DNA of 64,000 nucleotides. Source: Candidatus Omnitrophota bacterium (GTDB lineage Bacteria; Omnitrophota; Gorgyraeia; Gygaellales; UBA12090). The stretch covers positions 74,682 to 138,681 of the forward strand of contig JAUSCZ010000035.1 of NCBI GenBank assembly GCA_030674475.1, read 5' to 3'. Made by a program: the position numbers and the translations under genes. The notes beneath the pieces were generated by a model. It did no database searches. It was not told where the DNA came from and saw only the letters and a program-made list of their open reading frames with translations. Shown here piece after piece: positions 1-64,000 of this stretch. Within the stretch, counting starts at the first letter, position 1. Every line of letters starts with the position of its first letter.

Positions 1-105
1 ACTCTGCCAATTGTTCAATAGTGGTCTTAGCCATCTTTCAACCTCCGGTTTTTAATGAATAAGATTTCATTTGTGTAAGGTTATTTTATATGTTAGCATA
101 AAAAT

Positions 106-1200
106 ATGCTTGAGGAAATAAAAAATAACCTGGAGCTCTCGCTCTCAAACTACGTAAACAATCTGGATAAAACTTACCAATTATCCAAAATCTCCCCCTT
201 CTTACACCAAAGTATAAAAAACTTTATCTCGCGCAAAGGAAAAAGGCTCAGGCCGCTTCTTTTTTGCCTAAGCTATCTGGGCTACAGCAAAAAACCGGCT
301 AAAGGCCTTTATGAAAGCGCCATCGCTCTGGAGTTGACGCATAATTTCCTGCTTATCCATGACGATATAATTGACAAATCCGACCTAAGGCGGGGCGAAC
401 CGTCAATGCACAAAATGATGAACAATTTCCTTAAGGGCTATAAACCGGATGTCGATGGCGCACCTTCCGTTAGCCAGGACATTAGCCAAAGCCGCCAAAA
501 TATCAAATTCTCCGGTGACGACCTGGCAATAGTAGTCGGAGATATAATCTACGCGATGGCCGTGAATTTATTTTTAACTATTGACGAGAAAAAAGCGCGC
601 AAGGAAAAAGCGGCAAAGAAGTTTTCCGAGATAGTCATTTATACCGGAGCCGGACAGTTTATTGAGCTTTTATACGGGGCCCAGAATATAAGCCGGATTA
701 ATAAAGAAGATATCTACAAAATCTACGACTTAAAAACCGCCTACTATAGCTTTTCTTACCCCTTAAGCCTGGGTGCGGTTTTGGCTGGCGAAGAAGAAAA
801 AGAACTCCGAAAATTATTTGAATACGGAAGGTGCCTGGGCCGGGCCTTTCAAATAAAGGACGACATCCTTAATCTGTTTGCCCCGGAGAAAGAGACCGGT
901 AAACCCGCTCTTACCGACTTAAAAGAAGCAAAAAGAACCATTCTGCTTAAACTTACCTATCAAAAACTTAATCCTAAGAACAGATCCCGAATAAATAAGA
1001 CGCTAAGCAAAAAACACCTTGATTCGCGAGACCTCACTATCCTGCGCGAGATCATCTCTGAGAGCGGAAGCTTAAAATCAGCCGAACAAGAAATATCATG
1101 CTACCTGGACAAGGCCAAAAAAATAAGCGCGTCTTTAAAGATGCGCCCCCGCTATAAAAACCTGATAGAATCGTATACCGCCGAACTCCTGAAAGTATAA
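106..1200 (+). CDS. polyprenyl (isoprenyl) diphosphate synthase
   Basis: Both aspartate-rich motifs are visible: LLIHDDIIDKSD (DDxxD) and FQIKDDILN. The size is typical of the trans-IPPS family. Confidence 0.8.
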   Translation: MLEEIKNNLELSLSNYVNNLDKTYQLSKISPFLHQSIKNFISRKGKRLRPLLFCLSYLGYSKKPAKGLYESAIALELTHNFLLIHDDIIDKSDLRRGEPSMHKMMNNFLKGYKPDVDGAPSVSQDISQSRQNIKFSGDDLAIVVGDIIYAMAVNLFLTIDEKKARKEKAAKKFSEIVIYTGAGQFIELLYGAQNISRINKEDIYKIYDLKTAYYSFSYPLSLGAVLAGEEEKELRKLFEYGRCLGRAFQIKDDILNLFAPEKETGKPALTDLKEAKRTILLKLTYQKLNPKNRSRINKTLSKKHLDSRDLTILREIISESGSLKSAEQEISCYLDKAKKISASLKMRPRYKNLIESYTAELLKV

Positions 1201-1202
1201 AT

Positions 1203-1237
1203 AACCCTTCCTGCACCTACGAGGTGCAGGAAGGGTT
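1203..1237. terminator. perfect 16-bp inverted repeat (AACCCTTCCTGCACCT-ACG-AGGTGCAGGAAGGGTT) between convergent genes; bidirectional terminator
   Basis: Palindrome read directly from the sequence; it sits between the + gene stop at 1200 and the - gene stop at 1248. Confidence 0.7.
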
Positions 1238-1247
1238 ATATTCCGCG

Positions 1248-1748
1248 TTACCGGCTTATCTTTAAAATTTTATACTTAATAATTCCGGCCGGGACATTTA
1301 TCTCCACGATATCATTAACTTTTTTCTGCAGAATGGCCTTTCCTACGGGTGAGTCTAAGGAAATCTTTCCCACCTCATAATCAGCCTCTTCCTTAGACAC
1401 CAGCATATACTCACACTCTTCCGCGGTATCTAAATCTGAGAGTAGAACCTTGGCTCCAAAAAAAACCTGGTCCTGAGGAATGTTCTTGGAGTCAATAACC
1501 TTGGCCCGGGATAATTTATCCTTGAACTCGGCTATTCTTTTTTCGCAATGGGCCTGCTCGTTTTTGGCGGAGTCGTATTCGGCATTCTCGCTTATGTCCC
1601 CCAGGCTCCTGGCGTACTCTAGAGCCTTAGAAATTTCCCGGCGCTTGGTTTTTTCCAAATACTCCAGCTCTTCTTTTAATTTTTCGTACCCTTGGGGGGT
1701 CAAGTAAACATCATCCAAGCCCATCAATAAATCCTCCCTTAAAATCAA
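1248..1748 (-). CDS. greA: transcription elongation factor GreA (likely true start at 1724, MGLDDVYL, with an AGGGAGGA SD upstream)
   Basis: N-terminal coiled-coil LTPQGYEKLKEELEYL plus a C-terminal FKBP-like domain. ~158 aa from the internal Met. Confidence 0.85.
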   Translation of the reverse strand: MILREDLLMGLDDVYLTPQGYEKLKEELEYLEKTKRREISKALEYARSLGDISENAEYDSAKNEQAHCEKRIAEFKDKLSRAKVIDSKNIPQDQVFFGAKVLLSDLDTAEECEYMLVSKEEADYEVGKISLDSPVGKAILQKKVNDIVEINVPAGIIKYKILKISR

Positions 1749-2644
1749 TTATAAATCAAATACTTAAAAACACCTAAGGCGGCCTTGGCGCCTTCGCCGG
1801 CGGCAATCACAATCTGTTTTTCCGGCACATCCGTAACATCGCCCGCGGCAAATATTCCAGGCACATTGGTCTCGTTGCGGGAATTAACTATAATCTCACC
1901 TGAGTTATTTTTGTCTATTCCGGAAGTAAAATCAGAATTAGGAATAAGCCCAATCTCCACAAAAACCCCCTGAACCGAAAGCAGGTTTTCTTTATCCTCT
2001 TTTTTTATCCTGATCGCGCTGACCATTCTATCGCCCAAAACTTCCTCCACCTTGGTATTATTAAAAATACTTACTTTATCACTTCCCTGAACCGCCTCTC
2101 GCATAACCGCGTCCCCGGTAAGCGCGGGAGCGATATTAATAATATACACCTTATTGGCTATTCTCATCAATTGCAGTGCCGCGTCCAGGGCCGAATTTCC
2201 TCCTCCGATAATGGCCACATCCTTATGAGAAAAAAGCGGGCCGTCGCAGGTAGCGCAATAAGTCAAACCTTTATTCTTAAATTCCTTTTCTCCCGGAACA
2301 TTGAGTTCCCGGGATCTCTTACCAGAGGCGATTATCACGCTTTTAGCCTCATATAAAGCCTTATCGGTCTTAACCTGAATTAAGCCGCCGACTTTCTCGA
2401 TTTCTCGGACCGCCTCATTTTCTTTTAAGGCGATATTAAACTTACGCAGATGTTCCTCAAATTTAAGCACCAACTCCGGCCCGCTGATAAACTGGTATCC
2501 GGTATAATTTTCCACATCTCCGCTTAAGGCGGTCTGCCCCCCGATGTCTTTGGTAATAATCAAAGATTCTATTCTCTTGCGGACAGCGTAGATAGCCGCG
2601 GTGATACCGGCCGGGCCTGCCCCTATGATTATTACATCATACAT
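1745..2644 (-). CDS. trxB: thioredoxin-disulfide reductase
   Basis: GxGxxG FAD motif IIGAGPAG, redox-active CATC in YCATCDGPLF, and a second NAD(P) GGGNSA motif. Confidence 0.9.
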   Translation of the reverse strand: MYDVIIIGAGPAGITAAIYAVRKRIESLIITKDIGGQTALSGDVENYTGYQFISGPELVLKFEEHLRKFNIALKENEAVREIEKVGGLIQVKTDKALYEAKSVIIASGKRSRELNVPGEKEFKNKGLTYCATCDGPLFSHKDVAIIGGGNSALDAALQLMRIANKVYIINIAPALTGDAVMREAVQGSDKVSIFNNTKVEEVLGDRMVSAIRIKKEDKENLLSVQGVFVEIGLIPNSDFTSGIDKNNSGEIIVNSRNETNVPGIFAAGDVTDVPEKQIVIAAGEGAKAALGVFKYLIYN

Positions 2645-3106
2645 TTATTTCAAGTGCTTCGGCGTAAGGTCAATAACTTCTTCAACCTTAATCCGAATCA
2701 TATACTTGGGATTAGGCAGGAGCGCCTCAGGATGCAGATGGTGGCCTTTTTCTCCCCGGATATTCTTTAACAGGCGGCTGGTTACCCGGCTGACAATCGC
2801 CTCATCCCAGGACTTGATTAGCGACGGATCTAAATTTTCTTTAGGCACTATTTCTGCCCGGCCCTTGAGTGAATAGCCGCTAAAACTATGTTCATCGGCA
2901 AAAGTCAGGCTGATGACGGGATTTTTATTGAGATTGCGGTAAGTCCTGCCCATATACAAATCCAGAAGATAGATTTGCCCCTCAGGGACTATCTTGAGTA
3001 TGCCTTTACAGGCATTATGGATAGTGCCGTCGCTATCAAGGGTTGAAACAATAACATATCCCTGTTTTTTAAGAAAATGTATTGTATCTTCAGGAAGCAT
3101 ATTCAC
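2645..3106 (-). CDS. pyridoxamine 5'-phosphate oxidase-like FMN-binding split-barrel family protein
   Basis: About 150 aa with a general-stress-protein-26-like pattern (VSTLDSDG...ISLTF...GYSLKGRAEIV). Family-level call only. Confidence 0.5.
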   Translation of the reverse strand: MNMLPEDTIHFLKKQGYVIVSTLDSDGTIHNACKGILKIVPEGQIYLLDLYMGRTYRNLNKNPVISLTFADEHSFSGYSLKGRAEIVPKENLDPSLIKSWDEAIVSRVTSRLLKNIRGEKGHHLHPEALLPNPKYMIRIKVEEVIDLTPKHLK

Positions 3107-3132
3107 TGAGCCAACAAGGCAATATTATTAGA

Positions 3133-3200
3133 AAAATAGGGACACATCCCATTTTTACGTCTCCATCTTTCAAGAAAAAATGGGATGTGTCCCTATTTTT
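3133..3200. terminator. 20-bp perfect inverted repeat hairpin (AAAAATAGGGACACATCCCA ... TGGGATGTGTCCCTATTTTT) with T-runs on both sides
   Basis: Read from the sequence; lies between the bacterioferritin-like gene and the PNPOx-like gene. Confidence 0.7.
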
Positions 3201-3208
3201 CTACTGAA

Positions 3209-3685
3209 CTAACCTTCTAAATTCTCAAACATTTCTTCGTGGGTTATCTCTTCTCCCAGTATGTGAGTTACCAACTGATAAGTATCGTGGTCTTTACCAA
3301 AGGTTTTCTTGGCAATCTTATTATAGACCTCAATTGCCCCAGCCTCAGCCGCTTCCACTAATTTAATAATCCCATCGTAATCGGAAAGTTCCTTGACTAC
3401 TCCCGGATAAGGAGCATTGGCATTTTTCTCTAAGTTAACCGGATTATTAGTGGGAAGTCCGCCCAGCTCAATAATTCTATTAGCCACTTCCTGGGCATGC
3501 TCTAACTCATCCTTGGCAATTTTATTTAAAAACTCCGACATATCTTCATAACCCTTGCCTTCCACGGTTTGAGCCATATACCAATAGGCATAAAAAGCCA
3601 ACCACTCGTCGCAATAGGCCTTATCCAAATCCTTGATTAAATCTTTTAGATCTAAATCCGCTATTTCTTTAGCCTTTCTTCCCAT
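3209..3685 (-). CDS. bacterioferritin-like / ferritin-like di-iron carboxylate protein
   Basis: 158 aa with two E-x2-H motifs (DELEHAQ, EEITHEE) in a four-helix ferritin-like layout, similar to Bfr. Confidence 0.6.
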   Translation of the reverse strand: MGRKAKEIADLDLKDLIKDLDKAYCDEWLAFYAYWYMAQTVEGKGYEDMSEFLNKIAKDELEHAQEVANRIIELGGLPTNNPVNLEKNANAPYPGVVKELSDYDGIIKLVEAAEAGAIEVYNKIAKKTFGKDHDTYQLVTHILGEEITHEEMFENLEG

Positions 3686-3726
3686 TTACTCCTCCTATTT
3701 TTATCTTCTACTTTCCTGCTCTCCTG

Positions 3727-3885
3727 CTACACCTTTTCAAACATATCCTTGCCCACTCCGCACTCCGGACATACCCAGACATCCGGTAAGTCGGAAAAAG
3801 CAGTATCCGGTTTGATCCCTTGCGTTGAATCCCCTATCTTGGGGTCATAAATATATCCGCAGACAGTACAACGATATTTATCCAT
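3727..3885 (-). CDS. rub: rubredoxin (52 aa; absent from the ORF track because it is under 60 aa)
   Basis: Hand translation of the minus strand gives [52 protein letters not shown]. It carries the two canonical CxxCG / CPxCG iron-binding knuckles. Confidence 0.85.
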
Positions 3886-3972
3886 CAGCGCACCTCTTAA
3901 GCTATCTAATTTTCTACTTTGATTTTTATCATACCACCAATAAAAAAGATACGCAAGAGATTTCCTATTGAC

Positions 3973-5031
3973 CTAATGATGTTCGGGTAATTTCCCAATA
4001 GGTTCATAAACACAGTAGGGCTCTTGGCTAAGATAATCTCCGGTGGCCCAATAGCCGCGGGCGCGACAGCCTCCGCAAATCTTTTTATATTCGCATATTC
4101 CGCACTTACCGGATAGCCTGGAATCGTCCCTTAGGGCCTTAAAAAGTTCGCTTTCCAGCCAAATTTCCCGGAAAGTTTGTTTTCTTAAATCTCCTGCCGC
4201 AAGCGGCAGATACCCGCAGCCAAAAACCTCTCCCTTATAAGAGACAAAACAAACCCCTTGCCCAGCCAGGCACCCCTTAGTAACCGCGTGAAAGCCATTC
4301 TTGCTTACAGACGAATTATTTTTCTCTTTGACCGAACGTTGGCGCAGGATACGGTAATAATGGGGAGCGCAGGTAGGCTTGATATGGATGGGAAAATTCT
4401 GCTGGAAATCGTAGAGCCGATTAAAGGCTTCCTCGTATTCTAAAGGTGAAATCTCATCGCCTTCAAGGGCCAGGCCGCGGCCCACCGGCACCAGAAAAAA
4501 AACATGATAAGAGAGCGCTCCCAACTTTAAGGCCAGAGCGCCGATATTCTCTAACTCGCTTAAATTTTTCCTGGTGATGGTGGTATTTATCTGGAGTTTT
4601 ATTCCAGCGTTTTTTATATTTTCAATTCCGGCTAAGGTCCTGGCGAACGCCCCCGGCCGGCCGCAGAAATCATCGTGAGCCTGAGCGGTTGAACCGTAGA
4701 TAGATACCGCGGTCAAGACTATGCCGCTTTCCTTTAGCCGCCCGGCAGTTTCCTGGTCAATCAAGGCGGCGTTAGTTGCCAGGGTGGCCTTGAGGCCGCG
4801 CTGATGAGCATAATGAATAAGCTCGTAAATATCTTCCCGGACTAATGCCTCACCCCCGGAGAAAACCAGGATAGGCTTAGCCAAAGCGGAAAGCTGATCA
4901 ATAAACCTTTTGGCCTCTAAAGTGCTTAATTCATCAGGCGAGCGCGATTTCTGGGCCTGGGCCCGGCAGTGCGGACACTCAAGATTGCAGGCCCGGGTGG
5001 TTTCCCAAAACACTAAACGCAAGTCCATCAT
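3973..5031 (-). CDS. radical SAM protein with C-terminal SPASM-type cysteine cluster
   Basis: CNLECPHC (Cx3Cx2C) near the N-terminus, plus a C-terminal cluster GKCGICEYKKICGGCRARGY. Confidence 0.75.
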   Translation of the reverse strand: MMDLRLVFWETTRACNLECPHCRAQAQKSRSPDELSTLEAKRFIDQLSALAKPILVFSGGEALVREDIYELIHYAHQRGLKATLATNAALIDQETAGRLKESGIVLTAVSIYGSTAQAHDDFCGRPGAFARTLAGIENIKNAGIKLQINTTITRKNLSELENIGALALKLGALSYHVFFLVPVGRGLALEGDEISPLEYEEAFNRLYDFQQNFPIHIKPTCAPHYYRILRQRSVKEKNNSSVSKNGFHAVTKGCLAGQGVCFVSYKGEVFGCGYLPLAAGDLRKQTFREIWLESELFKALRDDSRLSGKCGICEYKKICGGCRARGYWATGDYLSQEPYCVYEPIGKLPEHH

Positions 5032-5039
5032 TTTTTGTT

Positions 5040-6035
5040 TTATCTCTCCGCGAATCCTTTCTTAAGGATGAAATCTCCCAGGCCAAGAAGGCACCGGCGG
5101 TATTTAGAGTCTTTAAGCGCCTTAAGCTTATCTTTGGCCAAGCTGATATAAGATGAGCTGATTTTTCTGGTATAAAGATAGGCGTCAGAATCAGCGAGTT
5201 CATTTCTTATTCTCTCTAAAGAATTAGTGTCTTTTGATTTAAGCATCTCTTTCAGGCGGCTCCTCTGGTTTTTATCAGAACTCTTTAAGAGATTTAAAAG
5301 CGGCAGGGTTACTTCACCCACGCTGATATCCTGTCCCGGGGCTTTACCTAAATTGTTTTCTCCCCCTGTCAGATCCAGATAATCATCAACTATTTGAAAG
5401 GCGATTCCGAAATTAAGGCCGTAGTGCCTGAGGGAACTTCGCAGAGAGCGGGAAGAATTAGCGGAAATCGCCCCCACTTCACAGGAAGCCGCGAATAGGC
5501 TGGCGGTCTTTTTTTTGATAATCATCAGGTAGCGGTCTTTAAGCAGAGAAAGATTATCCCTTTCCACTACCTGGCTCAGCTCTCCTTCGCACATACTCTT
5601 GGTGGCTGAGCTGATACAGCTTAAAATATCGGTGTTGCCGCAATTAGAAATCAGTTCAAAAGCCAAAGAATAAAGGTAATCCCCTAAGGTAATCGAGACA
5701 TCCATGCCCCAGCGGGAATTAACCGTGGGGTTGTTATGGCGCCGCTGGGAATGGTCAATTACATCGTCGTGGATCAAAGAGGCCATATGGATAAGCTCGA
5801 TGCTAGAGGCAATATTAATTAGCTGTTTATTGACCGGGGAATCGGCCTTTCCATTGGAGGCCTTGGCCGAAAGAATAACCAAAGCCGGGCGCATCCTCTT
5901 GCCGCCAGATTCCAACAGAAAGCGATTCACCTTTAAAATGGATGAATTCCTGGCCTCACTTAAAGAGGTTTTAATCACCTCCTCAACCTGAGTAAGCTCT
6001 TCGCGTATCGGCTGATAAATTTCTTTTAATCGCAT
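5040..6035 (-). CDS. all-trans polyprenyl diphosphate synthase (IspB/HepT-like)
   Basis: LIHDDVIDHSQRRH and FQIVDDYLDLTG motifs. Confidence 0.8.
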   Translation of the reverse strand: MRLKEIYQPIREELTQVEEVIKTSLSEARNSSILKVNRFLLESGGKRMRPALVILSAKASNGKADSPVNKQLINIASSIELIHMASLIHDDVIDHSQRRHNNPTVNSRWGMDVSITLGDYLYSLAFELISNCGNTDILSCISSATKSMCEGELSQVVERDNLSLLKDRYLMIIKKKTASLFAASCEVGAISANSSRSLRSSLRHYGLNFGIAFQIVDDYLDLTGGENNLGKAPGQDISVGEVTLPLLNLLKSSDKNQRSRLKEMLKSKDTNSLERIRNELADSDAYLYTRKISSSYISLAKDKLKALKDSKYRRCLLGLGDFILKKGFAER

Positions 6036-6050
6036 TTTATCCTTATGTTC

Positions 6051-7124
6051 CTAAAACTTATCATAATATATATGTATCTCCTTGACCCCTTTTTTGGTCA
6101 AGACTTTGATTGCCGCGTCAATCATTGGCGGAGGGCCGCAAAGATAGGCCTCGGTATTTCCGTTAGAACGGATAAAACGCTCAACCGCCTGGGTAACAAA
6201 GCCGGTTTCCCCGGCCCATTTATCCTCAGCCTTAGGCTCGGAAAGCACCGGGATATACTTAAAATTAGGACATTCCTTTTCTAAAGCTTCGAGCTCCTCA
6301 GTATAAAAAATGTCCTTTTTGCTCCTGGCCCCAAAAAAATAGCTGATTGGACGCGGCATACCTTTTTCTTTCAAGTGAAGAAGTATGGAGCGGATAGGAG
6401 CCATGCCGCAGCCTCCCCCGATGCACACTATTTCTCTCTGGGAATCCTCCCGCAAGTAAAAGCTTCCGTAGGGCCCGGTTACGGTTATTTCATCATCAAC
6501 ATCCAAAACCTCGTGTATATAGGAAGAACACAGGCCCCCGGGAACCAAGCGCACAATCAGCTCAATCACGCCCACTTGCGAAGGGGCCGAGGCAACGGAA
6601 TAAGCCCGAAATTCATCAACTTCCGGAATCCGGAATTGGATGTATTGACCGGCCTTAAAACTTATCTTATCCGGCTCCAGCAATTTCATCACCACATACT
6701 TGATATCGTGGGTTAAATCGGCAATCTTAAGCACCCGGGTCTTATATTCCCTGGCCTCTAAGAGGTCTTCGGAAATCAAGACCTCAATGTCATTCTTCAC
6801 CTTCACCTGACAGGCCAGCCGTATGCCTTTGAGCCTATCTTCACGATTCACAAAGACTTCTTCGGTAGGCAGGATATGTCCGCCTCCGCTTAAAACCTCA
6901 ACCTTACAATAGCCGCAGGTAGCCTTGCCTCCGCAGGCTGAGGGGACAAAAATCTTATTCTGGGCAAAATAGCTTAAAAGGCTGTCTCCGCCGTTAACCG
7001 TGAGTATCTTTTCCTTATTAATAGTTACTTTGCACTCTCCGTAGGTAACCAAAAAACGCTCAGCGATAATCAACAAAAGCGCCACCACCACCAGAATCAT
7101 ATCCATTACTAAGATCGAGAGCAT
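6051..7124 (-). CDS. NqrF-like membrane-anchored 2Fe-2S ferredoxin / FAD / NAD(H) oxidoreductase subunit
   Basis: N-terminal TM helix, then CGGKATCGYC...C (plant-type 2Fe-2S), the RAYSVAS FAD motif, and a GGGCGMAP NAD-binding motif. It occupies the position where rnfB normally sits. Confidence 0.7.
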   Translation of the reverse strand: MLSILVMDMILVVVALLLIIAERFLVTYGECKVTINKEKILTVNGGDSLLSYFAQNKIFVPSACGGKATCGYCKVEVLSGGGHILPTEEVFVNREDRLKGIRLACQVKVKNDIEVLISEDLLEAREYKTRVLKIADLTHDIKYVVMKLLEPDKISFKAGQYIQFRIPEVDEFRAYSVASAPSQVGVIELIVRLVPGGLCSSYIHEVLDVDDEITVTGPYGSFYLREDSQREIVCIGGGCGMAPIRSILLHLKEKGMPRPISYFFGARSKKDIFYTEELEALEKECPNFKYIPVLSEPKAEDKWAGETGFVTQAVERFIRSNGNTEAYLCGPPPMIDAAIKVLTKKGVKEIHIYYDKF

Positions 7125-7127
7125 TTT

Positions 7128-7712
7128 CTATTGTAAGGTAATAATACCGGCAAAGCCCATAAAGGCCAGGGCCATCAGGCCGGCGATAATCATTGTTATC
7201 CCCGGTCCGCGCAGGCCTTTGGGAATATCACTCACCAGCATCAGCTTTTCCTTTATCGCCGCCATCAAGATAATGGCCAGGGCCCAGCCGCAGGAGGTGC
7301 CGAAGGAATAACAGACCGTCTGGATAAAGTTATAATTACGTAAAACCATAAAAAGGCAGACCGCCAAAACAATGCAATTAACTGTAATCAAAGGCAAAAA
7401 TATCCCGAATGACGACTGTAGCGGGGGGAAAAACTTTTCAATAAGCATCTCTAACAACTGAACGGTGGCGGCGATGATAATGATAAAGATTAAAAAAGCC
7501 AGAATCTCAGAATGTAAGGGCACCAGCACCTTCCAGTATATCGGCCAATTGATAATCGCGGTTAAAGTTACCACAAAAATTATAGCTATGCCCATACCCA
7601 CGGCAGTTTTGTAATTCTTAGAAATGATTATAAACGGGCACATCCCCAAGATATAAACCAGGGCGATATTATGGGTAAAAATTGAGGCGATTAATATAGT
7701 TAAAGGATTCAT
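7128..7712 (-). CDS. rnfA: Rnf/Nqr ion-translocating complex subunit A (RnfA/NqrE family)
   Basis: 194-aa polytopic membrane protein. Family resemblance and operon position. Confidence 0.75.
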   Translation of the reverse strand: MNPLTILIASIFTHNIALVYILGMCPFIIISKNYKTAVGMGIAIIFVVTLTAIINWPIYWKVLVPLHSEILAFLIFIIIIAATVQLLEMLIEKFFPPLQSSFGIFLPLITVNCIVLAVCLFMVLRNYNFIQTVCYSFGTSCGWALAIILMAAIKEKLMLVSDIPKGLRGPGITMIIAGLMALAFMGFAGIITLQ

Positions 7713-7715
7713 CTC

Positions 7716-8345
7716 TTATTCCGTCTTCTTAGCAATAGTCCTGAATATCCACAAATAAACCCCTAAAAGGAAAAAGGCTCCGGGGGCGATGGTCAAAATC
7801 ACCCAGTTAGTCCAGGCCCCAGGCATCACCCTGTAACCTAAAATAGTGCCAAAGCCCAGAGGTTCGCGGATTAAAGCCATCAAAATCAGCATAAAGCTAT
7901 AACCAACACCATAGCCTAAACCATCCAAGAAAGAAAGCCAGGGCCCATTCTTGATCGCAAAGGCCTCGGCCCGGCCCATCAGGATACAGTTGGTAATAAT
8001 CAGGCCCACATAAGGGCCCATCTCTTCGCTGATAGGAGGAAAATAGGCCTTCAAAACCCTATCCACACAGATTACAAAGGTAGAGATAATTACCATATAA
8101 GCCAGCATCCGCACCCGGGAAGGTATGACATTACGAAAGAACGAAACAAAAAGACAGCTAAAGGCGGTGCATAAAGTAACCCCTATCCCCATAGCCAGGG
8201 CGTTCTCTAAGCGGTTAGTTATGGCCAGCATTGAGCAGATACCCAAAACCACGCAGAATGTGGGATGATCCTGCCACATCCCGATAGTTAAGGTCTTAAA
8301 CCACTTGGTCTGCTTTATGCTTCTTTTAAGCTGTTTCTTGGGCAT
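7716..8345 (-). CDS. rnfE: Rnf/Nqr complex subunit E (RnfE/NqrD family)
   Basis: 209-aa polytopic membrane protein paralogous to the A subunit; operon position. Confidence 0.75.
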   Translation of the reverse strand: MPKKQLKRSIKQTKWFKTLTIGMWQDHPTFCVVLGICSMLAITNRLENALAMGIGVTLCTAFSCLFVSFFRNVIPSRVRMLAYMVIISTFVICVDRVLKAYFPPISEEMGPYVGLIITNCILMGRAEAFAIKNGPWLSFLDGLGYGVGYSFMLILMALIREPLGFGTILGYRVMPGAWTNWVILTIAPGAFFLLGVYLWIFRTIAKKTE

Positions 8346-8435
8346 GGACCCTCGCTCCGCTCGGGAGTAGCCAGAGGCCAGTTGCCAGAGGCCAGATTTT
8401 TTTCTGGCTTCTGGCTTCTGGTTTCTGGTTACTAC
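8346..8435. repeat. 5'-UTR heptamer-repeat element: CCCTCGCTCCGCTCGGGAG-CCAGAGGCCAGTTGCCAGAGGCCAG-T7-CTGGCTTCTGGCTTCTGGTTTCTGGTTACT (copy 1 of 3)
   Basis: Near-identical to 58158-58243 and partially to 56055-56089. Lies immediately 5' of the rnfE ATG. The CCAGAGG and CTGGYTT arms can pair through G-U wobbles. Confidence 0.7.
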
Positions 8436-9007
8436 TTTCCGATCAGCAGGCTGAGCTTCTTTTGTATCGTTTCATTCAGCAATTTTTCTAAGGCCTTGCT
8501 GGAGCCAGTGGCGCCGGTAATCGCGTCTACTTCATTATTAGCCTTGGCCTTGCCGGAAGGCACAAAACTTATTCTAGGAATAATCTCTTTATTTCTAAAG
8601 CCTTTCAAATATTCAAATTCAGCGATCCTGCCGCCTAAACCAGGGGTTTCTTCTTGATGCAGTATCCTCAGCACCCGAATAGTCTTTAAATCCGAATTTA
8701 TGCTGAGTATGCCTTCAATAGTCCCCCATAATCCCGGCCCTTTAAATTTAAAGGCGGTGGTGCCGTCAACAGAAGCATAAAACACGCTATCTCCCTTCTC
8801 TAAGATCTTGACATTTTCATCAAAAAGCTCTAAGACATTTTCCGGACGGTAAGGAATCTCTAAAACATCCAAGACCGCGGATTTTAATTTCAATTCTTCA
8901 TTGCGGGCAATCATTGTCGCGGTTAAGGAGTTGATTCCAAAAAGCAATCCCCCGGAAATCGTTCCCATCGCGACCACAAAAATCAATATTCTTAAAGCGG
9001 ATTTCAT
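8432..9007 (-). CDS. rnfG: Rnf/Nqr complex subunit G (FMN-binding, RnfG/NqrC family)
   Basis: Single N-terminal TM helix, followed by the DAITGATGSS covalent-FMN attachment motif. Confidence 0.8.
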   Translation of the reverse strand: MKSALRILIFVVAMGTISGGLLFGINSLTATMIARNEELKLKSAVLDVLEIPYRPENVLELFDENVKILEKGDSVFYASVDGTTAFKFKGPGLWGTIEGILSINSDLKTIRVLRILHQEETPGLGGRIAEFEYLKGFRNKEIIPRISFVPSGKAKANNEVDAITGATGSSKALEKLLNETIQKKLSLLIGK

Positions 9008-10074
9008 TTCTTGATTTTGGGATATTTTACCCCTAACACCAGACGGTCAATCAAAGGGCTGAAGACATTAATCAAAAGCAGGCTAAACATTACCCCTTCC
9101 ACATAACCGGAAAGTCCGCGGATAAGCACCACCAGAAACCCAAAGAGAACCCCGCAAATCCATTTACCGGCTTTGGTAAAAGGGCTGGTTACCGGATCGG
9201 TGAGCATAAAAAACGCGCCTAACAACAGGCCTCCGCTGGATATCTGAAATAGTGCCGGAGCAAATTTGTCCGGGGCAAAAAAATTGCCAATCCCGGCGCA
9301 AATCACAACCGATAACAAAGCGCTAAGCGGAAGCCGCCAGTTGCTTATTTTGGCAAAAATCAGGAATATCCCGCCGATAAGTATCCCTAAACGGAAGGTC
9401 TCCCCAATACATCCCGGACTTCCTCCTAAAAGCAGATTCCCGAAATCAGCAATTAGGCGCTCATTTCTAAAGGTGATTAAAGGTGTGGCCTGACTGACAG
9501 CATCCGCGGAAAATTTTAAGAATCCTCCCGCGCCTTGATTGAAAGGCATGGGCCAGAAAGTAGTCATCGCCGAGGGAAAGGCCACGCTCAAGAAAATCCT
9601 ACCCACAATCGCCGGATTAAAGATATTCCTGCCGGTTCCCCCAAAAACCTCTTTACCAAAGACCACCCCAAATATTACTCCCAGCGCCACCATCCAAAGA
9701 GGAACATTCGGGGGAAGGATTAAGGGAAAGAGTAAGCCGGTAACCAGAAAACCTTCGTGAATCTCTTTTTTGCGCGCTATGGCAAAAATAGTTTCCACTA
9801 AACCACCGAAGATGTAAGAAACCGCGATTACCGCCAAAACCCTTAAGCCCCATAAATATACCGCGGCAACCACCACCGGAATAAGAGCGGCAATCACCAA
9901 GCTCATATAGCGCTTGATATCCATACAATCCAGTATGTGGGGAACGGTGGTAACCTTATCCGTTCCAAAGAATATCTCATCAGCCGCGCTGATTGCCGGC
10001 TTCCAGGGCGCCAGGAGCTTATTTTTTTGGCTCAGCTTATTTAGATTATTGAAAATATTCCTCAAGATTTTCAT
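9004..10074 (-). CDS. rnfD: Rnf/Nqr complex subunit D (RnfD/NqrB family)
   Basis: 356-aa polytopic membrane protein; operon position. Confidence 0.75.
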   Translation of the reverse strand: MKILRNIFNNLNKLSQKNKLLAPWKPAISAADEIFFGTDKVTTVPHILDCMDIKRYMSLVIAALIPVVVAAVYLWGLRVLAVIAVSYIFGGLVETIFAIARKKEIHEGFLVTGLLFPLILPPNVPLWMVALGVIFGVVFGKEVFGGTGRNIFNPAIVGRIFLSVAFPSAMTTFWPMPFNQGAGGFLKFSADAVSQATPLITFRNERLIADFGNLLLGGSPGCIGETFRLGILIGGIFLIFAKISNWRLPLSALLSVVICAGIGNFFAPDKFAPALFQISSGGLLLGAFFMLTDPVTSPFTKAGKWICGVLFGFLVVLIRGLSGYVEGVMFSLLLINVFSPLIDRLVLGVKYPKIKK

Positions 10075-10083
10075 TTTAGCTTG

Positions 10084-11580
10084 TTATAATTCCTTAGGTC
10101 CGCGGTATTCTTCAATGCCTTTAAGGTTATCAAAATAAGGCAGAATGCACTGGTTACGGTCACAGCCCTGGATAGTCAGCTTTTCCTGCCCTTCTCTTAT
10201 CTGTTTGGCCAAGGGAATCTTGGAAGGGCAAACATAACTACACAGGCCGCACTCAATACAGTTAAATATGCGCAGGTTCATTAAGGTTTCATCAAGGATA
10301 TTACACTGAACATATTTGACTAAAAGATGAGGAATAATCCCCACCGGGCAAACCTCTTCGCAGTAATTACAGCTTATGCAGGGACGCTCCTCACCGTGTT
10401 TATTGGTGTCGCAGGTCTTTTGAATCCTTGGGGAAAGCTTGGCCATAAAGGCATTGGAGTAAGAGTCGCTTTTTAACCCCGGATTCAGAAAAGACAAAAA
10501 CTTTCTTTCGCGGTTTTCCACCAGACCGATTATCTGAGAATAGGTCTTATCTATGGGAAGGCTTAGATCCTTAAGTTCAAATCCAGTCAGCAGGCCGTTA
10601 AGCACAAAGCGCGCGCTAAGGCCTTCCTTAATTCTTCCCTCAACCACCTCTTTTAAGGGAGTGCCGATCCTGGCCTTGATATGCAGGGGCTCCTTGAATG
10701 CCGGGCCGCAAAGAGCGATAGTCCTTTCAATCAGGGGCTTACCCTCAATCACCGCCTCATAACTAAGCAAAACCGCCTGAAGATTCAAAATCACCGCTCC
10801 TACATTTGCCGCGGAATAACCATAGGGGAACTTCTGCTTTAAGATAGTCGGGACCAGCATCTCATCATAGCCTTGAGGATACTTAGGCTCCAGGGGATAA
10901 AGCTCCAGCCAATCATAAGCAGAAGTAAGTTTTTCTATCTCCTCCAGGATTTTCCGGCTGTGGATGCTTAAAGCCAAATACACCCGGGCATGAGGCATAA
11001 TTTTACGCAGTATCTTTATGCCTTCAATCAGGTTTAAAATATTTTTACCTTTAAGTAAAAGTTCCGGAGAAATATTGTATGGCTCTGAACCCACCCCGTG
11101 AACAATCAGGCTTTTAGCCTCTTTAGGCAGAATTATCGAACTACGCATCCGGGTTGGGATGCCTTCCCGGTCAAGGGCGGTAACCCCGGAAAGGTAAAGT
11201 ATTTTTTCTATCTCCTCAGAAGCAAGGCTTTCCCAATTATTTATGGCTCCCGGCAATTTTTGGTATCGCGGATTGCCGTCTCCTTTAATTGAAACCATAA
11301 GGCAGTCGCGCTTAAAATAATTTACCCTCTTAACCTCTTCCACTACGCCGTTAACACTGGAATGCACCGGGCTGGACACACCATACTCGCTATGGCCGAT
11401 AATCTGCCCGGCCAAAACCCCCTCTCCAGCCTTAACCAAGCAGTCTCCTTCTCCGCCGAAACCCTGGCGCAGAGGTATGGTAACCCTAAGAGGAACTCTT
11501 ACCTCTTCTAAAGTATCCTTGGGCTGGCCTTCAAAGTTTATAAATCTGTATCCGCCTGAAAATGTCTTGGATTTTCGCAT
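10084..11580 (-). CDS. rnfC: Rnf complex subunit C (two 4Fe-4S ferredoxin motifs)
   Basis: RnfC/NqrA-type N-terminal domain, plus C-terminal CISCNYCEEVCP and CIECGLCSYVCP. The dicluster is RnfC-specific and absent from NqrA. Confidence 0.8.
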   Translation of the reverse strand: MRKSKTFSGGYRFINFEGQPKDTLEEVRVPLRVTIPLRQGFGGEGDCLVKAGEGVLAGQIIGHSEYGVSSPVHSSVNGVVEEVKRVNYFKRDCLMVSIKGDGNPRYQKLPGAINNWESLASEEIEKILYLSGVTALDREGIPTRMRSSIILPKEAKSLIVHGVGSEPYNISPELLLKGKNILNLIEGIKILRKIMPHARVYLALSIHSRKILEEIEKLTSAYDWLELYPLEPKYPQGYDEMLVPTILKQKFPYGYSAANVGAVILNLQAVLLSYEAVIEGKPLIERTIALCGPAFKEPLHIKARIGTPLKEVVEGRIKEGLSARFVLNGLLTGFELKDLSLPIDKTYSQIIGLVENRERKFLSFLNPGLKSDSYSNAFMAKLSPRIQKTCDTNKHGEERPCISCNYCEEVCPVGIIPHLLVKYVQCNILDETLMNLRIFNCIECGLCSYVCPSKIPLAKQIREGQEKLTIQGCDRNQCILPYFDNLKGIEEYRGPKEL

Positions 11581-11753
11581 GCTGGCTTGTTAATAATTTC
11601 ACAATCTAAATTTAAATAAAAAATGCTATTTTTGACGCAAACAGCATAACGGTTAAAATAACCCAAAAAACACCGTCTGTCAAGTTAAATCAGTAGGGGT
11701 GTCAAGCCAAATTAGAAATGTCGTATTATTATATTGGGATGACAGTTAAATCA

Positions 11754-11782
11754 GTAGGGGCAGGTTCAGAACCTGCCCCTAC
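11754..11782. repeat. REP-like palindrome variant GTAGGGGCAGGTTCAGAACCTGCCCCTAC overlapping the stop codon of the MiaB-like gene; likely terminator
   Basis: Perfect inverted repeat read from the sequence. Its left arm GTTAAATCAGTAGGGG is duplicated at 11684-11699. Confidence 0.65.
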
Positions 11783-13140
11783 ACTTTTTCCGCGATAAGG
11801 CCGTCTTTGTGGATTTTTAGCGGCCGGGCGGTAACAATTGTATTTACCGCGATTCCCGGCCCCTCAGGGAGAAATACCTTGATATAATTTCCGCTATGGC
11901 TGGGGAAAAATCCATCATCCGCGAAGCCGCCTGGCGATTCAACCAGCACGTCCAGATCCTTACCAATATATTGCCGGCAGAAATCCCGCGCTAATTCCTG
12001 AGCCAATTCCCGCGCCTGCTTTATCCTATCTTTGATAATCTCGGGCCTCACCGTTGCCGGAAATCTCCAAGCGGCTGTATTCTTACGTGGGCTAAAAGGA
12101 AAGATGTGTATCTTTGCCGGGCGGACTTCTCTTAAAAAATTAAGGGTATTCTTAAAATTTTCCTCTTCTTCCCCGGGAAAACCCACCATAATATCGGTAG
12201 TCAACCCGATATCCGGCATAAGCCTCCTCAGCTTAAGGATTAACTCGCGGCAATCTTCAGCTGAGGCCTTGCGGTTCATCAACTTCAATAGTGTATCATC
12301 CCCACTTTGAAAAGAAATATGCAGATGAGGCATCAGCTTCTTAGAGGAAGCCATCTTTTCTGTCAGGCAATCGCGGACATCCAGGGCTTCAATTGAGCTA
12401 AGCCGGATACGCGAAATCCCGTCAATTTCCTCTAAGGCTTCAATAACCCTAAGCAAGCCGTCTTTAAGGCCCAGATCCTTTCCATAAGCGCCTAAGCAAA
12501 TCCCGCAAAGCACTATCTCCTTATAGCCGTTTTCAGCTAAACCTCTGGCTTCCTCAATAATTTCCACTAAAAAGCGGCTGCGGGATGAACCGCGCAATCT
12601 GGGAATTATACAATAAGAACAGCCGTTATCACAACCGTCCTGAACCTTCAGGAATGCCCGGGTGTGCCTATGAAAAGCGCTGATGGTTCGACTACGCTCA
12701 CCATCAATCCTGAGCGAAATCGAAGGACTGATGGTTGGTTTTTTAATACCTGATAACAGTTCAACTCTGGGAAGTAACTGTGTCATTGCGAGGGGTTTTT
12801 CAGTGTTAGCTAAAATAAAATCGGCAAGACGGTCTTTCTCTTGGTTTCCTAAAACCCCTGCCACCCCTTTAAAGCGCTTTAGCTTCTCCGGGTCATTTTC
12901 CGCGGAACAACCGGTAACAAAAACCCGGGCCCGGGGGTGAGAGCGAGAGAGTTTGCGAATCTCCTCTTGAGATAAAGTATCGGCCCTGCGGGTAACCGCG
13001 CAGGTATTCACTATATACACATCCGCGCCGGGTGAATCCTTGCTCTCTTTAAATCCCAGGGCAATCATTCTCTCCCGCAGAACCTGGCTTTCATATTGAT
13101 TAACCTTACAACCTAAAGTTTTAACCTCAAATGTTTTCAT
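11779..13140 (-). CDS. MiaB/RimO-family radical SAM methylthiotransferase (ORF called to 13173; probable start at 13140, MKTFEVKTLGC)
   Basis: N-terminal MTTase cysteines (KTLGCKVNQYES), a radical SAM CSYC motif, and a C-terminal TRAM-like region. Confidence 0.8.
   Translation of the reverse strand: MKTFEVKTLGCKVNQYESQVLRERMIALGFKESKDSPGADVYIVNTCAVTRRADTLSQEEIRKLSRSHPRARVFVTGCSAENDPEKLKRFKGVAGVLGNQEKDRLADFILANTEKPLAMTQLLPRVELLSGIKKPTISPSISLRIDGERSRTISAFHRHTRAFLKVQDGCDNGCSYCIIPRLRGSSRSRFLVEIIEEARGLAENGYKEIVLCGICLGAYGKDLGLKDGLLRVIEALEEIDGISRIRLSSIEALDVRDCLTEKMASSKKLMPHLHISFQSGDDTLLKLMNRKASAEDCRELILKLRRLMPDIGLTTDIMVGFPGEEEENFKNTLNFLREVRPAKIHIFPFSPRKNTAAWRFPATVRPEIIKDRIKQARELAQELARDFCRQYIGKDLDVLVESPGGFADDGFFPSHSGNYIKVFLPEGPGIAVNTIVTARPLKIHKDGLIAEKV
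12680..12732. repeat. in-frame intragenic palindromic element, family A copy 1 (CTGATGGTTCGACTACGCTCACCATCAATCCTGAGCGAAATCGAAGGACTGAT)
   Basis: 52 of 53 nt identical to 13693-13745, which lies inside a different gene and reading frame. Confidence 0.8.
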
Positions 13141-13141
13141 A

Positions 13142-13930
13142 CTATGACGTGAATAAACGCAAAAAGGCCACAACGCTGATTGCCGCGGTATCTACCTTCA
13201 AAACCAAATCTCCCAAAGACGCCCCAATACAACCGTTTTCCTTGGCTGACTTGATTTCCCGTGGGCTAAAATCGCCTTCCGGGCCGATAAAAATTATTAT
13301 TGAGGAGGGCTTAGTGCGCTGTGTAATAAAATCGCAAAAAACCTCTTTTAGGGATTTATTTCCTGGGCCTAAATGCGGAATAACCGCCAGTTCATAATTT
13401 TTTACCTGAGAGACAACTTTACTAAATTCACTGATCGGCTCAATCTCCGGAAGTTTTATCCTGCCGCACTGCTTAGAGGCCTCAACCGCAATCGCCTGCC
13501 AGCGCTTCAGCTTTTCTTTAGCCTTCTCAGGAGAATATTTAACTATGGTTCTTTCAGTCTTTATAGGTATAATCCTATCCACACCCAGATCCACGGTCTT
13601 TTCAATAATATAGTCCATCTTGACTTTCTTAGGCAGGGCGCAGGCTAAAGTGAGAGCTAATTCTGCAGACATAGCTTTTCTGACTTTACCCACTGATGGT
13701 TCGACTACGCTCACCATCAATCCTGAGCGAAGTCGAAGGACTGATAACTCCACCTTATTCTTAGCAATACTATCAATCAGACACTCGTATTCCCGGGACT
13801 TACCGTCAAAAACCAGCACCTGGTCTCCTTTTTTAAGCCGCCTAACCGAAGACAAGTGATGAATCTGGCCGGGGTCTAAAATAGTTATTCTATCCCGGAT
13901 TATATTCGCGCGAGGGCAATAGATACGCAT
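13142..13930 (-). CDS. rsmE: 16S rRNA (uracil1498-N3)-methyltransferase RsmE
   Basis: PUA-like N-terminal domain plus a SPOUT C-terminal domain, ~260 aa. Confidence 0.7.
   Translation of the reverse strand: MRIYCPRANIIRDRITILDPGQIHHLSSVRRLKKGDQVLVFDGKSREYECLIDSIAKNKVELSVLRLRSGLMVSVVEPSVGKVRKAMSAELALTLACALPKKVKMDYIIEKTVDLGVDRIIPIKTERTIVKYSPEKAKEKLKRWQAIAVEASKQCGRIKLPEIEPISEFSKVVSQVKNYELAVIPHLGPGNKSLKEVFCDFITQRTKPSSIIIFIGPEGDFSPREIKSAKENGCIGASLGDLVLKVDTAAISVVAFLRLFTS
13693..13745. repeat. in-frame intragenic palindromic element, family A copy 2
   Basis: Same 53 nt as 12680-12732. Translated in rsmE as SVLRLRSGLMVSVVEPSV, versus ISPSISLRIDGERSRTISA in the MiaB-like gene. Confidence 0.8.
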
Positions 13931-14014
13931 AATAAGAAGAAACTAAAAAAACCATTAAAAAAACAAAAACAATTTTGGTAATAACCGCTGTTTAAGTTAT
14001 AATATAGGAAAGGA

Positions 14015-16219
14015 TTGGTGTTGTCAATGCTGTCACTTATAATGTCACTCATAATCTTCTGCTTAGGATTAGGTTCGATTATCTCCCAGTTCGTATTTCT
14101 GCGTGAACTGCACACCACCTTCCAGGGAAATGAACTCTCCTTGAGCCTGATATTATTCTCCTGGCTATTTGGTTCCGGAATAGGCGGCCTCTTAGGATTT
14201 TTCTTTTCCTTAAGGAAAAGAAAATCTATCCATTCGAATTACCTCAAAAATTTATTAAGCCTCATCCTGATATTCTCCGCCTTTTGGCTTTTTATCAGCC
14301 TATTCCTCAGCCGCGGCTTAAATCTGTTTCTCTCTATCAGTCCTTTTGAAATACTCCAGCCCGGGCAAATCCTCTTGATTTCAACCATAGTCATAGTCCC
14401 TCAGACAATTACCGTGGGATTATCCTTTATCCTTATCTGCTCAATAATCCAGAATCCCATTAAGGCTTATCTTTTAGAGGCCCTGGGGGCGTTTTTCGCC
14501 GGCCTGTTAAGCCTGATCCTGATAAAATATTTTAACAACTGCCAAATCATCTGGACAATAGCAATAATTTATACCGCATCCGGCCTTCTGCTTTTAAATA
14601 AAAAACTCACATATTATCGGCTCCTGCTAATAATATGGGCCTCCTGCGCTATCTTATCTCTAGCCATGCTTAGCAAGATTGAAGAGAGCACCCAAAATCT
14701 GCGCTTTGGACCTCAAAAACTTATTTACTCTACAGATTCTATCTATGCCAATATCGCGATTGTCAAAAACGCTGAATACTCCTACAGCCTTTATGAAAAT
14801 GGTAAACTCTCTTTCTCAACTGAAGACAGCGAATCAATTGAAGAATGGGCCCATATGCTTTTACTCAGCCACGCCACGCCGCGAAAGATTTTGCTTATCG
14901 GAGGAGGCGTCTCCGGAGTCATCTCCGAAATACTCAAACATCCAATTAAATCTATAGACTATCTGGAGCCGGATAAAAAGCTGATAGAATCTGTCCTAAA
15001 ACATATCCCCCAAAGCGCCTTTTATGGCCTTAGAGATAAAAAAGTAACTATATACAATCAAGACGCCCGGCCTTTCATCAAAGCTGCTTTTACTAAATAC
15101 GACTTAATTATTCTAAATTTAGGCGGCCCCTCCAGCTTGCAGTTAAACCGCTTCTACACCCAGGAGTTCTTTGAAAAGATAAAGAATATTTTAAGCCAAG
15201 AAGGCAGATTCTGTTTTTCTTTTGAATCCAAGGAAGATATCCTCGCCGGACAACTCCTGAAATATAACTCCTGTCTCTATAAAAGCGCTAAATCGGTATT
15301 CCCTTATCTTCAACTTATTCCCGGCGAACGCCTGACCCTCATCGGCTCAAGCGAAAATATCCCTAAAATAAACCCCGAAGAATTAGCCGCGAGATTTAAG
15401 GAAAGAGACATCCAAAGCAAATACTTTACGCCATATCATATCAAGGCAAAACTATTCCGGCAGGAGTATATCCAAAAAAGGCTGGAGGAAAATTTTAACC
15501 TTGCCAGCATAAACCGCGATTATTATCCTTCAGGTTTTTTCTATTATTTAGGCCTGCGGGGAAAACAAAGCTGGTTGAATTTCAACCGGATGTGGGAACT
15601 CTCCGGAAAAATAAAAATGATTTATGGCTTTGGCTGTATGGAAAGCCAAACCATTGCCTTGCTGGCTTACTGGATTGCCACGATGCTAATCCTTGGGGTT
15701 ATTGGACGCAAGAATATCGTTAATTTGTCCGTCTTCTCCAGCGGCTTCTATGGTATCGCCTTAGCAATAATTATCAGCCTGCTCTTTCAGATAAATCTGG
15801 GCTTTCTTTATTACCGCCTGGGAATGATTGTGGCTAATTTTATGTTAGGGCTTTCCTTAGGAGGGATTTTGTTTATATACCTGCGGAAAACAAAGCTATC
15901 CTGGGAAAGGGCGTTATTTTTATCGGAAATAGCCTTAGGAATTATTTCTCTACTGGCCGCGTTTATCTTAAAAGATAACCAACTCACTTATTTCCTGCTT
16001 ACCTTACTGGCGGGAATTATAATCGGCTTTGAATTCGGAATATTCTATAGCCGGAAAAAGACAATTACTATTTATATTTTAGATTTGTCCGGGGCCTGTC
16101 TGGGGAGCCTGTTGACCGGCTTAATCTTTGTTCCGGTATTAGGCATATATAACACCTGTTTACTTATTTCATCCGCCAAGCTTATCACTGCTTTTTTTCT
16201 GAGAATACCAAAGCGCTGA
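14015..16219 (+). CDS. multi-pass membrane protein fused to spermidine synthase-like (PABS) domain
   Basis: Many N- and C-terminal TM helices surround a central LLIGGGVSGV...IDYLEPD aminopropyltransferase-like Rossmann motif. Confidence 0.65.
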   Translation: MVLSMLSLIMSLIIFCLGLGSIISQFVFLRELHTTFQGNELSLSLILFSWLFGSGIGGLLGFFFSLRKRKSIHSNYLKNLLSLILIFSAFWLFISLFLSRGLNLFLSISPFEILQPGQILLISTIVIVPQTITVGLSFILICSIIQNPIKAYLLEALGAFFAGLLSLILIKYFNNCQIIWTIAIIYTASGLLLLNKKLTYYRLLLIIWASCAILSLAMLSKIEESTQNLRFGPQKLIYSTDSIYANIAIVKNAEYSYSLYENGKLSFSTEDSESIEEWAHMLLLSHATPRKILLIGGGVSGVISEILKHPIKSIDYLEPDKKLIESVLKHIPQSAFYGLRDKKVTIYNQDARPFIKAAFTKYDLIILNLGGPSSLQLNRFYTQEFFEKIKNILSQEGRFCFSFESKEDILAGQLLKYNSCLYKSAKSVFPYLQLIPGERLTLIGSSENIPKINPEELAARFKERDIQSKYFTPYHIKAKLFRQEYIQKRLEENFNLASINRDYYPSGFFYYLGLRGKQSWLNFNRMWELSGKIKMIYGFGCMESQTIALLAYWIATMLILGVIGRKNIVNLSVFSSGFYGIALAIIISLLFQINLGFLYYRLGMIVANFMLGLSLGGILFIYLRKTKLSWERALFLSEIALGIISLLAAFILKDNQLTYFLLTLLAGIIIGFEFGIFYSRKKTITIYILDLSGACLGSLLTGLIFVPVLGIYNTCLLISSAKLITAFFLRIPKR

Positions 16220-17864
16220 AAGTATATTTTTCGGTTTTCGCGTCCTTCCAGGAGTCAGCAGGCAAGCCTGCCTTATGAGCGCATAAATTAGAAAGGAACT
16301 CCTCCTTATTCCAGCCGGTCTCTTCAGCCACCTGAGGCAAAAATACCCCCTGGCTCCACCCCCGTTTGATCAACAAACCGTGCGTGCCTAACTGAAACTC
16401 AGCCACATCATCAATCTTTTTTAAAGGCGAGAGGACCGAAATTTCAATCTCAATATCCTTAAGCTCATCCTTGGTTACCGGCTCAAACCGGGGATCTCCG
16501 GTTGCCGACTCTATGGCCATATCCCTGATGGTTTCAAAAAGAGGCTTCTGGCCGATAATATTACCGATACAGCCTTTTAGCTTACCTTGCTTATGGATAG
16601 TTACAAAGGCACCGTTAATAGCCTTTAGCTGAGGATCATCTTCGCTAAAATCTAATTTTTTCCCGCTGGTTACATATTCCTGAATAGTCTTACGGGCAAT
16701 CTCCAGTAATCGCGCTTTCTGCGTATCATTCAACATAACTGTTTCTCCTGTCTTATCCTTATTAATTAAAGCTGATAAATACCCCACAGTCCACACCCCT
16801 TTTATCTTTTTACCGGAAACCTTAGCGGAATTAGTATGCCCCAAAAACTTTATTTGATTATAGCCTAAGCTTTGCGCGGTAAGTATCGCGCTGACCACCG
16901 GCAATCCCCCGCACATCTGGATTGAACCGTCTTTTAACTTCGCGTAAATATCCTGGGCAGACCCCGTTAGAAGCCTCTTACCGCTTTCAGATTGCTCCCC
17001 AGCTTCTAACGGGGCAGGCATCTTCCCTAAATAGGACAAAGTCAGCTTATCTACTCTCTCGGTTTCCTGGTAGTCATAACTGTGGCAAAGGTCCGTGGAA
17101 GCAATCAGCAACACATCTGAACGGCCCGCGATGGCTTTATTTAATATATCCGCCAAAACATTTAAACCGTGAAGGTCCGCGTCTCCAATCAAAATGGGAA
17201 CTATCTTAAAATCATCCAGGGTCTTTTGTAAGAAAGGAAGCTGAACCTCAATGGAATGTTCTTTTTCAAAAGCCTGAGGGATAAAGCTAATATTTTGGGA
17301 AGGAGAAATTATTTTTTGCGTAAAATCAGAGTCTACTTCTAGGTCTCCCAGGGGGGTTTGGAACTTACCGGATGGATATACTGAGACTCCCTTAAAATAA
17401 TACTGGTGACTGGGCCCCAGGAGGACCACGGTTTTATAAGGACGGCCTTTAATTAACTTATAGCCCAAGGCGGCGGTCGGCCCGGAGAAATCATAGCCGG
17501 CATGGGGAGAAATCAAACAAAATATTTCGCCTGTGGTGAGCGGTGGGTTGGCCGCGTTAAGCAGGTTTTCAACTTTATGGCTAAGCTCATCTTTATCCGC
17601 GGGATAAAACTGCCCGGCCACATTCGGTTTTTTTATCTCCTCGCCAAAGCTTAGGACATTAAAGCCAAAAAGCGCTCCCCCAAAAAAAAGGAAAAAAACA
17701 ATTGCTGTCCCTACTTTTCTCTTTGAAAAAAAGGAACTTCCCCCTTTCGTAAAGGGGGATGGAGGGGGATTTTCTAGGTTAGGGGAAATTTGGGAGCATT
17801 TACACAATGCACTAAGCCCAGATTCCGGCGATTGTTTCCTGACAAAACTTGCAATGCCCATCAA
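16185..17864 (-). CDS. AmmeMemoRadiSam system fusion protein: Memo1-like (protein B) plus AMMECR1 (protein A) domains, with N-terminal hydrophobic segment; start codon uncertain
   Basis: The Memo-like core is ISPHAGYDFSG...LCHSYDY. The AMMECR1 core is GAFVTIHKQGKLKGCIGNI...DPRF. A radical SAM partner is adjacent. Confidence 0.7.
   Translation of the reverse strand: MMGIASFVRKQSPESGLSALCKCSQISPNLENPPPSPFTKGGSSFFSKRKVGTAIVFFLFFGGALFGFNVLSFGEEIKKPNVAGQFYPADKDELSHKVENLLNAANPPLTTGEIFCLISPHAGYDFSGPTAALGYKLIKGRPYKTVVLLGPSHQYYFKGVSVYPSGKFQTPLGDLEVDSDFTQKIISPSQNISFIPQAFEKEHSIEVQLPFLQKTLDDFKIVPILIGDADLHGLNVLADILNKAIAGRSDVLLIASTDLCHSYDYQETERVDKLTLSYLGKMPAPLEAGEQSESGKRLLTGSAQDIYAKLKDGSIQMCGGLPVVSAILTAQSLGYNQIKFLGHTNSAKVSGKKIKGVWTVGYLSALINKDKTGETVMLNDTQKARLLEIARKTIQEYVTSGKKLDFSEDDPQLKAINGAFVTIHKQGKLKGCIGNIIGQKPLFETIRDMAIESATGDPRFEPVTKDELKDIEIEISVLSPLKKIDDVAEFQLGTHGLLIKRGWSQGVFLPQVAEETGWNKEEFLSNLCAHKAGLPADSWKDAKTEKYTFSALVFSEKKQ
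16961..17019. repeat. in-frame intragenic palindromic element, family B copy 1 (ACCCCGTTAGAAGCCTCTT...CTTCTAACGGGGCAGGC)
   Basis: About 85% identical to 35410-35470. Encodes MPAPLEAGEQSESGKRLLTGS in the middle of the Memo-AMMECR1 protein. Confidence 0.75.
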
Positions 17865-18954
17865 TAAGATTATTTACGGTAACACTATAGCCGACCCTGA
17901 CCAATAAGGCCTGAGCGCATTTTGGGCAAAAGGTGGTCTCGCCCTGATGTCCGGGGACATTCCCGATATAGGCGTATTTAAGGCCGGCCTTCTTAGCCAA
18001 GCTTTGAGCTTTCTCTAAAGTTGCCACTGGGGTCGGGGCTAAATTCGCCAGCTTATACATCGGCCAAAAGCGGGAAAAATGTATTGGCGTGTCCGGACCC
18101 AAGTTATCCCTTATCCATACGCACATCTCCTCCATCTCTTCTGAAGAATCATTTAACCCGGGTAAAACCAGATTAGTCAGTTCTAAGTGCACCTTTTCTT
18201 CTTTGATTATCTTTAAGGTTTGGAGGATATTCTCTAAATTTCCAAAACAAATATCTTCATAGTATTTCTGGCGGAAGGCCTTTAAGTCAATGTTAGCCGC
18301 GTCCAAATGTTTACAGAGATTGCGCAGGGGCTCTTCATTGATGAAGCCGGCGGAATGCATTATATTCTTAAGGCCGCTTGAGCGGGCCAAGGCCGCGGTA
18401 TCCAGCATATACTCATAAAAAATAGTCGGCTCGGTATAGGTATAGGCGACAGTCTGGGAGCCGGACTCTTTGGCCTGTTTAACTATATCTTGCGAACTAA
18501 GAAAAACCGGCTGAACATCCTCGGGCTTGCTTTGAGAAATCTCCCAGTTCTGGCAGAATTTGCACCTTAAATTACATCCGGCGGTGGCGATGGAAAATGC
18601 GGATGTCGCGGGAAGAAAATGAAAAAGCGGCTTTTTCTCTATCGGGTCAATATGCACTGCCGCCGCCTGAGAATGCACCAGGGTATATAAAACCCCCTGA
18701 TTATTTTCCCTCACCCCGCAAAAGCCTCTCTGCTTCTCAGTTATCAGGCATTTACGCGGACAAAGCTGACATTGCAGAGACTTTTCGTCTATGGGCTTCC
18801 AATATAAAGCCTTACTTTTATCTAAAGAGGCCCAAGCCGATTGAATCTTATCCGCGCCCAAACCCAAAAGGCCCATTCCCCCGCTTATCACAACCACCTG
18901 TTTTAAAAAATCTTTTCTGGTCATCATAATCGTTTTGGGGTCAGACCTCAACAA
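17812..18954 (-). CDS. AmmeMemoRadiSam system radical SAM enzyme with Tat-like N-terminal signal peptide
   Basis: CPRKC...C and CNLRCKFCQNWEIS clusters. The N-terminus MMTRKDFLKQVVVISGGMGLLGLGA...AWA resembles a twin-arginine signal (RK variant). Confidence 0.7.
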   Translation of the reverse strand: MLRSDPKTIMMTRKDFLKQVVVISGGMGLLGLGADKIQSAWASLDKSKALYWKPIDEKSLQCQLCPRKCLITEKQRGFCGVRENNQGVLYTLVHSQAAAVHIDPIEKKPLFHFLPATSAFSIATAGCNLRCKFCQNWEISQSKPEDVQPVFLSSQDIVKQAKESGSQTVAYTYTEPTIFYEYMLDTAALARSSGLKNIMHSAGFINEEPLRNLCKHLDAANIDLKAFRQKYYEDICFGNLENILQTLKIIKEEKVHLELTNLVLPGLNDSSEEMEEMCVWIRDNLGPDTPIHFSRFWPMYKLANLAPTPVATLEKAQSLAKKAGLKYAYIGNVPGHQGETTFCPKCAQALLVRVGYSVTVNNLIDGHCKFCQETIAGIWA

Positions 18955-19005
18955 TAGAAACTAACTTCTAAGGTTGAGGTCTACTAACTTCTAAGGTTGA
19001 GGTCT
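18935..19005. terminator. 16-bp inverted repeat GGGGTCAGACCTCAAC ... GTTGAGGTCTGACCCC enclosing a 20-nt direct duplication
   Basis: Read from the sequence; lies downstream of the pilin gene at 19040-19495. Confidence 0.6.
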
Positions 19006-19039
19006 GACCCCTAATTTTCCTAATTTTCTAATTTTCTTT

Positions 19040-19495
19040 TTACCAGGAATAATCCGCGATTGTTTCTCCGTCGGTAATGTTTATAGAAATAACACCGGGA
19101 TCTGTTCCGCCTTTTTTATGTTTCCCACGTAAGCGCGCCGCGGTGGCAGTTGCTCTGGCAGCTAGCCCCGTGCCGCTGACTCCGGTTACCGCATATTCCC
19201 AGTCAGCGTTATTATAAATATCCACATTCAAAGTTGACCTTGCGGTATTACCGTTATTGTCTGACCCAAAAGTGGCAGAAGTATAGTTATTATTATCAAT
19301 CTTGTACATCTGCTCAGCACTGCGGATAGTTCCCAGAGCAGTCTTGGCTTCTTTTTTGTGCATTTCGTCAACTGTTTTATTGTAAAGAGGCATGGCAATA
19401 GCTGTTACTATGGCTACAATTATCAGGGTAACCATAATCTCCATTATGGTAAAGCCGACCACGGATATACTGTTAAGGGTTCTTGGTTTATTCAT
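19040..19495 (-). CDS. type IV pilin / pseudopilin (prepilin-type N-terminal methylation domain)
   Basis: GFTIMEIMVTLIIVAIV N-terminal hydrophobic helix following a short leader. Confidence 0.75.
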   Translation of the reverse strand: MNKPRTLNSISVVGFTIMEIMVTLIIVAIVTAIAMPLYNKTVDEMHKKEAKTALGTIRSAEQMYKIDNNNYTSATFGSDNNGNTARSTLNVDIYNNADWEYAVTGVSGTGLAARATATAARLRGKHKKGGTDPGVISINITDGETIADYSW

Positions 19496-19728
19496 TGCGG
19501 GTAATATTTAAAAGAGGAGATTAAATCAAGCGGATTTAGCAGTAATTTTACCTGGGAAAGATAACTAATGCGCCGTAAAATTAGTTTTTAGTGGTAAAAC
19601 TGTCGTTTTGAACAATAGAACAATCAGAACATTAGACCGCAATTGAGTTTTTGTTTGTCTATTGTTCTATTGTCTATTGCTCAATTGCTCTGCGCGCTGT
19701 CATATTAAAAATTAATTGGACAGCGCGC

Positions 19729-19804
19729 TGGTGGACCCGAGCGGGATCGAACCGCTGACCTCTACAATGCGAATGTAGCGTTCTCCCAGCTGAACTACGG
19801 GCCC
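19729..19804 (-). tRNA. tRNA-Ala (anticodon CGC), CCA encoded
   Basis: Hand-folded cloverleaf: acceptor GGGCCCG/CGGGTCC with the G3-U70 Ala identity pair, anticodon stem CTACA/TGTAG with loop TTCGCAT, and a TTCGATC T-loop. Confidence 0.85.
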
Positions 19805-19839
19805 GCGGGAAAAAAGTCTAAGAATAGAATTTAAGGCGG

Positions 19840-20253
19840 CTAAGGACAACTCACCGCAGAACAACTTGCACAACCAGCGCCAGTCTTACTGGTCGTGCCG
19901 TTCTCATACATGTTTATAGTATAGTTGGTAGTGCCACAGGGATTTTTTTCCGAATTTCTTAGCGCCCGAGCTACAACAGTATTCGCAGACTCATCAACTA
20001 CCGTATAGGTAAAATAGGTGCCATTGGTAGTATTGTCAATATCTAAATTATCAAAACTATTAGTATAATTCCCGTTTTCTAAATAATAGCGCGTCTGGGC
20101 GCCGCGGATAGCGGCTAAGTTGGTTAGGGCTTCGCTCTGGCGGGAGCGCTCCACGGTTTTGGTATACTGGGGTATGGCCAGGGCGGACAGGATGCCAATG
20201 ATCACCACCACTACCACCAGTTCGATTATATTAAAGCCGGAATTTTTATTCAT
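19840..20253 (-). CDS. type IV pilin / pseudopilin
   Basis: GFNIIELVVVVVIIGILSALAIPQY prepilin N-terminus. Confidence 0.75.
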   Translation of the reverse strand: MNKNSGFNIIELVVVVVIIGILSALAIPQYTKTVERSRQSEALTNLAAIRGAQTRYYLENGNYTNSFDNLDIDNTTNGTYFTYTVVDESANTVVARALRNSEKNPCGTTNYTINMYENGTTSKTGAGCASCSAVSCP

Positions 20254-20257
20254 TTTT

Positions 20258-20327
20258 ACCCCTCCCCGCCTCCCCTTGCTAAGGGGAGGATTTCTTGTCG
20301 TAGGGGCGGGTTCGAACCCGCCCCTAC
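20258..20327. repeat. composite intergenic element: SD-sequestering hairpin module (CCCCTCCCCGCCTCCCCTTGCTAAGGGGAGGATTTCTT) plus REP palindrome GTAGGGGCGGGTTCGAACCCGCCCCTAC
   Basis: Fills the whole 76-nt intergenic gap and ends 4 nt from the pilin ATG. Copies occur at 37752-37821, 38456-38495 and 59380-59424, with related arms at 26623-26760. Confidence 0.8.
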
Positions 20328-20329
20328 TA

Positions 20330-20725
20330 TTAGAATCCCATTCTTTTAATCACCTCGGTCTGCGCGGAATCAAACTGGCCGGACTTATTCCGGGTGGCGA
20401 TCAATTCACAATTGCCGTCATCAATTAACCTTATCCGGTAACTCCAGCCGGAGTTAGAGCTTTTTTTACCCAGGGCATCTTTTAGCCCCGGAGCTTCAGT
20501 AGCCAGCTCGTCAATTGTAGAGGCGTATTTGCCGTATATGCCGCGATACATTGTCTGAATCTGCCCTAAGTAAGACAAGTTGGACTCAACCTTGGTCAGC
20601 GCGGTTTTATCCATCAGCTTAAAGTAATGTGGCATAGCCAAAAACCACAAGATCACAATGAGCACCGCCAGGACCGTTAGTTGTAACGACCTCTGACCTT
20701 TATCCTGAGAGCTGTCTTCGGGCAT
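20330..20725 (-). CDS. hypothetical small membrane protein, degenerate pilin-like
   Basis: Single TM segment (LTVLAVLIVILWFLAMP) followed by a small beta-rich domain, located within the pilin operon. Confidence 0.4.
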   Translation of the reverse strand: MPEDSSQDKGQRSLQLTVLAVLIVILWFLAMPHYFKLMDKTALTKVESNLSYLGQIQTMYRGIYGKYASTIDELATEAPGLKDALGKKSSNSGWSYRIRLIDDGNCELIATRNKSGQFDSAQTEVIKRMGF

Positions 20726-20753
20726 AAAAGTTTAGTTAAGCACTATCAAATGG

Positions 20754-21149
20754 TTACCACGGAATAGCAGTACTATTATAAGTTAAGTTTCCATCATTCG
20801 TGATATTCATATACTCACCGGCGTAAACCCCTTTTAACCTCTTAGCTGCTGCGGTGAATGTCTCGTTATTATTACCCATACTACCTATAGTATAGTTCCA
20901 CTCAGGCGAAGTACTTAGTCTTAATATTTCCGGAACCTCCACAGCTAACGCTGTCGTATTATCAGTATACCTTGACTCCAAAGTAAAATATGTTGCCTCA
21001 GCCTTGCGAATCATATTCAAGGCATTTTTGGCTGTAGAACCATGGCCTCTTTCCATAAACCTGGTATATTGGGGCAAGGCCAGGGCGGCCATAATGGCGA
21101 TAATGATAACCACGGTAATTAACTCAATCAAAGTAAAACCTTTCTTCAT
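20754..21149 (-). CDS. type IV pilin / pseudopilin
   Basis: MKKGFTLIELITVVIIIAIMAALALPQY, a canonical prepilin N-terminus. Confidence 0.8.
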   Translation of the reverse strand: MKKGFTLIELITVVIIIAIMAALALPQYTRFMERGHGSTAKNALNMIRKAEATYFTLESRYTDNTTALAVEVPEILRLSTSPEWNYTIGSMGNNNETFTAAAKRLKGVYAGEYMNITNDGNLTYNSTAIPW

Positions 21150-21238
21150 TTTATCCTCCTTAATTTGTAGGGACAGAACAATGTTCTGTCCCTACCTTAG
21201 CCTTGGCCTTAACCTTCGCAATTATTTACTATTACTAA

Positions 21239-22477
21239 TCAATTAGAACCGATGGTGGCTAATTTGAATATCGGCAAAAACATTGATACTACCATTGAAC
21301 CTATGGTGGCGCCCATCACCACTATCATAATCGGCTCAAACATCGAGGCGAAACGGGTAATCTGAGTCTCCATAATCTCGGCGTAATAAGTGGCGATTTT
21401 CTTGAACATCTTATCCAAGTCGCCCACCTCCTCACCGATGTTGATCATCTGGGTAACCATGGGCGGGAAAAACGCGCTTTCATCCAGCGGCTGGGTCAGG
21501 GTCCTCCCCTCGCGCACCGCGTTCTTTACGCTACGGATAATCTTAGCTACAATCACCGTGCCGGCGGACTTCTCGGCGATTTCCAGGGCATAGAGTATGG
21601 GCACCCCGGACTCTAAGAGGGTGGCCATAGTAGAGGAAAATCTCTCGGTCTCGGCCAGGCGCAGATATTCCTTAATCACCGGAAATTTAAACATCAAATT
21701 ATCAAAGAACGCCTTACCGTTGGTAGTCTGGCGGAATTTTATTATCGCGATAATTATACCAACTATCAAGACCGAAAGCAACAAAAAATTACCCCGCAAA
21801 AAGTCACTGGTGGCAATCAACAGTTTGGTGGGCACGGGAAGCTCAATGTCAAAATTAGAGAAAATCTCGGTGAACTTGGGGATTACCGCCAGGATAAAAA
21901 TTACTACCGCTCCCGCCGCTACGGCAACTAAAATTATAGGATAGACCATGGCCGAGACAATCTTCCTCTGAAAGGCGGCCCGCCTTTCCAAATAACCGGC
22001 CAGCCTCTCTAATATTGTCGGCAGGTTACCGGAAGCCTCCCCGGTTTCAATAAGATTAATCCAAAGGTTAGAAAAAACCCGGGAATGTTTGGCCAGGGAA
22101 TCGCGGAAACTGAAACCCGACTCCACGTCATAGCTTATTTTGGTTACTACATCATGGAATTTCCGGGAGGGTATCTGGCGCAGGATTGAACCTAAGCTCT
22201 TTAGAAGCGGCACCCCTGAATCTAAGGATATGGCCAGCTGGCGGGCAAAAACCGTGAGATCGTCGGCCTTTATCCCGCTGTGGGAGAATTTATGGCCTTT
22301 GGCTTTTTGCGGGGTATGCTTGGCGCTTTTGGCCGGGACATCAGCCTGAACCTTAATGCCCGTAACAAATAACCCCCGCAACTGCAGCCGGGCAATCAGG
22401 TCGTCGGCGGTATCCGCTTCTTCGCTGGCCGCTATACGTTCGCCGCTGGCGTTCCGGGCGGCATAGATAAATCGCAT
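21239..22477 (-). CDS. pilC: type IV pilus / T2SS inner-membrane platform protein (PilC/GspF family)
   Basis: ~410 aa with two GspF-like repeats and three TM segments. Confidence 0.8.
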   Translation of the reverse strand: MRFIYAARNASGERIAASEEADTADDLIARLQLRGLFVTGIKVQADVPAKSAKHTPQKAKGHKFSHSGIKADDLTVFARQLAISLDSGVPLLKSLGSILRQIPSRKFHDVVTKISYDVESGFSFRDSLAKHSRVFSNLWINLIETGEASGNLPTILERLAGYLERRAAFQRKIVSAMVYPIILVAVAAGAVVIFILAVIPKFTEIFSNFDIELPVPTKLLIATSDFLRGNFLLLSVLIVGIIIAIIKFRQTTNGKAFFDNLMFKFPVIKEYLRLAETERFSSTMATLLESGVPILYALEIAEKSAGTVIVAKIIRSVKNAVREGRTLTQPLDESAFFPPMVTQMINIGEEVGDLDKMFKKIATYYAEIMETQITRFASMFEPIMIVVMGATIGSMVVSMFLPIFKLATIGSN

Positions 22478-22481
22478 ACTT

Positions 22482-24200
22482 TTACTCTATTCCTGTAGTT
22501 ACCGATAAAATCTCTTCCAGGGAGGTAAGGCCGCTTTCAACTTTTTTTATTCCGCTCTGTAAAATTGTCTCCATCCCCGCGTCAATGGCGGCCTTGCGTA
22601 ATTCTTTGCTGGTAACCCGTTTTCCGATTAATTCCCGGATAGTGCTGTTTATGGTCATCACCTCGGCAACCAACATTCTACCCCGGTAGCCGATCTGATT
22701 ACAACTGGCGCAGCCTTTAGGCCGGTAAATCAGCTCCGCCTGAAGATTGAAATTACTGATATGCTCTTTGGTTGGCTCATAAGCCTCCTTGCAATCCGGA
22801 CAAAGTTTACGCACTAAGCGCTGAGCAACTACCACCAGAAGCGAAGGCATCAAAAGATACGATTCTATGCCTATATCCATAAGCCGGGTAATCGCTGAAG
22901 GCGCGTCGTTGGTATGTAAGGTAGAGAGCACTAGATGGCCGGTAAGCGCGGAACGAATGCAGATATCAGCTGTTTCCATATCCCGGACCTCGCCCACCAG
23001 CATTATATCCGGATCCTGCCTTAAAAATGAGCGTAGGGCGGCGGCAAAGGTAAGGCCTATTTCCGCTTTTACCTGCACCTGGTTAATCCCGTCTAAACGG
23101 TATTCCACCGGATCCTCGACAGTAATAATATTTTTAGTAGGGTCCTTAATCTCATTCAGGGCCGCGTATAAAGTAGTAGTCTTTCCGCTTCCGGTGGGCC
23201 CGGTAAGAAATACCAGGCCGTAGGGGGAATTAATTCCCTTACGGAAGGCCTCTAACTGCTTAGACTCAAAGCCCATGCCCGGAAGGTCAACATCCACCCG
23301 GGAACGGTCAAGTATCCTCATAACCACCTTCTCGCCGTAAATAAGCGGGATAATGGAGACGCGCAGATCTATTGACCGATCCCCCATGTTAACCCGGAAG
23401 GCCCCATCCTGAGGAAGGCGCTTTTCGGCTATATCCAACTTGGATAAAATCTTGATCCGGGAAATGATAGCCACGTGCAAGTGCCTGGCCGGAGGAGGAA
23501 TATCATAAAGCTTTCCGTCAATACGGTAGCGCAGGCGAATCTTATCCCGGTAAGGCTCGATATGAATATCCGACGCCCTTTCGTCTATGGACTGGCGGAT
23601 AATCAAATCTACCAGCTTTACCACCGGCGCGTCCTCGGCACTGGCAATCAGCCGGTCAATGCTCAGCATTGAATCAGGGCCGGCGGCGCTGGAATCCGCC
23701 CCCATATCATCTAAAGAATAAGAGTGTTTGACCGCCTCTTGAAGCAGATTAGACTTTCCATAGAAATAATCCGCCACCTGCAGGATGTCGGTCCTGGTGG
23801 CGATAACCGGATTAATATCACAGCCGGTCATCTTCTTAAGGTTATCCATCAGGGTCAGGTCCAGAGGGTCGGACAGGGCGCAGGTAAGGGAATTTAAATT
23901 TCGGGAAAGGGGCAGGACGATATTCTTCAAAGCAAAATCCATTGGGATAAGTTTATCTAATTCCTGGTCAAGCGCCGGCTTAAGCAGATTGGACTTTAAG
24001 GAGGCGTAAGGTATATTTAACTGCTTGGCCAACAGGCTGACAATATCCGCCTCACTGACCATGCCCAGCCTGGCCAGCACCTCGCCGAGGCGGCCACCTT
24101 CTTTTTTCTGGACCAGCATAGCCTGCTCCAGCTGATCCACGGTAATCAGACGCTCTTTTAAAAGCATCTCGCCAAGTTTAAGATAAATTGAATAAGACAT
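22482..24200 (-). CDS. pilB: type IV pilus / T2SS assembly ATPase (PilB/GspE family)
   Basis: GspII_E N-terminal domain, Walker A GPTGSGKTTTL, and a tetracysteine CPDC...CASC motif. Confidence 0.85.
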   Translation of the reverse strand: MSYSIYLKLGEMLLKERLITVDQLEQAMLVQKKEGGRLGEVLARLGMVSEADIVSLLAKQLNIPYASLKSNLLKPALDQELDKLIPMDFALKNIVLPLSRNLNSLTCALSDPLDLTLMDNLKKMTGCDINPVIATRTDILQVADYFYGKSNLLQEAVKHSYSLDDMGADSSAAGPDSMLSIDRLIASAEDAPVVKLVDLIIRQSIDERASDIHIEPYRDKIRLRYRIDGKLYDIPPPARHLHVAIISRIKILSKLDIAEKRLPQDGAFRVNMGDRSIDLRVSIIPLIYGEKVVMRILDRSRVDVDLPGMGFESKQLEAFRKGINSPYGLVFLTGPTGSGKTTTLYAALNEIKDPTKNIITVEDPVEYRLDGINQVQVKAEIGLTFAAALRSFLRQDPDIMLVGEVRDMETADICIRSALTGHLVLSTLHTNDAPSAITRLMDIGIESYLLMPSLLVVVAQRLVRKLCPDCKEAYEPTKEHISNFNLQAELIYRPKGCASCNQIGYRGRMLVAEVMTINSTIRELIGKRVTSKELRKAAIDAGMETILQSGIKKVESGLTSLEEILSVTTGIE

Positions 24201-25666
24201 TATTTTTTGACTTCATAGCCGCGCAAAACCTGGGATACTATTTCCTTGCGTTTAATATCCACAAAAGGGTCCTGCTCGCGTTCACCGATTATCTTTGGGA
24301 TAACACTTTTTTTAACCGCGACCTCGCCAGTGGAAGGCTGCGGTTGATTTCTCATAATCCGCGGAGTAATAAAAACCAGGATCTCCCGGTCTTTGCGCGG
24401 CCCGTCTTCTTTATGGCGGAAAAACATCCCTAAAATCGGTATCTCACTAAAAAAAGGAACATTGGTCCCGGTAAAGGTAGACTTCTTACGGATCAGTCCG
24501 CCGAGAATCACTGTCTGGCCGTCCTTAATCCTGATGGTAGACTTAAAACTGCGTTCTTCAACGTCCTTGGTAGTTTGAGTGCCGATAGTTAAACCGGTTA
24601 CCGCCTCTTTTACCGTAGGCTCCAGGGTCATAGTTATCTCGCCGGTGGCCATACTTATCTGAGGGGTAACCTTCAGGCTTACTCCGGTTTGTGCCCTTTC
24701 TGCCGCAACTGTAGTAGTAGCCGCCGTGCTCCCGGTAGCGGCAGTAATACTCTGAGAACCGATTGCCTCATTAGCGCTCAGCTTCAACTCCGCGGTCTCG
24801 TTATTCAACACGAATATCTTGGGCCGGGCCAGGAATTTTGTGCTGCTGCGGGTCTGCAGGAAATCCAGGGCCACGGTTAAACTACTCATATTCCAGGCGG
24901 CCCGGGTAGAACCGGTATCACCAAGCAAACCACTAGCCAGGGTAGCCCCGGAAAAAGGATATATCGCGCCGAAATTCGGCCCGGAATACTTCAACCAGTC
25001 GGTCCCGGAGAATTTCAACCCCAATTTATCCACATCCGACTTATCCACATCCAGTATCTCCACTTCAATCATCACCTGAGGAACCGAAACATCCAGATTA
25101 GCAATCACTTTCTCAATCACCGGGAATTTGCTGGGCATATCAGTAATAATGATACTGTTAGTAGCCGGGTCCTCAATAATCTTACCCTTGGTGCTGATTA
25201 CACTGCCTAAGGCATCCCTCATCCCGCCGGAAGCAGTCCCAATCCGGGAATTAGTTACCGCCACATACTTGAGAAAGTAAACCCGGGTATCCACTTCCAA
25301 GCTGGGGCTTCCCCAGTCTTTAACGATAAAAATATTACTTCCCCGGTCTAATTCATAGGTAAGATTATTCACGGCAAATATCTTATCCATGGCCGCCTTA
25401 AGCATCACATTATCCAAAAACAAAGTAATCCTGCGGTCGGCAACCGCCTCCGAGGAAATAAAATTCAGGCCCGACTGCACCGAAAGCATCTTCAGGACAT
25501 CTCTTAAAGAGGCGTCCTTCAAATCCAGGGTAACCCTGACATTCTCCTTATTACCCAAAAGATCTTCCGGACTAGATGCGGCAAGGAGATAACCCTGGCC
25601 GCACTGCAATATTAAGGCCGGAACAATAAAAAAAGTCAGAACTCTCATCCGGATTTTATTTATCAT
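24200..25666 (-). CDS. pilQ: secretin (PilQ/GspD family outer-membrane channel)
   Basis: Signal peptide, then a C-terminal secretin domain (VILGGLIRKKSTF...VPFFSEIPILGMFF). Confidence 0.8.
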   Translation of the reverse strand: MINKIRMRVLTFFIVPALILQCGQGYLLAASSPEDLLGNKENVRVTLDLKDASLRDVLKMLSVQSGLNFISSEAVADRRITLFLDNVMLKAAMDKIFAVNNLTYELDRGSNIFIVKDWGSPSLEVDTRVYFLKYVAVTNSRIGTASGGMRDALGSVISTKGKIIEDPATNSIIITDMPSKFPVIEKVIANLDVSVPQVMIEVEILDVDKSDVDKLGLKFSGTDWLKYSGPNFGAIYPFSGATLASGLLGDTGSTRAAWNMSSLTVALDFLQTRSSTKFLARPKIFVLNNETAELKLSANEAIGSQSITAATGSTAATTTVAAERAQTGVSLKVTPQISMATGEITMTLEPTVKEAVTGLTIGTQTTKDVEERSFKSTIRIKDGQTVILGGLIRKKSTFTGTNVPFFSEIPILGMFFRHKEDGPRKDREILVFITPRIMRNQPQPSTGEVAVKKSVIPKIIGEREQDPFVDIKRKEIVSQVLRGYEVKK

Positions 25667-26078
25667 TTTCTTCCTCCCTTTTAATCACCATCGCCCTGGA
25701 TGGCGCAGGATATGAAAACATCTCTAATTTATAAACCACCTCAATTCCCTCTTTGGTTATGGCGGTAATAGCCGCGTCTTGCACCTTGTCCCCGATTCTA
25801 AAAATCTTACCCCCAATAATCACCTGAGGCACCGGCCCTCCGGCCACCAGCCCCTCCACAAGGATTGCCGGAGGCACAATTTTTTCTTTAACAGAAACGG
25901 CTTCCGGCGGCTTAACCACAGGCGCGGCCCCGGGAAGCTGTTTTTCAAAGGGGTCACGCAGATTAAAGGCGGCATATTCCGTTTTCACGGTTTGGGCTTG
26001 GGCCAGGGATAGAAACCCAAGAATAAACAAATAAATACTCAAACCCGATATGGGCATTCTTGAAGCGCTATGTCTCAT
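25656..26078 (-). CDS. PilP-like pilus assembly lipoprotein (hypothetical)
   Basis: Signal peptide, proline-rich linker and a small beta domain. Located between the secretin and PilO-like genes. Confidence 0.45.
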   Translation of the reverse strand: MRHSASRMPISGLSIYLFILGFLSLAQAQTVKTEYAAFNLRDPFEKQLPGAAPVVKPPEAVSVKEKIVPPAILVEGLVAGGPVPQVIIGGKIFRIGDKVQDAAITAITKEGIEVVYKLEMFSYPAPSRAMVIKREEENDK

Positions 26079-26611
26079 TGCCCCTTAATATAGGTAATAC
26101 CCACCGTCATAGTCAAGGATAGAATATTTGGTTCAGCCGGATTATCGCTATTTTTAAGCGAAATGCTTTCAATCTGCAGTATATCTTTCTGAGACTCTAA
26201 AACGCTTATAAATTTAGCCAGGTTATGATAACTGCCTTTAAGCGCCAGCTCAAACAATGCCGCGCTGGAAAAATCACTATTTTGCTCTTTAGCGGGAGAA
26301 ACAGAGGCCACCTTCACTCCGGCTTTAGACGCGAATTCGTGAAAGGACTGCGCGCTCCAAGCCGGCTCTTTCTTAAGATACGGCCCGGCGTCCTGAGATA
26401 TTTTCTTATCCAACCCGGCCAACTCCTGAGCCAACTGAATCCTTTGCTCTTGGATGGCTATCTCTTCTTTTAAGGCCGCGGTTTTATCTTTTTGGATCTT
26501 ATATATCCGCGAGGCCGCCAGTAAAGCCAAAATTAGAATCACCAAAAAAATAAGCTTATCCTTATTTTTTAATATTGCCTGAAGATTTATATTATTAATT
26601 GAAAAAGCCAT
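26075..26611 (-). CDS. PilO/PilN-like bitopic pilus alignment protein (ORF track extends to 26806 through repeat DNA; start likely at 26611, MAFSINN)
   Basis: TM helix, a coiled-coil (AALKEEIAIQEQRIQLAQELAGL) and a C-terminal alpha/beta domain. The upstream in-frame extension is the repeat element region. Confidence 0.55.
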   Translation of the reverse strand: MAFSINNINLQAILKNKDKLIFLVILILALLAASRIYKIQKDKTAALKEEIAIQEQRIQLAQELAGLDKKISQDAGPYLKKEPAWSAQSFHEFASKAGVKVASVSPAKEQNSDFSSAALFELALKGSYHNLAKFISVLESQKDILQIESISLKNSDNPAEPNILSLTMTVGITYIKGQ

Positions 26612-26622
26612 AGTCTTTACCC

Positions 26623-26760
26623 GTAGGGGCGGGTTCGAACCCGCCCCTACCCCCGATAAGGGGAGGATTTCTTTCCGCCTGCCCCGCCAGCGGCGGTGGC
26701 CTCCCCCTGATAAAGGAAGTTTTCTTATCCCCTCCTTTACAAGGAGGGGTAGGGGAGGTA
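26623..26760. repeat. composite repeat: REP palindrome GTAGGGGCGGGTTCGAACCCGCCCCTAC followed by several CCCC/GGGGAGG-type hairpins
   Basis: Read directly from the sequence. Sits in the intergenic region between the PilM-like stop (26766) and the PilO-like start (26611). Confidence 0.75.
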
Positions 26761-26765
26761 TTTTT

Positions 26766-28319
26766 TTAGCTGCCGGAAATTTCAAAAACCGTAATCTTGT
26801 ATCCACCGCTCTGGGTATTGCGGGTAGAGGTTATCTCCAGGCGGCTTAAGCCAGCCATAAAATCAGGGCTCTCTTTAAGCTTTTTTAAGAAATCAGCTAT
26901 TGCCTCTTCCTCTCGCGCCTTATCCCCCAGATAAATCGCGCCTTTAAGTAAAAGCGATTTTGCTTTATCCTTTACCCCGGCCACAAGGTCAAACTGCTCA
27001 ATCCACAAGCCGGTGCGGACTGTCTCAGGCAGGACATTAAAAGACACAGTCAAGGACACCCGGGAAGCAATTAATTCCTGGATAAATAAAAGTTTTTTCT
27101 TATATTCCACCCTTCTCTGACGCAGGCCATCCAAATCCAGAATGCCTAAGTTCGCCGGGGCCAAGGCGCTTTCAGCCTCAGATTTTATGCGCTCTAAATT
27201 CTTAGCAGTGCTGAACTGTTCGGGCAAAGGAAAACCATAGGCCGCGGCCACTACTACCGCCGCCAGCACTAAAGGCCGCTTAACCGTATCAAAGCTAAGA
27301 GTGAATGCCGGAGCGGGAGCTGATATGTCTTTAGGCGCGCTCAAGCGGTATTCTTTGCGCGATTTTAATAAATCTACAGATAAATTTACCTTTATGGTAT
27401 CTCTGAGGCCTACGGCACAGGCCTTAAACGCGTCCAAGTCAGTCAAGGTGTTTAAAGCGCTATTCTGATCTAATTCCAATAACTGCACCTCTATACTTAA
27501 GTTTTTGCTCAATTCGGAGATTAGCCCGGGATTAGCATTTTTAGCCACCAGGATAATCTTATCCACCGAAGAGCCGGAAAATTGCCGGCGGAAATAACCT
27601 AGGGAAACCCTGAGCTCGCTGGTTAAGCGTTCCTGAGAAACCACCTCCGCGCCGCTTCCTGTGGAAGGCGCGTCCTGGGCCCGGGCGAGCCGGACATCCC
27701 GGCTAAAACAGGGAAAACCCGCGTTCACTATGGAAAACTCCATATCCAAATCATCATCAATAGCCATAAACGCGATAGACTGCTTAAGGTCAAGCTGTTT
27801 AGCGGCTGAAATTATCCTGAGCAAGGCAAAACTGGCCGATTCAATAGCCTTTAACTGAATACCCATTTGCTTAAATAAGCTAAGATAATAATCAAAGTTA
27901 CTCCTGGTAGCCGCCACATAGAAGATATCCATCTTGTCTGAACCTTTATTTAAGCGATGCTGATAGTCAAAAACCAGGTCCTCGGTTTTAAAAGGGAGAT
28001 ACTTCCTGGCCTCAAAGCTTATCCCGGAGGCAATTTCGGATTTTACCAGAGAAGGAATCTGAAAACCCCGGATAAAAAGGTCCTTGCTGGTAAGGCCAAG
28101 CACTGCTTCCCGAGCGCTAAATTTATTCTCTTTAAGAAATCCCTTGATCTCCCGCGACAAGTTGGCCTGAGCGCTGTCTTCGGCTGTCGGAGTGCCGGTT
28201 AAAGCCTTATCCGCCGCAACCGCTATAGCTAAGCTGGCCTGCCGGATAATATCCTTGCCCCGCAGTTCAACCGCGACAATCTTATCTTTGCCAAAATATA
28301 TTCCTAATTTATTTCCCAT
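26766..28319 (-). CDS. pilM: type IV pilus assembly protein PilM (actin-like ATPase fold), probably fused to PilN-like C-terminal TM segment
   Basis: PilM-like N-terminus (MGNKLGIYFGKDKIVAVEL), with a C-terminal TM segment LVLAAVVVAAAYGF. Confidence 0.65.
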   Translation of the reverse strand: MGNKLGIYFGKDKIVAVELRGKDIIRQASLAIAVAADKALTGTPTAEDSAQANLSREIKGFLKENKFSAREAVLGLTSKDLFIRGFQIPSLVKSEIASGISFEARKYLPFKTEDLVFDYQHRLNKGSDKMDIFYVAATRSNFDYYLSLFKQMGIQLKAIESASFALLRIISAAKQLDLKQSIAFMAIDDDLDMEFSIVNAGFPCFSRDVRLARAQDAPSTGSGAEVVSQERLTSELRVSLGYFRRQFSGSSVDKIILVAKNANPGLISELSKNLSIEVQLLELDQNSALNTLTDLDAFKACAVGLRDTIKVNLSVDLLKSRKEYRLSAPKDISAPAPAFTLSFDTVKRPLVLAAVVVAAAYGFPLPEQFSTAKNLERIKSEAESALAPANLGILDLDGLRQRRVEYKKKLLFIQELIASRVSLTVSFNVLPETVRTGLWIEQFDLVAGVKDKAKSLLLKGAIYLGDKAREEEAIADFLKKLKESPDFMAGLSRLEITSTRNTQSGGYKITVFEISGS

Positions 28320-28352
28320 TATATTTAGTCTATGGCCTACTGACCGATTTAT

Positions 28353-28529
28353 TTAGCTTGCTTTCTGCTGTTTACTTTTAATCCAGATATTAACCTCTTT
28401 GCGGTCAAAACGCCAAACCCCTCCCACTTTAATCCCGGCAATCTTCTTTTCATGCAGCCAGTTATAAATGGTTTGACGGCGCAATTTAAGGTAGCGCGCT
28501 AATTCATCAACATCCATTAATTCGTTCAT
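28353..28529 (-). CDS. excisionase-family helix-turn-helix DNA-binding protein (58 aa; not in ORF track)
   Basis: Hand translation gives MNELMDVDELARYLKLRRQTIYNWLHEKKIAGIKVGGVWRFDRKEVNIWIKSKQQKAS*, which matches the excisionase-family/MerR-superfamily HTH pattern. Confidence 0.65.
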   Translation of the reverse strand: MNELMDVDELARYLKLRRQTIYNWLHEKKIAGIKVGGVWRFDRKEVNIWIKSKQQKAS

Positions 28530-28641
28530 TCTTGACCCTTTCTGTTAAAGAAAATCATATCTTATAATTAATCTTCATATTCAAGATATGATTATTATAA
28601 CTGATTAATATATATCATAACAGATTTACTTTGTCAAGTAA

Positions 28642-28758
28642 AATCTGCCTCTGGCGCTTAGATTTTACTTGATTCTGAGCTCTGCGAAGAATCTTAAGGA
28701 ACAATCTGCCTCTGGCGCTTAGATTTTACTTGATTCTGAGCTCTGCGAAGAATCTTAA
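28642..28758. repeat. two tandem 61-bp direct repeats (AATCTGCCTCTGGCGCTTAGATTTTACTTGATTCTGAGCTCTGCGAAGAATCTTAA...), motif AGATTTTACTTG present 3 times
   Basis: Read from the sequence. Lies upstream of the excisionase-like gene, so these are candidate operator/iteron sites or a small RNA. Confidence 0.7.
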
Positions 28759-28913
28759 TAATTTTGTTATGAAACGCATAAAATAATACCGCGCGCGAAA
28801 ACTCAAAAAAAAACACCAGCAAGCCAAACCTGTTTTGCTGGCGGATACCATAGCTCATATATAATTAAAATTATTTCATAACTAACTGCTATAAATATAG
28901 TTATAAAGAGTTC

Positions 28914-29297
28914 CTATTTAAACAGCTCATCAATAATCGCGAAGTGCTTATCTAAGGTGAGAATTACTGCTTTATTCTCTTTGGCCAAAACTGCTAAATA
29001 ACAATCAATTAACGATATGGTTTTACCCTGTTTCCTGAGTTTGTTCGCTAAAAACCCTGCCTGTTGCCAGGTGGAATCACTCTCGTTCAAAATTTTAACT
29101 ACTGAAGCTAAATCCGAGATAAGCTCAGTTTCTTTTTCAGACCTAACCCCCTGGATCAATTCGGCCAGGACAAGCTGACAAGTGGCGGCAACATTAAGAA
29201 GGAGGGCTGATTCTATCTCTTTAGTTATGGGGTGAGAAGTTTTCTTAAGATACTCTATCCAGGCTGAGGTATCAATAAGAACTAATTTAGCGCTCAT
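28914..29297 (-). CDS. vapC: type II toxin VapC (PIN domain ribonuclease)
   Basis: LIDTSAWIEY with the conserved acidic Asp, ~127 aa, overlapping an upstream antitoxin gene. Confidence 0.8.
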   Translation of the reverse strand: MSAKLVLIDTSAWIEYLKKTSHPITKEIESALLLNVAATCQLVLAELIQGVRSEKETELISDLASVVKILNESDSTWQQAGFLANKLRKQGKTISLIDCYLAVLAKENKAVILTLDKHFAIIDELFK

Positions 29298-29532
29298 TAT
29301 GGCGGGCCTTCAAGATTGTCTTATCAAAAGAGAAATTACCCCTTAAAAGATCTATTTTTTTTAGTCTTTCTTTTCTGAGAAATTCCTCGATAGCAATTCT
29401 TACCGCCTTGCTTTTATTTTTTAGATGTGTAGCAGTGAGTAACTGAGTTAATTCCTCTTTTTCTAAATTTATGGTTGTTCTCATTCTTATTGCCTCCGGA
29501 TAAATTATACAATGATAATCATAACAAGTCAA
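29287..29532 (-). CDS. vapB: type II antitoxin VapB-like (probable start at 29484, MRTTINLEK, GGAGG SD upstream)
   Basis: Small DNA-binding antitoxin with a 4-codon overlap to the PIN gene. Confidence 0.7.
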   Translation of the reverse strand: MTCYDYHCIIYPEAIRMRTTINLEKEELTQLLTATHLKNKSKAVRIAIEEFLRKERLKKIDLLRGNFSFDKTILKARHNER

Positions 29533-29694
29533 ATATTTTTATGATTCAGATGTATTCATTTTACTGCTGTTTTCCTGAAGTTATAATCCCTATTCCTACC
29601 AAGTGAGCCCAATCTATTTTGCTGGCGGATAACGCAGCCATCAATTAATTCATAACTAACTGCTATAAATATAGTTGTAAAGAATGTCCCTGGC

Positions 29695-30090
29695 TCAACT
29701 AATGATATTTACTGACAGGTGCTTCCTGTAATTTTCAAAGTCGTTATCGGTAGTGAAAATTATGAGGTTTTCCAAATGAGCCACAGCGCAGATTAAAAAG
29801 TCTGTTGTAGAACCTTGAATCCCCCTGCTTCTGCAGATATTGCTGAATTCCGCCGCTTTCTCAAAATGCTCTTTTTTAAGAACAATATCTTCAAAAGCGG
29901 AAAGTATGTCTTTTAACTTATTGAACTGCTTGGAATCGGGGATCCCGGATAGAATTTCCTGCCTTACGGGACCTATTATAAAGACCCTGCCGTCATTGAT
30001 GAGGCCTTTTAACCTGGAGGTTAATTCTGCGTCAGGATTTCTATGCCGCAGGACAGCTGACCAAACGCAGGTATCAACCAGCACCTTCAT
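29695..30090 (-). CDS. vapC: type II toxin VapC (PIN domain), second copy
   Basis: MKVLVDTCVWSAVLRH..., ~131 aa, overlapping an upstream antitoxin. Confidence 0.8.
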   Translation of the reverse strand: MKVLVDTCVWSAVLRHRNPDAELTSRLKGLINDGRVFIIGPVRQEILSGIPDSKQFNKLKDILSAFEDIVLKKEHFEKAAEFSNICRSRGIQGSTTDFLICAVAHLENLIIFTTDNDFENYRKHLSVNIIS

Positions 30091-30317
30091 CGCCTTCTAG
30101 CTTTCTTGTAATCATAATCTTTATCAAAATCAACACTGCCGAACAAATCGGCAATCTCCTGGCGCTTCTTATGCGCGATATACTCAAGCATAGCGGCAGT
30201 TACCGCCTCTTTTTTAGTCCTATGATGCCCTATCTTCTGAGTCTGAATAATCAACTTGTCATCTAAGGCCAGATTGGTCGCCATCTTACACACCTCCTTA
30301 CACATAAAGGATAACAC
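30087..30317 (-). CDS. vapB: type II antitoxin VapB-like (probable start at 30284, MATNLALDD)
   Basis: NLALDDKLI...KKEAVTAAMLEYI VapB-type pattern, with a GGAGG SD upstream. Confidence 0.7.
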   Translation of the reverse strand: MLSFMCKEVCKMATNLALDDKLIIQTQKIGHHRTKKEAVTAAMLEYIAHKKRQEIADLFGSVDFDKDYDYKKARRR

Positions 30318-30511
30318 CTACTATCGCGCCGGTCAAGCGCGTTTTTATAGACGATTGAACGCTTAATTCTAATAGTTTCTAAAATTGAGGCCCTTACTTC
30401 TCTCCAACCTACAGACAATTATCGCGACTGACACTTTTCAGCCAATTAGTTTACCAAAAGCTTATCTTGGCACGCCAATGGGTGACCCCTTGTTCCGATC
30501 ATTACACCTTT

Positions 30512-30859
30512 TTATTTATCAGCGCTGACCGTTATGCTCTCAACGCCTGTAGTACTATTTATCGCTACTGTAATATTTGAGGTTATATTGACTATGTTGA
30601 TACGATCACCATCGGAATCAACTGTATAAGTAAAAAGGGATGTGGTGGTGTTAGTATTAGGAGCTATTGTTGTGTTAGTATTTAAAACACCGGCGCGCAA
30701 ATAGACATCACCGCGCTGCATTGCCTCCAACTCCGCGTTTTGAATGGCCTTGGAGACAAAATCCTTATACGTAAGTTTATACGCATTGGGGGCAAAACCG
30801 ATAAACACCGCGCTCAAGGCAAAGCAAAACATCAGGATTATGGAAACTATAAAAATCAT
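30512..30859 (-). CDS. hypothetical small membrane protein at distal end of minor-pilin operon
   Basis: N-terminal TM helix (IFIVSIILMFCFALSAVFIGF); no recognizable domain. Confidence 0.35.
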   Translation of the reverse strand: MIFIVSIILMFCFALSAVFIGFAPNAYKLTYKDFVSKAIQNAELEAMQRGDVYLRAGVLNTNTTIAPNTNTTTSLFTYTVDSDGDRINIVNITSNITVAINSTTGVESITVSADK

Positions 30860-31428
30860 TCTTTTACATTAGTAAACCAAAGGCGCATACTTTCCTTTTT
30901 AGACACCTGGGTATCCGAACGCCCGGTTGTGATATTGGCAGTAATAGCCACAGTGAGTACATTAGGCTCATTCATAGGCACATAACTAAAGGTTATTCCG
31001 GGCTTATATTTACCATCAACCAGGGTTTCAGTAATCACGCCGGTAGTATTCGTAGCATTAAGCATAAGATTACCGCCCGCGTCAAGATAATAACAATAAT
31101 CCAGATTATTACTATAATTGTTAGGGGTGATATTATAGATGTCTCCCTCGCCTTCAAAGCAAAAATCAGTCCGGTTTAAGCTATCAGGAAGATCATCTTC
31201 ATTTAGAGTGTAACCATCCTTTACCCTCACCGCGCTTAAGGTATGCAGGCGGATATTCTCCATGGCATAGGCAATCTGCAGGCCGGCATTGCCGCGTTCC
31301 ATATTGCTCTTGATTTGAACAAAAAGAAAATTATATCCGGCCATTGCCGCGGCCATTGCCACACTACAAAGCACAATCGCTATAATCAATTCCACTAAGG
31401 TCAGGCCGCTTTCTGTTTTTATCCGCAT
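30856..31428 (-). CDS. minor pseudopilin (prepilin-type N-terminal domain)
   Basis: GLTLVELIIAIVLCSVAMAAA. Confidence 0.7.
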   Translation of the reverse strand: MRIKTESGLTLVELIIAIVLCSVAMAAAMAGYNFLFVQIKSNMERGNAGLQIAYAMENIRLHTLSAVRVKDGYTLNEDDLPDSLNRTDFCFEGEGDIYNITPNNYSNNLDYCYYLDAGGNLMLNATNTTGVITETLVDGKYKPGITFSYVPMNEPNVLTVAITANITTGRSDTQVSKKESMRLWFTNVKE

Positions 31429-31442
31429 CGAGAAACTTAAGG

Positions 31443-32258
31443 TTAATCGCTCTCAGTTGCTATTATGCTTAAGGCGGCCTCTCTAAGACTTATAGTTCCC
31501 GCTTCAGTATCTTTCAGCCACCGGATATCTATAGGATGAGGCCCGCTAGATACATCATCTATTTTAACCATATGACTGAATGTCGGCTGAGTAATTATGG
31601 GGGTGCGCGCGGTTAAGTTACCTACCTGCGCCCCATCAAGAAAACAAGTTGAATATATAGTATCGAGAGAAGTTAAGTTAACAAGGGGGCCATCATTAAC
31701 ATTGACCGCAATAGTATACATCACTAAAATATCCTTTTGCACCTCATAATTAATATCAATACTTAATTTATCCGTATTCCCTACAACAGCGTAATCATCA
31801 GGATCCATAGGATCGCTACTAGGAACAAAGGCAGTAGTATCTGTGGTTAGTTTATACTTGCTATGCACCTTAGGATAGGGAACAATATTGGTTAAACGGA
31901 TATGTTTGGTGTCTAAGCCGCCACTGCCGTCTTCCTCCGGGTAAGAAACCACCACCGTAATATTCTTATAGGGTATAGTTTTGGTGTTGGTAGCGTTCTG
32001 AGTAACCACCCTGGCGGTCCAGTTATAAGAGCCTTCCTGAGTAATCGGCACCACGGTATCATTTAATACACCATAAGCCCGGGCTGAATATTCTTCTATT
32101 TTGCTGGAAGCTAAACTCATAGCCTGGCTGCGGTATTCCGCCTGCCTCAAAAAACGTTTTCCGGCCACCACCGTAACCCCCAAGGCCCCCAACCCCACCA
32201 TTATCAGCAAAGCGCTGATCATTACCTCCAGAAGAGTAAACCCTTTCTGTCTAAACAT
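31443..32258 (-). CDS. minor pseudopilin (prepilin-type N-terminal domain)
   Basis: KGFTLLEVMISALLIMVGLGAL. Confidence 0.7.
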   Translation of the reverse strand: MFRQKGFTLLEVMISALLIMVGLGALGVTVVAGKRFLRQAEYRSQAMSLASSKIEEYSARAYGVLNDTVVPITQEGSYNWTARVVTQNATNTKTIPYKNITVVVSYPEEDGSGGLDTKHIRLTNIVPYPKVHSKYKLTTDTTAFVPSSDPMDPDDYAVVGNTDKLSIDINYEVQKDILVMYTIAVNVNDGPLVNLTSLDTIYSTCFLDGAQVGNLTARTPIITQPTFSHMVKIDDVSSGPHPIDIRWLKDTEAGTISLREAALSIIATESD

Positions 32259-32309
32259 TCTTGGCTTTTCCTTTAATGGAAAGGAAATTATACCCTACTG
32301 GTTCGGCTG

Positions 32310-33302
32310 TCACTCATTTTCCTCGTCCTCAATATCAGTAATCGGCATCAACATCGCGACCACATTACGCTGATTTGCCAGACTCTCTACTACTAAAGGA
32401 GAATCGTTATGCCACATTAGTTTAAAATAAATTATGGGGGGTAAGGTGTTTTTACCTGTAATGGAATTTAGAAAATCATCTTTAGTAACTATGTAACTAC
32501 CGGTGATTGTCGGATCACCGGGTTCATTTACTACCCCTGGGGGTCCAGCAGGGACAGTCATCGAAGCAATAAAATCAAGAGGCGCCCATCCAGCACTATC
32601 ACTATCCGCATTTTTTGCTATTATTGTCCCTGATCCCTTAATATAAAGCTGAGTTTGAACCTGACCTCCGGAAAAATCCTGAGTGATTTTTCCGTTATGC
32701 CAGGGATGACACAACAAAGGCCATATCGCTAAACCATTGAGTTCTTTTCCTCCATTACGCGAACATTCATTTGGCCTATTTCCTACTACCCGCACCGTCC
32801 AGGTAAATAGCACCTTGGCTATATTCCTATATCCTGCAGGTATATTAATACTATTCACTGAGTTTGAATTCAATTCAAGCGAAACATATTCCTGGTTACC
32901 ACAGTCTATGCTTCCACATTCCTCAGGTGCGCTTATGCCGTTTTTTATACAATCATATTGACCAGTAGTCTCATTAAATTCATTGTGATATCGACAATGC
33001 TTGTCCTCACTCCTGCCATAGCCAGGAAGTATCCCGCTCGCGTTGATGTAATACGCACGATCAGGCAGTGTGTCTGGATCACTACTCATGGTAAACTCTA
33101 AGTACCGCGCACACCTTTTATTATCAGAACTGCCATTAGAAAATTTCGGAAACTTTGTCGGTGAAAGATACACAGTCGTGTTACCGATAAATTCGCCGAT
33201 AGTTGCCTCCGGGTTGACCTTTACCGCTGACTCTGAAAATGCCAAAGCTGCTATGGCCAGAAAAACAAACATCATTGCCACTACGCCTATTTTTCTTTTC
33301 AT
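32310..33302 (-). CDS. hypothetical secreted protein (signal peptide) in minor-pilin operon, possible PilX/PilY-like
   Basis: Signal peptide MKRKIGVVAMMFVFLAIAALAFSES; no recognizable domain. Confidence 0.4.
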   Translation of the reverse strand: MKRKIGVVAMMFVFLAIAALAFSESAVKVNPEATIGEFIGNTTVYLSPTKFPKFSNGSSDNKRCARYLEFTMSSDPDTLPDRAYYINASGILPGYGRSEDKHCRYHNEFNETTGQYDCIKNGISAPEECGSIDCGNQEYVSLELNSNSVNSINIPAGYRNIAKVLFTWTVRVVGNRPNECSRNGGKELNGLAIWPLLCHPWHNGKITQDFSGGQVQTQLYIKGSGTIIAKNADSDSAGWAPLDFIASMTVPAGPPGVVNEPGDPTITGSYIVTKDDFLNSITGKNTLPPIIYFKLMWHNDSPLVVESLANQRNVVAMLMPITDIEDEENE

Positions 33303-33317
33303 AGCAAACCCTCCTCT

Positions 33318-35054
33318 TTATTCCTTTATCTTTACAACATTTAAAGACAGGTATTCTACATTTACTTCAAAATCATCATAAAGCACACCGCAATATTCCA
33401 CTTTTGGAAGGAAATAATAAAGCCTTGCCTCGTAAGTCTTGCCCGGAGCTAAAACAATAGAGGGAACATAGGTCGTGCCAAGTATTGAGAATGTCGCGGA
33501 CAGACTCCTCACATTCATCATGCTTTTATGTACCGGCACACCTGATCCTTTCTCTGTAATTCCAACCAGGGTATAAAAATTTATTCCTTCATCAGTAATG
33601 TCGTGGTTAATTAATACCTGCCAGATAATATTCAAAGCTTCACCGGTCTTAGCTACAAATTCATAGGTAACCCCTTCATGTGTAGTGTCGGGGTAGGTAC
33701 CTTTAATTTCTCTAAACAGCCCTGGGTTATCAACCAAACACGAAGTAACATCACTGGCATATCCGGCACATTGGCCAGCAGTGTATGCAAGGCTATCACA
33801 ACCCGGACAGGCAGTCCTCTCCTCGCACTTACTTTCAGTACAATTTTTATCGAAACCTGGGTCTCTTGTTGTTTCCCCATCTTCAAGCATTACACCAGAG
33901 CACACATTCTCTTCGCAGCAGGACTTACTGTCCTCGCATCTCTCATAATTATTGGCATAAGCGCTACAAGCACTAATGCAAGTCTTAAACGCATCTTTGA
34001 GCTTGTAAGTATAGGATGCCACTTTCACCTTGGCGATGCATTCTACATATCCGTTACAAGTACAAGTATCGCAGGTAGTAACATAAGTTGTACTGCAAGA
34101 AGGAGGCGGCGGAGTCCAGGGAGGAGGCGGCGGAGTCCAAGAAGTACAAGTAGTTACAGGAACACTAACACAGTTACAACTATACGTGCAAGAGTCAGAC
34201 ACATTATCTACTATATTACTGCAAGAAGTAGCACTACTACTATTGCAATCCCCAGCCGGATCCCGAGAAGGACAACTATTGTCTAAGGTACAAGAAGAAC
34301 ATCCGACTGGTGTGCGAGATGTTCCGTCATTTTCCCAGACATAGGTTACATCATAATAAGAAGTCAAACCATCGCATCTGGGCGGGCCCGAATTCTCGGA
34401 ACAGGCCTGAAAAATAGGGCTGAGGCTTGGCCCGCAGGTTGCCGGACAACTCCAGATCCTATACCCATCAATATCGGTTCCTGTTACGGTACAGTCATCA
34501 GAGCAGTTTGGCGTCAGCTCATCGCTATCCGCGTCCGGACAACCTCGTCTCTGCAGGCCATAAGGAGAACCTGATGAAACTGAGCCAGAACTACAGGTAA
34601 GATTTTCACAATAAGTAGAATCGTCGCTTGATCTCGAACCGCCAGTACCTGTTGTGCCTACACCACATTCAGTTTGCGCGCAATCATCAACCTGAAAAGG
34701 AGGCTCAGTGCAATTATAATTAGCCAACGTATCATGATCACCTGAACTGCACTTAATTGCTTTGGGAAAAGAAGCAGTGGTCAAACAGCAATCCGGACAT
34801 TCCTTCTTAAGCTCAACACATTTATTACATTCTGAAACACTGCTAAGTGCGGTCGAACAATCTCCTCCGGTTAACAGATCTTTTCCGTCTAACTGGCTAA
34901 GAATTATTGGGTCAGTCCCGTAATCCTTGCTCTCTGTATCAGAAGTATAATTAGACGGCAGGTATTTTATGCGCTTATCCTTAGGATAGGCTGGGCTATT
35001 AAAGAAAGCCAGAAATAACAAGAGTAGAATTAAGGCCTTTTTATTTTTTACCAT
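33318..35054 (-). CDS. large secreted cysteine/threonine/serine-rich protein with PPPPWTPPPP motif; candidate pilus-tip adhesin
   Basis: Signal peptide, then a ~400-aa segment carrying dozens of Cys (CSSC, CTCNGYVEC, CCEENVC). The operon context with pseudopilins supports a pilus-associated role. Confidence 0.5.
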   Translation of the reverse strand: MVKNKKALILLLLFLAFFNSPAYPKDKRIKYLPSNYTSDTESKDYGTDPIILSQLDGKDLLTGGDCSTALSSVSECNKCVELKKECPDCCLTTASFPKAIKCSSGDHDTLANYNCTEPPFQVDDCAQTECGVGTTGTGGSRSSDDSTYCENLTCSSGSVSSGSPYGLQRRGCPDADSDELTPNCSDDCTVTGTDIDGYRIWSCPATCGPSLSPIFQACSENSGPPRCDGLTSYYDVTYVWENDGTSRTPVGCSSCTLDNSCPSRDPAGDCNSSSATSCSNIVDNVSDSCTYSCNCVSVPVTTCTSWTPPPPPWTPPPPSCSTTYVTTCDTCTCNGYVECIAKVKVASYTYKLKDAFKTCISACSAYANNYERCEDSKSCCEENVCSGVMLEDGETTRDPGFDKNCTESKCEERTACPGCDSLAYTAGQCAGYASDVTSCLVDNPGLFREIKGTYPDTTHEGVTYEFVAKTGEALNIIWQVLINHDITDEGINFYTLVGITEKGSGVPVHKSMMNVRSLSATFSILGTTYVPSIVLAPGKTYEARLYYFLPKVEYCGVLYDDFEVNVEYLSLNVVKIKE

Positions 35055-35473
35055 TGGTCACATCCAGTTCTATTAATAAGGCCGCCTTGGTTAGTAATAG
35101 TCATATTCCTACCACTACAGGCCAAACCGGAAACCGCGCGGGTAGCCGTGGCAGTAAAGCTTGGGCTGGTGGTGGCGTTAATAGAATAAGTAAAACTGTC
35201 TCCTTCTAAATCAATCCCTAAATTCTCAGTATCATTAGTATACTCTCCCTCGTTCAAATAATACCTCTGCTGGGCAGAGTAGATTAATTGCAGGTTAGCC
35301 TCGGCTTCTTTGGCCTTATTTTTCTCTGAAGATCGGCTAAAATTACCCATATTCAGGCTAACCAAAATCCCGATAATTACCAAAACCACCAGCAACTCAA
35401 TCATAGTAAACCCCGTTAGAAGCCTCTTGCCTCTTACAGGTTGCTCATTAACTTCTAACGGGGCAGGCCCCAT
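35048..35473 (-). CDS. type IV pilin with 21-aa leader (ORF track starts at TTG 35485; ATG at 35473 has an AGGAGA SD upstream)
   Basis: ...GKRLLTG|FTMIELLVVLVIIGILVS prepilin cleavage/methylation site. Confidence 0.7.
   Translation of the reverse strand: MGPAPLEVNEQPVRGKRLLTGFTMIELLVVLVIIGILVSLNMGNFSRSSEKNKAKEAEANLQLIYSAQQRYYLNEGEYTNDTENLGIDLEGDSFTYSINATTSPSFTATATRAVSGLACSGRNMTITNQGGLINRTGCDQW
35410..35470. repeat. family B palindromic element copy 2, encoding the pilin leader peptide
   Basis: About 85% identical to 16961-17019. The CCCCGTTAGAAG / CTTCTAACGGGG arms are an inverted repeat. Confidence 0.75.
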
Positions 35474-36091
35474 TTTCACTTGCAAATCTCCTTATAAGTG
35501 CGATAAATCGCACCGCTACGCAACATGAGATAAATCGCCTACCTGCGGTAAGCAGGCACCGCTACGCGACATGAGTGACCCACGGTAGGCGGAGGTAAAA
35601 CCCGCGCCCTTATCACTCCCAAGGAGCAACTGCATCTCAGAGTATCGGTATAACCAACTCAAGAACAGACTTTTAAAAACTCCTGCTATAATAAAAAACC
35701 AAGCTCTACTTTTTAAGGGTAGCTTGGCTTCGCACTCTAAGAATAAAACCGAGTGCTCTTTTCTTGTTTGAGCTTAACAACTTGGCTTTATTCTGGTTTT
35801 AAAGTTAAGTTGTCGGTGCGCCAGGCTACCTTATCCAGAGGGCTTTCCCCTCCTTTACTTCTGGTAAGACTTAGGTCCTTTAGCTTTGCGCCCCGCGGTT
35901 TCCCGCGGTTTGCCCCGGCCTTAATTTCCTGTGCCGGCCTACCGGTTTCCTGTTTGCGCGGTAGATTTTCGGATGTGGTAATTAAAGTATACACCATAAA
36001 AGAACTAATTACAAGGGTAAAACCGCCTTTTCAGGAAAGCGCTTTCTTGGGAGGAATTTTATCGGTTGAACTCTTTGGTTATCGCTTAGCT

Positions 36092-36949
36092 TTACCTTTC
36101 CCGCAGGAAATTCTCCTTTATGAAATCAATCAGGTATTCGTAAAGCGGCTGGGAGGTTTTTATAAATCCCTCTATCTGCTGCCAGCGGATATCCAGATAT
36201 TCATGGGTAATCATATTCCTTAACCCCGCGAACCTGCCCAGCTTCTCGGCAGTGTTTTTATCAAAATCTTTCAGCAAAGACAGCGATTTCAGGATCTCTT
36301 TATATTTCTCCGGCAGGCGGATTTTCTCTGAGGCCAGAACAATCTCGGCGATGTCAATCGAACAAAGCGCGATGCCTTCCGCCCAATGCTCAACATTTCT
36401 TTTTTTGCCGCGATCAGACTCATAAAGGGATTGATTAAGCTCCCGGAATTCCTCGTAAGATTTTAATTCTTCTTCCAGGAAATCAATCAAAACCTCCAAC
36501 TGTTCTTTATCTTCCAGGCTTAATGATTTTGACCTTTCCCGAATCCGCCTATAGTCTTGAATAAATTCTTTAAAATCCGCGGACGCGGAATTAATGGTTA
36601 GGAAGAATCGCCAATACAGGGAACGGTCTTTTATAAATATGGGCAGGCCGGTCTTTAGAACCTTGGAAGCCATCGTGCTTGCTGCCCGGTTTAAAACCAG
36701 AAGGTCAACTTCTCTATCCAGAAGATTTTCCAGTTCCCGCCATATCCGGTCTTCTTCGGGATAAAAGGTGTCTTCTTCCCATTCAAGAGCCCTGCCCGCC
36801 GGATTAAAATAAACCGCGATATCCATATCAGAATCCGGCAGGTGCTGGCCTTTGGCAAAAGAGCCGAAAATAAAGGCCATAGAGATATTTTTTTGGTTTT
36901 TGAAATACTCTTTTAACTCTTGGATCTTGACCTTTACCGGCGTTATCAT
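36092..36949 (-). CDS. nucleotidyltransferase (MNT, Pol-beta superfamily) fused to HEPN (DUF86-like) domain
   Basis: N-terminal GSFAKG...DSDMDIAV nucleotidyltransferase motif, with a C-terminal RNMITHEY (Rx4H HEPN motif). Confidence 0.65.
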   Translation of the reverse strand: MITPVKVKIQELKEYFKNQKNISMAFIFGSFAKGQHLPDSDMDIAVYFNPAGRALEWEEDTFYPEEDRIWRELENLLDREVDLLVLNRAASTMASKVLKTGLPIFIKDRSLYWRFFLTINSASADFKEFIQDYRRIRERSKSLSLEDKEQLEVLIDFLEEELKSYEEFRELNQSLYESDRGKKRNVEHWAEGIALCSIDIAEIVLASEKIRLPEKYKEILKSLSLLKDFDKNTAEKLGRFAGLRNMITHEYLDIRWQQIEGFIKTSQPLYEYLIDFIKENFLRER

Positions 36950-36976
36950 TTTATTCTTTATTTTTTTCGCCTTATT

Positions 36977-37186
36977 TTATCTCCTCAGGGAAATATTATA
37001 ATCACTGCCCTCCTGGCTTAAGATTATATGGCCTTCCCTGGCCAGCCAGCCCATACTCATTAAAAGTAAGTCCTTGGGCTGGTCTATGTCTTTGCATAGG
37101 CGGCTCAAGACTGCGCTTCCATGATGCTGATCCAGATAATGCCAGATATCTCCGGCGGTAATGCCTATTTCAGTAATCATATCCAC
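36977..37186 (-). CDS. hypothetical small protein, possible winged-helix regulator partner of the MNT-HEPN gene
   Basis: 69 aa, 27 nt upstream of the MNT-HEPN gene on the same strand. Confidence 0.35.
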   Translation of the reverse strand: MDMITEIGITAGDIWHYLDQHHGSAVLSRLCKDIDQPKDLLLMSMGWLAREGHIILSQEGSDYNISLRR

Positions 37187-37345
37187 CCCCTTTTTTTTAG
37201 TTCTGTGGTTCTTAAACTATTAGCTATTAAAGAACTTGCGAACTAACGAACTGGCGAATTTATAGCCTGTTACTAACAATATATACCATACTTTTGACTT
37301 ATTTCAAAATAAATTTTGTCTGCCCGACGGGGTAGTCAGGGTATT

Positions 37346-37747
37346 TTAATCCCGGTCGGTGGCGATATTTACCTGTTCAACCCCTAAATCCCGGGCCATA
37401 TCCCAGACCTCAACCACCCGGCCCAGCCTTGCTCCCTGATCCGCCATAATCAAAACCGGGCGTTTGGTTTTCTTGGCCTCATTAAGAACAATCTTAATCT
37501 CTTTGGCAGTTAAAACCTTTTTATCCAAATAAATGACATTTTCCCGGCTGATAGTAATAATAATGGTGTCTCCTTCGCTGGCCTCCGCGCTTACCGCCTT
37601 GGGTAGATTCACCTTGATTCCCGACTGCACGATAAAACTTGAGGTCAGCATAAAAAATATCAAAAGCTGAAACACCATATCTATCAAAGGGGTAATATCA
37701 ATCTGGCGCAGGCCATGCTCCAATTCCATATGTCTTTTAAAGCGCAT
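37346..37747 (-). CDS. exbD: biopolymer transport protein ExbD/TolR
   Basis: Single TM segment (IDITPLIDMVFQLLIFFMLTS) plus a periplasmic domain; 133 aa. Confidence 0.85.
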   Translation of the reverse strand: MRFKRHMELEHGLRQIDITPLIDMVFQLLIFFMLTSSFIVQSGIKVNLPKAVSAEASEGDTIIITISRENVIYLDKKVLTAKEIKIVLNEAKKTKRPVLIMADQGARLGRVVEVWDMARDLGVEQVNIATDRD

Positions 37748-37751
37748 TTTT

Positions 37752-37821
37752 ACCCCTCCCCGCCTCCCTTTGTTAAGGGGAGGATTTCTCCCCGTAGGGG
37801 CGGGTTCGAACCCGCCCCTAC
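37752..37821. repeat. composite intergenic element (SD-hairpin module plus REP palindrome) between exbB stop and exbD start
   Basis: ACCCCTCCCCGCCTCCCTTTGTTAAGGGGAGGATTTCTCCCCGTAGGGGCGGGTTCGAACCCGCCCCTAC. The exbB stop codon TAG lies inside the palindrome. Confidence 0.8.
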
Positions 37822-38450
37822 TCCGTAAGGAAATTGACTAATTCGGTTGCCGCTTTTTCCATCTCTAAAATCACGGAGTTAACCCGGCCTACCAGGTAAT
37901 TATAAGTGATAAAAGCCGGTATGGCCACCACCAGGCCTGCCACCGTGGTTAAAAGCGCCTCCCAAATTCCCCCGGCCAGGTCTCCCGGGCTGACCGGGTG
38001 GCTGGCGGTAGACTTGACTTGAATAGTATTAAAACAAGTAACCATTCCGGTAACCGTGCCTAAAAGCCCTAAAAGAGGGGCAATGTGGGCAATGGTGGCC
38101 AAAACGTTTAAATTCTTTTCTAATATCGGTATCTCATACAAAGAGGCGTCTTCAATAGCCTCCTTAATATCCTGACGGCTCCTGCCATGCTTTAGTATCC
38201 CGGCCTTTAAAATCTGGCCTACCGGGCTTAAGGTTTTATCACAGTCATAAATTGCCTCTTTTATCTTCTGTTGTTTTAACTTCTCCAATACATTCCTCAG
38301 GAAATAAGTAGAATTTATTTTTATCTTTCTCAGATACCACAATTTCTCTATAGTTATTGCCAGGGCCCATATTGAACTGATAAGTATGGGCCACATAACC
38401 GGCCCGCCAGCCAAAAAAAGCTTCCAAAAATTCATCTGCCAGATATTCAT
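37818..38450 (-). CDS. exbB: MotA/TolQ/ExbB proton-channel family protein
   Basis: Three TM helices with a conserved ExbB core (GLLGTVTGMV). Confidence 0.85.
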   Translation of the reverse strand: MNIWQMNFWKLFLAGGPVMWPILISSIWALAITIEKLWYLRKIKINSTYFLRNVLEKLKQQKIKEAIYDCDKTLSPVGQILKAGILKHGRSRQDIKEAIEDASLYEIPILEKNLNVLATIAHIAPLLGLLGTVTGMVTCFNTIQVKSTASHPVSPGDLAGGIWEALLTTVAGLVVAIPAFITYNYLVGRVNSVILEMEKAATELVNFLTE

Positions 38451-38455
38451 TTTCT

Positions 38456-38495
38456 TACCCCTCCCCGCCTCCCCTTGTTAAGGGGAGGATTTTTT
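38456..38495. repeat. SD-hairpin module copy (CCCCTCCCCGCCTCCCCTTGTTAAGGGGAGGATTTTTT) directly upstream of exbB ATG
   Basis: Read from the sequence; this copy has no REP palindrome attached. Confidence 0.8.
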
Positions 38496-38499
38496 GCCT

Positions 38500-38640
38500 C
38501 CAACAAGTTATTAAACTCTAAATCCTAAATTCTAAACTCGAAACCCTAAACAAATCCCAAACCCAAAACATTATATTTTTAGTTTTGAGTTTATGATTTT
38601 GCCTGCCTGCCGGCAGGCAGGAGTTTGTTTAGGATTTAGG
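38500..38640. terminator. large inverted-repeat region (CTAAATCCTAAA... / ...TTTAGGATTTAGGG arms around the perfect palindrome GCCTGCCTGCCGGCAGGCAGG)
   Basis: Read from the sequence; lies downstream of the TPR gene stop. Confidence 0.55.
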
Positions 38641-41077
38641 GTTTAGGATTTAGGGTTTTTTGTATTTCCAGGAGCCTCTCCTGGGCGAATTTAGACTCTT
38701 CAACATCAAGGCTGACTATTTTTTCATACATCTCAACTGCCTTCTGAATATCTTCTTTGTCCTCATAAATCTTGCCCGCGCGCAGTAAACCTTTTACCAA
38801 TATATCCTTATCGGCTTCGGAGCTGATAGCGCGATATTCCAGGACCGCTTCGTCCAATAAACCCGCCTCTTCCAAACATTCCGCCAGGCCAAACCGCGCC
38901 TGAGCCTTGTTTTCAGAACCGCCTTCCTGAAGAACCTTCCGGTAGTAAGAGGCCGCGTCTAGAAAATTACCCGAAGATTTATAGATATCGGCTATCTTAG
39001 GATACACCTTTTGCTTATCGCGCTCTATCTTTTTAAACGCCTCCAGGGCTTCTTCGTAGCGGCCGTCCTTCTCGAAAGCCCGGCCCAATAAATAATACGC
39101 ATCGTCCCGCGCTAAAGGATCCTGCCCGCTCTGAATAATATCTAACAGATAGCGCCGGGATAAGTCAAGCTTATTTTCCTGGAAATAATGTTCGGCCAGG
39201 CGCCAGAGAACCGCGGATGAAACCTCAGAACTGCTGTATTTAGAGCGCAGATACTCCAGCTTGCTTAAGGCCTCCTCAATCCGGCCCAGAGAATACAAAC
39301 AGTCCGCCATCTCAAACTCCGCCCTGGCCGATAGCTTCGCGTCTTGAGCGTCCAGCTTAGCCGCCTGCTTAAAAATCTCGTAAGCATCCTGAAACCGGCC
39401 CAAGGATTTAAGGCTTAACCCCTGAAAGTTAAGCGCCCGGGCCTTATGGGCACTCCGGGGATAACGGGTTACAAAACTTCTCAACTGCATATAGCTGTTT
39501 AGAAAATCACCCTGTTCGTAATAAGCCGTTCCCAAATAAAAGTTGATTGTCTCTCTCGCTGGCGATTCGGAATATTTAGCTATTGCCGATTTTAAAACTT
39601 CTATTGCCCGGCCGTATTCCCGGGATTTCAATAAAGCTAAACCCAAACCGCTATAGACATAGCCGCAATTCGCGCAATCAGGATAGTCTTTCAAAATACC
39701 CTCGTAAATACCAATGGCCTTCTTGTTATCCCCTGATTCCAGGAAAACCTCGGCCATTTCAGTCAGCGCCGAAACCTTAAGGCTATCATCCTTGGAATTC
39801 TGGGCCAATAAAGAGAATTCTTTTAAGGCCTGGCCAGTATTTCCCGACTTTAAGTAACTTAGGCCCAGACCATAACTTATCCTATCCGAAAATGAACCGC
39901 TCACCTCAGGATTGATTCGGCCCTCTGCCTCTTTATACGCCGAGATTGATTGAGAATAGTCTCCTTGATTGTAAAGCGCCTCGGCTTTTCCTATATACGC
40001 CTCTAAGACAATAGCGGCATCCTTAGAGCGGCTGATAAGCTTATCATAGTTTTCTATGGCTTCAGGAAACTTTAAGCTCATCCCCAGGGCCAAGGCCCGG
40101 CCTAAAAGCGCGTTTTCAAAATAACCGCCGCTTTCGGCAGAAAGAGGTTTATCAAAATTCATCAGCGCCGAGGCATAATCCCCTGATTTCAAATAACTCC
40201 ATCCCAAGCCTAAATAAACCGGGTTCTTGAAATCGTCATCACTATCCTGAGCCAAGGCCTGTATATAGTTATCTATAGCATAAGGATAGTCTTTTAAATA
40301 AAAACCGCTTTCGGCTAAATAAAATTTAATTAATCTTTTCCCGGACGCGTCCGAAAGAACCTCCGGAATATTCCCGGATTGAGCCGAATTTGGCCTTAAA
40401 TAATAGTTCTTTTCCAGATATTCAGCGTAACTTTTAAGCTGAGAGTAATCCTTTAAGCTGTAAAGACATTCGGCAATCTTATAATCCGCCTCTCTTACCA
40501 GAAGATTCCCGGGAAACTTATCCTTGAAAGCGCTGAATTTATCCTGCGCCTCTTTAAATTTACCCTGTTCAAATAAACACCAGCCCAGGGAATAATAGGC
40601 CTGAGCCAAATAAGCTGAATCCAGACACTCCAGGGTTAACTTTTCATAAAAATTTAACGCCGAAGGCATATCCTGGCTTCTAAGATAACTCTCGGCCAGC
40701 CAATAATAAATTTTATCCTTAGATACTGCCGCATCCTTTAAATTTATGGTTCGACCGCGCGGTTCACCATCAAGCAGACGATTAAATTGTTCTATTGCCG
40801 GAGCGTATTTTTTCTGATTAAAATAACACCTGCCAATATATAAATCCGCTTCCGGTGAAAGCGCGCTTTGGGGAAATCGCGAGATAAATTTATTTAAAAG
40901 GTTAAGGCTGGTATCGTAAAAACCATTCTCGAAAGCGCCCACAGCCAAAGAAAGCTCTTCTTGTTCTTTTTTGTCAGAATCCGTCTCCTGGGCACGCGCG
41001 GCAGAGAACGAAAAACAAATAACGGAAAGTAGAAGAAAAGATAAAATTAATATTTTTGACTTTTTATTTTTCAACAT
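38636..41077 (-). CDS. secreted tetratricopeptide-repeat (TPR) protein, 813 aa
   Basis: Signal peptide followed by more than 15 TPR-like helical repeats (recurrent A..Y/F..G.Y..A patterns). Confidence 0.7.
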   Translation of the reverse strand: MLKNKKSKILILSFLLLSVICFSFSAARAQETDSDKKEQEELSLAVGAFENGFYDTSLNLLNKFISRFPQSALSPEADLYIGRCYFNQKKYAPAIEQFNRLLDGEPRGRTINLKDAAVSKDKIYYWLAESYLRSQDMPSALNFYEKLTLECLDSAYLAQAYYSLGWCLFEQGKFKEAQDKFSAFKDKFPGNLLVREADYKIAECLYSLKDYSQLKSYAEYLEKNYYLRPNSAQSGNIPEVLSDASGKRLIKFYLAESGFYLKDYPYAIDNYIQALAQDSDDDFKNPVYLGLGWSYLKSGDYASALMNFDKPLSAESGGYFENALLGRALALGMSLKFPEAIENYDKLISRSKDAAIVLEAYIGKAEALYNQGDYSQSISAYKEAEGRINPEVSGSFSDRISYGLGLSYLKSGNTGQALKEFSLLAQNSKDDSLKVSALTEMAEVFLESGDNKKAIGIYEGILKDYPDCANCGYVYSGLGLALLKSREYGRAIEVLKSAIAKYSESPARETINFYLGTAYYEQGDFLNSYMQLRSFVTRYPRSAHKARALNFQGLSLKSLGRFQDAYEIFKQAAKLDAQDAKLSARAEFEMADCLYSLGRIEEALSKLEYLRSKYSSSEVSSAVLWRLAEHYFQENKLDLSRRYLLDIIQSGQDPLARDDAYYLLGRAFEKDGRYEEALEAFKKIERDKQKVYPKIADIYKSSGNFLDAASYYRKVLQEGGSENKAQARFGLAECLEEAGLLDEAVLEYRAISSEADKDILVKGLLRAGKIYEDKEDIQKAVEMYEKIVSLDVEESKFAQERLLEIQKTLNPKP

Positions 41078-41273
41078 TACTGTCTAAATTAGTTGTAACA
41101 TGTCATTCCCGCAATCTTTAGGCGGGAATCCACGACGATAGAAGAACCTAGATGCCCGCCGCAGCCTGCCCTCGAATGTTTTAATCGGGGGCGGGCATGA
41201 CAGTTTTGATATCTCGAAATGATTTATCGCCGACAGATAGCGGTTTATTTGGACACGAGTGATTTTTCATTCC

Positions 41274-44060
41274 TTACGCGTCCAGCACCTTCTTCAAATA
41301 GCTTCCGGTGTAAGACTTATTTGATTGAATAATATCCCGCGGCCTGCCGCAAGCAACTACCTCACCGCCCAAATCCCCTCCCTCGGGCCCTAAATCAATT
41401 ATATAGTCGGCTCCTTTTATCACATCCAGATTATGCTCAATCACAATCACGCTGTTGCCTTTATCAACCAAACGGTGCAGGACTGATAAGAGTTTATCCA
41501 CATCGGCAAAGTGCAGTCCGGTAGTCGGCTCATCCAGGACATACAGGGTATTCCCGGTTGAGCGCTTGCTCAGCTCCGAGGAAAGCTTAATCCTCTGGGC
41601 CTCGCCTCCGGAAAGGGTAGTCGCGGACTGGCCTAACTGAATATATCCTAAACCCACGTCGCTAAGGGTATCCAGGATATTTTTTATTTTGGGGATGGAG
41701 GAAAAAAACTCTCCCGCCTCCTCAACCGTCATATCCAGGACATTGGCTATGGTTTTTCCCTTGTAGTTGACCTCCAGGGTCTGCTGGTTAAAGCGCTGTC
41801 CCTGACAGACATCACATTTCACATACACACAGGGGAGAAAATGCATCTCAATTTTCTTTATCCCGTCTCCGGCACAGGCCTCGCATCTGCCGCCCGGGAC
41901 ATTAAAAGAGAATCTACCCGGACGGTAACCCCTGACCTTAGCCTCAGGCAGGCTGGAAAAGATATCGCGAATATAAGAATAGACCCCGGTATAAGTAGCC
42001 GGATTGGAACGAGGAGTCCTTCCGATGGGTGATTGATCCACCACAATCACCTTATCAATAAACTGATGCCCCTCTATTCTTTTGTGCCGGCCGGCTTTAA
42101 GTTTACTCTTATAAAGCCTTTGCATTAAAGCCGGGTATAAAATATCATACACCAGGGTGGATTTTCCCGAACCCGACACCCCGGTAACGCAGACCAATAA
42201 ACCCAGGGGTATTTCCACATCTATATCTTTAAGATTATGTTCGGCGCCGCCGATAACCTTAAGCATCTTTTTAGTATTTATAGGCCTGTTACTTAATTTA
42301 GGACCTATTTTCAGCTCTTTGTTTAAATACCGCGAGGTTAGGGAATCTTTATTTTTTAGCAATTCCCCAACCGGGCCGCTAAAGATTACCTTGCCTCCAT
42401 GCCTACCCGCGCCCGGGCCCAAATCCACCACCCAATCCGCGCTACGGATAGTTGCCTCATCGTGCTCAACCACTATTAAAGTATTGCCTAATTCTTTAAG
42501 CGCTTTAAGGGTAGCCAGAAGCTTATCATTATCTCTTTGATGTAAGCCAATACTTGGCTCATCCAAAACATACAAAACTCCTACCAGGCCCATTCCCACC
42601 TGAGCCGCCAGACGAATTCTCTGGGACTCCCCTCCGGAAAGCGTGGAGCTAAGCCGGTCTAAACTTAAATAACCCAGGCCCACATCAACACAGAATTTTA
42701 ATTTTAAGATTATCTCCTTTAAAACCTGGTGGGCGATAAGTTTCTCTCTTTCCTGAAGCCGCAAAGTCCTGAAAAAATCCATAGCCCGGACCAGAGACAT
42801 CTTAGTTACCTCGTATATGGATAAGCCGTTTACTTGAACGCTTAAACTCTCAGCTTTAAGGCGCGCGCCCTTACATTGAGGACACGGCTGATCCGACATA
42901 AAACGGGAAATCTCTTCCTTTAGATAATCCGACTTGGTTTCTTTAAACAGCCTTTCCAGGTGGGGAAGGACCCCTTCATAGCGCTTGCCCCAAATCAATT
43001 CATCAGTGCCATAGAGAATTATCTTTCGCTCCGAAACGGTTAATTTTTTAAAAGGCTTTTCTATGTCGATCCTCAAAACGCGGCATAATTCCCTCAAAAA
43101 GCCGCGATAATACATACTATAGCCTCTGGGGCCCTTTCTCCAGGGCTCGATTGCCTCAATCACCGGCCTCTCTTTATCCGGAATAATAAAATCCGGATCA
43201 AATTCAAATTTCACCCCCAAACCATTACAAGCCGGACAGGCCCCGTAAGGAGAATTAAAAGAGAAAACCCGCGGCTGGACCTCGGCGTAACTTATGCCGC
43301 ATTTCAGGCAGGAATATTCCTGGTTGTAGAGTTTATCTCTTGAGCCTGATGAAACTATAACTACCCCCTTGCCGACTTTCAGGGCCGTCTCCAGCGAATC
43401 CGCCAACCTCTTCTTATCCTCTTCCCTGACTATAAGCCTATCCACCACCGCCTCAATATTGTGGAGCTTATATTTACCCAGATCCGGGAATTCATCTAAT
43501 TCATAGATGTTCCCGTCAACCCTGACCCGCGCAAAGCCGGCCTTACGCACCTGAGCCGGAATTTCCCGGTATTGGCCCTTCTTGCCCCTGATTAAGGGTG
43601 TAAGTATTTCTATTTTCTGATTCTTAAGCCCGGATAAGACATCAGCGCTGATTTCATCCAAGCTCTGACGGGATATCGCCTGTTGGCACTTATAACAATG
43701 CACGATCCCAATCCGGGCAAAAAGAAGCCTTAAGTAATCGTGGATTTCGGTCTGGGTGGCCACGGTGGAACGGGGGCTTCCTCCGGCAGTCCTCTGCTCA
43801 ATAGAGATAGCCGGCGACAGGCCCTCAATAGACTCCACATCCGGCTTCTGCAGCTGCTCTAAAAACTGGCGGGCGTAACTGGAGAGGCTTTCCACATAGC
43901 GGCGCTGGCCTTCGGCGTAAATAGTATCAAAGGCCAGTGAAGACTTGCCTGAGCCGGATAAACCGGTAATCACAATCAGTTGGTCGCGCGGCAGGCTTAA
44001 GTCAATATTCTTCAGGTTATGGACCTTGGCCCCGCGGATAATTATTTGGTCAGTGGGCAT
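41274..44060 (-). CDS. uvrA: excinuclease ABC subunit A
   Basis: Two ABC ATPase modules ([20 protein letters not shown]), zinc-finger cysteines, and LSGGE signature motifs; 928 aa. Confidence 0.95.
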
Positions 44061-44758
44061 CTTTTAAACAACAACCTTGGCCCCAAAAAAAACGCCTCCC
44101 GGACTATTTCCCGGGACATTTTTGAGGAACCGGCCCTGCGATCGGTAAAGGTAATCGGGATTTCTTTCAACGATAAACCTAATCTTTGGCACCAGAAATT
44201 AACTTCAATCTGAAAGGCATAACCATTAGATTTAATTAAACTTATCGGCAAGGCTTCTAATGCTTTCCGGGAAAAACATTTATAACCGCTGGTTAGATCG
44301 GTTAACTTTAGTCCGCTCATCAGGCGGGCGTAGATATTTGCCGCGTAACTTAAAATAAGCCTGGATAACGGCCAGTTCATAATCCTGATTCCATCCAGAT
44401 AACGCGAGCCGATAACCACATCCGCGGATTGGACAGCTTCCAGGAAAACCGGAATCTCCCGCGGGTCATGAGAAAAATCGGCATCCATTTCAAAAATATA
44501 CTCGTAGTTATCGCCTAAGGCAAACCTAAATCCTTCAATATACGCCGAACCTAATCCTAACTTCGCGGGGCGCTCTATCAAAAATACTTTTTCTTTATAT
44601 CTTTCAATCAGGCCGGAAGCTATCTCCCTGGTCCCGTCAATAGAATTATCGTCTATTATCAGAATATCCGCCTCTAGCCTCAAACTTACAATCTTTTCAA
44701 CAACCCCCTTTAAATTCTGAGCCTCATTATAAGTCGGCAAAATGATGAGTACGCGCAT
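44042..44758 (-). CDS. family-2 glycosyltransferase (polyprenol-phosphate mannosyl/glucosyl transferase-like; ORF track extends to 44818, start likely 44758 [12 protein letters not shown])
   Basis: PTYNE...DDNSxDGT GT2/Dpm1-like motifs. Confidence 0.75.
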
Positions 44759-44837
44759 AAGAATTTTTGGTTCATTCGTAAATAATATAGAGTATTCTCC
44801 ACACACATTACAATACAAGATGAGACATCAAAATGAC

Positions 44838-45062
44838 ATTACGTAACGAAACTAATGGTTTTTGAGCGAATGACGATTTTAGCCAAAGCAGCTTGAGTAT
44901 TTTGGGAATCCCAGTGGAGCGAAGCGACAACACTGGGACGGCGAGGATGTTTGAGGGGTATTTGTGAGAACAAATACCCCGAGTTCCGCAGCCGCCAAAA
45001 TGCGAAAGACCTTTGGCGTTAAAAAATCGTCTTTGAGCGAAAAGACCATTAGTTTCGTTCAC
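44838..45062. repeat. ~225-nt structured element bounded by ~40-nt imperfect terminal inverted repeats (ACGAAACTAATGGT...GACGATTTT), with internal hairpins; candidate MITE or structured ncRNA
   Basis: Terminal IRs read from the sequence. Internal hairpins include GGGGTATTTGT-GAGA-ACAAATACCCC and CCCAGTG...CACTGGG. A hairpin with a T-tract follows at 45132-45190. Confidence 0.55.
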
Positions 45063-45186
45063 AGAACTCTCCACAATAATTACGAAAGAACCGGATTTCA
45101 TAATCCTGACACTTTAGTTTTAAAAACAAGGACAGTGCCCATTCCTTAATTTACGCGGATTACTAATGGACACTGTCCTTATTTTT

Positions 45187-45438
45187 TTATTTTTTGGACT
45201 TCTTCTTTTTCTTGCCGCCCCTGACCATCTTGGCGCAGGAGATATCACCCTGTTTATCCACAAAATAGAGATAACCGGATTCCTTCTCCACCCCTACCTT
45301 GGCCACCTTCTCAGGCTTACCGCCTTTTTTGCCGCCCCTGGCCATCTTGGCGCAGGAGATATCACCGGCCTTGTCCACAAAGTAGAGATACCCATCTTTC
45401 CTCTTTATCCCGGCCTTTGCTACTTTTTTTTGTGCCAT
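45187..45438 (-). CDS. small lysine-rich protein with internal ~40-aa tandem duplication (GYLYFVDKxGDISCAKMxRGGKK x2)
   Basis: A strong SD (GAGGGGAGGTG) lies 8 nt upstream of the ATG. The antisense + ORF is judged spurious. Confidence 0.55.
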   Translation of the reverse strand: MAQKKVAKAGIKRKDGYLYFVDKAGDISCAKMARGGKKGGKPEKVAKVGVEKESGYLYFVDKQGDISCAKMVRGGKKKKKSKK

Positions 45439-45538
45439 ATTTTTTCACCTCCCCTCTTTTTTTAGTTTTCAGCTATCCGCTTTCGGCATTCAGCTTTTTT
45501 ATTTTTGCTGACGGCTGACAGCTGATAGCTTTTTTTAC

Positions 45539-46354
45539 TTAGGTTCCTATTTTTATCGGGTTAAAAATATCCTTTAACACCGCGATTGCCGATAAAACCG
45601 CCAAATAGCTTGTTTTAGGATTATCCGGACAGGGGCTGTTTTCACAACGGATAAAAGTTTTTCCGGCGCTGGATTCAATTTCTATCTCGTGAATATTCTT
45701 GGAATAACCCGGCGAACAGAAAATCTTTACCCGGGTTTTTTCTTTGCCTATTCCGGCCAGGCTTAAGAGCGCGGCCACATTTATGTTCTGAGGAAAAAAG
45801 GTAACTGCCTTTTGAGCGCTTCCTTCAAAAATCATGGTCTCCTCTTTTATGTTATCCAGATCTATCTTTTTTTGAATTACATAAGGCGCGCCGGAAAGTG
45901 CCTGAGGGGATTTACGGGTTATCAAAATTACCCTCTTGATATTAGCTAATTTATGCGCCTTTAAGGCATCTATCCCGGCAATGGCCCCGGAAGGCACATA
46001 TACGGAACAGTTTTTTTCCCTGGCTAAGTCAAATATATCCTCGGCCCCAAGTAACCCCCCCACACTCATTATCAGACAATCGCGCCGGTTTCTAAGCGCC
46101 TCGCGGGCGATATCCGCCGCGGCCCCGGCTGATGAGGCCTCAACCACAAGGTCAGACCTTCTGATTAGCCGCGCTAAACTCAAAACAATTATGTTTTTCT
46201 TTCTTAATTTACCGGCTAAATCCCGCGCCTTGGCTGAGTCAATATCATACAGCGCGCTTAACTTAGCCTTATCTTTTAAATCAGAGCTTATGGCTTCGGC
46301 AATCTTTGAACCTATGGCCCCACAGCCAACTATCCCGATTCTTTTAAGCTTCAT
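45539..46354 (-). CDS. L-aspartate dehydrogenase-like (NadX / DUF108 family) NAD(P)-binding protein
   Basis: IGIVGCGAIG Rossmann motif, and a central segment ...MSVGGL...VYVPSGAIAGIDALKA... that fits the NadX family. Confidence 0.5.
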   Translation of the reverse strand: MKLKRIGIVGCGAIGSKIAEAISSDLKDKAKLSALYDIDSAKARDLAGKLRKKNIIVLSLARLIRRSDLVVEASSAGAAADIAREALRNRRDCLIMSVGGLLGAEDIFDLAREKNCSVYVPSGAIAGIDALKAHKLANIKRVILITRKSPQALSGAPYVIQKKIDLDNIKEETMIFEGSAQKAVTFFPQNINVAALLSLAGIGKEKTRVKIFCSPGYSKNIHEIEIESSAGKTFIRCENSPCPDNPKTSYLAVLSAIAVLKDIFNPIKIGT

Positions 46355-46356
46355 CT

Positions 46357-47628
46357 TTAGCCAACAATAATGTTGTCAATGAGCCTGGTCTTTCCGAAGT
46401 ATACCGCTAAGGCAATTAAGGCCTTTTGCTTAACATATTCCAACGGTTCCAATGTTTCAACATCCGCGATTGCCGTATAATCAATTCTGGCTGATTTCTT
46501 CCGGCTGATTTCATTTCTCATCGCGGCGATTATTTTCCCGGCTTTTCTCTCTCCCCCAAAAATTATCTCTTTAGCCTTCTGTAAAGATCGGGACAAAACC
46601 AGGGCGTCGGATCTTTCCTGAGCGCTTAAATAGACATTGCGGGAACTCAAGGCTAAACCGTCGGAATCTCTCACAATCGGCATCACCTTTATTTTTAAAG
46701 GCATATTTAAATCCTTTACCATCTTCTTAATTACCAATGCCTGCTGAAAATCCTTCTGCCCGAAATAGGCAATATCCGGCTGGATGATGTTAAATAACTT
46801 GGCGACCACCGTGGTTACCCCCCTGAAATGTCCGGGCCGGGAAGCGCCGCAAAGATAATCGGTTTTTTTCTCCACGTTCACATAGGTAGAATATCCCAAG
46901 CCATACATATCTTTGGCCTGAGGATAAAATACGCAATCACCTCCGGCAGATTTGGCCAGGATGCTGTCAACTTCTAAATCCCGGGGGTATTTTTTATAAT
47001 CTTCCTGGGGCCCGAATTGAATAGGATTGACAAATATGCTTACTAAGCAAATATCGCAGTCTTTTTTGGCCTGGCGGACTAGAGAAAGATGCCCTGGATG
47101 CAGATAACCCATTGTAGGAACAAAGCCGATAGTTTTACCGCTGGATTTAACCTTGGCGGCATATTTACGCATTGCCTCAATGTGAGAAATAACCTTGGCT
47201 TCTTTAGCTAAGGATTTTATCAGGGAAGGGGCGATTTCTTTTAAAGGCTTAAGAACAAAACTTCTTTCCTTAAGACGAGGATGGGGAATTTTTAAACGGG
47301 GTGAATTTATTTTTTTATTGCCGTAAAACAATATATCCAGGTCAATGGGCCGGCTGGAATTTTTTCTCTCATCTTTCCGGCCTAAGTCCGACTCTAGGAC
47401 TTTTAATTCATTCAAAAGGGACAACGGGGACAAATTCGTCTTTATTTTGGCGGTTAAATTCAGAAAGCGCGGGCTTCCCGGAGGACAATTACACGGATCA
47501 GTTTCGTAAATACCGGATATTCTCACTAATTTAGTGTTTTTTAAACTCCCGATGTGTTGAAGCGCCAATCTTATATTTTGCTGTCTGTCGCCTAAGTTTG
47601 AACCCAACCCAAGATAACAAATAATCAT
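46357..47628 (-). CDS. bifunctional fusion: HPPK (FolK) N-terminal domain plus pantoate--beta-alanine ligase (PanC) C-terminal domain
   Basis: The FolK part is CYLGLGSNLGDR...RPIDLDILFYG. The PanC part is GFVPTMGYLHPGHLSL...GQKDFQQ...LALSSRN. Confidence 0.75.
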   Translation of the reverse strand: MIICYLGLGSNLGDRQQNIRLALQHIGSLKNTKLVRISGIYETDPCNCPPGSPRFLNLTAKIKTNLSPLSLLNELKVLESDLGRKDERKNSSRPIDLDILFYGNKKINSPRLKIPHPRLKERSFVLKPLKEIAPSLIKSLAKEAKVISHIEAMRKYAAKVKSSGKTIGFVPTMGYLHPGHLSLVRQAKKDCDICLVSIFVNPIQFGPQEDYKKYPRDLEVDSILAKSAGGDCVFYPQAKDMYGLGYSTYVNVEKKTDYLCGASRPGHFRGVTTVVAKLFNIIQPDIAYFGQKDFQQALVIKKMVKDLNMPLKIKVMPIVRDSDGLALSSRNVYLSAQERSDALVLSRSLQKAKEIIFGGERKAGKIIAAMRNEISRKKSARIDYTAIADVETLEPLEYVKQKALIALAVYFGKTRLIDNIIVG

Positions 47629-48788
47629 ACGCGCTTCTGGATTCGTTCCATAGCCTCCTGAACGCGTTCTTTAGAAACGGTAAGAGCAAAACGGATATAG
47701 CCTTCACCGCACTTCCCAAAACCTACTCCGGGGGTAACCACTATATCGCATTTCTCAAGCAGAAGCGCGGCAAAACCCCGGGAATCATAACCTTTAGGCA
47801 CCGAAACCCAGACATAAAAGGTGGCTTCGGGTTTAAGGAAATTCCAGCCTATGGACTTTAATCCCGCGCACAGGACATCTCTTCTTTCCTGATAAATCGC
47901 GCGCATCTTCTGAATATGCTCCTGGGGGCCGCTTAAGGCCTCAACCCCGGCAATTTGAATCGCGCTGAAAATCCCGGAGTCAATATTAGACTTAACTTTG
48001 GCAATACCTGATACTACCTGGGCATTTCCGCATACCCAGCCGATACGCCAGCCGGTCATATTATAAGTCTTGGACAAAGAATGAAATTCCACACCCGTAT
48101 CCTTTGCTCCTTCAGCTTCCAGGAAGCTCATTGGCTTGTAACCATCATAAGACATCTCAGAATAGGCCGCGTCGTGAGCAATGATAATATTATACTTAGA
48201 GGCAAAGTCTATCGCCTTACGGTAGAATCCGGCGTCCGCGATTGCCCCGGTGGGATTATTAGGATAATTCAAGAACATCAACTTTGCCTTTTTACGCGCC
48301 GGAAGTGGGATTTTCTTGAAATCCGGCAGGAAATTATTCTTTTCTAAAAGCGGCATATCCTGGACCTTGCCGTCAGAAAGAATAGTAGAACCCCGATAAG
48401 GCGGATAAGACGGATTGGGGGCCAGCACATAATCTCCCCGGTTAACAAATGCCAGAGGCATATGGGCAATTCCTTCTTTTGAGCCGATAAGAGGCAGGAT
48501 TTCAGTTTCAGGGTTTAAGCTGACGCTGAAACGTTTTTTGTACCAATCGGCAATTGCCTGACGCAAGACAGGCATGCCCTGATCCAAGGCGTACTTATGA
48601 TTCCGGGGATCTTTAGATGCGTGATATAATTTCTCAATGATGTTGCCTGGCGTGGGCAGGTCCGGGTCACCTATTCCCAAATCAATTAAATCCCTTCCCT
48701 GCTTTCGGACTTCTCTTTTAGCCTTATCAATCTCCACGAATAAATACGGTGGGAGATTCTTCAGCCGTTTAGAAAATCTGATTTCCAT
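47625..48788 (-). CDS. dapL: LL-diaminopimelate aminotransferase (DapL-type class I aminotransferase)
   Basis: LPPYLF, LGIGDPDLPTP and the SKTYNMTGWRIG PLP-lysine region. Located inside a dap operon. Confidence 0.75.
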   Translation of the reverse strand: MEIRFSKRLKNLPPYLFVEIDKAKREVRKQGRDLIDLGIGDPDLPTPGNIIEKLYHASKDPRNHKYALDQGMPVLRQAIADWYKKRFSVSLNPETEILPLIGSKEGIAHMPLAFVNRGDYVLAPNPSYPPYRGSTILSDGKVQDMPLLEKNNFLPDFKKIPLPARKKAKLMFLNYPNNPTGAIADAGFYRKAIDFASKYNIIIAHDAAYSEMSYDGYKPMSFLEAEGAKDTGVEFHSLSKTYNMTGWRIGWVCGNAQVVSGIAKVKSNIDSGIFSAIQIAGVEALSGPQEHIQKMRAIYQERRDVLCAGLKSIGWNFLKPEATFYVWVSVPKGYDSRGFAALLLEKCDIVVTPGVGFGKCGEGYIRFALTVSKERVQEAMERIQKRV

Positions 48789-48791
48789 TTT

Positions 48792-49505
48792 TTATCCCTT
48801 CAACACATCTTGCATGGAATACAATCCCACAGGTTTGCTGGCAATCCATTTAGCCGCCTTTAAGGACCCCAGGGCAAAGACATCCCGGGAATGAGCCTGA
48901 TGCTTTATTTCAATCCGCTCGCCTCCTCCAGCATAGATAACCGTATGGTCTCCAATGATATCCCCGGCGCGAATAGCGTGCACCGGTATATTTCTTCCGG
49001 TATCATTGGCAATAACCTGGGCCAGCTTCTTGGCTGTTCCCGAAGGAGCGTCTTTTTTAGCCTTATGGTGGGCCTCCACCATCTCAATATCATATCCGGG
49101 GCCAAGCTTTTTGGCAATTTCGCCTACTATGCCAAAAAGAAGGTTTACTCCTACGGACATATTAGGAGAAAATACTATTGCTATGGATTTGGCGGCATCC
49201 CGGATTTTAACCGTCTGCTCCTCATTAAAACCGGTGGTGGCTAACACCAAAGGTTTCTGGTATTGCAAACAATAAGCCAAATTCTCCATAGATGCCTCGG
49301 GAATGGTAAAATCTATTACCGCGTCGGTAAGAAATATACCATCGGGGCTGGAGGAAATTTTGACCTTATCTATGTTCTTGCCGATTAAATGGTGGCCTTT
49401 CCTTTCCAAAGCCAGGATAACCTCCAACTCCTTATCATTAAGGGCAAGCTCAATAATCCGCCTGCCCATCCTGCCGCCCGCGCCCAAAACCCCTAATTTA
49501 ATCAT
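48792..49505 (-). CDS. dapB: 4-hydroxy-tetrahydrodipicolinate reductase
   Basis: GAGGRMG N-terminal motif and an EAHHKAKKDAPSGTA C-terminal motif. Confidence 0.85.
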   Translation of the reverse strand: MIKLGVLGAGGRMGRRIIELALNDKELEVILALERKGHHLIGKNIDKVKISSSPDGIFLTDAVIDFTIPEASMENLAYCLQYQKPLVLATTGFNEEQTVKIRDAAKSIAIVFSPNMSVGVNLLFGIVGEIAKKLGPGYDIEMVEAHHKAKKDAPSGTAKKLAQVIANDTGRNIPVHAIRAGDIIGDHTVIYAGGGERIEIKHQAHSRDVFALGSLKAAKWIASKPVGLYSMQDVLKG

Positions 49506-49628
49506 CAGTTACTCCAGTTCATTGCTGTCCCAATTAACTGTCCTGCCCGTGAAAACGGGCATCCAGAGATACTTAATCCGACAAGGCTGGATTCCCGCTT
49601 TCGCGGGAATGACACAGTTGACCATTGA

Positions 49629-50504
49629 CTATAATAGCCCGTAATCTTTTAAGGCCTTTCTTAACTTCTCTTGATTTTCAGCCGACAACTCGCACATCGG
49701 AAGCCGTAAATCCGGCTGGCAAAGCTTAAGCAATCCCATCGCTGTTTTCACCGGAATGGGGTTAGTCTCAATAAACATTGCTTTTATCAATGGCAGTAAT
49801 TTATAATGCGATTCTTGAGCTTTTTTTAAATTTCCTTTTTCAAAGGCCTCAATCATATTCGCCACATCCTTGGGCACGATGTTAGCCACAACCGAAATAA
49901 CTCCTGTCCCGCCAATTGCCAATACCGGTAAAGTCAAGGCGTCGTCTCCGGAAATAAGGGCGAATTCCGCCGGGCAAAGCGCTCTGATCTTAGACATCTG
50001 TTCTAAGGAACCGGAGGCCTCTTTCACCCCCACGATATTTTTACAATCCCGGGCTAATTTGGCTATTGTTTCCGGCTCAATATTTACCCCGGTCCGGGAG
50101 GCAATATTATAAAGAATTACCGGTATATCCGCGCACTCAGCTACTGCCTTAAAATGCAGATATAAACCTTTTTGAGTAGGACGGTTATAATAAGGCGAAA
50201 CGTGCAAGGTGGCATCCGCGCCGGATTTAGCCGCCTGTTTAGTCAGCATTACCGCCTCATCGGTAGAATTTGAGCCGGTTCCGGCAATCACCGGGACCCT
50301 TTTCTCCACCGTCTCAATCACCACCTCAATCACCCGCTCATGCTCAGCCCAGGATAAAGTCGCGGATTCACCGGTCGTGCCGCAAGGAACAATGCCGGAA
50401 GTTTTATTTTTAATCTGAAACTCAACCAGCTCTTTTAATTTCTTCTCATCAACCTTACCGTTCTTAAAAGGAGTAACCATCGCCACCATTGAGCCCTTAA
50501 ACAT
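49629..50504 (-). CDS. dapA: 4-hydroxy-tetrahydrodipicolinate synthase (ORF track extends to 50525; start likely MFKGSMVAMVTPF)
   Basis: Classic DapA N-terminus with the GTTGE motif. Confidence 0.85.
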   Translation of the reverse strand: MFKGSMVAMVTPFKNGKVDEKKLKELVEFQIKNKTSGIVPCGTTGESATLSWAEHERVIEVVIETVEKRVPVIAGTGSNSTDEAVMLTKQAAKSGADATLHVSPYYNRPTQKGLYLHFKAVAECADIPVILYNIASRTGVNIEPETIAKLARDCKNIVGVKEASGSLEQMSKIRALCPAEFALISGDDALTLPVLAIGGTGVISVVANIVPKDVANMIEAFEKGNLKKAQESHYKLLPLIKAMFIETNPIPVKTAMGLLKLCQPDLRLPMCELSAENQEKLRKALKDYGLL

Positions 50505-51312
50505 AATATTCCCCCCCATACACAATTCTCACCTTGCCCTCCAGCCAGACATCGCTTATTCTGTCGGCTTCTTTATTGAAACATACCTTTAAAGTCTCCC
50601 CGCCTTGAGTAATAACATTAATTATCTCACGAATACCAGAGGATGGAGATTGAAGGCTAAAGATTATCGCCGAGGCGACAGATCCGGTTCCGCAGGCCAG
50701 GGTTTCCCCCTCAACTCCGCGTTCATAGGTGCGCAAGCGGATAGTATCTTTATCTACGACTTCCACAAAGTTTACATTGGCGCCTTCGGGCGCGAAATTC
50801 TTGTGATAACGGACTGCCCTGCCGATTTCGGCGGCATTGATTTTATTTATCCCCGCGACAAATATCACCGCGTGCGGCACACCGGTATTGATGAAATTCA
50901 CTTTTAATTCGCGGTTATTTATTTTTATACTCAAATCCGGCCGGTAATTCTCGGGCTTCGTCAGCTTTATCTTCGCCTTTTCACCTTTCACTTCTGCTTC
51001 AATTATCCCTGCTTTCGTTTCTATTCTTAACCTGGAGCCTGGAGACCGGAGACCGGAGCGTGCATAAAAAGCGACGCAACGCGCCCCGTTCCCGCACATT
51101 TGTGCCTCAGTACCATCCGCGTTAAAGACGCGCATTCGGACATCGGCGATTTTTGACTTCTCTAAAACCAACAATCCATCCGCTCCCGCGCCAAACTTCC
51201 GGTCGCAAATTTTTTTCGCTAAATTTATTAATTCCGCGTTCTTAGCTCTTAGTTCTGTAATTATGAAGTCATTTCCTGAAGCGACAATTTTCGTAAATTT
51301 TATTTTTTTCAT
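50497..51312 (-). CDS. dapF: diaminopimelate epimerase
   Basis: ASGNDFI and GNGARC motifs. The CDS carries an internal heptamer-repeat tract at 51031-51059. Confidence 0.85.
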   Translation of the reverse strand: MKKIKFTKIVASGNDFIITELRAKNAELINLAKKICDRKFGAGADGLLVLEKSKIADVRMRVFNADGTEAQMCGNGARCVAFYARSGLRSPGSRLRIETKAGIIEAEVKGEKAKIKLTKPENYRPDLSIKINNRELKVNFINTGVPHAVIFVAGINKINAAEIGRAVRYHKNFAPEGANVNFVEVVDKDTIRLRTYERGVEGETLACGTGSVASAIIFSLQSPSSGIREIINVITQGGETLKVCFNKEADRISDVWLEGKVRIVYGGEYYV

Positions 51313-51322
51313 TTTCGCGGTG

Positions 51323-52602
51323 TTATCTCAAAAAATCCGGAATAACATCTTTTTTCACTAAATCCAGGTAGCTGTCGCGCTTACGCGTGGTATAAAATTT
51401 ATTCCCTTTAACCATTATCTCGGCTGGCTTCAGACGGCAGTTATAATTGGAAGCCATGGAAAATCCGTAAGAACCGGCGCTCATCACCGCCAGGTAATCG
51501 CCTTCATTAAGCTCAGGCATTTGCCTGTCCTTAGCCAGGAAGTCCCCGGATTCGCATATCGGGCCCACCACGTCAAACCTTTCCGCTTTCCGCTTTCCCT
51601 GCCTGCTCGTCCGGCAGGCGCTTTCTGCAAAGGCAAAATATCGTGATGCGCGCCATAGAGAGACGGCCGGATTAAATCATTCATCCCGGCATCCACGATT
51701 ATAAAATTCTTCAGCGGAGTTTTCTTGATATAAAGAATTTTGGCAACCAGTATACCGGAAGGACCCACTATGAACCTCCCCGGCTCTAAGATAATTTTCA
51801 ATCCGGTGCTTTTCAATAAAGGAAGTATTTTCCCGGCGAATTCTTCGGCAGTCTGGGGCTTCTCATTATTATAAATAATGCCTAATCCGCCGCCAATATT
51901 AAGATATTGAATATCTATCGCTTCTTCTTTCAGTCTTTTGATAAATTTTATCATCTTCTTGATGGCCAAAATATAAGGAGCGCCGTCAATTATCTGAGAG
52001 CCTATATGCATATGCAGGCCGCTAAACTTTAAATGAACGAATTCAGCCCGGTTTTTAAAAATGTTATAAGCGGTATCTAAATCAATGCCAAACTTGTTGG
52101 TGAGCTTGCCGGTAGTTATGTAGCTGTGGGTTTTGGGCTCAACATCGGGATTTATCCTTAAAGCGACTGAGGCGTTCACCCCCAAATCGCACGCCACCCT
52201 ATTAATCAGCTCTAATTCCGACAGCGACTCCACGTTGAAAAAGAGTATCTGTTTGGCGATTGCCTGGCGGATTTCCTCTTCGGTTTTTCCCACTGACGCG
52301 TAGACTATTTTCTTTGGGTCACAGCCGACCAGAAGCGCCTTATACAACTCGCCTCCGGAGACAATATCCAAGCCCGAGCCCGCCTTTACCAGCGCCCGCA
52401 GAATAGCCAGATTAGAGTTTGCCTTCATTGAGTAGCAGATAACCGGACTTAATGCCCTAAAGGCCGCGGCTAATTTACGATAATGGCTCAAAAGGGTATT
52501 ATAACTATAAAGATAAAATGGGGTAGAAACCTTATCCGCGATATCGGCTATCTTTACCGCCTCGCAATAAAGCTCATTGTTTTTATATTTAAAGTCGTGC
52601 AT
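51323..52602 (-). pseudogene. lysA: diaminopimelate decarboxylase (lysA) split by a single frameshift into 372-aa and 82-aa ORFs
   Basis: The upstream ORF carries the LysA core as far as YGAHHDILPL; the downstream ORF carries DVVGPICESGDFL and the C-terminus. The shift lies within or next to the tandem CTTTCCG repeats at 51579-51600. Confidence 0.75.
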
Positions 52603-52616
52603 TTTCTCTTGGGCAA

Positions 52617-53930
52617 TTATCCAAAAATTTCTTTTATTATTTTGTGATTCAGGTGCGCGGAAAATGTATTCAACAAGCTGTCTTCCATATCCTTTATCTT
52701 ACATTTATTATCTTCAGCATAGCGGATCACTTTCCCAATAATCTCGTGGGCCTGGGCAAAAGGGATTTTCTTCTCTTTTACCAGATATTCCGCCAGATCA
52801 ACGGTATACAAACTTTCATCTTCTAGCGCCTTTTCTATAACTTTCTCGTTAAGTTTTATTCCTTTTATAAACCGGGCCAGGATTTTAAGCTCGTCCTTAA
52901 TAATATCCACCGAAGAAAATAAAGGCTCTTTATCTAACTGCATATCCCGGTTATAGGTTAAAGGCAGGCCCTTCATTATGGTTAACAAAGCCATAAGGTT
53001 ACCGTAAATCCTTCCGGTATAGCCCCTGACCAATTCCAGGAAATCCGGGTTTTTCTTATGCGGCATAAGACTGCTTCCGGTGCAAAATTCCTCCGGCAAA
53101 TCCACGAAATTAAACTCTTGGGTGGAAAACAGTATCATATCCTCAGCAAAACGGGATAGATGCATCTGCAATATAGAAAGAATACTCAAGAACTCAACAA
53201 TAAAATCCCGGTCGCTTACATGCTCAAGAGGATTTTCCACAGTTTGCAGCTTAATTGTTTCATCTAGAGCGAGTTTTTTAATAATTCCCTGTAAGGCGTT
53301 ATCATAATGTTTAGTTAAAATTGTTCCTTTAAAAGCTCCTGAACCAAGGCTTGCGACAATTTTATTACTAAAATCATCACATCTTTTCCGGTCTCTTTCA
53401 AAAATACAGACAAAAGAACCTAAGTAATCCTTGAAGTCAACTTTCTGGGCCCTTTGGGTGTGGGTATAGCCCACAATAGAAAAACCAATGTATCGTCTAC
53501 TTAATTCTAAAAATGATTTTATGACTTCTAAAATTAATTTTTCAATTTCTAATGATTGTTTTCGGCAATAAAATTTCTCATCAAAGGCAATCTGGTCATT
53601 TCTTGAGCGCAAGGTATGCAGTTTATCGGCTAACTTTCCCACTTTTTTTTCAACCCGATTTTGAATTTCCGTATGTATGTCTTCGGATTGTAAGTTTGGC
53701 TTAAATTTATTTTCTTTTATTTCTGTATATATTTCTTGTAAAGCAAAATGCAATTTCTTCTCTTCCTTAGGGGTTAAAATGCCGGCATCTTTTAATGCTA
53801 ATATATGTATCTGAGAGTGCGTAACATCATAAAGGGCGAGCCTATAGTCATACTGTATAGATTTCTGGAACTCAAAGAAATCTATATCAATTTCTTTCTT
53901 AAACCTTCCGCCCCACAATTTCTTGGCCAT
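52617..53930 (-). CDS. argH: argininosuccinate lyase (ORF track extends to 54026; start at 53930 MAKKLWGGRF)
   Basis: KLWGGRF and HTLRSRNDQIAFD (fumarate lyase signature region). Confidence 0.85.
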   Translation of the reverse strand: MAKKLWGGRFKKEIDIDFFEFQKSIQYDYRLALYDVTHSQIHILALKDAGILTPKEEKKLHFALQEIYTEIKENKFKPNLQSEDIHTEIQNRVEKKVGKLADKLHTLRSRNDQIAFDEKFYCRKQSLEIEKLILEVIKSFLELSRRYIGFSIVGYTHTQRAQKVDFKDYLGSFVCIFERDRKRCDDFSNKIVASLGSGAFKGTILTKHYDNALQGIIKKLALDETIKLQTVENPLEHVSDRDFIVEFLSILSILQMHLSRFAEDMILFSTQEFNFVDLPEEFCTGSSLMPHKKNPDFLELVRGYTGRIYGNLMALLTIMKGLPLTYNRDMQLDKEPLFSSVDIIKDELKILARFIKGIKLNEKVIEKALEDESLYTVDLAEYLVKEKKIPFAQAHEIIGKVIRYAEDNKCKIKDMEDSLLNTFSAHLNHKIIKEIFG

Positions 53931-53940
53931 TTTCTTCTCT

Positions 53941-55137
53941 CTATTTTTTACTTTTGATTTTTGATTTTTGATTTTCAAACGGCATCCCAAAAATCCGGAT
54001 AAACCCTTCGGAAAGTTTCTGGTCAAATTTGTCTTTCGCGGTATAGGTGGCTAATTCTTCCCGGTAGAGCGAACGCGGCGATTTTCTGCCCACCACACTG
54101 CAATTTCCCTTATACAACTTAAGCCTTACCGTGCCGCTGACTGTTTTTTGGGTTTCTTCAATAAACTTATCCAGGGCTGTCCTTAATTTGGAATACCACA
54201 GGCCGTAATAAATAAGCTCCGCGTATTTAAGGGCCACGGTTTCTTTGTAATGGCAGGTTTCCCGGTCCAGAACTAAAGCCTCTAATTCCCGGTGGGCGAT
54301 ATGCAGAATAGTCCCGGCCGGGGCCTCATAAATCTCCCGGGATTTTATCCCTACCAGCCGGTTTTCCATCATATCACTTCTGCCGATACCGTGGATTGAG
54401 CCTAGATTACACAGTTTATCAATCAATTCAAGAGGAGAACAACTCTTTCCGTTTATCTTTTTAGGGATTCCTCTTTCGAATTCTATCTCTACGTATACGG
54501 GCTTATTCGGGGCTTCTTCCGGCGAATTGGTCCACTGATAACAATCCTCCGGCGGACTTACCCAGGGGTCTTCTAAAACCCCGGATTCTATGGAAACCCC
54601 CCATAAATTCTTGTCTAAGCTGTAAGACTTTTTCTTGGTAACATCAATGGGAATTCTTTTGGCCTTAGCGTATTCTATCTCTTCTTCCCGGGATTTAAAC
54701 TCCCAAATTCTTACCGGGGCGATAATTTCTAACTCAGGGTCAAGAATCCTGGAGGTAACCTCAAAGCGCACCTGGTCATTGCCTTTTCCGGTACAACCAT
54801 GGGCAATCGCGGCGGCCTTTTCCTTATGCGCCACCTCAACCAGATATTTGGCAATCAAAGGCCTGCCCAGCGCGGTAGCCAGGAGATATTTACCTTCATA
54901 AACCGCGTCTGCTTTTAAGGAAGGGAAAATAAAATCCTCAACAAATTCTTTTCTTAGGTCTTGGATATAAACCTTGGAAGCCCCTCCTAAAAGGGCGCGT
55001 TTTTCTATCTTTATAAAATCCTCGCCCTGTCCTAAGTCGGCAATAAAACAGATAACCTCATAACCCTTATCCTTAAGCCAATGCACCGCGCAAGAGGTAT
55101 CTAAACCGCCTGAATATGCCAATACCACCTTTTTCAT
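53941..55137 (-). CDS. argG: argininosuccinate synthase
   Basis: AYSGGLDTS PP-loop. Confidence 0.9.
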   Translation of the reverse strand: MKKVVLAYSGGLDTSCAVHWLKDKGYEVICFIADLGQGEDFIKIEKRALLGGASKVYIQDLRKEFVEDFIFPSLKADAVYEGKYLLATALGRPLIAKYLVEVAHKEKAAAIAHGCTGKGNDQVRFEVTSRILDPELEIIAPVRIWEFKSREEEIEYAKAKRIPIDVTKKKSYSLDKNLWGVSIESGVLEDPWVSPPEDCYQWTNSPEEAPNKPVYVEIEFERGIPKKINGKSCSPLELIDKLCNLGSIHGIGRSDMMENRLVGIKSREIYEAPAGTILHIAHRELEALVLDRETCHYKETVALKYAELIYYGLWYSKLRTALDKFIEETQKTVSGTVRLKLYKGNCSVVGRKSPRSLYREELATYTAKDKFDQKLSEGFIRIFGMPFENQKSKIKSKK

Positions 55138-56054
55138 ATTCCTCCTAATAACTTTAAAAGAATCGCCTTTTGCGCGTGCAATCTGTTTTCCGCTTGGTCA
55201 AAGACTACCGATTTTGAGGAATCAATCACCTCATCGGTTATTTCTTCTCCCCGGTGCGCCGGCAGACAATGCATAATCAAACAATTTTTCTTGGCGGAGG
55301 AAACAAGTTTTTGATTAATTTGATAATCCCGGAATATTTTCCTTCGCGCCTTGGCCTCTTTTTCCTGGCCCATGCTCGTCCAGACATCAGTATAAATCAC
55401 ATCCGCGTTTTTGCAAGCTTTTAATGGGTCGCGGCTTAAGCTGATCAAGGCCCCGGAAATCGAAGCCATACCCAAGGCCTCTTTAAAAACTGTCTTATCC
55501 GGCTCAAATTTTTTGGGTGTGGCGATATTCAGGTTTAAGCCGATTTTCGCGCAGCCGTAAAGAAGAGAATGGGTAACATTGTTACCATCGCCGCAATAAG
55601 TTAAGGTCCTGCCTTTAAACGAGCCGAATTTCTCTCTTATGGTATATAAATCCGCTAAGGCCTGGCAGGGATGCGAAAGGTCGGAAAGCCCGTTAATCAC
55701 CGGCACACTGGCGTATTTTGCCAGTTCTATAATATTCTTATGCTCAAAGGTCCGCAGAACTATTCCGTCAACATAGCGAGAGAGCGTCTGAGCCACATCC
55801 CTGATTGCCTCTCTCACCCCTAAATTTATTTCCCCCGGACCCAAATAAATGCTTAACCCCCCAAGCTGAAATATGCCCACCGCGAAAGATACCCTGGTCC
55901 TGTTGGACGGCTTCTGAAAAATAAGGGCCAGGGTCTTTCCTTTTAAACTCTGGGAGTATTTTTGCTTGTTTTCTTTAAGCTTGTCCGTAAGCAGAAAAAT
56001 CTCTTCTATTTCCTTCAAGCTTAAATCCTTAACTGATATTAAATCTTTTTTCAT
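55134..56054 (-). CDS. argF: ornithine carbamoyltransferase
   Basis: STRTR carbamoyl-phosphate motif and HCLP ornithine-binding motif. Confidence 0.85.
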   Translation of the reverse strand: MKKDLISVKDLSLKEIEEIFLLTDKLKENKQKYSQSLKGKTLALIFQKPSNRTRVSFAVGIFQLGGLSIYLGPGEINLGVREAIRDVAQTLSRYVDGIVLRTFEHKNIIELAKYASVPVINGLSDLSHPCQALADLYTIREKFGSFKGRTLTYCGDGNNVTHSLLYGCAKIGLNLNIATPKKFEPDKTVFKEALGMASISGALISLSRDPLKACKNADVIYTDVWTSMGQEKEAKARRKIFRDYQINQKLVSSAKKNCLIMHCLPAHRGEEITDEVIDSSKSVVFDQAENRLHAQKAILLKLLGGI

Positions 56055-56068
56055 TCTCTGGTTGCTGG

Positions 56069-57256
56069 TTACTGGTTTCTGGTTACTACAGTCAACACCA
56101 TATCCAATATCCCCACTGCCTTATCAATCTGCTTGCAAGTTACATTTAAGGCCGGCATCAGCCTTAAGACCGTTTCGTGAGTGCAGTTAATCAATAAACC
56201 TCTTTTAATACACTCCTCGACTACCGGCTTCCCTGCCGTATTCAGTTCAATGCCAATCATCAACCCCAGGCCGCGGACTTCTTTGATTATAGAATATTTC
56301 TTAGCCAACTCTGATAATCTCTTTTTTAAATATTCCCCCATTTCCCGGGCATTGGCAATCAGCTTTTCTTTACGCAGGGCCTTAAATACCCCTAAAGAGG
56401 CCCTACAGACCAGAGGGCTCCCTCCAAAGGTAGAGGCATGTCTTCCCGGGCCCAGGATATCAGCAATTTCTTTTCTCGCCACCATTGCTCCGATAGGTAA
56501 ACCCCCTCCCAGGGCCTTGGCTAAGGTCATTATATCCGGAGTGATTCCGTAGTGCTGATACGCGAACATCTTGGCAGTCCGGCCTAGGCCGGTCTGGACC
56601 TCATCCGCGATCAAAAGTATCTTTTTCTCATCGCAAAGCTTTCTTAAATATAAGACAAAATCCTGATCGGCAACATTTATCCCTCCTTCGCCCTGCACCA
56701 GCTCAATAATAATTCCCGCGGTTTTATCCGATAGCGCGTTTTTCAAGGCATCCCTGTCATTATAGGCAACGCTTTTAAAACCCTCAGGAAGCGGTTCGAA
56801 GCCCTCTTGATATTTGCTCTGACCGGTCATAGTCAGGGACGCCAGGGTCCTGCCGTGAAAGGAATTCTCAAATGAGATTATCTCATATCTGCCCGCGCCA
56901 TACGCCCGGGTGAGCTTTACCGCGGCCTCATTGGCCTCAGCCCCGGAATTGGCAAAAAACACCTTACCGGGAAAGGAGTGATAAATTATTTCTTTGGCTA
57001 ATTTTGCCTGGGGAATAGACAGGTAATTGTTAGGCAGATGAATCAGCTTATCTATCTGGTCCCGGACCGCCGAGACCACATCCGGATGGCAATGCCCCAA
57101 AGAACTCACCCCCCAGCCGGGAAAGAAATCCAGGTATTCCTTGCCGTCAACATCAATAACCTTCATCCCCTTTCCTTTGACAAAAATCAAAGGTATCCGG
57201 GTATAGGTAGGCATGATGTAATCCTGATAGGCCTGAAAGATTTCTTGCTTCTTCAT
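56069..57256 (-). CDS. argD: acetylornithine aminotransferase (class III)
   Basis: Class III PLP-aminotransferase signature (...ADEVQTGLGRTA...). Confidence 0.85.
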   Translation of the reverse strand: MKKQEIFQAYQDYIMPTYTRIPLIFVKGKGMKVIDVDGKEYLDFFPGWGVSSLGHCHPDVVSAVRDQIDKLIHLPNNYLSIPQAKLAKEIIYHSFPGKVFFANSGAEANEAAVKLTRAYGAGRYEIISFENSFHGRTLASLTMTGQSKYQEGFEPLPEGFKSVAYNDRDALKNALSDKTAGIIIELVQGEGGINVADQDFVLYLRKLCDEKKILLIADEVQTGLGRTAKMFAYQHYGITPDIMTLAKALGGGLPIGAMVARKEIADILGPGRHASTFGGSPLVCRASLGVFKALRKEKLIANAREMGEYLKKRLSELAKKYSIIKEVRGLGLMIGIELNTAGKPVVEECIKRGLLINCTHETVLRLMPALNVTCKQIDKAVGILDMVLTVVTRNQ

Positions 57257-57302
57257 CTAATTTTTAGATCGTAATTTTGCGTTTTTAGTTTTAACTTTTA
57301 AC

Positions 57303-58157
57303 TTATTTAATGATTTCGGTGCCGATTCCCTGCTTGGTAAAGATCTCTAAGAGCAAGGCGTGGGGAATCCGGGCATCTATAATATGGGTCTTCTTTACCG
57401 TGGCCTCTAAAGCGGATATACAGCTCTTCACCTTAGGGATCATCCCTTGATGCACTGCCCCTTCCTTAATCAAACCATTGGCCTCGGAAATAGTCAAGGT
57501 GGAAATAAGCGAACTAGTGTCTGAGGTAGAGCGCATAATTCCCCGCACATTAGTCAAAACTACTAATTTTTCCGCGCACAGGCTGGAGGCAACCCTGGAG
57601 GCCGCCTCATCAGCATTAATATTATAGGTTTTTCCGTCTTTGCCTTTTCCCATCGGACACAATACCGGGATAGAGTAATTCTTAGTTTCCCGAAGTATCG
57701 GCTCAGTATCTATCGCTTCCACCTCCCCCACCAGGCCCAAATCCTTAGCCTCTTGTCTTTTACGGGCTAAGATTACCCCGCTATCTTTACTGGAGAACCC
57801 TGTCGCCTTTTGGCCTAATTCCTGAAGCTCCGAAACAATTATCGCGTTAAGCTTCTCCAGCTCTTCCTCGACCACCGCCAGGGTCTTCGCGTCAGTAACC
57901 CGCATCCCGTCCACAAACTCGGTCTTCATACCCTCCTGCTTCATCCTCTCGGATATATTCGGCCCGCCGCCGTGAACCAGGACCGGGCACAAACCCATAT
58001 AGCTTAAGAAAACTATATCCTCCAAAACCCCCTGGCGGATTTTTTCATCGCCTAAAATGCTCCCACCATATTTTATCACCATCACCTTGCGGTGAAATTC
58101 CTTAATATAAGGCAAAGCCTCAATCAAAACATCCGCTTTTCTAATCGCGTCTTCCAT
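57303..58157 (-). CDS. argB: acetylglutamate kinase
   Basis: Amino-acid kinase family (VIKYGGS...VLVHGGGP). Confidence 0.85.
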   Translation of the reverse strand: MEDAIRKADVLIEALPYIKEFHRKVMVIKYGGSILGDEKIRQGVLEDIVFLSYMGLCPVLVHGGGPNISERMKQEGMKTEFVDGMRVTDAKTLAVVEEELEKLNAIIVSELQELGQKATGFSSKDSGVILARKRQEAKDLGLVGEVEAIDTEPILRETKNYSIPVLCPMGKGKDGKTYNINADEAASRVASSLCAEKLVVLTNVRGIMRSTSDTSSLISTLTISEANGLIKEGAVHQGMIPKVKSCISALEATVKKTHIIDARIPHALLLEIFTKQGIGTEIIK

Positions 58158-58243
58158 GTGCCCTCGCTCCGCTCGGGAGAAACCAGAGGCCAGTTGCCAG
58201 AGACCAGATTTTTCTGGTTACTGGTTACTGGTTTCTGGTTACT
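58158..58243. repeat. 5'-UTR heptamer-repeat element copy 2 (same as 8346-8435), immediately upstream of argB ATG
   Basis: CCCTCGCTCCGCTCGGGAGAAACCAGAGGCCAGTTGCCAGAGACCAGATTTTTCTGGTTACTGGTTACTGGTTTCTGGTTACT. Confidence 0.75.
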
Positions 58244-59379
58244 TAGTTATATTTCGCGTTTATCCTGATATATTCCGGGGTCAGGTCTGAAGTGTAAACT
58301 ACGGCCTTACCTCTGCCAAGTCTTAAATCTATCTTGACTATTATATCCTTTTTCCGGAAAGAATCACCCTCTATTTTTATTTTTTCTCTTACCTCTACCC
58401 CGGATGCCCCCACCGCCGCCACTATCCTTCCCCAGTTAGCGCCTCCGCCGTAAACAGCGGTCTTGAAAAGATTGGAATTGGCCACGGCCAAAGCCGCTTT
58501 TTTAGCCTGCGTATTATCCTTGGCTCCGGATACCTGAATAGTTATAAACTTGCTGGCTCCTTCAGCATCCAAAATAATCATCTTGGCTAAACCCAGGCAA
58601 ATTTCACTTAAGGCAGTTTTAAATTTAGAAAAATTACGCGTGCCTAAACAGACTTTCTTGTTTTCCGCTAACCCGTTAGCCAAAATAATCACGCTGTCAT
58701 TAGTGCTCATACATCCGTCAATAGTAATCATATTAAAAGAATATTCAACTGCCTGCTTCAAGGCCTCTTTTAATGCCGAATACTCGATCAAGACATCCGT
58801 AGTGATAAAGCAAAGCATCGTAGCCATATCCGGAGCAATCATTCCCGCGCCCTTGGCAATTGCCCCGATAGTTACTTTTTTTCCGCCTATCTCTAACTCC
58901 CGCGCTAAGGCCTTGGGCTTAGTATCGGTAGTCATTATAGCCTGGGCTGTCTTATTACCGCTGCTTCTATCTAAAGAGCCAACCAAAGACGGCAAGGCCT
59001 TCTTTATCTTGGAGAAATCAAGCGGACGGCCAATAATTCCGGTTGAGGCAACCAGCACCATTTTTTTATCTATTCCCAACAACTCCGCGCTAAGGCAGGT
59101 GGTGTTCTTGGCCGTTTCCATTCCCGGCTTTCCGGTATAGCAATTAGCATTCCCACTGTTGACTATTATAGCTTGGGCTTTTTTTGATTTCAGATATTCC
59201 CGGCAAAGCTCAACCGGAGCCGCGGCAAACTTATTTTTGGTAAACATACCACAGGCGGATGCCGGGACATCGGAATATATCAAAGCCAAATCCAGGCCGC
59301 TGGATTTCTTTATCCCCGCCTCTATTGCCTGAGATCTAAACCCCTTAGCCAGGGTTATAGCGTTTTTATACTCTTTCAT
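58243..59379 (-). CDS. argJ: bifunctional ornithine acetyltransferase / N-acetylglutamate synthase
   Basis: ATMLCFITTD autoproteolytic site region. Confidence 0.85.
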   Translation of the reverse strand: MKEYKNAITLAKGFRSQAIEAGIKKSSGLDLALIYSDVPASACGMFTKNKFAAAPVELCREYLKSKKAQAIIVNSGNANCYTGKPGMETAKNTTCLSAELLGIDKKMVLVASTGIIGRPLDFSKIKKALPSLVGSLDRSSGNKTAQAIMTTDTKPKALARELEIGGKKVTIGAIAKGAGMIAPDMATMLCFITTDVLIEYSALKEALKQAVEYSFNMITIDGCMSTNDSVIILANGLAENKKVCLGTRNFSKFKTALSEICLGLAKMIILDAEGASKFITIQVSGAKDNTQAKKAALAVANSNLFKTAVYGGGANWGRIVAAVGASGVEVREKIKIEGDSFRKKDIIVKIDLRLGRGKAVVYTSDLTPEYIRINAKYN

Positions 59380-60440
59380 ACCCCTCCCCGCCTCCCCTTG
59401 TTAAGGGGAAGATTTCTTAACAGGCCCTCGGTTTCTTTAAAGCCGCAGAGCAAATTCATATTCTGCACTGCTTGAGCCGAAGCGCCCTTAAGCAAATTAT
59501 CTATCGCGGAAATTATAATAATTGTTTTCTGATCCGTACTAATCTTAACGCCGATATCGCAAAAGCTGGTTCCCTGAACATCCCTCAAACAAGGAAATTC
59601 GCCTTCGTTTTTTATCCTCACCAAAGGCTTATCCTTATAGTATTTTTTATAAATATTTATTAACTGGTGGCTGGTGGCTGGTGGCTGATGGCTGACTTTC
59701 ATATATATCGTTTCCAAAATTCCCCTTTCTATGGGCAAAAGATGGGGAACAAAGGTAACCTTTATCTTTTTCTTGGCCAGCTTAGACAGCTCCTGCTCTA
59801 TTTCAGGCGTATGCTGATGGGCATCAACCTTATAGGCCTTGAAATTGTCCTTTAGTTCGAGCCAGAAAGGATCATCCGCCGGCTTTCTGCCGGCTCCGCT
59901 GTAACCGCTTTTGGCATCAATAATAATCTCTCGCGGGCTAAGTTTTTCTTTTAATAAGGGAGCCAGGGCCAAAATCGCCGCGGTGGGGTAACATCCGGGA
60001 TTAGCTATAAAATCCGCCTTTTCTATCTTTAAACCGTTAATCTCCGGCAAGCCATAAATTGCCTTTTTAATATTCGCCTTATCCTTATGCTTGACCTTAT
60101 ACCAGGCTTCATAAAGCTCCCAGTCATTCAGCCGGTAATCCGCGCTTAAATCAATAACCTTTTTCCCTCCCCTTAGCAGGACGGGAACCACATCCATAGA
60201 GTTGGTATGCGGCAAGGCCAGGAAAAACAAATCCGCGGATTGGACGGCCTTAGTTAGATTAAGATTATCGCAATACAGATCCAACCGGCCCTTAAATTGA
60301 GGAAAAATTTCAGCTATCGGAACCGGCTTATCCAGCCTGGCCGTGAGATAACTTATCTTTACCTGGGGATGTCTTAACAAAATCCTGATTAACTCTTCCC
60401 CGGTATATCCCCTTACCCCGATTATTCCTACCCTCACCAT
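59376..60440 (-). CDS. argC: N-acetyl-gamma-glutamyl-phosphate reductase
   Basis: Semialdehyde dehydrogenase family (GVRGYTG, active-site Cys region). Carries two embedded repeat tracts: a (CTGGTGG)n run at 59664-59694 and the SD-hairpin module at 59380-59424. Confidence 0.85.
   Translation of the reverse strand: MVRVGIIGVRGYTGEELIRILLRHPQVKISYLTARLDKPVPIAEIFPQFKGRLDLYCDNLNLTKAVQSADLFFLALPHTNSMDVVPVLLRGGKKVIDLSADYRLNDWELYEAWYKVKHKDKANIKKAIYGLPEINGLKIEKADFIANPGCYPTAAILALAPLLKEKLSPREIIIDAKSGYSGAGRKPADDPFWLELKDNFKAYKVDAHQHTPEIEQELSKLAKKKIKVTFVPHLLPIERGILETIYMKVSHQPPATSHQLINIYKKYYKDKPLVRIKNEGEFPCLRDVQGTSFCDIGVKISTDQKTIIIISAIDNLLKGASAQAVQNMNLLCGFKETEGLLRNLPLNKGRRGGV
59380..59424. repeat. SD-hairpin module copy embedded in the 3' end of argC, supplying the argC C-terminus (LLRNLPLNKGRRGGV*) and the RBS/start of argJ
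   Basis: ACCCCTCCCCGCCTCCCCTTGTTAAGGGGAAGATTTCTTAACAGG. The argC TGA stop overlaps the argJ ATG (ATGA). Confidence 0.8.
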
Positions 60441-60556
60441 AATAATTTCCTATTTTCTTACTCTCGCATTCTCTTACTAATCAATCCGCTTAACTTTATC
60501 AATATATCATAATCCGTAATGAAATCAATGTTTTTTTCGTCGGTAAAATAAAAAGT

Positions 60557-60585
60557 CCCGCTTAAAACAAGCGGGACTTTTCCAT
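60557..60585 (-). terminator. rho-independent terminator after rpsI (GUCCCGCUU-loop-AAGCGGGAC followed by U-run)
   Basis: Read from the sequence; lies downstream of the rpsI stop on the minus strand. Confidence 0.7.
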
Positions 60586-60621
60586 ATCTTAGCTCTGAGC
60601 TCTTAACTCTTAGTTCTGTTT

Positions 60622-61017
60622 TTACCTCTTAGTCCACTGGAAGCGTTTACGCGCGCCTTTTTGGCCGTATTTCTTACGCTCCTTCATCCGCGAATCCCGG
60701 GTTAAGAAATTTCCTTTTCTAAGAATTGTCTTGTAGGCAGGATCAACATCAAGAAGAGCCCTGGCAATTCCTAAGCGCAAGGCTCCGGCCTGGCCGGATA
60801 ATCCGCCGCCGCAAAGGTTAGCAAAACAATCAAATTTATTTAAGGTATTAGTTATTTGAAAAGGCTGTTTGATTAAAATCCTGTCGGTTTCCCGGCCAAA
60901 GTATTTATCTATGGAAGATTTATTAACTACTATCTTTCCTTTTCCGGGCATCAGCCTGACCCTGGCTATGGCCTCTTTACGCCTTCCGCAGGCGGAATAA
61001 GTAACTGCTGAATCCAT
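60622..61017 (-). CDS. rpsI: 30S ribosomal protein S9
   Basis: GRRKEAIARVRL...GGGLSGQAGA...ARKRFQ. Confidence 0.95.
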   Translation of the reverse strand: MDSAVTYSACGRRKEAIARVRLMPGKGKIVVNKSSIDKYFGRETDRILIKQPFQITNTLNKFDCFANLCGGGLSGQAGALRLGIARALLDVDPAYKTILRKGNFLTRDSRMKERKKYGQKGARKRFQWTKR

Positions 61018-61062
61018 TATTTACCTCCAATGAACACGTAACTTATAGAACAAAGTGCCCCA

Positions 61063-61536
61063 TTACCCACGAGCGGATTTCGAAGAAATGCGCGAAGTTT
61101 TTTGGTAATCGGGCAATGCAATCGGCTTGATTGATGTATAGGGATGTTTATCCTGGGCATAAATCTTAAGTTTCTTGAGCAAATCCCTGCCTAAGGGCCC
61201 TCCGGGGAGCATCCTTTGCACTGCCAATTTTATCACCTGGGTAGGCGCCTTTTTTAGCATATCCTCTAAATAGACCTCCCTCAAGCCAGCGGGATAACCG
61301 GAATACCGGCGGTAGACCTTTTGAGCCAGCTTTCTTCCGGTAACCTTAATCTTAGCGGCATTGATGATAATAACATTATCTCCGCAGTCAATGTTGGAAG
61401 TGAACCGCGGCTTGTGCTTGCCGCGTAAAACCTTGGCCACCTCAACCGCCAGCCGGCCTAAGATTTTATCCTTGGCATCAGCTATATACCAGCTTCTTTT
61501 AAAATCGCCTTTTTTGGCTAAATATGTCTTTTGCAT
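61063..61536 (-). CDS. rplM: 50S ribosomal protein L13
   Basis: WYIADAKDKILGRLA...LRGKHKP. Confidence 0.95.
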   Translation of the reverse strand: MQKTYLAKKGDFKRSWYIADAKDKILGRLAVEVAKVLRGKHKPRFTSNIDCGDNVIIINAAKIKVTGRKLAQKVYRRYSGYPAGLREVYLEDMLKKAPTQVIKLAVQRMLPGGPLGRDLLKKLKIYAQDKHPYTSIKPIALPDYQKTSRISSKSARG

Positions 61537-61662
61537 AAGATATTAATTATATCTTATTTTTAATCTTTGTCAATATATTTATGAAAATTATTTTGGAAGG
61601 CTCTTTCCTCAGAAAACCACCCCATGTCAAATCATTTCACATTTCAAAAGCTTTTGCTTTAC

Positions 61663-62220
61663 CTACTTTCCTTGAGGTCTGACCCCCGCTTTTATAATCT
61701 TTTCCGGTTTTCTCAATTTATCAGTAAAGACCTCTACATTCTTATTAAAAATAAATATCGCGGTGTCTCGGGGAGAATTCTTTACTGCCTGATTAGCCGC
61801 TCTAATTATATCTTTTGCCTTCAAGGAAAATTTCCCGGCTATAAAAAGAGAATCATTCAAATCCGCTTCAGTGCCCCGTCTAAGCTTGGCAATAACAAAA
61901 TCTATTGGGGAGAGCACCTTTACCTTTAATTTATCATCCGAATAAACAGTTGTTGCCCTTTTTTTGTATCCCGGAGGCAAGGAAATAAGCGACCATCTGG
62001 ATATGTCTTCGCCGATATCAGAAGGGATTCTATTCTTTCTTAAGAAATCTGAGAGCTTGTCCACATCGCCTTTCACCTCGGCGTCAATATCCAGGGTAGC
62101 TTTACCCCGCAGGCCGTAATATTCCAGGCTTAAACCGCCGATGAGAATAATCTCCAAGCGGCTATCCCTGGAGAATTTCTTCAGCAATTGAATAACATTA
62201 TCTAATTTAATCCCGGACAA
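61663..62220 (-). CDS. small nucleotidyltransferase-fold protein (minimal MNT / DUF6036-like)
   Basis: LIGGLSLEYYG...TLDIDAEV (the GG...DxD nucleotidyltransferase signature). Confidence 0.5.
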   Translation of the reverse strand: MSGIKLDNVIQLLKKFSRDSRLEIILIGGLSLEYYGLRGKATLDIDAEVKGDVDKLSDFLRKNRIPSDIGEDISRWSLISLPPGYKKRATTVYSDDKLKVKVLSPIDFVIAKLRRGTEADLNDSLFIAGKFSLKAKDIIRAANQAVKNSPRDTAIFIFNKNVEVFTDKLRKPEKIIKAGVRPQGK

Positions 62221-62539
62221 AGTTTAAGGCCTCCTGGAACCTTCTATACTCCGCAAAATCAACTTTTCCCCTTCTAAATTCCAACGGCTCCCTCTTTAGG
62301 CAGCCGTTAATCAAACTCTTAAAGCTATGATACCACACACAGGCCTTTACATAAGCTTCTTTTACGGCTGAATATTTTATCTCCTTCCAGCAAATACCGT
62401 CGTTAAAGAGTATCTCTAACCATAGAAGCGAGCTACTCTTATCATCCTTAAGCGCCTGCTTAAGGGTTTCTTTCCCAGTATAAAAGGGAATTATCTTTAA
62501 TTTATTTTTTACTATTTCTTTTCTTTTAACCGTAGGCAT
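62207..62539 (-). CDS. hypothetical protein, upstream partner overlapping the nucleotidyltransferase gene by 14 nt
   Basis: 110 aa with no recognizable motif. The coupled arrangement suggests a two-gene module. Confidence 0.4.
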   Translation of the reverse strand: MPTVKRKEIVKNKLKIIPFYTGKETLKQALKDDKSSSLLWLEILFNDGICWKEIKYSAVKEAYVKACVWYHSFKSLINGCLKREPLEFRRGKVDFAEYRRFQEALNFVRD

Positions 62540-62616
62540 AATATTTTAAACCATCGAACAAAGGAACAAAGAAGAACAAAGAAGACGCTTTATATAACTT
62601 ATTAATAGGCAATAAA

Positions 62617-63303
62617 TTACCTATTAACTATTTCTCTTCGCGGCCTACCATTCCGAGGCATAAATACTCCTCGCTCTAATACTAATCTTCTTAAGAATTC
62701 ACCTGAACCCAGCGGTTTTTCAAAATCATCAAATAATTCCTCTTCTTTTTCATCAAATTCCAGTAGAAAACTCTGATATTTCAATCTTCTTCCTTCAGCC
62801 GTTAGTCCAAAAGTGGCAAATAAAGGATTCTCCTCTGTAAGACTGTCCACTTTACCATAAATATAATATGCCGCGCTGCTAAACGGATATTCAGCCGCTG
62901 ACTGAACAAGCCCGGCATTAATCGGATTTCTCTCAATATATCTTCCGCAGGTTAATAGATATTCTTCCTTCTCGACAGCCTGGCATTTAAATCTACCCTG
63001 AAAAAGATGCCCAACGGAGTTATATTTTTTATGATAATAGTAAACATAAGAACGCGCGATACCGGCCATAATGGACGATATTTCTTTAGGATTATCCAAC
63101 GCCAGCAGGAGATGGTAGTGATTAGACATAATGACCCAGTGATGAATCCTTAAGTTACGCTGGCGGGTATATTTAGTTAATATCTCAATAAAACGGTTAT
63201 AATCTTCGTTATCATGGAAAATATTATTCTTGGCGTTTCCTCTATTAAAGATATGATAGATCAGCGACCCAGTTATACTATAAGAACGGGCTGTATAAGG
63301 CAT
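62617..63303 (-). CDS. IS200/IS605-family Y1 (HUH) transposase, REP-associated tyrosine transposase (RAYT)-like
   Basis: HUH motif (SNHYHLLL), a downstream catalytic Tyr region (YVYYYHKKY), and a ~228 aa size. Confidence 0.7.
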   Translation of the reverse strand: MPYTARSYSITGSLIYHIFNRGNAKNNIFHDNEDYNRFIEILTKYTRQRNLRIHHWVIMSNHYHLLLALDNPKEISSIMAGIARSYVYYYHKKYNSVGHLFQGRFKCQAVEKEEYLLTCGRYIERNPINAGLVQSAAEYPFSSAAYYIYGKVDSLTEENPLFATFGLTAEGRRLKYQSFLLEFDEKEEELFDDFEKPLGSGEFLRRLVLERGVFMPRNGRPRREIVNR

Positions 63304-63370
63304 AGATTAAACTATATTGGAGAATGATAATGTTGTCAAATAGTTTTTGTGTATCTATAAGGTATTCAAT

Positions 63371-63445
63371 TTGTTATGTAAAGCGTCTTCTTAAAACTTT
63401 AAAAATTTGTTATGTAAAGCGTCTTCTTAAACTTTTAAATTTTAA
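63371..63445. repeat. tandem direct repeat (AATTTGTTATGTAAAGCGTCTTCTTAAAACTTTAAA x2) upstream of the transposase gene
   Basis: Read from the sequence. Confidence 0.7.
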
Positions 63446-63461
63446 ACTTTCTTAAACTACC

Positions 63462-63968
63462 TTATTCTGTAAGACAACATTTTAACTCTATAGCGTGGGT
63501 ATCACCCCCGCAACCCTGGCCTGTTCTAATTGCAGTCACCACTGTGTCTGCTGGACAACTTATTTGCCTACCGCCTCCGGTCAAACACATTGGACCAGTC
63601 CAGGTACAGGAAGAGCTTAGTATTCCTGCTCTACTTGCCCATCTAGCATTACCACTCCTTGGTGTTTTTAAATAAATGTCGTCTACCGCCGCATATCCTC
63701 CTACATCAAATTTTGCTTCTTTACCATCATAACTCCCGGGATTTGTTATTCCAATACCAACATCACCGTCTCGTTCTACGACTAACCTATTCTCGCTGTT
63801 GGTTAAATCTCGGACTACAAACCTGCCCGGCAACGCATCAGCTGTCCCTCCTACCCTCACGCTGTAGCTATGATTGTCTGACTCAAGCCGCACAGCAACT
63901 CCCCGATTACCTGCATTATAGATGCTCGCCGCGGTAGAGGCAGCATTATCTGTTCTCTGTATATCCAA
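63462..63968 (-). CDS. hypothetical protein with glycine-rich N-terminal region and cysteine-rich C-terminus; locally higher GC
   Basis: ORF only; sits at the window edge next to the transposase. Confidence 0.3.
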   Translation of the reverse strand: MDIQRTDNAASTAASIYNAGNRGVAVRLESDNHSYSVRVGGTADALPGRFVVRDLTNSENRLVVERDGDVGIGITNPGSYDGKEAKFDVGGYAAVDDIYLKTPRSGNARWASRAGILSSSCTWTGPMCLTGGGRQISCPADTVVTAIRTGQGCGGDTHAIELKCCLTE

Positions 63969-64000
63969 AGCGTATACAGGATCAGTATTTCCTATCCCCA

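Follow-up and report, generated by a model that had tools for sequence, protein, structure and literature searches.

An AmmeMemoRadiSam locus with a Memo-AMMECR1 fusion and predicted export signals in a Candidatus Omnitrophota bacterium

Radical SAM enzymes are assumed to be confined to the cytoplasm, as both SAM and a low-potential reductant are required, and we know of no Fe-S radical SAM enzyme that works outside it. The locus described here raises the question of whether this always holds. It encodes an AmmeMemoRadiSam system, which in its classic form (protein A, TIGR04335; protein B, TIGR04336; radical SAM partner, TIGR04337) is known by comparative genomics only. Memo and AMMECR1 have been conserved all the way from archaea to humans, and both are tied to human disease; to our knowledge, neither has a known biochemical function and the prokaryotic radical SAM partner is uncharacterized. 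In the literature that was searched, the system received only passing mentions, no link of AMMECR1 to the periplasm was found, and no radical SAM enzyme was described as periplasmic, exported or secreted. The genomic contexts of Memo, AMMECR1 and the radical SAM gene have been analyzed, and secreted versions may already have been noted there (Burroughs et al., 2019, JBC 294:10211, PMC6664185, as cited in PMC7159879). The window, i.e. the whole stretch of 64,000 nucleotides that was analyzed, holds the following features.

17812..18954, minus strand: open frame with the radical SAM gene, matching TIGR04337
17812..18927, minus strand: radical SAM gene, 371 aa, start ATGATG, NCBI MDO8749090.1
18829..18927, minus strand: Tat-like signal peptide of the radical SAM protein, MMTRKDFLKQVVVISGGMGLLGLGADKIQSAWA, with the RK motif at 18901-18921
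16185..17861, minus strand: Memo-AMMECR1 fusion gene, likeliest start ATG 17861 (frame open over 16185..17864)
17643..17714, minus strand: h-region and cleavage region of the putative fusion signal, Sec-type and in frame, VGTAIVFFLFFGGALFGFNVLSFG / EEIKKPNVAG
16767..17633, minus strand: Memo domain (protein B), TIGR04336 and PF01875, aa 78-366
16203..16712, minus strand: AMMECR1 domain (protein A), TIGR04335 and PF01871, aa 385-554
14042..16219, plus strand: convergent neighbour gene for a 14-TM protein, NCBI MDO8749088.1 ('hypothetical protein'), matching PF01564

The sequence-only reading had proposed that Memo and AMMECR1 were fused in a single ORF beside a radical SAM gene, and profile searches bore this out: the fusion ORF scored 233.1 bits against TIGR04336 (cutoff 26; aa 78-366) and 185 bits against TIGR04335 (cutoff 99; aa 385-554), and the radical SAM protein 386.8 bits against TIGR04337 (cutoff 220). 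Judged by these matches, the locus is confirmed as an AmmeMemoRadiSam system in which proteins B and A are fused. As in the classic system, all three domain families lie above their cutoffs in adjacent genes, and the cysteine motifs, the Memo His/Cys site and the AMMECR1 LxGCIG motif are present. In the homologue alignment, the radical SAM cysteines C53/56/60/70, C118/122/125 and C334/337/359/362 were invariant or nearly so, with the CxxxCxxC motif found as CNLRCKFC (aa 118-125). The Memo residues H120, H152, H202, D257, H260 and C317 (numbering of the 558-aa product from ATG 17861) were invariant across 67 homologues, and the AMMECR1 domain has the PDB relatives 1ZQ7 and 1VAJ. Both genes were intact, with every family-defining motif retained. 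The 5' end of the fusion gene overlaps the 3' end of the radical SAM gene by 50 nt, suggesting translational coupling, and the gene order (radical SAM, fusion, convergent SpeE-like gene, RsmE, MiaB-like) recurs in one relative. The nearest solved radical SAM structure is that of pyruvate formate-lyase activating enzyme (PDB 3C8F), which has the CxxxCxxC-bearing radical SAM core in common with the window protein; however, the similarity was marginal (E = 1e-4), and that enzyme has neither the N-terminal Cx2Cx3Cx9C, nor the C-terminal CxxC...CxxC, nor a signal peptide. Unlike the window form, which is fused and has an export-type N-terminus on every protein, the classic form (e.g. the archaeal loci L068, L079 and L080) has separate A and B proteins without N-terminal extension and a radical SAM protein starting M[KR]EAxFY. 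The signal-bearing forms also differ from it in tree position and in their conserved neighbour. Separate, signal-less A and B proteins are typical of AmmeMemoRadiSam systems without defining them, and the fused form is common.

The N-terminus of the radical SAM protein consists of MMTRKDFLK, a weak h-region and AWA (TRKDFLK...SAWA at 18829-18927). It had earlier been taken for a Tat-like segment, and in the alignment TRKDFLK stood in register with the [ST]RRxFL twin-arginine signals of relatives, as an RK rather than an RR variant. The layout (QVVVISGGMGLLGLGA, DKIQS, then an AWA/S cleavage motif, with a basic residue in the c-region) satisfied the Tat criterion of a weak h-region, a basic c-region and AxA. 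The h-region scored 2.02 in hydrophobicity, closer to the Tat-type median (1.84) than to that of Sec/anchor-type N-termini (2.93). The criterion of consecutive arginines, S/T-R-R-x-F-L-K, was unmet: the window has T-R-K-D-F-L-K, keeping six of the seven consensus positions, where homologues have RR. The RK pair is shared by the window protein and its closest relatives, while most other Omnitrophota homologues carry a very hydrophobic N-terminus of Sec/anchor type. Other Fe-S proteins known to be exported by Tat (hydrogenase small subunits, DmsA/B-type proteins, Rieske proteins and reductive dehalogenases) likewise have S/T-R-R-x-F-L-K-type signals and need their clusters before export; the window motif differs from theirs in being RK, though relatives of the window protein have the canonical RR. 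We know of no radical SAM enzyme among Tat substrates. A regex search of the 64-kb window found no TatA/TatC motifs, which is uninformative because the window covers only 64 kb.

A hydrophobic segment at the N-terminus of the fusion, also claimed from the sequence alone, was present in frame. It is laid out as ...SKRK, VGTAIVFFLFFGGALFGFNVL and S-F-G/EE, and satisfied the Sec/SPase I criterion, which asks for a basic n-region, an h-region 15-20 residues long and small residues at -3/-1. The AF2 model has a helix spanning 48-67 and, after it, a linker of low confidence. The segment was found in 113/120 fusion homologues, and in these 113 the distance from the cleavage site to PNVAG, the first Memo motif, was a constant 6 aa; position -1 was A/G/S/T in 108 and position -3 was C/S/A/G/V/L in 109. 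A signal likewise recurred in about 110 of the 119 radical SAM homologues, and recurrence at this level in both proteins indicates that the signals are no chance feature. Export of the two proteins nevertheless remains a prediction; topology was inferred from motif rules and by the positive-inside rule.

The fusion gene had been described as carrying one mobile-element insertion and a hairpin in its 5' region. Element and hairpin are both present, but the gene holds two insertions, not one.

17718..17813, minus strand: 96-nt in-frame insertion in the n-region of the fusion signal, with the hairpin CCCCCTTTacgAAAGGGGG at 17740-17758
16962..17018, minus strand: 57-nt in-frame palindromic element in the Memo domain, encoding PAPLEAGEQSESGKRLLTG, repeat family D9

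The 96-nt insertion directly follows the radical SAM stop codon. In DNA alignments it was missing from two relatives (L085, L086), and it was present, with in-frame variation, in three others (P0122, P0124, P0125). The CCCCCTTT/AAAGGGGG hairpin turned up only once in pattern searches, and a single copy is not significant alone. The resemblance of the 96-nt insertion to the C-rich hairpin families D1/D2 was only loose, and membership is not claimed. The D9 element, which as a repeat spans 16961-17019, has a second copy at 35410-35468 (86% identical); among close relatives it occurred in P0122, P0123 and P0125 and was missing from P0124, P0128 and P0129. In the AF2 model, pLDDT was <50 for aa 11-47, the region of the 96-nt insertion, and the D9 element formed a disordered loop (pLDDT <50 at aa 285-299) flanked by two confident helices. 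According to the model, then, both insertions lie in regions predicted to be disordered and are tolerated there. Rickettsia palindromic elements (RPEs) are short palindromic repeats found in frame within protein-coding genes. The 57-96-nt in-frame palindromes of the fusion resemble them in being tolerated in surface or disordered regions, in the occurrence of the same element in unrelated genes and in presence that varies between close relatives, and the D9 element satisfied the RPE-like criterion of a repeated, in-frame palindrome with presence/absence variation. However, the window elements come from another phylum and differ from RPEs in sequence, and their mobility was not shown.

We surveyed 80 related GTDB species/loci (>=43% identity, many phyla, all from MAGs). 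Their radical SAM N-termini had RR in at least 47 cases, RK or KR in 10 and other hydrophobic segments in 13. Memo and AMMECR1 were fused in all of the 120 best homologues, and many fusion partners in other phyla carried lipoboxes such as LVPGC, IPLGC and LTQGC. In an NJ tree, one clade was signal-less (92/95), and the remaining leaves fell in clades that were 84-96% signal-bearing. An oddity of Omnitrophota alone was rejected, as signals and fusions are spread over many phyla. As far as these comparisons go, fusion and signals are the norm in a large, multi-phylum, tree-coherent subfamily that is distinct from the classic signal-less form. The sequence-only reading had treated them as unusual, to be refuted if they were the norm in characterized family members; the first part did not stand, whereas the refutation is not met as worded because no family member is characterized. 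About half of the Tat-type radical SAM loci had no Memo/AMMECR1 gene within 6 kb. In some fusions the radical SAM domain comes after a DsbD_2 six-helix module or after a signal and beta-propeller domains, and some loci had Tat-signal DUF362 or FMN_bind/NapH-like proteins as neighbours; these fusions and neighbours are independent hints of an outside location. For three NosR/NapH-like radical SAM fusions (P0241, P0242, P0254), crude hydropathy counts left the side of the radical SAM domain undecided, and all that such fusions are taken to indicate is a link to membrane redox modules. RR-type loci were found in phyla that have cultivated members, among them Acidobacteriota, Planctomycetota, Desulfobacterota and Bacteroidota, but the 80 loci all came from MAGs and gave no cultivated carrier.

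The convergent neighbour gene is a candidate for a further component of the module. It adjoined 43 of the 80 related loci, namely 41/71 signal-bearing and 0/7 truly signal-less ones. Its product has 14 TM helices (7+7) and a central domain that satisfied the criterion for a spermidine-synthase fold: the AF2 model had a pLDDT of 89.8, and among the top Foldseek matches listed, SpeE structures gave TM 0.70-0.77 (best E about 1e-11). The positive-inside count was 20.1 vs 8.5 and held in 59/59 homologues, which puts the SpeE-fold domain, by prediction, on the periplasmic side. The protein resembles membrane-bound aminopropyltransferases or 'fused MFS/spermidine synthase' proteins (NF002956, NF037959) in its TM plus SpeE-fold architecture, with a weak match. 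However, it scored only 30-114 bits against the NCBIfam models, always under the curated cutoffs of 40-472, and has GGGVSG in place of GGGDG and N-L-P-x-P (family consensus) in place of the catalytic DxxDP. In SpeE structures, we take GGGDG to be the dcSAM loop and DxxDP the catalytic aspartates. With these scores, altered motifs and a soluble domain predicted to be periplasmic, it is probably not an aminopropyltransferase.

We rather favour the reading that the locus encodes an AmmeMemoRadiSam system of an extracytoplasmic kind. The radical SAM protein would fold and take up its Fe-S clusters in the cytoplasm, and the Tat-type signal (RK variant, TRKDFLK...AWA/S) would then move it, folded, over the cytoplasmic membrane. 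The Memo-AMMECR1 fusion would pass unfolded via Sec, with signal peptidase I cutting after SFG, 6 residues before the Memo core. The two may then meet on the outer face of the cytoplasmic membrane, and their substrate would be one embedded in the membrane or belonging to the envelope rather than a cytoplasmic one, e.g. RNA. More speculatively, the SpeE-like neighbour could belong to the same module, delivering SAM or using it on the same substrate; alternatively, the radical SAM enzyme might itself carry SAM out and use it catalytically. Counting against this reading are the local RK instead of RR, the Tat-type loci without a Memo/AMMECR1 gene nearby and the Sec/anchor-type N-termini of most other Omnitrophota homologues, and we know of no mechanism of cluster insertion for an Fe-S enzyme exported by the Sec/anchor route, nor of any periplasmic source of SAM or low-potential reductant. 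A wider claim, possible but doubtful in our view, is that the whole multi-phylum subfamily is a periplasmic radical SAM machine, with a Tat-exported radical SAM enzyme, a Sec or lipoprotein fusion, a dedicated 14-helix protein whose periplasmic SpeE-fold domain and transporter-like helices would make SAM, or chemistry derived from it, available on the outer face and, in some lineages, DsbD_2 or NosR/NapH-like electron modules.

All of this presupposes that the signals are translated. If the true starts were downstream, e.g. at GTG 17621, from which NCBI begins a fusion of 478 aa, the hydrophobic stretches would not be translated, and no obvious Shine-Dalgarno sequence was found before ATG 17861 (TTG 17864 and TTG 17807 are alternative starts). 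Checking the starts by homology made this highly improbable, and the refuting condition that the sequence-only reading set on start codons fails. Although the NCBI start lies downstream, EIKKPN upstream of it, the h-region and the cleavage site are conserved as protein in more than 110 homologues (52-91% identity for EIKKPN and the signal), the TIGR04336 match begins 4 residues ahead of GTG 17621, and the frame is open throughout the variable 5' insertion in several relatives. Relatives without the insertion start at the same ATG, and one gene caller gave the 558-aa product. The radical SAM homologues begin M(M)TRK, where NCBI also starts the window protein. Downstream starts were rejected on this conservation; with a conserved signal and SPase I site ahead of the GTG, the NCBI fusion is most likely about 80 codons too short, with ATG 17861 the likeliest start. 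The signals could also be translated and yet be local relics, RR having decayed to RK and the fusion signal having been broken by the 96-nt insertion, with the proteins unexported or nonfunctional. The shared RK of the closest relatives and the two insertions fit such decay, which we consider quite unlikely: T-R-K-x-F-L-K is kept in cluster representatives at 63-91% identity, which argues for constraint, the ORFs are intact with all catalytic residues retained, and the insertions are in frame and in disordered regions, with KRK still beside the h-region. Furthermore, mutagenesis studies have found that single R-to-K changes in Tat signals slow export and do not always abolish it.

A location on the inner side has also to be weighed, in which the N-terminal segments would be uncleaved anchors holding both enzymes on the cytoplasmic face, with a substrate (e.g. 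a lipid) in the membrane. The long, very hydrophobic N-terminal helix, without Tat signal, of most Omnitrophota radical SAM homologues fits such anchoring, and Fe-S enzymes would not be expected to come through Sec export intact. Something analogous was proposed for reductive dehalogenases, with N-terminal transmembrane helices in place of a Tat signal (PMC6797604). However, the positive charges ahead of the hydrophobic segment predict an N-in, C-out orientation, RR motifs and AxA sites dominate in relatives, the fixed SPase I site or lipobox of the partner fusion implies translocation, and the soluble domain of the SpeE-like neighbour is also predicted to lie outside. We therefore regard anchoring on the cytoplasmic face as unlikely, and have no more confidence in the joint claim that, with such anchoring, chemistry, SAM and reductant all remain cytoplasmic.

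If the wider claim of a periplasmic machine is true, no radical SAM chemistry beyond the cytoplasm would have preceded it, and the Memo/AMMECR1 families could be expected to act on a substrate in the membrane or envelope; the signal-bearing subfamily calls into question the view that radical SAM enzymes are cytoplasmic only. With export signals on all components, that subfamily would not act on cytoplasmic substrates (RNA, for example), and the search narrows to membrane lipids or envelope components. Candidates for the supply of SAM and reductant are testable: Tat export of a cofactor-loaded enzyme, the outward SAM-binding domain of the SpeE-like protein, and the DsbD_2/NosR-like electron modules. 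A cultivated carrier of an RR-type locus, if found, would open the question to experiment.

One further palindromic element, perhaps a terminator or a mobile element, was read from the sequence in the gap between the upstream pilin gene and the radical SAM start.

18937..19011, strand unstated: palindromic element with arms GGGGTCAGACCTCAAC / GTTGAGGTCTGACCCC

It contains a 22-nt direct repeat.

The three proteins of the locus are NCBI MDO8749090.1, MDO8749089.1 and MDO8749088.1, from a source contig of 190,996 bp in an Omnitrophota MAG. The ORFs of the radical SAM enzyme (rSAM) and of the Memo-AMMECR1 fusion were located where the sequence-only reading had placed them, and all three domain families scored above their cutoffs:

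17812..18954, minus strand: rSAM ORF, TIGR04337 match, 386.8 bits against a cutoff of 220
16185..17864, minus strand: fusion ORF, Memo part, TIGR04336/Memo at aa 78-366, 233 bits against a cutoff of 26
16185..17864, minus strand: fusion ORF, AMMECR1 part, TIGR04335/AMMECR1 at aa 385-554, 185 bits against a cutoff of 99

Since the Memo match precedes the AMMECR1 match in a single ORF, the fusion joins protein B to protein A in that order. The window genes belong to the AmmeMemoRadiSam families, and NCBI uses the same name. To our knowledge, no member of these families has been biochemically characterised, and no solved structure was found for an AmmeMemoRadiSam rSAM, the nearest being PFL-AE (E = 1e-4).

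The most likely rSAM start was ATGATG 18927, which is also NCBI's start; M(M)TRK opens close homologues, and the resulting N-terminus reads MMTRKDFLKQVVVISGGMGLLGLGADKIQSAWA|SLDKSKALYW. For the fusion, the following in-frame starts were compared:

TTG 17864, ATG 17861 and TTG 17807, minus strand: 5' of the hydrophobic segment
GTG 17621 (17619-17621), minus strand: NCBI start of MDO8749089.1 (478 aa), within the first Memo motif NVAGQFYP and the first start 3' of the hydrophobic segment

At least 20 residues preceded PNVAG in 113 of 120 fusion homologues (52-91% identity). In these 113, a basic n-region and an uncharged run (median 19 residues) were followed by a cleavage-type site at constant spacing, six residues before PNVAG. 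Position -1 was A in 82, G in 14, S in 8 and T in 4, position -2 was F or Y in 87, and position -3 was C (40), S (20), A (19), G (15), V (8) or L (7); judged from the alignment, this matches what a classical signal peptidase I site looks like. The window fusion reads ...SKRK-VGTAIVFFLFFGGALFGFNVL-SFG|EEIKKPNVAG there. Because the upstream residues are kept across homologues, the GTG start is judged too short, and the public 478-aa annotation is apparently some 80 codons short, lacking the signal peptide that homologues conserve and the opening residues of the Memo profile. Homology thus favours a start upstream of the hydrophobic segment. Relatives that lack the 5' insertion open the fusion ORF at the same ATG, with a 50-nt overlap with the rSAM gene, so the two genes are probably translationally coupled.

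The Tat-like signal earlier proposed for the rSAM was supported by its relatives. Searching 1.84 billion cluster representatives gave 1574 clusters with E <= 1e-30. Among the best 150 of these 1574, about 28 open with canonical motifs (SRRDFIKK, TRREFLQQ, TRRDFLGA, SRREFLKA etc.), followed by a Gly/Ala-rich h-region and lying about 40-60 residues ahead of the first Cys motif, and about 70 have no N-terminal extension and start with MKEAxFY. In the multiple alignment, TRKDFLK of the window shares columns with the RR motifs of relatives and is followed by a Tat-like h-region; on this evidence it shares ancestry with genuine twin-arginine signals. A GTDB scan (one genome per species) yielded 80 rSAM loci at >=43% identity, spanning Omnitrophota, Acidobacteriota, Planctomycetota, Desulfobacterota, Ignavibacteriota, Bacteroidota, Poribacteria, KSB1, Verrucomicrobiota, Altiarchaeota, Aenigmatarchaeota and others. 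By a simple rule, their N-termini were RR in 47, RK/KR in 10, otherwise hydrophobic in 13 and without signal in 10, though RR signals were missed in two or three of the last. Within Omnitrophota, the window's clade retains the Tat-like form, with RK.

Fusion and predicted signals were present together as claimed; by sequence comparison they are the rule in a subfamily and not specific to the window. Both Pfam domains were found in 120/120 best fusion homologues. A Memo gene lay <=6 kb from rSAM in 38 GTDB loci; it was AMMECR1-fused in 37 of the 38, a hydrophobic signal was carried by at least 33, and lipoboxes (LVPGC, FLVGC, IPLGC, LTQGC, IAGSC) were frequent. The Bacteroidales loci L071 and L076 have the fusion without signals, and the rSAM of the archaeal loci L068, L079 and L080 has none. 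In a neighbour-joining tree of 242 rSAM cores, one clade of 95 held 92 signal-less sequences, and outside it clades were 84-96% signal-bearing. Because it recurs across GTDB loci and coherent tree clades, the predicted signal-bearing form is taken as real and ancient. One cluster, P0235 (854 aa; 11 member sequences, 3 contigs), has rSAM, Memo and AMMECR1 in a single polypeptide with a hydrophobic N-terminus, either a true triple fusion or a read-through of overlapping genes.

When ORFs <=5 kb from rSAM genes were clustered, the commonest neighbour was a homologue of the window ORF 14042..16219 (plus strand), convergent with the fusion gene, and the window gene order was repeated in relative L001. 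By profile search, this SpeE-like neighbour occurred in 41/71 signal-bearing loci and in 2/9 loci classed as signal-less. Of these exceptions, L037 has a lipobox on its fusion and L012 has two rSAM genes, one RR-type; the neighbour therefore occurs in 0/7 truly signal-less loci. Its spermidine-synthase domain (PF01564), flanked by two hydrophobic halves, missed every curated SpeE cutoff. The AlphaFold2 model (pLDDT 89.8, pTM 0.89) has 7 helices on either side of a SpeE-fold domain (about aa 226-530), and Foldseek against SpeE structures gave target TM-scores of 0.70-0.77 among the top matches listed. Loop K+R counts in 59 homologues averaged 20.1 on the termini side vs 8.5 on the SpeE-like-domain side, with the same direction in 59/59; the positive-inside rule predicts that the SAM-binding-fold domain is periplasmic. 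Although the fold is common to SpeE, the family consensus has GGGVSG in place of GGGDG and N-L-P-x-P in place of the catalytic DxxDP, while retaining the Glu (ribose-binding) and Asp (adenine-binding), roles which we assume from SpeE structures. The neighbour probably binds an adenosyl compound and is probably not an aminopropyltransferase.

Other partners were seen in relatives: a DUF362 protein bearing an RR (twin-arginine) signal of its own near rSAM in 16 loci, DsbD_2 membrane proteins (six-helix modules) in 8, and DsbD_2 + FMN_bind + Fer4_5 (NosR/NapH-like) proteins in 4. In some relatives the rSAM is directly fused to such modules or to signal plus beta-propeller domains; rSAM-linked modules occur in P0246, P0263, P0254, P0241 and P0245, and module genes adjoin rSAM at:

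L008, 5588-6238
L026, 1744-3432
L025, 4824-5885

These fusions and neighbours hint at dedicated partners for electron transfer at the membrane. None of the four partner types (DUF362, DsbD_2, NosR/NapH-like, module fusions) was found in the window by tblastn.

We infer that the rSAM would be exported folded via Tat and the fusion via Sec and then cleaved; both would work on the outside of the cytoplasmic membrane, with a component of the membrane or envelope as their substrate. More speculatively, SAM may be bound to the rSAM ahead of Tat export and used catalytically, or alternatively be supplied through the SpeE-like membrane protein. All localisation claims are computational. If they hold, radical SAM chemistry outside the cytoplasm is predicted; the signal-bearing subfamily also narrows the search for the Memo/AMMECR1 substrate. 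No exported AmmeMemoRadiSam versions were found described in the literature searched; Burroughs et al. 2019, reportedly the key comparative paper, lay outside its coverage.

In the main rival to export, the N-termini serve as anchors and keep the enzymes at the cytoplasmic side of the membrane. Most other Omnitrophota rSAM have a far more hydrophobic N-terminal helix, for which, in an Fe-S enzyme, we offer no explanation. The h-region of the window rSAM has a hydrophobicity of 2.02, against medians of 1.84 for Tat-type and 2.93 for Sec/anchor-type, and fits the former, not the latter; that of the fusion is 2.61. On homology, downstream starts, which would leave no signals, are effectively excluded. 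The second rival, that the system is decaying in the window lineage, points to the local RK signal and an interrupted n-region; the rSAM and fusion genes are intact and overlapping, with every family motif present (three Cys motifs in rSAM, the His/Cys site of Memo, the GCIG motif of AMMECR1). The mobile-element insertion and 5' hairpin noted in the fusion gene both exist, but there are two insertions, not one:

17718-17813: insert (i), 96 nt, directly past the rSAM stop codon, holding the CCCCCTTTacgAAAGGGGG hairpin
16962-17018: insert (ii), 57-nt palindromic element encoding PAPLEAGEQSESGKRLLTG

Insert (i), missing from relatives L085 and L086, is in frame and adds 32 residues to the n-region of the fusion signal; it is retained with in-frame variation in P0122, P0124 and P0125, and is disordered in the structure model (pLDDT <50 at aa 11-47). 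Insert (ii) shares 86% identity with a copy in a pilin gene leader (35410-35468), varies in presence among close relatives, and is modelled as a disordered loop between confident helices. Fusion relatives have similar inserts at other sites, one matching an element in the window MiaB-like and RsmE genes.

Further repeats and the region upstream of rSAM comprised:

12680-12732, 13693-13745: family D10, 98% identical, copies within the genes for the MiaB-like rSAM and RsmE
16961-17019, 35410-35468: family D9, inside the Memo domain and the pilin leader peptide GPAPLEVNEQPVRGKRLLTG|FTMIELL
20251-20328, 37745-37822, 38450-38527, 59373-59450, 26620-26679, 11751-11784: intergenic repeats D1, D2, D5
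28642-28758: perfect tandem duplication, 56-nt unit, 61-nt spacing
63368-63439: tandem 36-nt repeat
18937-19011: palindromic element between the upstream pilin gene and the rSAM start
19040-22477, minus strand: type IV pilus/T2SS-like cluster, directly upstream of rSAM on the same strand
19729-19804: tRNA-Ala(CGC), interrupting this cluster

D9 and D10 are short palindromic elements lying in frame in unrelated protein-coding genes, a pattern that resembles the Rickettsia palindromic elements. In D1/D2/D5, a GC hairpin GTAGGGGCGGGTTCGAACCCGCCCCTAC precedes a CCTCCCCTT/AAGGGGAGG hairpin, after which comes GGGGAGGGGTAAAA; at two sites (one pilin, one ExbD-like) the repeat stands directly 5' of the gene's ATG, where it may act as a common 5' leader or as a regulatory element, its SD-like G-run being paired in a hairpin. 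The element at 18937-19011 has inverted arms of 16 nt and, internally, a 22-nt direct repeat (AGACCTCAACCTTAGAAGTTAG x2); it may be a terminator or a further mobile element. In the pilus/T2SS-like cluster, four pilin-like genes carry N-methylation motifs and are accompanied by a GspF/PilC gene. Many homologues on other contigs are mis-called at the N-terminus, where MGERYIRIVEVSGSNPLGST is the translation of such a tRNA gene.

Follow-up and report, generated by a model that had tools for sequence, protein, structure and literature searches.

The window, ie the whole 64-kb stretch of DNA analysed here, contains two copies of a short palindromic element, at 16961-17019 (copy 1) and 35410-35468 (copy 2). 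Copy 1 lies within a minus-strand gene (16185-17864) encoding a Memo-AMMECR1 fusion protein of 559 residues (AmmeMemoRadiSam system protein B/A), in which Pfam places Memo at residues 80-363 and AMMECR1 at 387-554. The gene of the radical SAM partner, at 17812-18954, adjoins it. Copy 2 lies in a prepilin gene, also on the minus strand (35048-35485), whose product carries an N_methyl motif as well as Pilin_GH/ComP_DUS domains; translation probably starts at 35479 (GTG) or 35473 (ATG), downstream of a Shine-Dalgarno sequence GGAG.

Both copies measure 59 nt, have inverted arms of 12 bp without a mismatch and are translated on the minus strand; they agree at 51 of the 59 bases (86%). All eight differences between them are confined to the 29-nt inner part, and neither the arms nor the shared flanks (A... 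on one side, ...CAGGC on the other) contain any. Counting both CCCCGTTAGAAG and its complement, the 64-kb window has exactly four occurrences of this 12-mer, all of them at the two copies; the chance expectation for exact matches is approximately 0.008. Either copy can form a hairpin of 12-15 bp at -23 to -30 kcal/mol (z about -3 relative to shuffled sequences). The palindrome at 16961-17019, with its inverted arms, had been quoted in a first-pass annotation, and that sequence was confirmed exactly. The similarity of about 85% given there for the second copy was also correct, but the end of that copy is at 35468 rather than 35470. The 51-nt core of copy 1 (16963-17013, minus strand) consists of the arm CCCGTTAGAAG, the 29-nt inner part and the arm CTTCTAACGGG, and is translated as P-L-E...L-L-T-G. 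The 51-nt core of copy 2 (35412-35462, minus strand) falls within the leader-peptide codons of the type IV prepilin.

The reading frame of the fusion gene runs through copy 1 as ...GKMPAPLEAGEQSESGKRLLTGSAQ.... Alignment of Memo/AMMECR1 homologues revealed a 19-residue insert in the Memo domain of the window protein and of P0002, P0003, P0005 and P0006, which is missing from the equally close P0004 and P0007-P0010 and from all distant homologues. P0011 retains only the part derived from the left arm (MPAPL). At the DNA level the insertion amounts to exactly 57 nt relative to the empty relatives (16963-17019, minus strand), ie the 19 codons of PAPLEAGEQSESGKRLLTG, residues 283-301 of the protein. 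In the AlphaFold model the insert (about 283-301, with a low-confidence coil at 286-300) has pLDDT below 50 and lies between two confident helices, 265-280 and 301-312; the remainder of the Memo domain is confident. On this model, the insert is predicted to add its 19 residues as a disordered loop without breaking the enzyme. The first-pass annotation had proposed that the 59-nt element is read in frame in the middle of an enzyme-like protein, as an insertion relative to homologues and in a surface loop. All of this was borne out, except that its figure of 20 residues becomes 19 by alignment.

The coding status of copy 2 had gone unremarked in that annotation. Rather than lying in non-coding DNA, it forms the leader of the prepilin, in the same frame as copy 1: MGPAPLEVNEQPVRGKRLLTG|FTMIELLVV. 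The 57 nt at 35412-35468 (minus strand) are missing from short-leader pilin orthologues, which have a four-residue leader and begin (M)KTG|FTMIE; the empty site in L128 reads GTGAAAACGGGGTTTACT and the filled site in the window GTGAAAATGGGGCCTGC-core-GTTTACT. The coding-strand flanks of copy 2, GCCTGC and GTTTAC, are mismatched (CCTG against TTTA, one of four positions agreeing). The left flank is the same as that of copy 1, a sharing which simple transposition does not predict. In L058 and L071, too, an element of the family occupies the leader of a prepilin, and the TTCA duplication there is clean. Copy 2 appears to have landed on Gly-Phe-Thr codons of the prepilin. Since its right arm plus target reads ...LLTG|FT, the prepilin peptidase site would be restored, and the inserted residues are probably removed together with the rest of the leader.

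Presence or absence of an element was found at four sites among near-identical Hainich groundwater populations, in the Memo gene, the pilin leader, an RsmE-like gene and a SpeE-like gene, and empty sites in the Memo, RsmE-like and SpeE-like genes bear a single copy of the target. The window is itself empty at two of these sites. In the RsmE-like gene (13665-13670, GCAGAC, or GTCTGC on the coding strand) a 63-nt sister element with arms CCCGTTAGAGA/TCTCTAACGGG is present in L123 and L124, with GTCTGC on both sides. In the SpeE-like gene (15509-15514, ATAAAC, or GTTTAT on the coding strand) L119 and L123 hold a 63-nt sister element as G-TTTA-[C..core..G]-TTTA-T. At copy 1 the left copy of the duplicated target is CAGA on the plus strand (16958-16961; TCTG on the coding strand) and the right copy is CAGG (17015-17018; CCTG on the coding strand), agreeing at three of four positions. 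The filled coding-strand site reads AT|GCCTGC-core-GTCTGC, compared with AT|GTCCGC in the empty L120 and AT|GGCTCC in the empty L119. Copy 1 is a real insertion and very probably a recently mobile element. Several other small palindromic in-frame indels relative to close relatives were seen in genes within or adjoining the Memo locus.

A scan for the arms CCCGTTAGAAG/CTTCTAACGGG matched at least 118 loci, belonging to Patescibacteria, Omnitrophota, Planctomycetota, Elusimicrobia and further phyla, several contigs per MAG carrying further arm-bearing copies. Because the scan demanded exact arms, part of their apparent invariance merely reflects ascertainment. The inner consensus of the window subfamily gave only five loci in a metagenome scan of a collection without Hainich data, so the copy number of that subfamily is poorly known. 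A scan of viral contigs gave a single match, and phages are thus no obvious vector. One copy, in L097, at first suggested a tRNA-linked element; it merely occupies the spacer between tRNA-Met and tRNA-Leu.

The termini were defined on 117 elements. An 11-nt arm, set by the search pattern, is extended by one covarying pair on each side (93% and 91% Watson-Crick), giving terminal inverted repeats of 13 bp. In copy 1 the terminal pair is C...G, and the full element in a model of inverted repeats plus a 4-bp target duplication is then 53 nt (16962-17014); it has a Y to the left and an R to the right of the core, the pair that is matched in 93% of the elements. The flanks match as direct repeats in one register only (3.86 matches, compared with 2.30 +/- 0.11 for shuffled pairs), with the four central positions identical in 72-78% of elements. 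The 4-bp duplication, Y-N-N-R, is perfect in 66 of the 117 and agrees at three of four positions in 18 more, and the target consensus is symmetric, R-Y-N-N-R-Y. A longer hairpin extending beyond the arms was considered and rejected: what looked like complementary flanks is a direct repeat of 4 bp in which the outermost bases are complementary by coincidence.

The cores range from 42 to 62 nt, too short for a gene, and most are 42, 45, 48, 51 or 60 nt; their length is divisible by three in 78 of 120. Read-through open frames of at least 150 codons enclose 40 of 109 elements, and all but two of these 40 have such lengths. Stop codons are absent from two of the three frames of each strand. The arms are read as PVRS..SNG in 31 coding copies and as PLE..LLTG in nine, and about half of the loci are untranslated; the same DNA arms thus occur in two frames and outside genes, which places the conservation at the DNA level. 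The genes containing in-frame copies include those for DNA ligase, Pol I, Mfd, RibD, PabB and Memo-AMMECR1. When the LigA DNA ligase and the 5'-nuclease domain of Pol I were aligned with solved structures, the element coincided exactly with a gap, of 19 residues in the former and 18 in the latter. In a 60-nt subfamily the inner part contains two hairpins with compensatory changes at nine pairs.

These are polymorphic in-frame insertions, spread over phyla, with terminal inverted repeats and a target duplication, and the feature is very probably a non-autonomous, MITE-like miniature transposable element with 13-bp inverted repeats and a 4-bp duplication. Its ends would be Y-CCCGTTAGAAG-Y ... 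R-CTTCTAACGGG-R, and the short stretch that they enclose, 29 nt in this subfamily, is variable. Insertion would take place into double-stranded DNA at a loosely palindromic R|Y-N-N-R|Y, most commonly G|TTYA|C, with duplication of the central 4 bp; each event would therefore add the core length plus 6 nt, ie 48-68 nt. Since the lengths preserve the frame and stop-free frames are available, insertion into a gene would usually just add 16-22 residues. Copy 1 probably inserted at a loop of the Memo domain, where it would be translated as a disordered loop of 19 residues. We infer that a transposase making 4-bp staggered cuts acts in trans, that the inserts are translated and that the extended leader is cleaved.

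An autonomous relative was sought in approximately 0.8 Mb of loci as a pair of arms 63-3500 nt apart with a matching duplication and enclosing a gene. No such pair was found, the search giving only sister short elements and composite or nested ones of 116-275 nt. Among the 42 open reading frames of at least 200 codons in the window, the only transposase is a RAYT-like Y1 gene at 62617-63303. As a mobiliser this gene is unsupported, having its own unrelated flanking repeat and homologues in only two of 134 loci. The compensatory changes in the inner hairpins would be needless for plain cut-and-paste movement of double-stranded DNA, and hint at a folded single strand or at template-switch correction of the palindrome.

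Those hairpins, together with the strong hairpin of the element as a whole, are what might be expected of a REP/REPIN-type sequence that a Y1 (HUH) tyrosine transposase moves in folded single-stranded form. Like REPs, the elements are hairpin repeats, short, rich in GC and present in many copies, and the 228-residue Y1 protein of the window is closest to REP-associated tyrosine transposases (E 1e-14 for Pfam Y1_Tnp; 70 bits for NCBIfam REP_Tyr_transpos, whose cut-off is 80). REP-like palindromes with a GTAG tag are also present in the window, as a different family. The element, however, has neither a GTAG nor a CGTC tag, its arms beginning YCCCGTTAG, and at the polymorphic sites a symmetric 4-bp target is duplicated, whereas Y1 transposases make no duplication. 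Unlike REPs, it extends beyond intergenic DNA, a third or more of the copies being within genes. It does not flank the RAYT-like gene, which is bordered instead by AAGAAGACGCTTTAYATAAC, a repeat found nowhere else in the window, and the few homologues of that gene do not adjoin elements. Such an origin is accordingly improbable. A conserved structured RNA, ie a cis-regulatory or processing hairpin rather than mobile DNA, would also account for the covarying inner stems, for a 13-bp stem whose sequence is conserved over phyla and for the several copies that touch start codons, as in CGGGatgaa. Against it, Rfam gave no match for the window elements at the gathering threshold or for 13 loci at E <=1, and copies are found both within and outside coding sequence, with no gene regularly beside them. 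The target duplications, the presence or absence in close relatives and the frame-preserving excess of length point to insertion and translation, and we consider an RNA function quite improbable.

The two window copies share a frame and encode similar peptides, (M)PAPLEAGEQSESGKRLLTG and (MG)PAPLEVNEQPVRGKRLLTG, of which one is a true leader peptide; a prepilin-leader-like module might thus have been duplicated into the Memo gene, with the palindrome incidental. But identity between the copies peaks in the DNA arms and is lowest in the inner part, 31 of the 40 coding copies elsewhere use another frame, about half of the loci are not translated at all, and the orthologous pilins with the four-residue leader have no module. 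This explanation, already disfavoured, has very little probability. Least credible of all is chance similarity or an assembly artefact, for which the shortness of the repeat alone could be argued: two exact inverted 12-mer pairs stand against the small number expected, and independent assemblies of several samples contain the filled allele.

The interpretation as a MITE-like element can be set against known mobile systems. Insertion sequences of the IS5, IS1380 and IS701 types make 4-bp target duplications, some at short palindromic targets, and the length of the duplication and the symmetric Y-N-N-R target fit a DDE transposase of this kind, with 4-bp staggered cuts; no such transposase bounded by the arms was found in the loci searched. 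The consensus of integron attC sites is 5' RYYYAAC ... GTTRRRY 3'. An attC-like site was rejected because the core boxes of the element are in the reverse order, with GTTAGAA in the 5' arm and TTCTAAC in the 3' arm; the last base is also off consensus. With MITEs such as Correia/NEMIS, ERIC, RUP and Nezha the element shares short length, the lack of a transposase gene, terminal inverted repeats, target-site duplication, a dispersed and strain-variable distribution and the capacity to form an RNA hairpin. It differs in being far smaller than typical MITEs, in the spread of near-identical ends over phyla, in a very high share of in-frame coding copies, in its recurrence in prepilin leader codons and in having no known parent insertion sequence. 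Intragenic in-frame copies are on record for ERIC-type elements (PMC10969869).

Rickettsia palindromic elements (RPEs), as Ogata et al. 2000 are relayed in PMC10969869, are Rickettsia-confined repeats of about 100-150 bp which lie in frame in unrelated housekeeping genes; in the same account they are translated with the host protein and tolerated because they fall at surface regions. The present element is likewise a palindrome inserted in frame into protein genes, at sites that map to the protein surface, and like the RPEs it seems adapted to keeping the frame open. It adds only 48-68 nt, has clear 13-bp inverted repeats and a 4-bp target duplication, and its hosts are Patescibacteria, Omnitrophota, Planctomycetota, Elusimicrobia and other phyla. 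Size and hosts set it apart from the Rickettsia RPEs, and a relationship in sequence is not expected. The first-pass suggestion of a genome seeded with RPE-like elements tolerated in coding sequence holds, in that other palindromic in-frame indels distinguish genes in and beside this locus from those of close relatives. It needs correction in two respects: the elements have the anatomy of MITEs rather than being merely RPE-like, and they are not specific to this genome.

A literature search with the arm sequence matched only unrelated primers, an integron paper proved to have no bearing on the element, and no description of in-frame palindromic elements in these phyla was found; a 2024 review of MITEs only speculates about RPE-like elements elsewhere (PMC10969869). 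By these searches the family, which is present in many bacterial phyla, is previously undescribed. A broader proposal, which we regard as possible but doubtful, is that the arms mark a cross-phylum superfamily of translation-ready elements of 50-70 nt, adapted to genes by their frame-preserving length, stop-free frames and a G-TTYA-C target matching prepilin Gly-Phe-Thr codons. That coincidence would place the insert in the cleaved leader, and a conserved three-way-junction fold would imply movement through a folded single strand, with an enzyme unrecognised as a transposase.

Until now, palindromes inserted in frame have been regarded as an oddity of Rickettsia. The same behaviour is now seen in at least five or six phyla dominant in groundwater and sediment metagenomes, and core enzymes are affected. 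For annotation and phylogeny, unexplained loops of 16-23 residues in MAG proteins may be mobile DNA and not adaptations of particular lineages. The elements are natural presence/absence markers for strain tracking and a tractable case of the tolerance of proteins to random loop insertions, and the insertions in prepilin leaders suggest a safe-harbour strategy. If the proposed superfamily is real, it would be a general and overlooked source of protein loop insertions in Patescibacteria, Omnitrophota and Planctomycetota.

Copy 1 of the 59-nt family-B palindromic element was found at 16961-17019, as quoted in the first-pass annotation, and the second copy, said to be about 85% identical, lies at 35410-35468 with 51 of its 59 bases in common. 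Both are coding on the minus strand and are read in the same frame. All eight mismatches are confined to the 29-nt inner part, and the four occurrences of the 12-mer CCCCGTTAGAAG and its complement in the whole window are all at these two copies. Each copy forms a hairpin of 12-15 bp (-23 to -30 kcal/mol), with an energy about 3 standard deviations under that of shuffled sequence.

Copy 1 is read through in frame, as the annotation had claimed, and reads as PAPLEAGEQSESGKRLLTG within the Memo-AMMECR1 open reading frame (16185-17864, minus strand; Pfam Memo at residues 80-363, AMMECR1 at 387-554), which adjoins its radical SAM partner. When the protein was aligned with its 20 nearest relatives the postulated insertion was seen, amounting to 19 residues. 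These are present in the window protein and in the homologues P0002, P0003, P0005 and P0006, and are missing in P0004 and P0007-P0010, which are equally near (83-90% identity), and in all the more distant homologues aligned. P0011 retains MPAPL alone, apparently after an in-frame deletion of part of the insert. In the DNA, filled alleles (the window and loci L121, L123 and L124) differ from empty ones (L119 and L120) by a gap of exactly 57 nt, ie AT|GCCTGC-core-GTCTGC|CC compared to AT|GTCCGC|CC or AT|GGCTCC, the core being arm, inner part and arm (51 nt). The filled allele occurs in independent assemblies from several groundwater samples. On these alignments, copy 1 is a recent insertion. An AlphaFold2 model (81 input sequences, mean pLDDT 84.5) gave residues 286-300 as a coil with pLDDT <50 between helices 265-280 and 301-312, and the remainder of the Memo domain had pLDDT >90. 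Because this low-pLDDT coil is flanked by helices, the insert is predicted to be a floppy loop joining two secondary-structure elements. The Memo-AMMECR1 relatives have variable inserts at four further places, and PPPSPFTKGG-type peptides, related to the CCCCTCCCCGCCTCCCCTTGYTAAGGGGAGG repeats described below, are among the variable inserts. L123 carries a different 42-nt in-frame insert, LGLSLEEGKAYPSG, at ~1930-1975, just upstream of its family-B copy and with TTAG on each side.

Copy 2 is also coding, a point absent from the first-pass annotation, and falls in a type IV prepilin gene (35048-35485, minus strand), at its 5' end. Its translation, (M)GPAPLEVNEQPVRGKRLLTG, leads directly into the cleavage/methylation motif FTMIELLVV. 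The N-terminus of the orthologues P0126, P0129, P0132, P0135 and P0136 is MKTG|FTMIELLVV, with no insert; the window pilin and P0121-P0125 have 19 extra leader residues. The empty allele in L128 reads GGAGATTTGTAAGTGAAAACGGGGTTTACTATG and the filled window site GGAGATTTGCAAGTGAAAATGGGGCCTGC-core-GTTTACTATG, a difference of 57 nt, as at the Memo site, and copy 2 is likewise an insertion. The right arm and flank, CTT CTA ACG GGG TTT ACT, encode L-L-T-G|F-T, and therefore glycine -1 and the mature pilin N-terminus are preserved. The insert would be lost with the leader, provided the prepilin peptidase still cleaves at G|FT. Eleven prepilin N-terminal motifs are found in ~0.8 Mb of loci, and an element lies just upstream of four. 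L058 (Sedimentisphaerales) and L071 (Patescibacteria) both encode G-F-T-P-L-E...L-L-T-G|F-T-L-I-E with a clean TTCA duplication, and a Riflebacteria prepilin leader region holds a family-B relative. Gly-Phe-Thr is encoded as GGG TTY ACN, which contains the most frequent target, G|TTYA|C. The elements at prepilin leaders may reflect simple target preference, or the leader may be a safe harbour for them. A c-di-GMP-I riboswitch aptamer (35812-35924, minus strand; 47 bits, gathering score 35) lies ~330 nt upstream of the prepilin gene, which is apparently at the head of a type IV pilus cluster (PilC, PilB, secretin, PilO, PilM) at ~21 to 35 kb.

The further copies anticipated by the first-pass annotation are numerous: a scan of one genome per GTDB species with the arm pattern (CCCGTTAGAAG, 20-40 nt, CTTCTAAYGGG) gave at least 118 loci. 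Among the matches listed, the main hosts are Patescibacteria (many classes), Omnitrophota, Planctomycetota (Pirellulales, Phycisphaerae), Elusimicrobia, Riflebacteria, Ratteibacteria and Nitrospirota, with single MAGs labelled Gammaproteobacteria and cyanobacteria. The arm pattern was found in a single viral contig. The inner part of the listed matches varies by subfamily: there is a 60-nt type with two inner hairpins, types of 42, 45 and 48 nt, and AT-rich types. The 51-nt type of the window is also present in L021 (Riflebacteria) and L092 (another Omnitrophota MAG). In a Saccharibacteria MAG (L097, 2549-2592) an element exactly occupies the spacer between tRNA-Met (CAT) and tRNA-Leu (TAA). 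Longer composite units (168-169 nt in L004, L005, L013, L014 and L043; 225-275 nt in L030 and L050) have the same or sister arms and matching 4-bp duplications, and in most of them a short element is nested, as would result from the insertion of one element into another.

The flanks could be read as an extension of the hairpin, since among the matches listed the mirror positions -1, -2 and -5 are paired in 93, 70 and 73% of elements; positions -3 and -4 are paired in just 14 and 21%. That reading was rejected, as the listed flanks are direct repeats, eg GTTTAC...GTTTAC, GTAAAC...GTAAAC and GCTTGC...GCTTGC. Direct matching gave a signal in a single register, 3.86 matches compared to 2.30 +/- 0.11 for shuffled partners; the central four positions are identical in 72-78% of the listed elements and the outer two are at background level. 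The element is therefore Y-core-R with a flanking 4-bp duplication, which among the listed matches is perfect in 66 of 117 and holds at three of four positions in 18 more, TTTA/TAAA, TTCA/TGAA and TCAA/TTGA being the most frequent. The reconstructed target, R|Y-N-N-R|Y, is symmetric. A sister element with other arms (CCCGTTAGAGA/TCTCTAACGGG, 63-nt core) is polymorphic at two sites in organisms closely related to that of the window. The RsmE-like gene of L123 and L124 has GTCTGC-core-GTCTGC and that of the window one GTCTGC (13665-13670); in the SpeE-like gene, L119 and L123 have G-TTTA-C..core..G-TTTA-T and the window GTTTAT once (15509-15514, other strand). Both sites confirm the target duplication. 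A transposase that cuts double-stranded DNA with a stagger would be expected to leave a short duplication of fixed length at a symmetric target, and such an enzyme would generate the pattern seen here.

The net gain per insertion is the core plus 6 nt. Among the listed matches, 78 of 120 cores have lengths divisible by three (one third expected), and 40 of 109 scorable elements lie within a read-through open frame of 150 codons or more, 38 of the 40 being 3n. As a control for circularity, long open stretches abutting both sides of the element were counted in any frame; they flank 36 of the 78 listed 3n elements compared to 9 of the 42 others. The proposal that RPE-like elements are tolerated in coding sequence is supported and extended. 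The arms are used as CCC GTT AGA AG. (PVRS...SNG) 31 times and as.CCG TTA GAA (PLE...LLTG) nine times; frame 2 includes TAG. A module maintained at the protein level is excluded, because two frames of the same DNA are in use and copies also occur outside genes. Host genes include NAD-dependent DNA ligase, DNA polymerase I, Mfd, RibD, PabB, aminopeptidase N and a radical SAM enzyme. A second, unrelated Memo-AMMECR1 fusion has a 60-nt family member in its interdomain linker (L110, 3579-3638). Alignment with solved structures leaves LigA with a 19-residue gap in its zinc finger and Pol I with an 18-residue gap in its 5'-nuclease domain, each coinciding exactly with the element.

Some observations fit less simply. 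The left flank of copy 2 is GCCTGC, identical to that of copy 1, where GTTTAC is expected, and L104 likewise has GCCTGC beside a non-matching partner. Gene conversion between the copies, selection against a second G|FT site, and carry-over of the flank with the element are all possible. The close pilin relative L127 (~100-330) has a longer sister element of ~150 nt (arms CCCGTTAGAGA/TCTCTAATGGG) directly left of the family-B copy, inserted into its GCCTGC with GCCTGC on both sides; GCCTGC is therefore itself usable as a target. P0128 and P0130 apparently retain the long sister element alone, a sign that adjacent elements may have recombined. Compensatory changes at nine pairs keep the two inner hairpins of the 60-nt subfamily paired, for which a plain double-strand element has no need; the explanation is either a role for the folded single strand or template switching that corrects imperfect palindromes. 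No transposase for the element was found, the window's 42 ORFs of at least 200 aa yielding just one Y1 enzyme. This protein (228 aa; 62617-63303, minus strand) is closest to REP-associated tyrosine transposases (RAYTs), under the NCBIfam cut-off, and has homologues in just 2 of 134 loci. Inverted copies of AAGAAGACGCTTTAYATAAC flank its gene (62579-62598, 63373-63392 and 63409-63428), occur nowhere else in the window and are unrelated to the element.

Other repeats lie near by. GTAG-tagged perfect palindromes GTAGGGGCGGGTTCGAACCCGCCCCTAC (20300-20327, 26623-26650 and 37794-37821; variant 11754-11782) look like classical REP sequences and possibly partner the RAYT-like gene at 62617-63303. The CCCCTCCCCGCCTCCCCTTGYTAAGGGGAGG repeats (20251-20328, 37745-37822, 38450-38527, 59373-59450 and 26641-26679) are probably family A, the palindromic family annotated earlier. 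A 53-nt unit with CTGAT at both bounds is present in two copies, 98% identical, in a MiaB-like gene (12680-12732) and the RsmE-like gene (13693-13745); the latter copy is a 48-nt in-frame insertion compared to L123. The SpeE-like membrane protein gene has a 45-nt palindromic in-frame segment, GFGCMESQTIALLAY (15625-15669), shared with L120 and missing in L119 and L123. A 56-nt unit is perfectly duplicated in tandem at 28642-28758, 61 nt start to start.

A search of Rfam matched no family to the element, and a literature search for the arm sequence as such an element found no paper with it. The element lacks the defining features of REP/REPIN sequences, attC sites and Rfam families. Like the Rickettsia palindromic elements (RPEs) it is in frame, probably translated, and tolerated in loops, but its size, hosts and anatomy set it apart from them, and it is not an RPE. 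It fits the structural definition of a MITE, although no parent insertion sequence with its ends was found in the ~0.8 Mb of loci. A 2024 review of prokaryotic MITEs singles out RPEs as the prime example of fusion in frame and goes no further than a conjecture that other elements might do likewise (PMC10969869). Our confidence that this is a mobile in-frame insertion element is high, and in the mechanism of movement proposed here it is moderate. It is best described as a new, very small, cross-phylum element of the MITE/RPE kind.

Follow-up and report, generated by a model that had tools for sequence, protein, structure and literature searches.

A 39-nt mobile palindromic repeat that probably carries its own Shine-Dalgarno sequence to gene starts in a Candidatus Omnitrophota bacterium

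The window, as we call the whole 64,000-nt stretch of DNA analysed here (Candidatus Omnitrophota bacterium, GCA_030674475.1 JAUSCZ010000035.1:74682-138681), carries four near-identical copies of a short module, each placed directly before the start codon of a gene on the minus strand. Pfam assigns the four downstream products to a type IV pilin-like protein (which bears an N-methylation motif), ExbD, ExbB and ArgJ, and each start matches that of homologues. By its ArgC, ExbB and further proteins, the window belongs to Omnitrophota. Read on the gene strand, the module follows the consensus AAGAAATCCTCCCC-TTNNCAA-GGGGAGG-C-GGGGAGGGG-TA. The copies themselves can be written as (A)AGAAATC(C/T)TCCCC-TTA(A/G)CAA-(G/A)GGGAGG-C-GGGGAGGGG-TA or, with the 5' part rendered differently, as AAGAAATC(C/T)TCCCC-TTA(A/G)CAA followed by (G/A)GGGAGG-C-GGGGAGGGG-TA. 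The 17-mer CCCCTCCCCGCCTCCCC matches the plus strand at 20259, 37753 (with 1 mismatch), 38458 and 59381; shuffled versions of the window contained 0.23 matches on average, and four were reached in none of 100 shuffles. A tRNA gene (19732-19804, minus strand) lies immediately 3' of the pilin gene that bears copy 1, and a c-di-GMP-I riboswitch aptamer (35812-35924, minus strand; 47 bits, above the gathering score) is found upstream of a minus-strand gene in the type IV pilus/exbBD neighbourhood.

Past the terminal TA of the module, the sequence continues as AAA-ATG at both pilin and exbD, as AGAAA-ATG at exbB and as TG at argJ. The last GGGG of the module lies 5, 5, 7 and 1 nt from the ATG of pilin, exbD, exbB and argJ, respectively, and the GGAGG core of its tail lies 7, 7 and 9 nt from the first three and only 3 nt from argJ. 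Random placement of the copies within the intergenic DNA, some 5.9 kb in total, would put a start 0-7 nt downstream of all four with a probability of about 5e-5. A sequence-only reading of this DNA had described both the four near-identical copies and the strong Shine-Dalgarno (SD)-like tracts 1-7 nt before four unrelated start codons. The 17-mer counts and the comparison of starts with homologues agree with it on these two points. The coordinates are collected in Table 1.

Table 1. Module copies and GTAG-tagged palindromes in the window, in positions of the whole stretch
Feature	Position	Strand	Remarks
Module copy 1	20256..20296	-	AAGAAATCCTCCCC-TTAGCAA-GGGGAGG-C-GGGGAGGGG-TA; pilin ATG 20253; nhmmer E=8.6e-15
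Module copy 2	37750..37789	-	One stem mismatch (AGGGAGG); exbD ATG 37747
Module copy 3	38455..38495	-	exbB ATG 38450; orthologous copy in L148-L151 and L127
Module copy 4	59378..59419	-	39-nt insertion in argC/argJ ATGA overlap; argJ ATG 59379
Truncated module AAGAAATCCTCCCCTTATC	26655..26673	-	G-rich half replaced by GTAG palindrome; before pilO
Degenerate module TAAGAAAACTTCCTTTATCAGGGGGAGGC	26699..26727	-	Followed by nested hairpin CCACCGCCGCTGGCGGGGCAGG; before pilO
GTAG-tagged palindrome GTAGGGGCGGGTTCGAACCCGCCCCTAC (REP-type)	20300..20327	.	Separates module copy 1 from the stop of the upstream gene
GTAG palindrome GTAGGGGCGGGTTCGAACCCGCCCCTAC	37794..37821	.	Directly 5' of module copy 2; GTAG gives the exbB TAG stop
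GTAG palindrome GTAGGGGCGGGTTCGAACCCGCCCCTAC	26623..26650	.	At the place of the pilO-proximal module's G-rich tail; 11 nt before pilO ATG (26611)

A profile built from all copies (nhmmer) retrieved two decayed copies in the pilM-pilO spacer, beside which a module-related hairpin lies at 26729-26749. The degenerate arms previously suspected at 26651-26760 are therefore real. At the orthologous pilO site of two relatives (L102 and L129) the module is intact, in contrast to the truncated copy of the window. The mechanically called PilO ORF (26075-26806, 243 aa, GTG start) passes through this repeat mosaic; translation of pilO almost certainly begins at the ATG at 26611, giving a protein of about 178 aa, as in L102 and L129. 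The same profile found no match at 17715-17760, which had been proposed as another possible arm. This stretch holds only a loosely similar CCCCC/GGGGG hairpin and was discarded as a module copy.

The companion sequence GTAGGGGCGGGTTCGAACCCGCCCCTAC is a perfect 28-nt palindrome (-24.7 kcal/mol), and its loop and stem resemble a tRNA T-arm (GGTTCGAACC). Twice it is found directly 5' of the module and once in place of the module's G tail; GTAGGGGCGGGTTCGAACCCGCCCCTAC may be a true REP and may target G-rich sequence. A degenerate copy of this palindrome is found near 11754-11782.

The history of the module can be followed at the argC/argJ junction. Omnitrophota ArgC proteins are typically about 340 aa long and end in ...ETEGLL, and those of the window and a few close relatives carry at least 13 extra residues. 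Alignment of the junction with L138-L140, whose ArgC is 86-92% identical, revealed one clean 39-nt gap. The empty site reads GGGTTTGC and then, directly after the insertion point, TATGAGA, and the filled site of the window reads GGCCTGT[TAAGAAATCTTCCCCTTAACAAGGGGAGGCGGGGAGGGG]TATGAAA. When read as the C-terminal tail of ArgC, copy 4 corresponds to the 13 codons of RNLPLNKGRRGGV; since 39 nt preserve the reading frame, ArgC just gains this peptide. The sequence-only reading had credited the module with the last 15 codons of ArgC, its stop codon and the ATGA overlap, and had regarded it as a translational-coupling cassette. The actual contribution is 13 codons, the stop codon is native and the ATGA overlap, with its coupling, is ancestral, because both are present in the empty-site relatives. 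What the module has done is to move the native argJ SD (GAGGG) 39 nt away. The site is also filled in L143-L145. In L146 and L147 it is filled as well, with an extra hairpin, CCACCGCCGTTGGCGGGGCAAG, nested in the G-rich tail, and this nested arrangement recurs in the window at 26699-26727. Over argC-argJ-argB, the nucleotide identity to the window is 0.93 for L138, 0.91 for L146 and 0.85 for L143. The closest relative is thus empty and the other two are filled, which requires either that the module was gained once and then lost seamlessly, or that it inserted repeatedly at one and the same nucleotide.

A second filled/empty pair lies within a coding sequence. A 567-aa ORF of a related contig (L105, 4248-5951; homologues P0241-P0268) carries two in-frame module copies, and at one of them a 13-residue insertion, KKSSPYQGEAGRG, sets the protein apart from more distant homologues as well as from P0245 and P0246. 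In the DNA, the empty site ggCAtagaag becomes ggCA[AGAAATCC...GGGG]CAtagaag, an insertion of exactly 39 nt that is in frame. The N-terminus of this ORF shows transposase-type HTH matches (Tc3/IS630-like), and a weak IS4-like match is found around YLERWPN, all of them below curated cut-offs. By sequence, the ORF may represent a divergent DDE transposase. We do not propose it as the enzyme that mobilises the module and have put it aside, given that every transposase-like match falls below its curated cut-off.

The exbB and exbD junctions have likewise been rebuilt by repeats. Distant relatives have compact TPR-exbB-exbD operons, joined by an ATGA overlap and a 4-nt gap in L152 and by 12-nt gaps with ordinary AAGGAGG and AAGGGA sites in L154 and L155. 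The corresponding spacers of the window measure 185 and 70 nt and are made of repeats. In L148, whose ExbB is 94% identical, the module before exbB is held in common and the filler before exbD is wholly different. For copy 1, an empty site was sought by an exact-protein look-up of the window pilin, which returned no record, so this copy has no filled/empty comparison. Regarding the target site, the two filled/empty pairs fit a duplicated TA (argC/argJ) and a duplicated CA (L105 ORF), and over 31 copies the agreement between left and right flanks does not exceed expectation. Since filled and empty sites differ by a clean 39 nt, the module is an inserted and mobile unit. The earlier suggestion of a mobile cassette is borne out by these comparisons.

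Several other repeats occupy the window. Upstream of the exbB module, at 38496-38635, lies a hairpin of about 140 nt with telomere-like arms (CCCTAAA/CCTAAA versus TTTAGGG/TTTAGG) and a GC-rich core hairpin; its only Rfam matches are to microRNA precursors, below threshold, and reflect the long hairpin. Long hairpins also fill junctions at 58158-58242, 8346-8431 and 56055-56087, with arms composed of tandem heptads (AACCAGT.../...CTGGNNN). These occupy the whole stop-to-start space and end in GAGCGAGGGnnC-ATG, and the ones before argB and an unrelated gene are 92% identical over 59 nt. The argJ-argB junction of L138 (12166-12256) contains a hairpin from a different repeat, GAGTTCATT. Further repeats comprise an exact 56-nt tandem pair (28642-28758), a 41-nt pair upstream of two small paralogous ORFs (28869-28909 and 29643-29683), a 53-nt pair with 98% identity (12680-12732 and 13693-13745), a pair of 59-nt hairpins inside ORFs (16961-17019 and 35410-35468; ACCCCGTTAGAAG...CTTCTAACGGGGCAGGC) and a 102-nt tandem repeat within a plus-strand ORF (45208-45426).

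At the RNA level, the module consists of a 5' AAGAAAU tract, a 9-bp G+C-rich hairpin, CCUCCCCUU-NNN-AAGGGGAGG, and the 3' tail C-GGGGAGGGG-UA. Nearly all copies retain the AAGAAAT flank. The loop triplet is variable (AAC, ACC, AGC, GCC, ACT, ACG, ATT), the stem is constant across copies, and a C-to-U variant in the arm retains a G-U pair. The hairpin is free of mismatches, and its predicted free energy falls from -14.8 kcal/mol at 37 C to -21 kcal/mol at 10 C. When the four leaders were folded with a partition function, the CCUCCCC arm paired in three of them with the proximal GGGGAGG (6.2-6.6 of 7 pairs), and copy 2, which has a stem mutation, folded differently. The register that masks the tail is predicted to be 8 kcal/mol worse than the proximal one. 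The tail GGAGG is predicted to be unpaired at 0.3-0.6 in three of the four copies, alike at 10 C and 37 C. An Rfam scan of the modules detected no family at the gathering score, and a permissive E-value added only chance-level hairpin matches.

These predictions bear on the proposal that the module is an RNA thermometer or another regulated ribosome-binding site (RBS), whose CCUCCCC arm would sequester the SD until it is released by temperature, a small RNA or a protein, leading to conditional or coupled translation. The anti-SD-like and SD-like arms are perfectly complementary and conserved, the C-to-U changes that keep G-U pairing fit a constraint at the RNA level, copy 1 shows an alternative register in one MFE fold, and orthologous copies are conserved. 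The postulated stem-loop itself is predicted, but the pairing involves the proximal GGGGAGG and the start-proximal SD is not predicted to be masked. Because a single complementary arm faces two SD tracts, one of these is always free, and in the better, proximal register this is the SD adjacent to the AUG. RNA thermometers such as ROSE and fourU mask the sole SD with a weak, mismatch-containing helix. The module resembles them in the anti-SD-like pyrimidine arm that pairs with a GGAGG-containing arm just 5' of the start. Unlike theirs, its helix is perfect and strong, with the same predicted behaviour at both temperatures, and a second, presumably unmasked SD lies nearer to the AUG. Moreover, many copies lie far from starts or inside ORFs, and the downstream genes are functionally unrelated. 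In view of the predicted energetics and of the two SDs facing a single anti-SD arm, we reject a thermometer or occluded-SD switch, and we consider a regulated RBS of whatever kind quite improbable.

Other roles for the hairpin can be weighed on the same data. Scans of the sense strand of the module gave no promoter-like (sigma-70-like) or terminator-like signature; the hairpin is followed there by CGGGGAGGGGUA and no U tract, unlike an intrinsic terminator. The antisense strand offers a weak terminator-like match, a hairpin followed by ATTTCTT. The module could accordingly be imagined as an opposite-strand terminator or insulator against antisense transcription, built from a C-rich (rut-like) tract, the hairpin and ATTTCTT/ATTTTTT. 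A scan flags the plus strand of copies 1 and 3 in this sense (9-bp stem, 3-nt loop, T-rich tail), and both the conserved AAGAAAT flank and the constant orientation relative to genes would fit. However, the T tract is short and interrupted, and this explanation leaves the conserved 10-nt G-rich tail without a role and the placement at start codons unexplained, which makes it very unlikely in our judgement. We give even less credence to a DNA or RNA G-quadruplex or protein-binding site (GGGG-A-GG-C-GGGG-A-GGGG) that would control transcription or translation locally. The tail does present three G4 runs plus a GG, and betaproteobacterial relatives have a fourth run (GATGGGG) after the tail, but in the Omnitrophota copies one run is just GG and the first is locked in the stable hairpin.

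The G-rich tail is more readily understood as an SD. Other genes of the genome use canonical AGGAGG-type SDs, and many genes of the window have no obvious SD. At the four module sites there is no other SD within range, and these same genes carry canonical SDs in relatives that lack the module. Judged from sequence and spacing, the module would now serve as the RBS of at least four unrelated genes (pilin, exbD, exbB and argJ). At argJ, the tail SD is probably too close to the ATG; another SD, 11 nt from the ATG, lies within the hairpin, and the ancestral termination-reinitiation overlap persists. The module is also well preserved. Between the window and L143, the argJ module differs at 1 of 41 positions, and the same number (1 of 41) applies to the exbB module between the window and L148. 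In these comparisons, fourfold-degenerate sites of the adjacent genes have diverged by about 21%, and the probability of observing at most 2 changes in 80 neutral positions is about 2e-6. This conservation could stem from purifying selection on the hairpin and SD, or from homogenisation or gene conversion among copies.

We then consider the wider distribution of the module. Metagenome contigs were scanned with a pattern specific to the subfamily, which recovered 36 loci, and 31 unique 43-mers when the window and other loci are included. The census loci collapse to about 27 distinct genomic sites, of which about 7 have a start codon within 8 nt, with genes called crudely as longest ORFs. These start-adjacent sites are pilin, exbD, exbB and argJ in the window, pilO in L102/L129, ispD in L100 and a tentative one at a small PilZ-like ORF in L125. 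At three other sites the module is 18-37 nt upstream of a gene with a GGAGG of its own, at six to nine it is 50-125 nt upstream of a gene, in several of these cases inside a longer recurrent unit, and at two or three it is in frame inside an ORF. The TAA of TAAGAAATCC doubles as the upstream gene's stop codon at several sites (upstream distance 7). The association with start codons claimed from the window thus holds for all four of its copies, but for only about 7 of the 27 distinct sites in related contigs. Start-codon adjacency as a defining property of the module family is not supported, and, with about one quarter of the distinct sites adjacent to a start, an RBS role is at most a secondary use.

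Nearly all Omnitrophota copies are co-oriented with both neighbouring genes. The genomes concerned show a strong bias of genes towards one strand; within the window, about 61 of the 64 called genes are on the minus strand and GC skew is negative throughout, which places the window on one replichore. Orientation is consequently confounded with replication strand: selection at the RNA level and replication-strand-specific insertion are inseparable here, and the shared orientation of the four copies, with almost all window genes on one strand, does not count as independent evidence.

The longer unit of the relatives measures about 130 nt, with the module in its middle (GGCTYTTTGGAATTTC...module...TAAGAAAAGCGGCTTTGCGRTAAACRAAT.AATTTACTCACTCAAAACTTCAAAGAAC). 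Found 66-123 nt before unrelated genes in L104, L106, L110, L111, L114, L119, L122, L130, L136, L013 and L016, it could serve as a promoter or leader cassette. A search of the 64-kb window for this longer unit (GGCTYTTTGGAATTTC ... AAGCGGCTTTGCGRTAAACRAAT ... CACTCAAAACTTCAAAGAAC) showed it to be absent.

A looser pattern, YCCCC-N7-RGGGAGGCGGGGAGGGG, was run on species-representative genomes and returned more than 100 stretches from many phyla, often multi-copy and often at contig ends. The look-alikes occur in Rahnella, Rhodocyclaceae, Devosia, Deinococcus caeni, Chloroflexi, CPR, Thermodesulfovibrionales and Omnitrophota UBA12090. They (loci L001-L101) are real hairpins with a GGGGAGGCGGGGAGGGG tail, set in different longer repeats, and in Rahnella, Devosia and others they show mixed orientation to genes and no link to starts. 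The hairpin plus GGGGAGGCGGGGAGGGG appears, from these sequences, to be a recurring theme across phyla that would reflect convergence or horizontal spread; common descent is not established, as the search pattern itself fixes the G tail. The look-alikes also lend some weight to the idea that the module is purely selfish DNA, similar to an SD by composition, and that the downstream genes are translated by coupling or by leaderless-like or A-rich initiation. In many phyla, GGGGAGGCGGGGAGGGG-tailed hairpins are multi-copy, in mixed orientation and away from starts; in addition, many window genes do without an obvious SD and some module copies lie inside ORFs. Against this stand the lack of any other SD in range at the four sites, with canonical SDs in module-free relatives, and the spacing from the GGAGG core to the ATG, which is 7-9 nt, close to the optimum, at three sites. 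Placement next to starts is also strongly over-represented in the window, and orthologous copies are conserved well above neutral expectation. On balance we find the purely selfish reading unlikely.

The module can be compared with several families of known repeats, among which elements that supply translation signals or overlap neighbouring stop and start codons (REP2, MIRU) already exist. MIRUs are G+C-rich intercistronic repeats of 40-100 bp with internal inverted repeats (Supply et al., 1997; reviewed in PMC3184786). They are transcribed in polycistronic mRNA, have ends that overlap the flanking stop and start codons, occur as empty and filled sites, form tandem arrays (VNTRs) and contain small ORFs (PMC3184786). 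The module likewise lies between genes with its ends overlapping flanking stop or start codons, would be transcribed in polycistronic mRNA, ends 1-8 nt from starts at 7 sites and has both empty and filled sites. It differs in consisting of one 39-nt hairpin that bears an explicit double SD, and tandem arrays, sought in the window and the metagenome loci, were not seen. Neisseria REP2 and the Borrelia IR are dispersed immediately upstream of unrelated genes and provide an RBS (Morelle et al., 2003; Dunn et al., 1994; reviewed in PMC3184786), a position and an RBS-like tract that the module shares. REP2, of about 120-150 bp, also carries a promoter and an ATG (PMC3184786), whereas the module has no promoter-like site and its ATG is native, being present in the empty site.

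The REP/GTAG palindromes mobilised by RAYT are short, G+C-rich and high in copy number at gene boundaries, and can provide stop codons, occur within ORFs and combine with other repeats into mosaics (PMC3733652). The module is also a short G+C-rich palindrome found at gene boundaries, inside ORFs and in repeat mosaics, and is REP-like in size, palindromy and copy number (39-nt unit, 9-bp stem, 4 intact and 2 decayed copies per 64 kb, 36 metagenome loci). Nevertheless, none of its 31 unique copies has a GTAG or CGTC tag, and it is asymmetric, with the 10-nt G tail on one side. Furthermore, it occurs as single, co-oriented units, often upstream of starts, unlike REPs, which lie mainly downstream of genes, in both orientations and often as inverted dimers. 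Rickettsia palindromic elements (RPE) of 100-150 bp sit in frame in protein-coding genes (PMC3184786). The module can do the same, adding a peptide segment or a C-terminal extension, but RPEs have no link to translation initiation signals. It also differs from MITEs, as its ends (AAGAAATC... and ...GGGGAGGGGTA) are not complementary and its only inverted repeat is the internal hairpin. A full-text literature search with 15-17-mers yielded no description of the module and only an unrelated human i-motif paper, and we found no description in the literature of Omnitrophota repeats of this kind.

The reading that we favour, and hold to be likely, is that the module is a mobile palindromic repeat of 37-39 nt belonging to an Omnitrophota lineage, akin to REP, MIRU and RPE elements, which is oriented with the genes and tolerated at start codons by virtue of its own SD. 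The two SD-like tracts of its sense strand may be there by chance or may have evolved. It would insert into gene boundaries, and occasionally into coding sequence, almost always in the orientation of the flanking genes. Within coding sequence, the length of 39 nt would preserve the reading frame. An insertion between an SD and its start codon is normally harmful. An inserting module would push the native SD out of range and at the same time supply a replacement, the start-proximal SD left single-stranded at the 3' foot of the stable hairpin, and it is this replacement that would make the insertion tolerable. At pilin, exbD, exbB and argJ, as well as at pilO and ispD in relatives, the element would be the current RBS, and we infer that copies survive at start codons through this SD rescue and not through targeting. 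As for the mechanism of mobilisation, the strand bias and the apparently seamless loss would be in keeping with a single-strand DNA transposase of the RAYT/IS200 type that recognises hairpins.

A bolder view would regard the module as a self-propagating 'portable ribosome-binding site', that is, a strand-specific 39-nt hairpin that inserts and excises seamlessly, colonises operon stop/start junctions by preference, replaces native SDs, is selectively kept and rewires initiation and cistron stoichiometry throughout an Omnitrophota lineage. It might even be a branch of a cross-phylum class of hairpin-plus-(GGGGAGG)x2 elements that exploit the 16S anti-SD. We regard this view as speculative and rather doubtful. 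The recurrence of a G-rich hairpin motif across phyla merits a proper survey.

On the practical side, gene callers stretch ORFs through such repeats, as illustrated by the ArgC tail and the spurious 243-aa PilO ORF, and assemblers break contigs at them. The 39-nt unit could also be used as a self-insulating RBS part. If the SD function holds true, the module would represent a compact natural mobile element that carries translation-initiation signals and thereby survives insertion where a gene is most sensitive, between an SD and its start codon. In that case, operon junctions and RBS strength would be rewritable by repeat invasion in this uncultivated phylum.

Follow-up and report, generated by a model that had tools for sequence, protein, structure and literature searches.

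What is the short GC-rich palindrome that recurs at gene junctions of this stretch of Omnitrophota DNA, and which role, if any, does it play there? The original prediction, made from the 64,000 nucleotides analysed here as a whole (the window), described it as a REP-like element and proposed that it could act as a terminator or mRNA stabiliser, mimic the T-arm of a tRNA, or be the substrate of a RAYT-type transposase encoded in the same window.

A search of the window recovered every predicted copy, namely three exact copies of the perfect 28-nt palindrome GTAGGGGCGGGTTCGAACCCGCCCCTAC and one 29-nt form, GTAGGGGCAGGTTCAGAACCTGCCCCTAC, an A/T stem variant with a central base. No further copies of GTAGGGGCGGGTTCGAACCCGCCCCTAC were found in the window at up to three mismatches, and a looser search with GTAGGGGC..GCCCCTAC returned only the copies at 11754, 20300, 26623 and 37794. 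The total within the 64 kb is exactly four palindromes, plus one partial relic; in 100 shuffles, GTAGGGGCGGGTTCGAACCCGCCCCTAC gave no match, the chance expectation being zero. The elements are the following:

11683-11699, unstranded: partial relic AGTTAAATCAGTAGGGG, which repeats 11744-11760, a segment made up of the first 7 bases of the 11754 palindrome and its flank on the left
11754-11782, unstranded: 29-nt REP-like palindrome, overlapping the TAG stop (11779-11781) of a minus-strand MtaB-type gene
20300-20327, unstranded: 28-nt perfect REP-like palindrome, 2 nt past the TAA (20330-20332) of the minus-strand ORF 20330-20725
26623-26650, unstranded: 28-nt perfect REP-like palindrome, ending 11 nt before the start codon of a PilO-like gene, the ATG at 26611
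37794-37821, unstranded: 28-nt perfect REP-like palindrome, in which 37818-37820 is the TAG stop of the minus-strand exbB (gene 37818-38450)

The minus strand carries 59 of the 61 long ORFs of the window, and all four palindromes are located at junctions of co-directional minus-strand genes, three of them touching the upstream stop codon, in line with the predicted intergenic or stop-straddling position. As only about 12% of the window is non-coding, the probability of finding four out of four copies there by chance is around 2e-4. The TAG stops of exbB and of the radical-SAM gene 11779-13173 correspond to bases 2-4 of the palindrome in the minus-strand reading, so that the exbB stop does lie inside the palindrome, but not as its first three bases, as had been stated. 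The overlap of the 11754 copy with a gene stop was also right, and the gene described as MiaB-like is MtaB-type according to its named homologues (the closest ones come from Omnitrophota, with 44-53% identity). The 20300 copy follows a TAA, giving three in-frame stops (TAA-TAG-TAG), and lies 46 nt upstream of the ATG of a pilin-like gene, 19840-20253 on the minus strand. The 26623 copy is found downstream of the PilM-like gene 26766-28319, also on the minus strand, and exbD starts 46 nt beyond the 37794 palindrome. The relic, 17 nt long, is separated by 61 nt from the 11754 copy, and its flank is single-copy in a relative (L130).

The whole element is GC-rich and 28-29 nt long, with a stem of 12-13 bp, and its predicted folding energy is -14.7 kcal/mol as DNA (z -6.1), and -24.7 and -23.6 kcal/mol as RNA. 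All four copies have GTAG at the 5' end and the complementary CTAC at the 3' end, the tag being paired. No REPIN or BIME doublets were found in the window, where all copies are singletons with their nearest neighbours more than 6 kb apart. The REP-like character is thereby borne out, as these are short GC-rich palindromes, with a GTAG tag, extragenic and supplying TAG stops.

Most copies had also been described as neighbours of a hairpin module containing a Shine-Dalgarno (SD) sequence, and three of the four indeed abut one:

20254-20299, minus strand: SD-hairpin module, with the anti-SD/SD hairpin CCTCCCCTT-AGC-AAGGGGAGG, then GGGGAGGGG, then ATG, placed after the palindrome on the mRNA strand
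26651-26765, minus strand: modules of the SD-hairpin-like and GC-hairpin kinds, combined in a mosaic that abuts the 26623 palindrome
37748-37793, minus strand: second copy of the SD-hairpin module, which together with its palindrome is 94% identical to 20251-20328

At the 20300 and 37794 palindromes, this module is 46 nt long and consists of the anti-SD/SD hairpin (CCUCCCCUU..AAGGGGAGG), GGGGAGGGG and AUG, and the folding prediction for the mRNA includes both hairpins, that of the palindrome and that of the module (z -3.2). The module exists without the palindrome at 38450 and 59373, and the palindrome without the module at 11754, so each is a module in itself, and the two are frequently joined in the manner of BIME-like mosaics. 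As an observation in its own right, the anti-SD/SD hairpin, GGGGAGGGG and a start codon form a sort of "portable RBS" before several genes (20251-20299, 37745-37793, 38450-38500, 59373-59424 and 26651-26765), whose copies are gained or lost among relatives (the window has 102 nt more than L116, and L119 has 61 nt more), and with which the GC hairpin GGCCACCGCCGYTGGCGGGGCAGGCGG travels.

The window holds other repeats as well. A 53-nt repeat with an internal GATGGT..ACCATC hairpin (12680-12732 and 13693-13745, 98% identical) lies inside two coding sequences, mtaB and an rsmE-like gene, in different frames; its mtaB copy is kept in the relatives L127-L130, where the rsmE copy was not found. An element of 59 nt with inverted ends, ACCCCGTTAGAAGC...GCTTCTAACGGGGC, is present at 16961-17019 and 35410-35468 (86% identical) and also in L115, L120 and L131, representing a second REP- or MITE-like family. 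Another 59-nt repeat, CATG..CCCTCGCTCCGCTCGGGAG.., followed by heptad-like CCAGAGG/CTGGTTW runs, occurs at several gene starts (8343-8447, 56054-56087, 58155-58243 and 59660-59693), two of its copies being 92% identical. The AT-rich intergenic region 28642-28758 contains a perfect 56-nt direct duplication, with 61 nt from start to start, and has 41-nt repeats nearby, at 28869 and 29643. Finally, a c-di-GMP-I riboswitch (RF01051; 47 bits, with the gathering score at 35) is found at 35812-35924 on the minus strand, upstream of a pilin-like gene region.

The comparison with related genomes shows how stable these palindromes are. The exact 28-mer was found in only nine metagenome stretches, mostly from the clade of the window and several of them orthologous to it. 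At the pilin junction (the 20300 site), L115 and L119 keep all 28 bases of the palindrome between flanks that are 80-86% identical; at the pilM-pilO junction (the 26623 site), L116 also keeps the 28 bases, with flanks 91-93% identical, and lacks the 102 nt of modules adjoining the palindrome in the window. The stability of these two sites across flanks of 80-93% identity indicates that recent mobility is limited. At least two further sites with the 28-mer exist in relatives of the clade (L111/L113 and L112/L117), and the presence of three identical 28-mers in the window implies copying within the lineage.

The search for empty sites in relatives, suggested along with the original prediction, was successful at two of the four sites, exbB-exbD and the end of mtaB, which therefore show presence/absence polymorphism. 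Contigs L120 and L121 were reached by an exact look-up of ExbD. In L121, which has 89% DNA identity and an identical ExbD protein, the exbB-exbD spacer reads TAA-TACAGGAGAGAATAAAA-ATG, with 17 nt versus the 70 nt of the window, and the whole 66-nt block, palindrome and module included, is missing. Contig L120 is 100% identical to the window and terminates inside the palindrome, as repeats cause such breaks in assemblies. The mtaB end is occupied in L127-L130 (homologues with 85-86% and 79% amino acid identity), where the palindrome and its TAG stop are kept with one stem mismatch each, a sign of decay. In L131, whose homologue is 71% identical, the site is empty, and the gene differs in its C-terminus, provides its own stop codon and has an AT-rich hairpin unrelated to the palindrome. 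At the two sites with empty alleles, the occupied ones show replaced rather than added sequence, and hence yield neither a clean insertion junction nor a target motif. The palindromes of the window have thus been gained or lost on a time scale that goes from species to genera.

The family to which they belong extends far beyond this clade. A scan with the pattern GTAGGGGCRGGTTCN{0,1}GAACCYGCCCCTAC, using one genome per species, gave matches in at least 110 stretches from at least 45 assemblies and about 14 phyla. Among the matches listed there are members of the Chloroflexota, Bacillota, Thermodesulfobacteriota, Bacteroidota, Ignavibacteriota, Armatimonadota, Nitrospirota, Omnitrophota, Fibrobacterota, Calditrichota, Actinomycetota, Deinococcota, Lentisphaerota and Pseudomonadota, together with others. 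Nearly all the copies among those listed have the 29-nt form, with the consensus GTAGGGGCRGGTTCNGAACCYGCCCCTAC, in which the central base is free and an R/Y pair covaries, and Omnitrophota of UBA12090 bear the same A/T variant as the 11754 copy of the window. Some genomes among the matches listed have many copies (about 28 loci in one Bacillota MAG and about 20 in one Clostridiales MAG), these per-genome counts from the species scan being lower bounds. The donation of stop codons was considered as an enriched property of the whole family, and discarded: the TAG of the palindrome closes long ORFs in 23 of the 120 matches listed, indistinguishable from the roughly 17% expected, with a control that is noisy in GC-rich genomes.

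In other genomes, the 29-nt form is found inside, beside and far from the genes of one RAYT-like Y1 family. Between 18 and 19 of the 120 matches listed lie in frame inside RAYT-like genes, always just after the HUH motif (MPNHVHGII), and there the palindrome is translated as VGAGSEPAPT. Of the 110 loci listed, 24 hold a RAYT of one family (as found by tblastn), with the palindrome inside or at the gene in 22 of them; at other loci listed, copies are found just upstream or downstream of the RAYT gene, and they lie beside it in L123, L024, L066, L088 and L034. The family has at least 7,983 homologues at E<=1e-10, and the palindrome-encoded peptide is present in 116 of the best 120 of these, among which the loop residues are its only variable pair (SE, FK, LK or LE). 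At the nucleotide level, the stem codons are fixed (GTA GGG GCG GGT .. CCC GCC CCT AC) and the loop codons vary in palindromic pairs.

Since both the pattern scan and the word-based protein search are biased toward the query sequence, loci found through proteins with other variants were checked. The Brocadia locus L123 has GTAGGGGCRGGTTTSAAACCYGCCCCTAC embedded in the gene, 17 nt upstream of its start and overlapping the TAG stop of the RAYT, and carries this variant two more times, dispersed within 8 kb. Locus L125 has GGTTTTAAACC embedded, L126 has GGTTTGGAACC embedded plus two dispersed copies, and L124 encodes a family member that has no insert and is flanked by inverted GTAG REPs of another type. 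All the embedded loci found in this way share the same stem nucleotides, which points to a constraint on a DNA or RNA hairpin and not on the peptide.

Regarding the enzyme, the palindrome-carrying family passes the Pfam Y1_Tnp cut-off of 23 with 27-30 bits and matches the NCBIfam model REP_Tyr_transpos (the RayT equivalog) over its full length with 62-70 bits, under the 80-bit cut-off. A PDB search with a single RAYT sequence gave no match, a profile of 32 sequences being needed to obtain the best solved relative, TnpA_REP from E. coli (4ER8, E 5e-4), with which the HUH and catalytic Tyr motifs are aligned, as is the RAYT motif (WQxR[FY][WY]EHxIRN..YIxxNP); ISDra2 TnpA has a gap opposite the palindrome-encoded segment. 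The family has, in summary, the features of RAYT/TnpA_REP proteins: a Y1 HUH fold, the HUH motif, the catalytic Tyr and the RAYT motif. Tandem expansions of the half-sites inside these genes (VGAGS VGAGS ... EPAPT EPAPT) are frequent, adding up to about 100 extra residues (L013, L029, L064, L068, L069 and L089; proteins P0015-P0026), and some genes contain frameshifted copies (L029 and L097), the RAYT gene appearing as a hot spot for hairpin-driven rearrangement. As to genomic context, the embedded-palindrome RAYT at 7788-8357 of L125 has an AAA_13 gene on one side and hsdR on the other, nested as it is in a type I restriction-modification operon with overlapping start and stop codons, and the RAYT of L123 comes after a type IIG/BREX-like methylase-helicase pair.

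The above raises the possibility that a large RAYT-like family carries its own REP substrate in frame, enzyme and substrate making up an inseparable unit that moves between phyla. We put this forward tentatively, as a reading that falls somewhat short of an even chance. If true, it would explain the near-identical REP of about 14 phyla, the embedded hairpin may feed back on the expression of the enzyme or switch it off through +/-1 frameshifts, and the 28-mers of the window would be orphaned, frame-breaking derivatives of such a unit. In the searchable literature, we found no description of a REP embedded in the reading frame of a RAYT, at a fixed position and with the same sequence across phyla, and earlier surveys of RAYTs analysed flanking sequence only, so this arrangement, the evidence for which comes from outside the window, may be undescribed. 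Such a RAYT, if real, would provide a compact enzyme-substrate pair for biochemistry and one whose horizontal transfer could be traced, touching on how REPs spread and why RAYTs persist.

The window has a Y1 gene of its own, which had been put forward as the possible partner of the palindromes. The features of this unit, 62579-63428, are:

62579-62598: copy of AAGAAGACGCTTTAYATAAC, inverted, downstream of the ORF
62617-63303, minus strand: ORF of the Y1 transposase type
63373-63392 and 63409-63428: two copies of AAGAAGACGCTTTAYATAAC in tandem, upstream of the ORF

The presence of a transposase-type gene is confirmed by a Pfam Y1_Tnp match (1e-14), and its score of 70 bits against NCBIfam REP_Tyr_transpos, below the 80-bit cut-off, likewise speaks for this gene as a candidate partner. 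Even so, it is very improbable that the palindromes are its substrates: the ORF is bracketed by its own AAGAAGACGCTTTAYATAAC inverted repeats, with no GTAGGGGC copy nearby, and in a BLASTP comparison with the palindrome-carrying family (E 0.17) only the HUH motif is in common. No other copies of AAGAAGACGCTTTAYATAAC were found in the window, and the unit resembles the TIR-flanked ("TIRYT") type described in PMC3733652. Judging by its sequence, this ORF is from a different subfamily and is not the partner of the palindromes. A tblastn search of the window and the related contigs with two RAYTs of the embedded type matched only the palindrome-encoded peptide; remnants of RAYT pseudogenes around the palindromes were also considered, and discarded, as that peptide alone was matched. 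The proposed relation to RAYTs holds, then, in that the family is tied to RAYT-type genes in other genomes, but not in the choice of ORF 62617-63303 as the partner.

In our opinion, the four palindromes are quite probably GTAG-class REP elements, non-autonomous hairpins that were gained at gene junctions and belong to one cross-phylum family with a RAYT signature. This explanation is built on the observed identity of the copies, their extragenic position at stop codons, their gain and loss among relatives, and the linkage between palindrome and RAYT in other genomes. According to it, a RAYT from the palindrome-carrying family, whose gene would lie beyond the window or have been lost, would have spread the hairpin in trans after recognising it, GTAG/CTAC feet included, as single-stranded DNA. 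The 28-nt form, minus the central base, would have arisen once and then multiplied within the lineage, a single origin and copying that find support in the three identical copies of the window and the at least two further sites in relatives. Transcribed inside operon mRNAs, the 12-bp hairpin (about -25 kcal/mol as RNA) would probably block 3' exonucleases at the stop codon, and would probably keep termination on the upstream cistron apart from initiation on the next one, with its strong SD module; a role in RNA, as a putative stabiliser or translation insulator, is therefore plausible. Several observations speak against this explanation: four copies in 64 kb are a modest number, and all are singletons; neither the window nor the related contigs yielded a RAYT of the palindrome-carrying family; the empty sites show no clean insertion junction; two sites have stayed occupied across diverged flanks; and the 28-nt form, rare elsewhere, would put a RAYT gene out of frame if embedded in it. 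We know of no direct demonstration of RAYT-driven REP transposition in any system.

One alternative, which overlaps with the REP explanation and is compatible with it, considers palindrome and SD module mainly as a selected intercistronic RNA element rather than selfish DNA. The stop-codon hairpin would then uncouple translation and shield the cistron before it from decay at the 3' end, and the module would supply a ribosome-binding site that is both strong and insulated. In E. coli, mRNA upstream of REP hairpins is stabilised by them, and here contact with a stop codon and with an SD module is each seen in three of the four copies, palindrome and module together are 94% identical at two junctions and form one gain/loss block at exbB-exbD, both hairpins are predicted in the mRNA, and the palindrome is conserved at 28 of 28 positions despite flanks that are only about 80% identical. 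However, the same palindrome is found in unrelated contexts across about 14 phyla, genes included, its TAG closes long ORFs at the rate of a random TAG (the 23 of 120 matches listed, versus about 17%), and relatives tolerate stem mismatches and even its full absence, all of which makes this alternative possible but rather unlikely.

The two other roles in RNA that had been proposed fare worse. Even though the stem is strong and GC-rich, and the 11754 copy lies at the end of mtaB, before a promoter-like site for the rnf genes, there is scarcely any chance that the hairpins are Rho-independent transcription terminators: none of the four copies has a T-run 3' of it on the coding (minus) strand, a consensus scan flags the 11754 copy alone and only on the antisense strand, all copies are inside or between co-directional genes, and three of them sit within functional units (the pilin genes, pilM-pilO and exbB-exbD). 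Still harder to believe is that the element imitates the T-arm of a tRNA, or a minihelix, whether by descent from a tRNA or as a target of tRNA-processing enzymes. In favour of this, its GGTTCGAACC core looks like G53-T54-T55-C56-R57-A58, and a stem of 11-12 bp is about as long as an acceptor stem stacked on a T stem. Nevertheless, no tRNA or tmRNA model matched the palindrome at E values up to 10, and a T stem of 5 bp closing a loop of 7 nt requires a pairing register that the palindrome does not have; the loop of the common 29-nt form is TTCNGAA (N being free), which places a G where the invariant A58 is expected, and other variants have TTTSAAA or TTTTAAA. ARAGORN and Rfam detected only one tRNA in the window, a tRNA-Ala at 19729-19804, and no Rfam family came near its gathering score at the palindromes.

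For the window itself, the outcome is mostly a clarification: the palindromes are best taken as REPs instead of tRNA mimics or terminators, and the nearby Y1 gene can be set aside as their partner. This adds REP-type elements to an uncultivated Omnitrophota-like lineage, where the natural occupied and empty alleles represent ready-made controls for the effect of a REP at a stop codon on the expression of an operon.

Much of what is seen here fits in known REP systems. REPs, the GTAG tag, RAYT partners, the donation of TAG stops, intragenic REPs and TIR-flanked relatives of RAYTs had all been described (PMC3733652, PMC2817692, PMC3333891, PMC3479197, PMC3116915, PMC5581495). The elements of the GTAG REP superfamily (Di Nocera et al. 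2013, PMC3733652; Nunvar et al. 2010, PMC2817692) are, like the ones studied here, GC-rich palindromes of 20-40 bp with a terminal GTAG, extragenic and mostly located after unidirectional ORFs, present in many phyla and linked to RAYTs, and their termini often supply a TAG stop (PMC3733652). The long stem resembles that of the GTAG-24 class (12-13 bp). However, the tag of this superfamily is usually single and unpaired, whereas here GTAG pairs with CTAC to give a perfect, orientation-free palindrome; the copies of the window also differ in being singletons, and the consensus in being near-identical across phyla.

The REP/BIME system of E. coli, with TnpA_REP (4ER8; PMC3333891, PMC3479197), includes the best solved relative of the partner enzyme family, and is alike in that REPs flank the gene at some loci and form mosaics with other short motifs. 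It differs in that here the REP is also found inside the ORF of the enzyme, whose score with the RayT model is 62-70 bits against a cut-off of 80, and in that the window contains no cognate gene. The REPIN-RAYT systems of Pseudomonas (Bertels and Rainey 2011, PMC3116915; Bertels et al. 2017, PMC5581495) share the condition of non-autonomous hairpin repeats, the copying of which is attributed to a domesticated Y1 transposase present as a single copy, and the host range of their Group 4 (Cyanobacteria, Chlorobia and Caldilineae) is like that of the palindrome-carrying family. REPINs, though, are vertically inherited doublets of inverted REPs, whereas the units described here are single and symmetric, and their presence with the same sequence in about 14 phyla suggests horizontal spread or a strong constraint. 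Finally, the palindromic elements of Rickettsia and further intragenic REPs (cited in PMC3733652) are also in-frame palindromes that add a short peptide to a protein, but these insert in assorted host genes, whereas here the recurrent host is the presumed mobilising enzyme, always in the same loop after the HUH strand.
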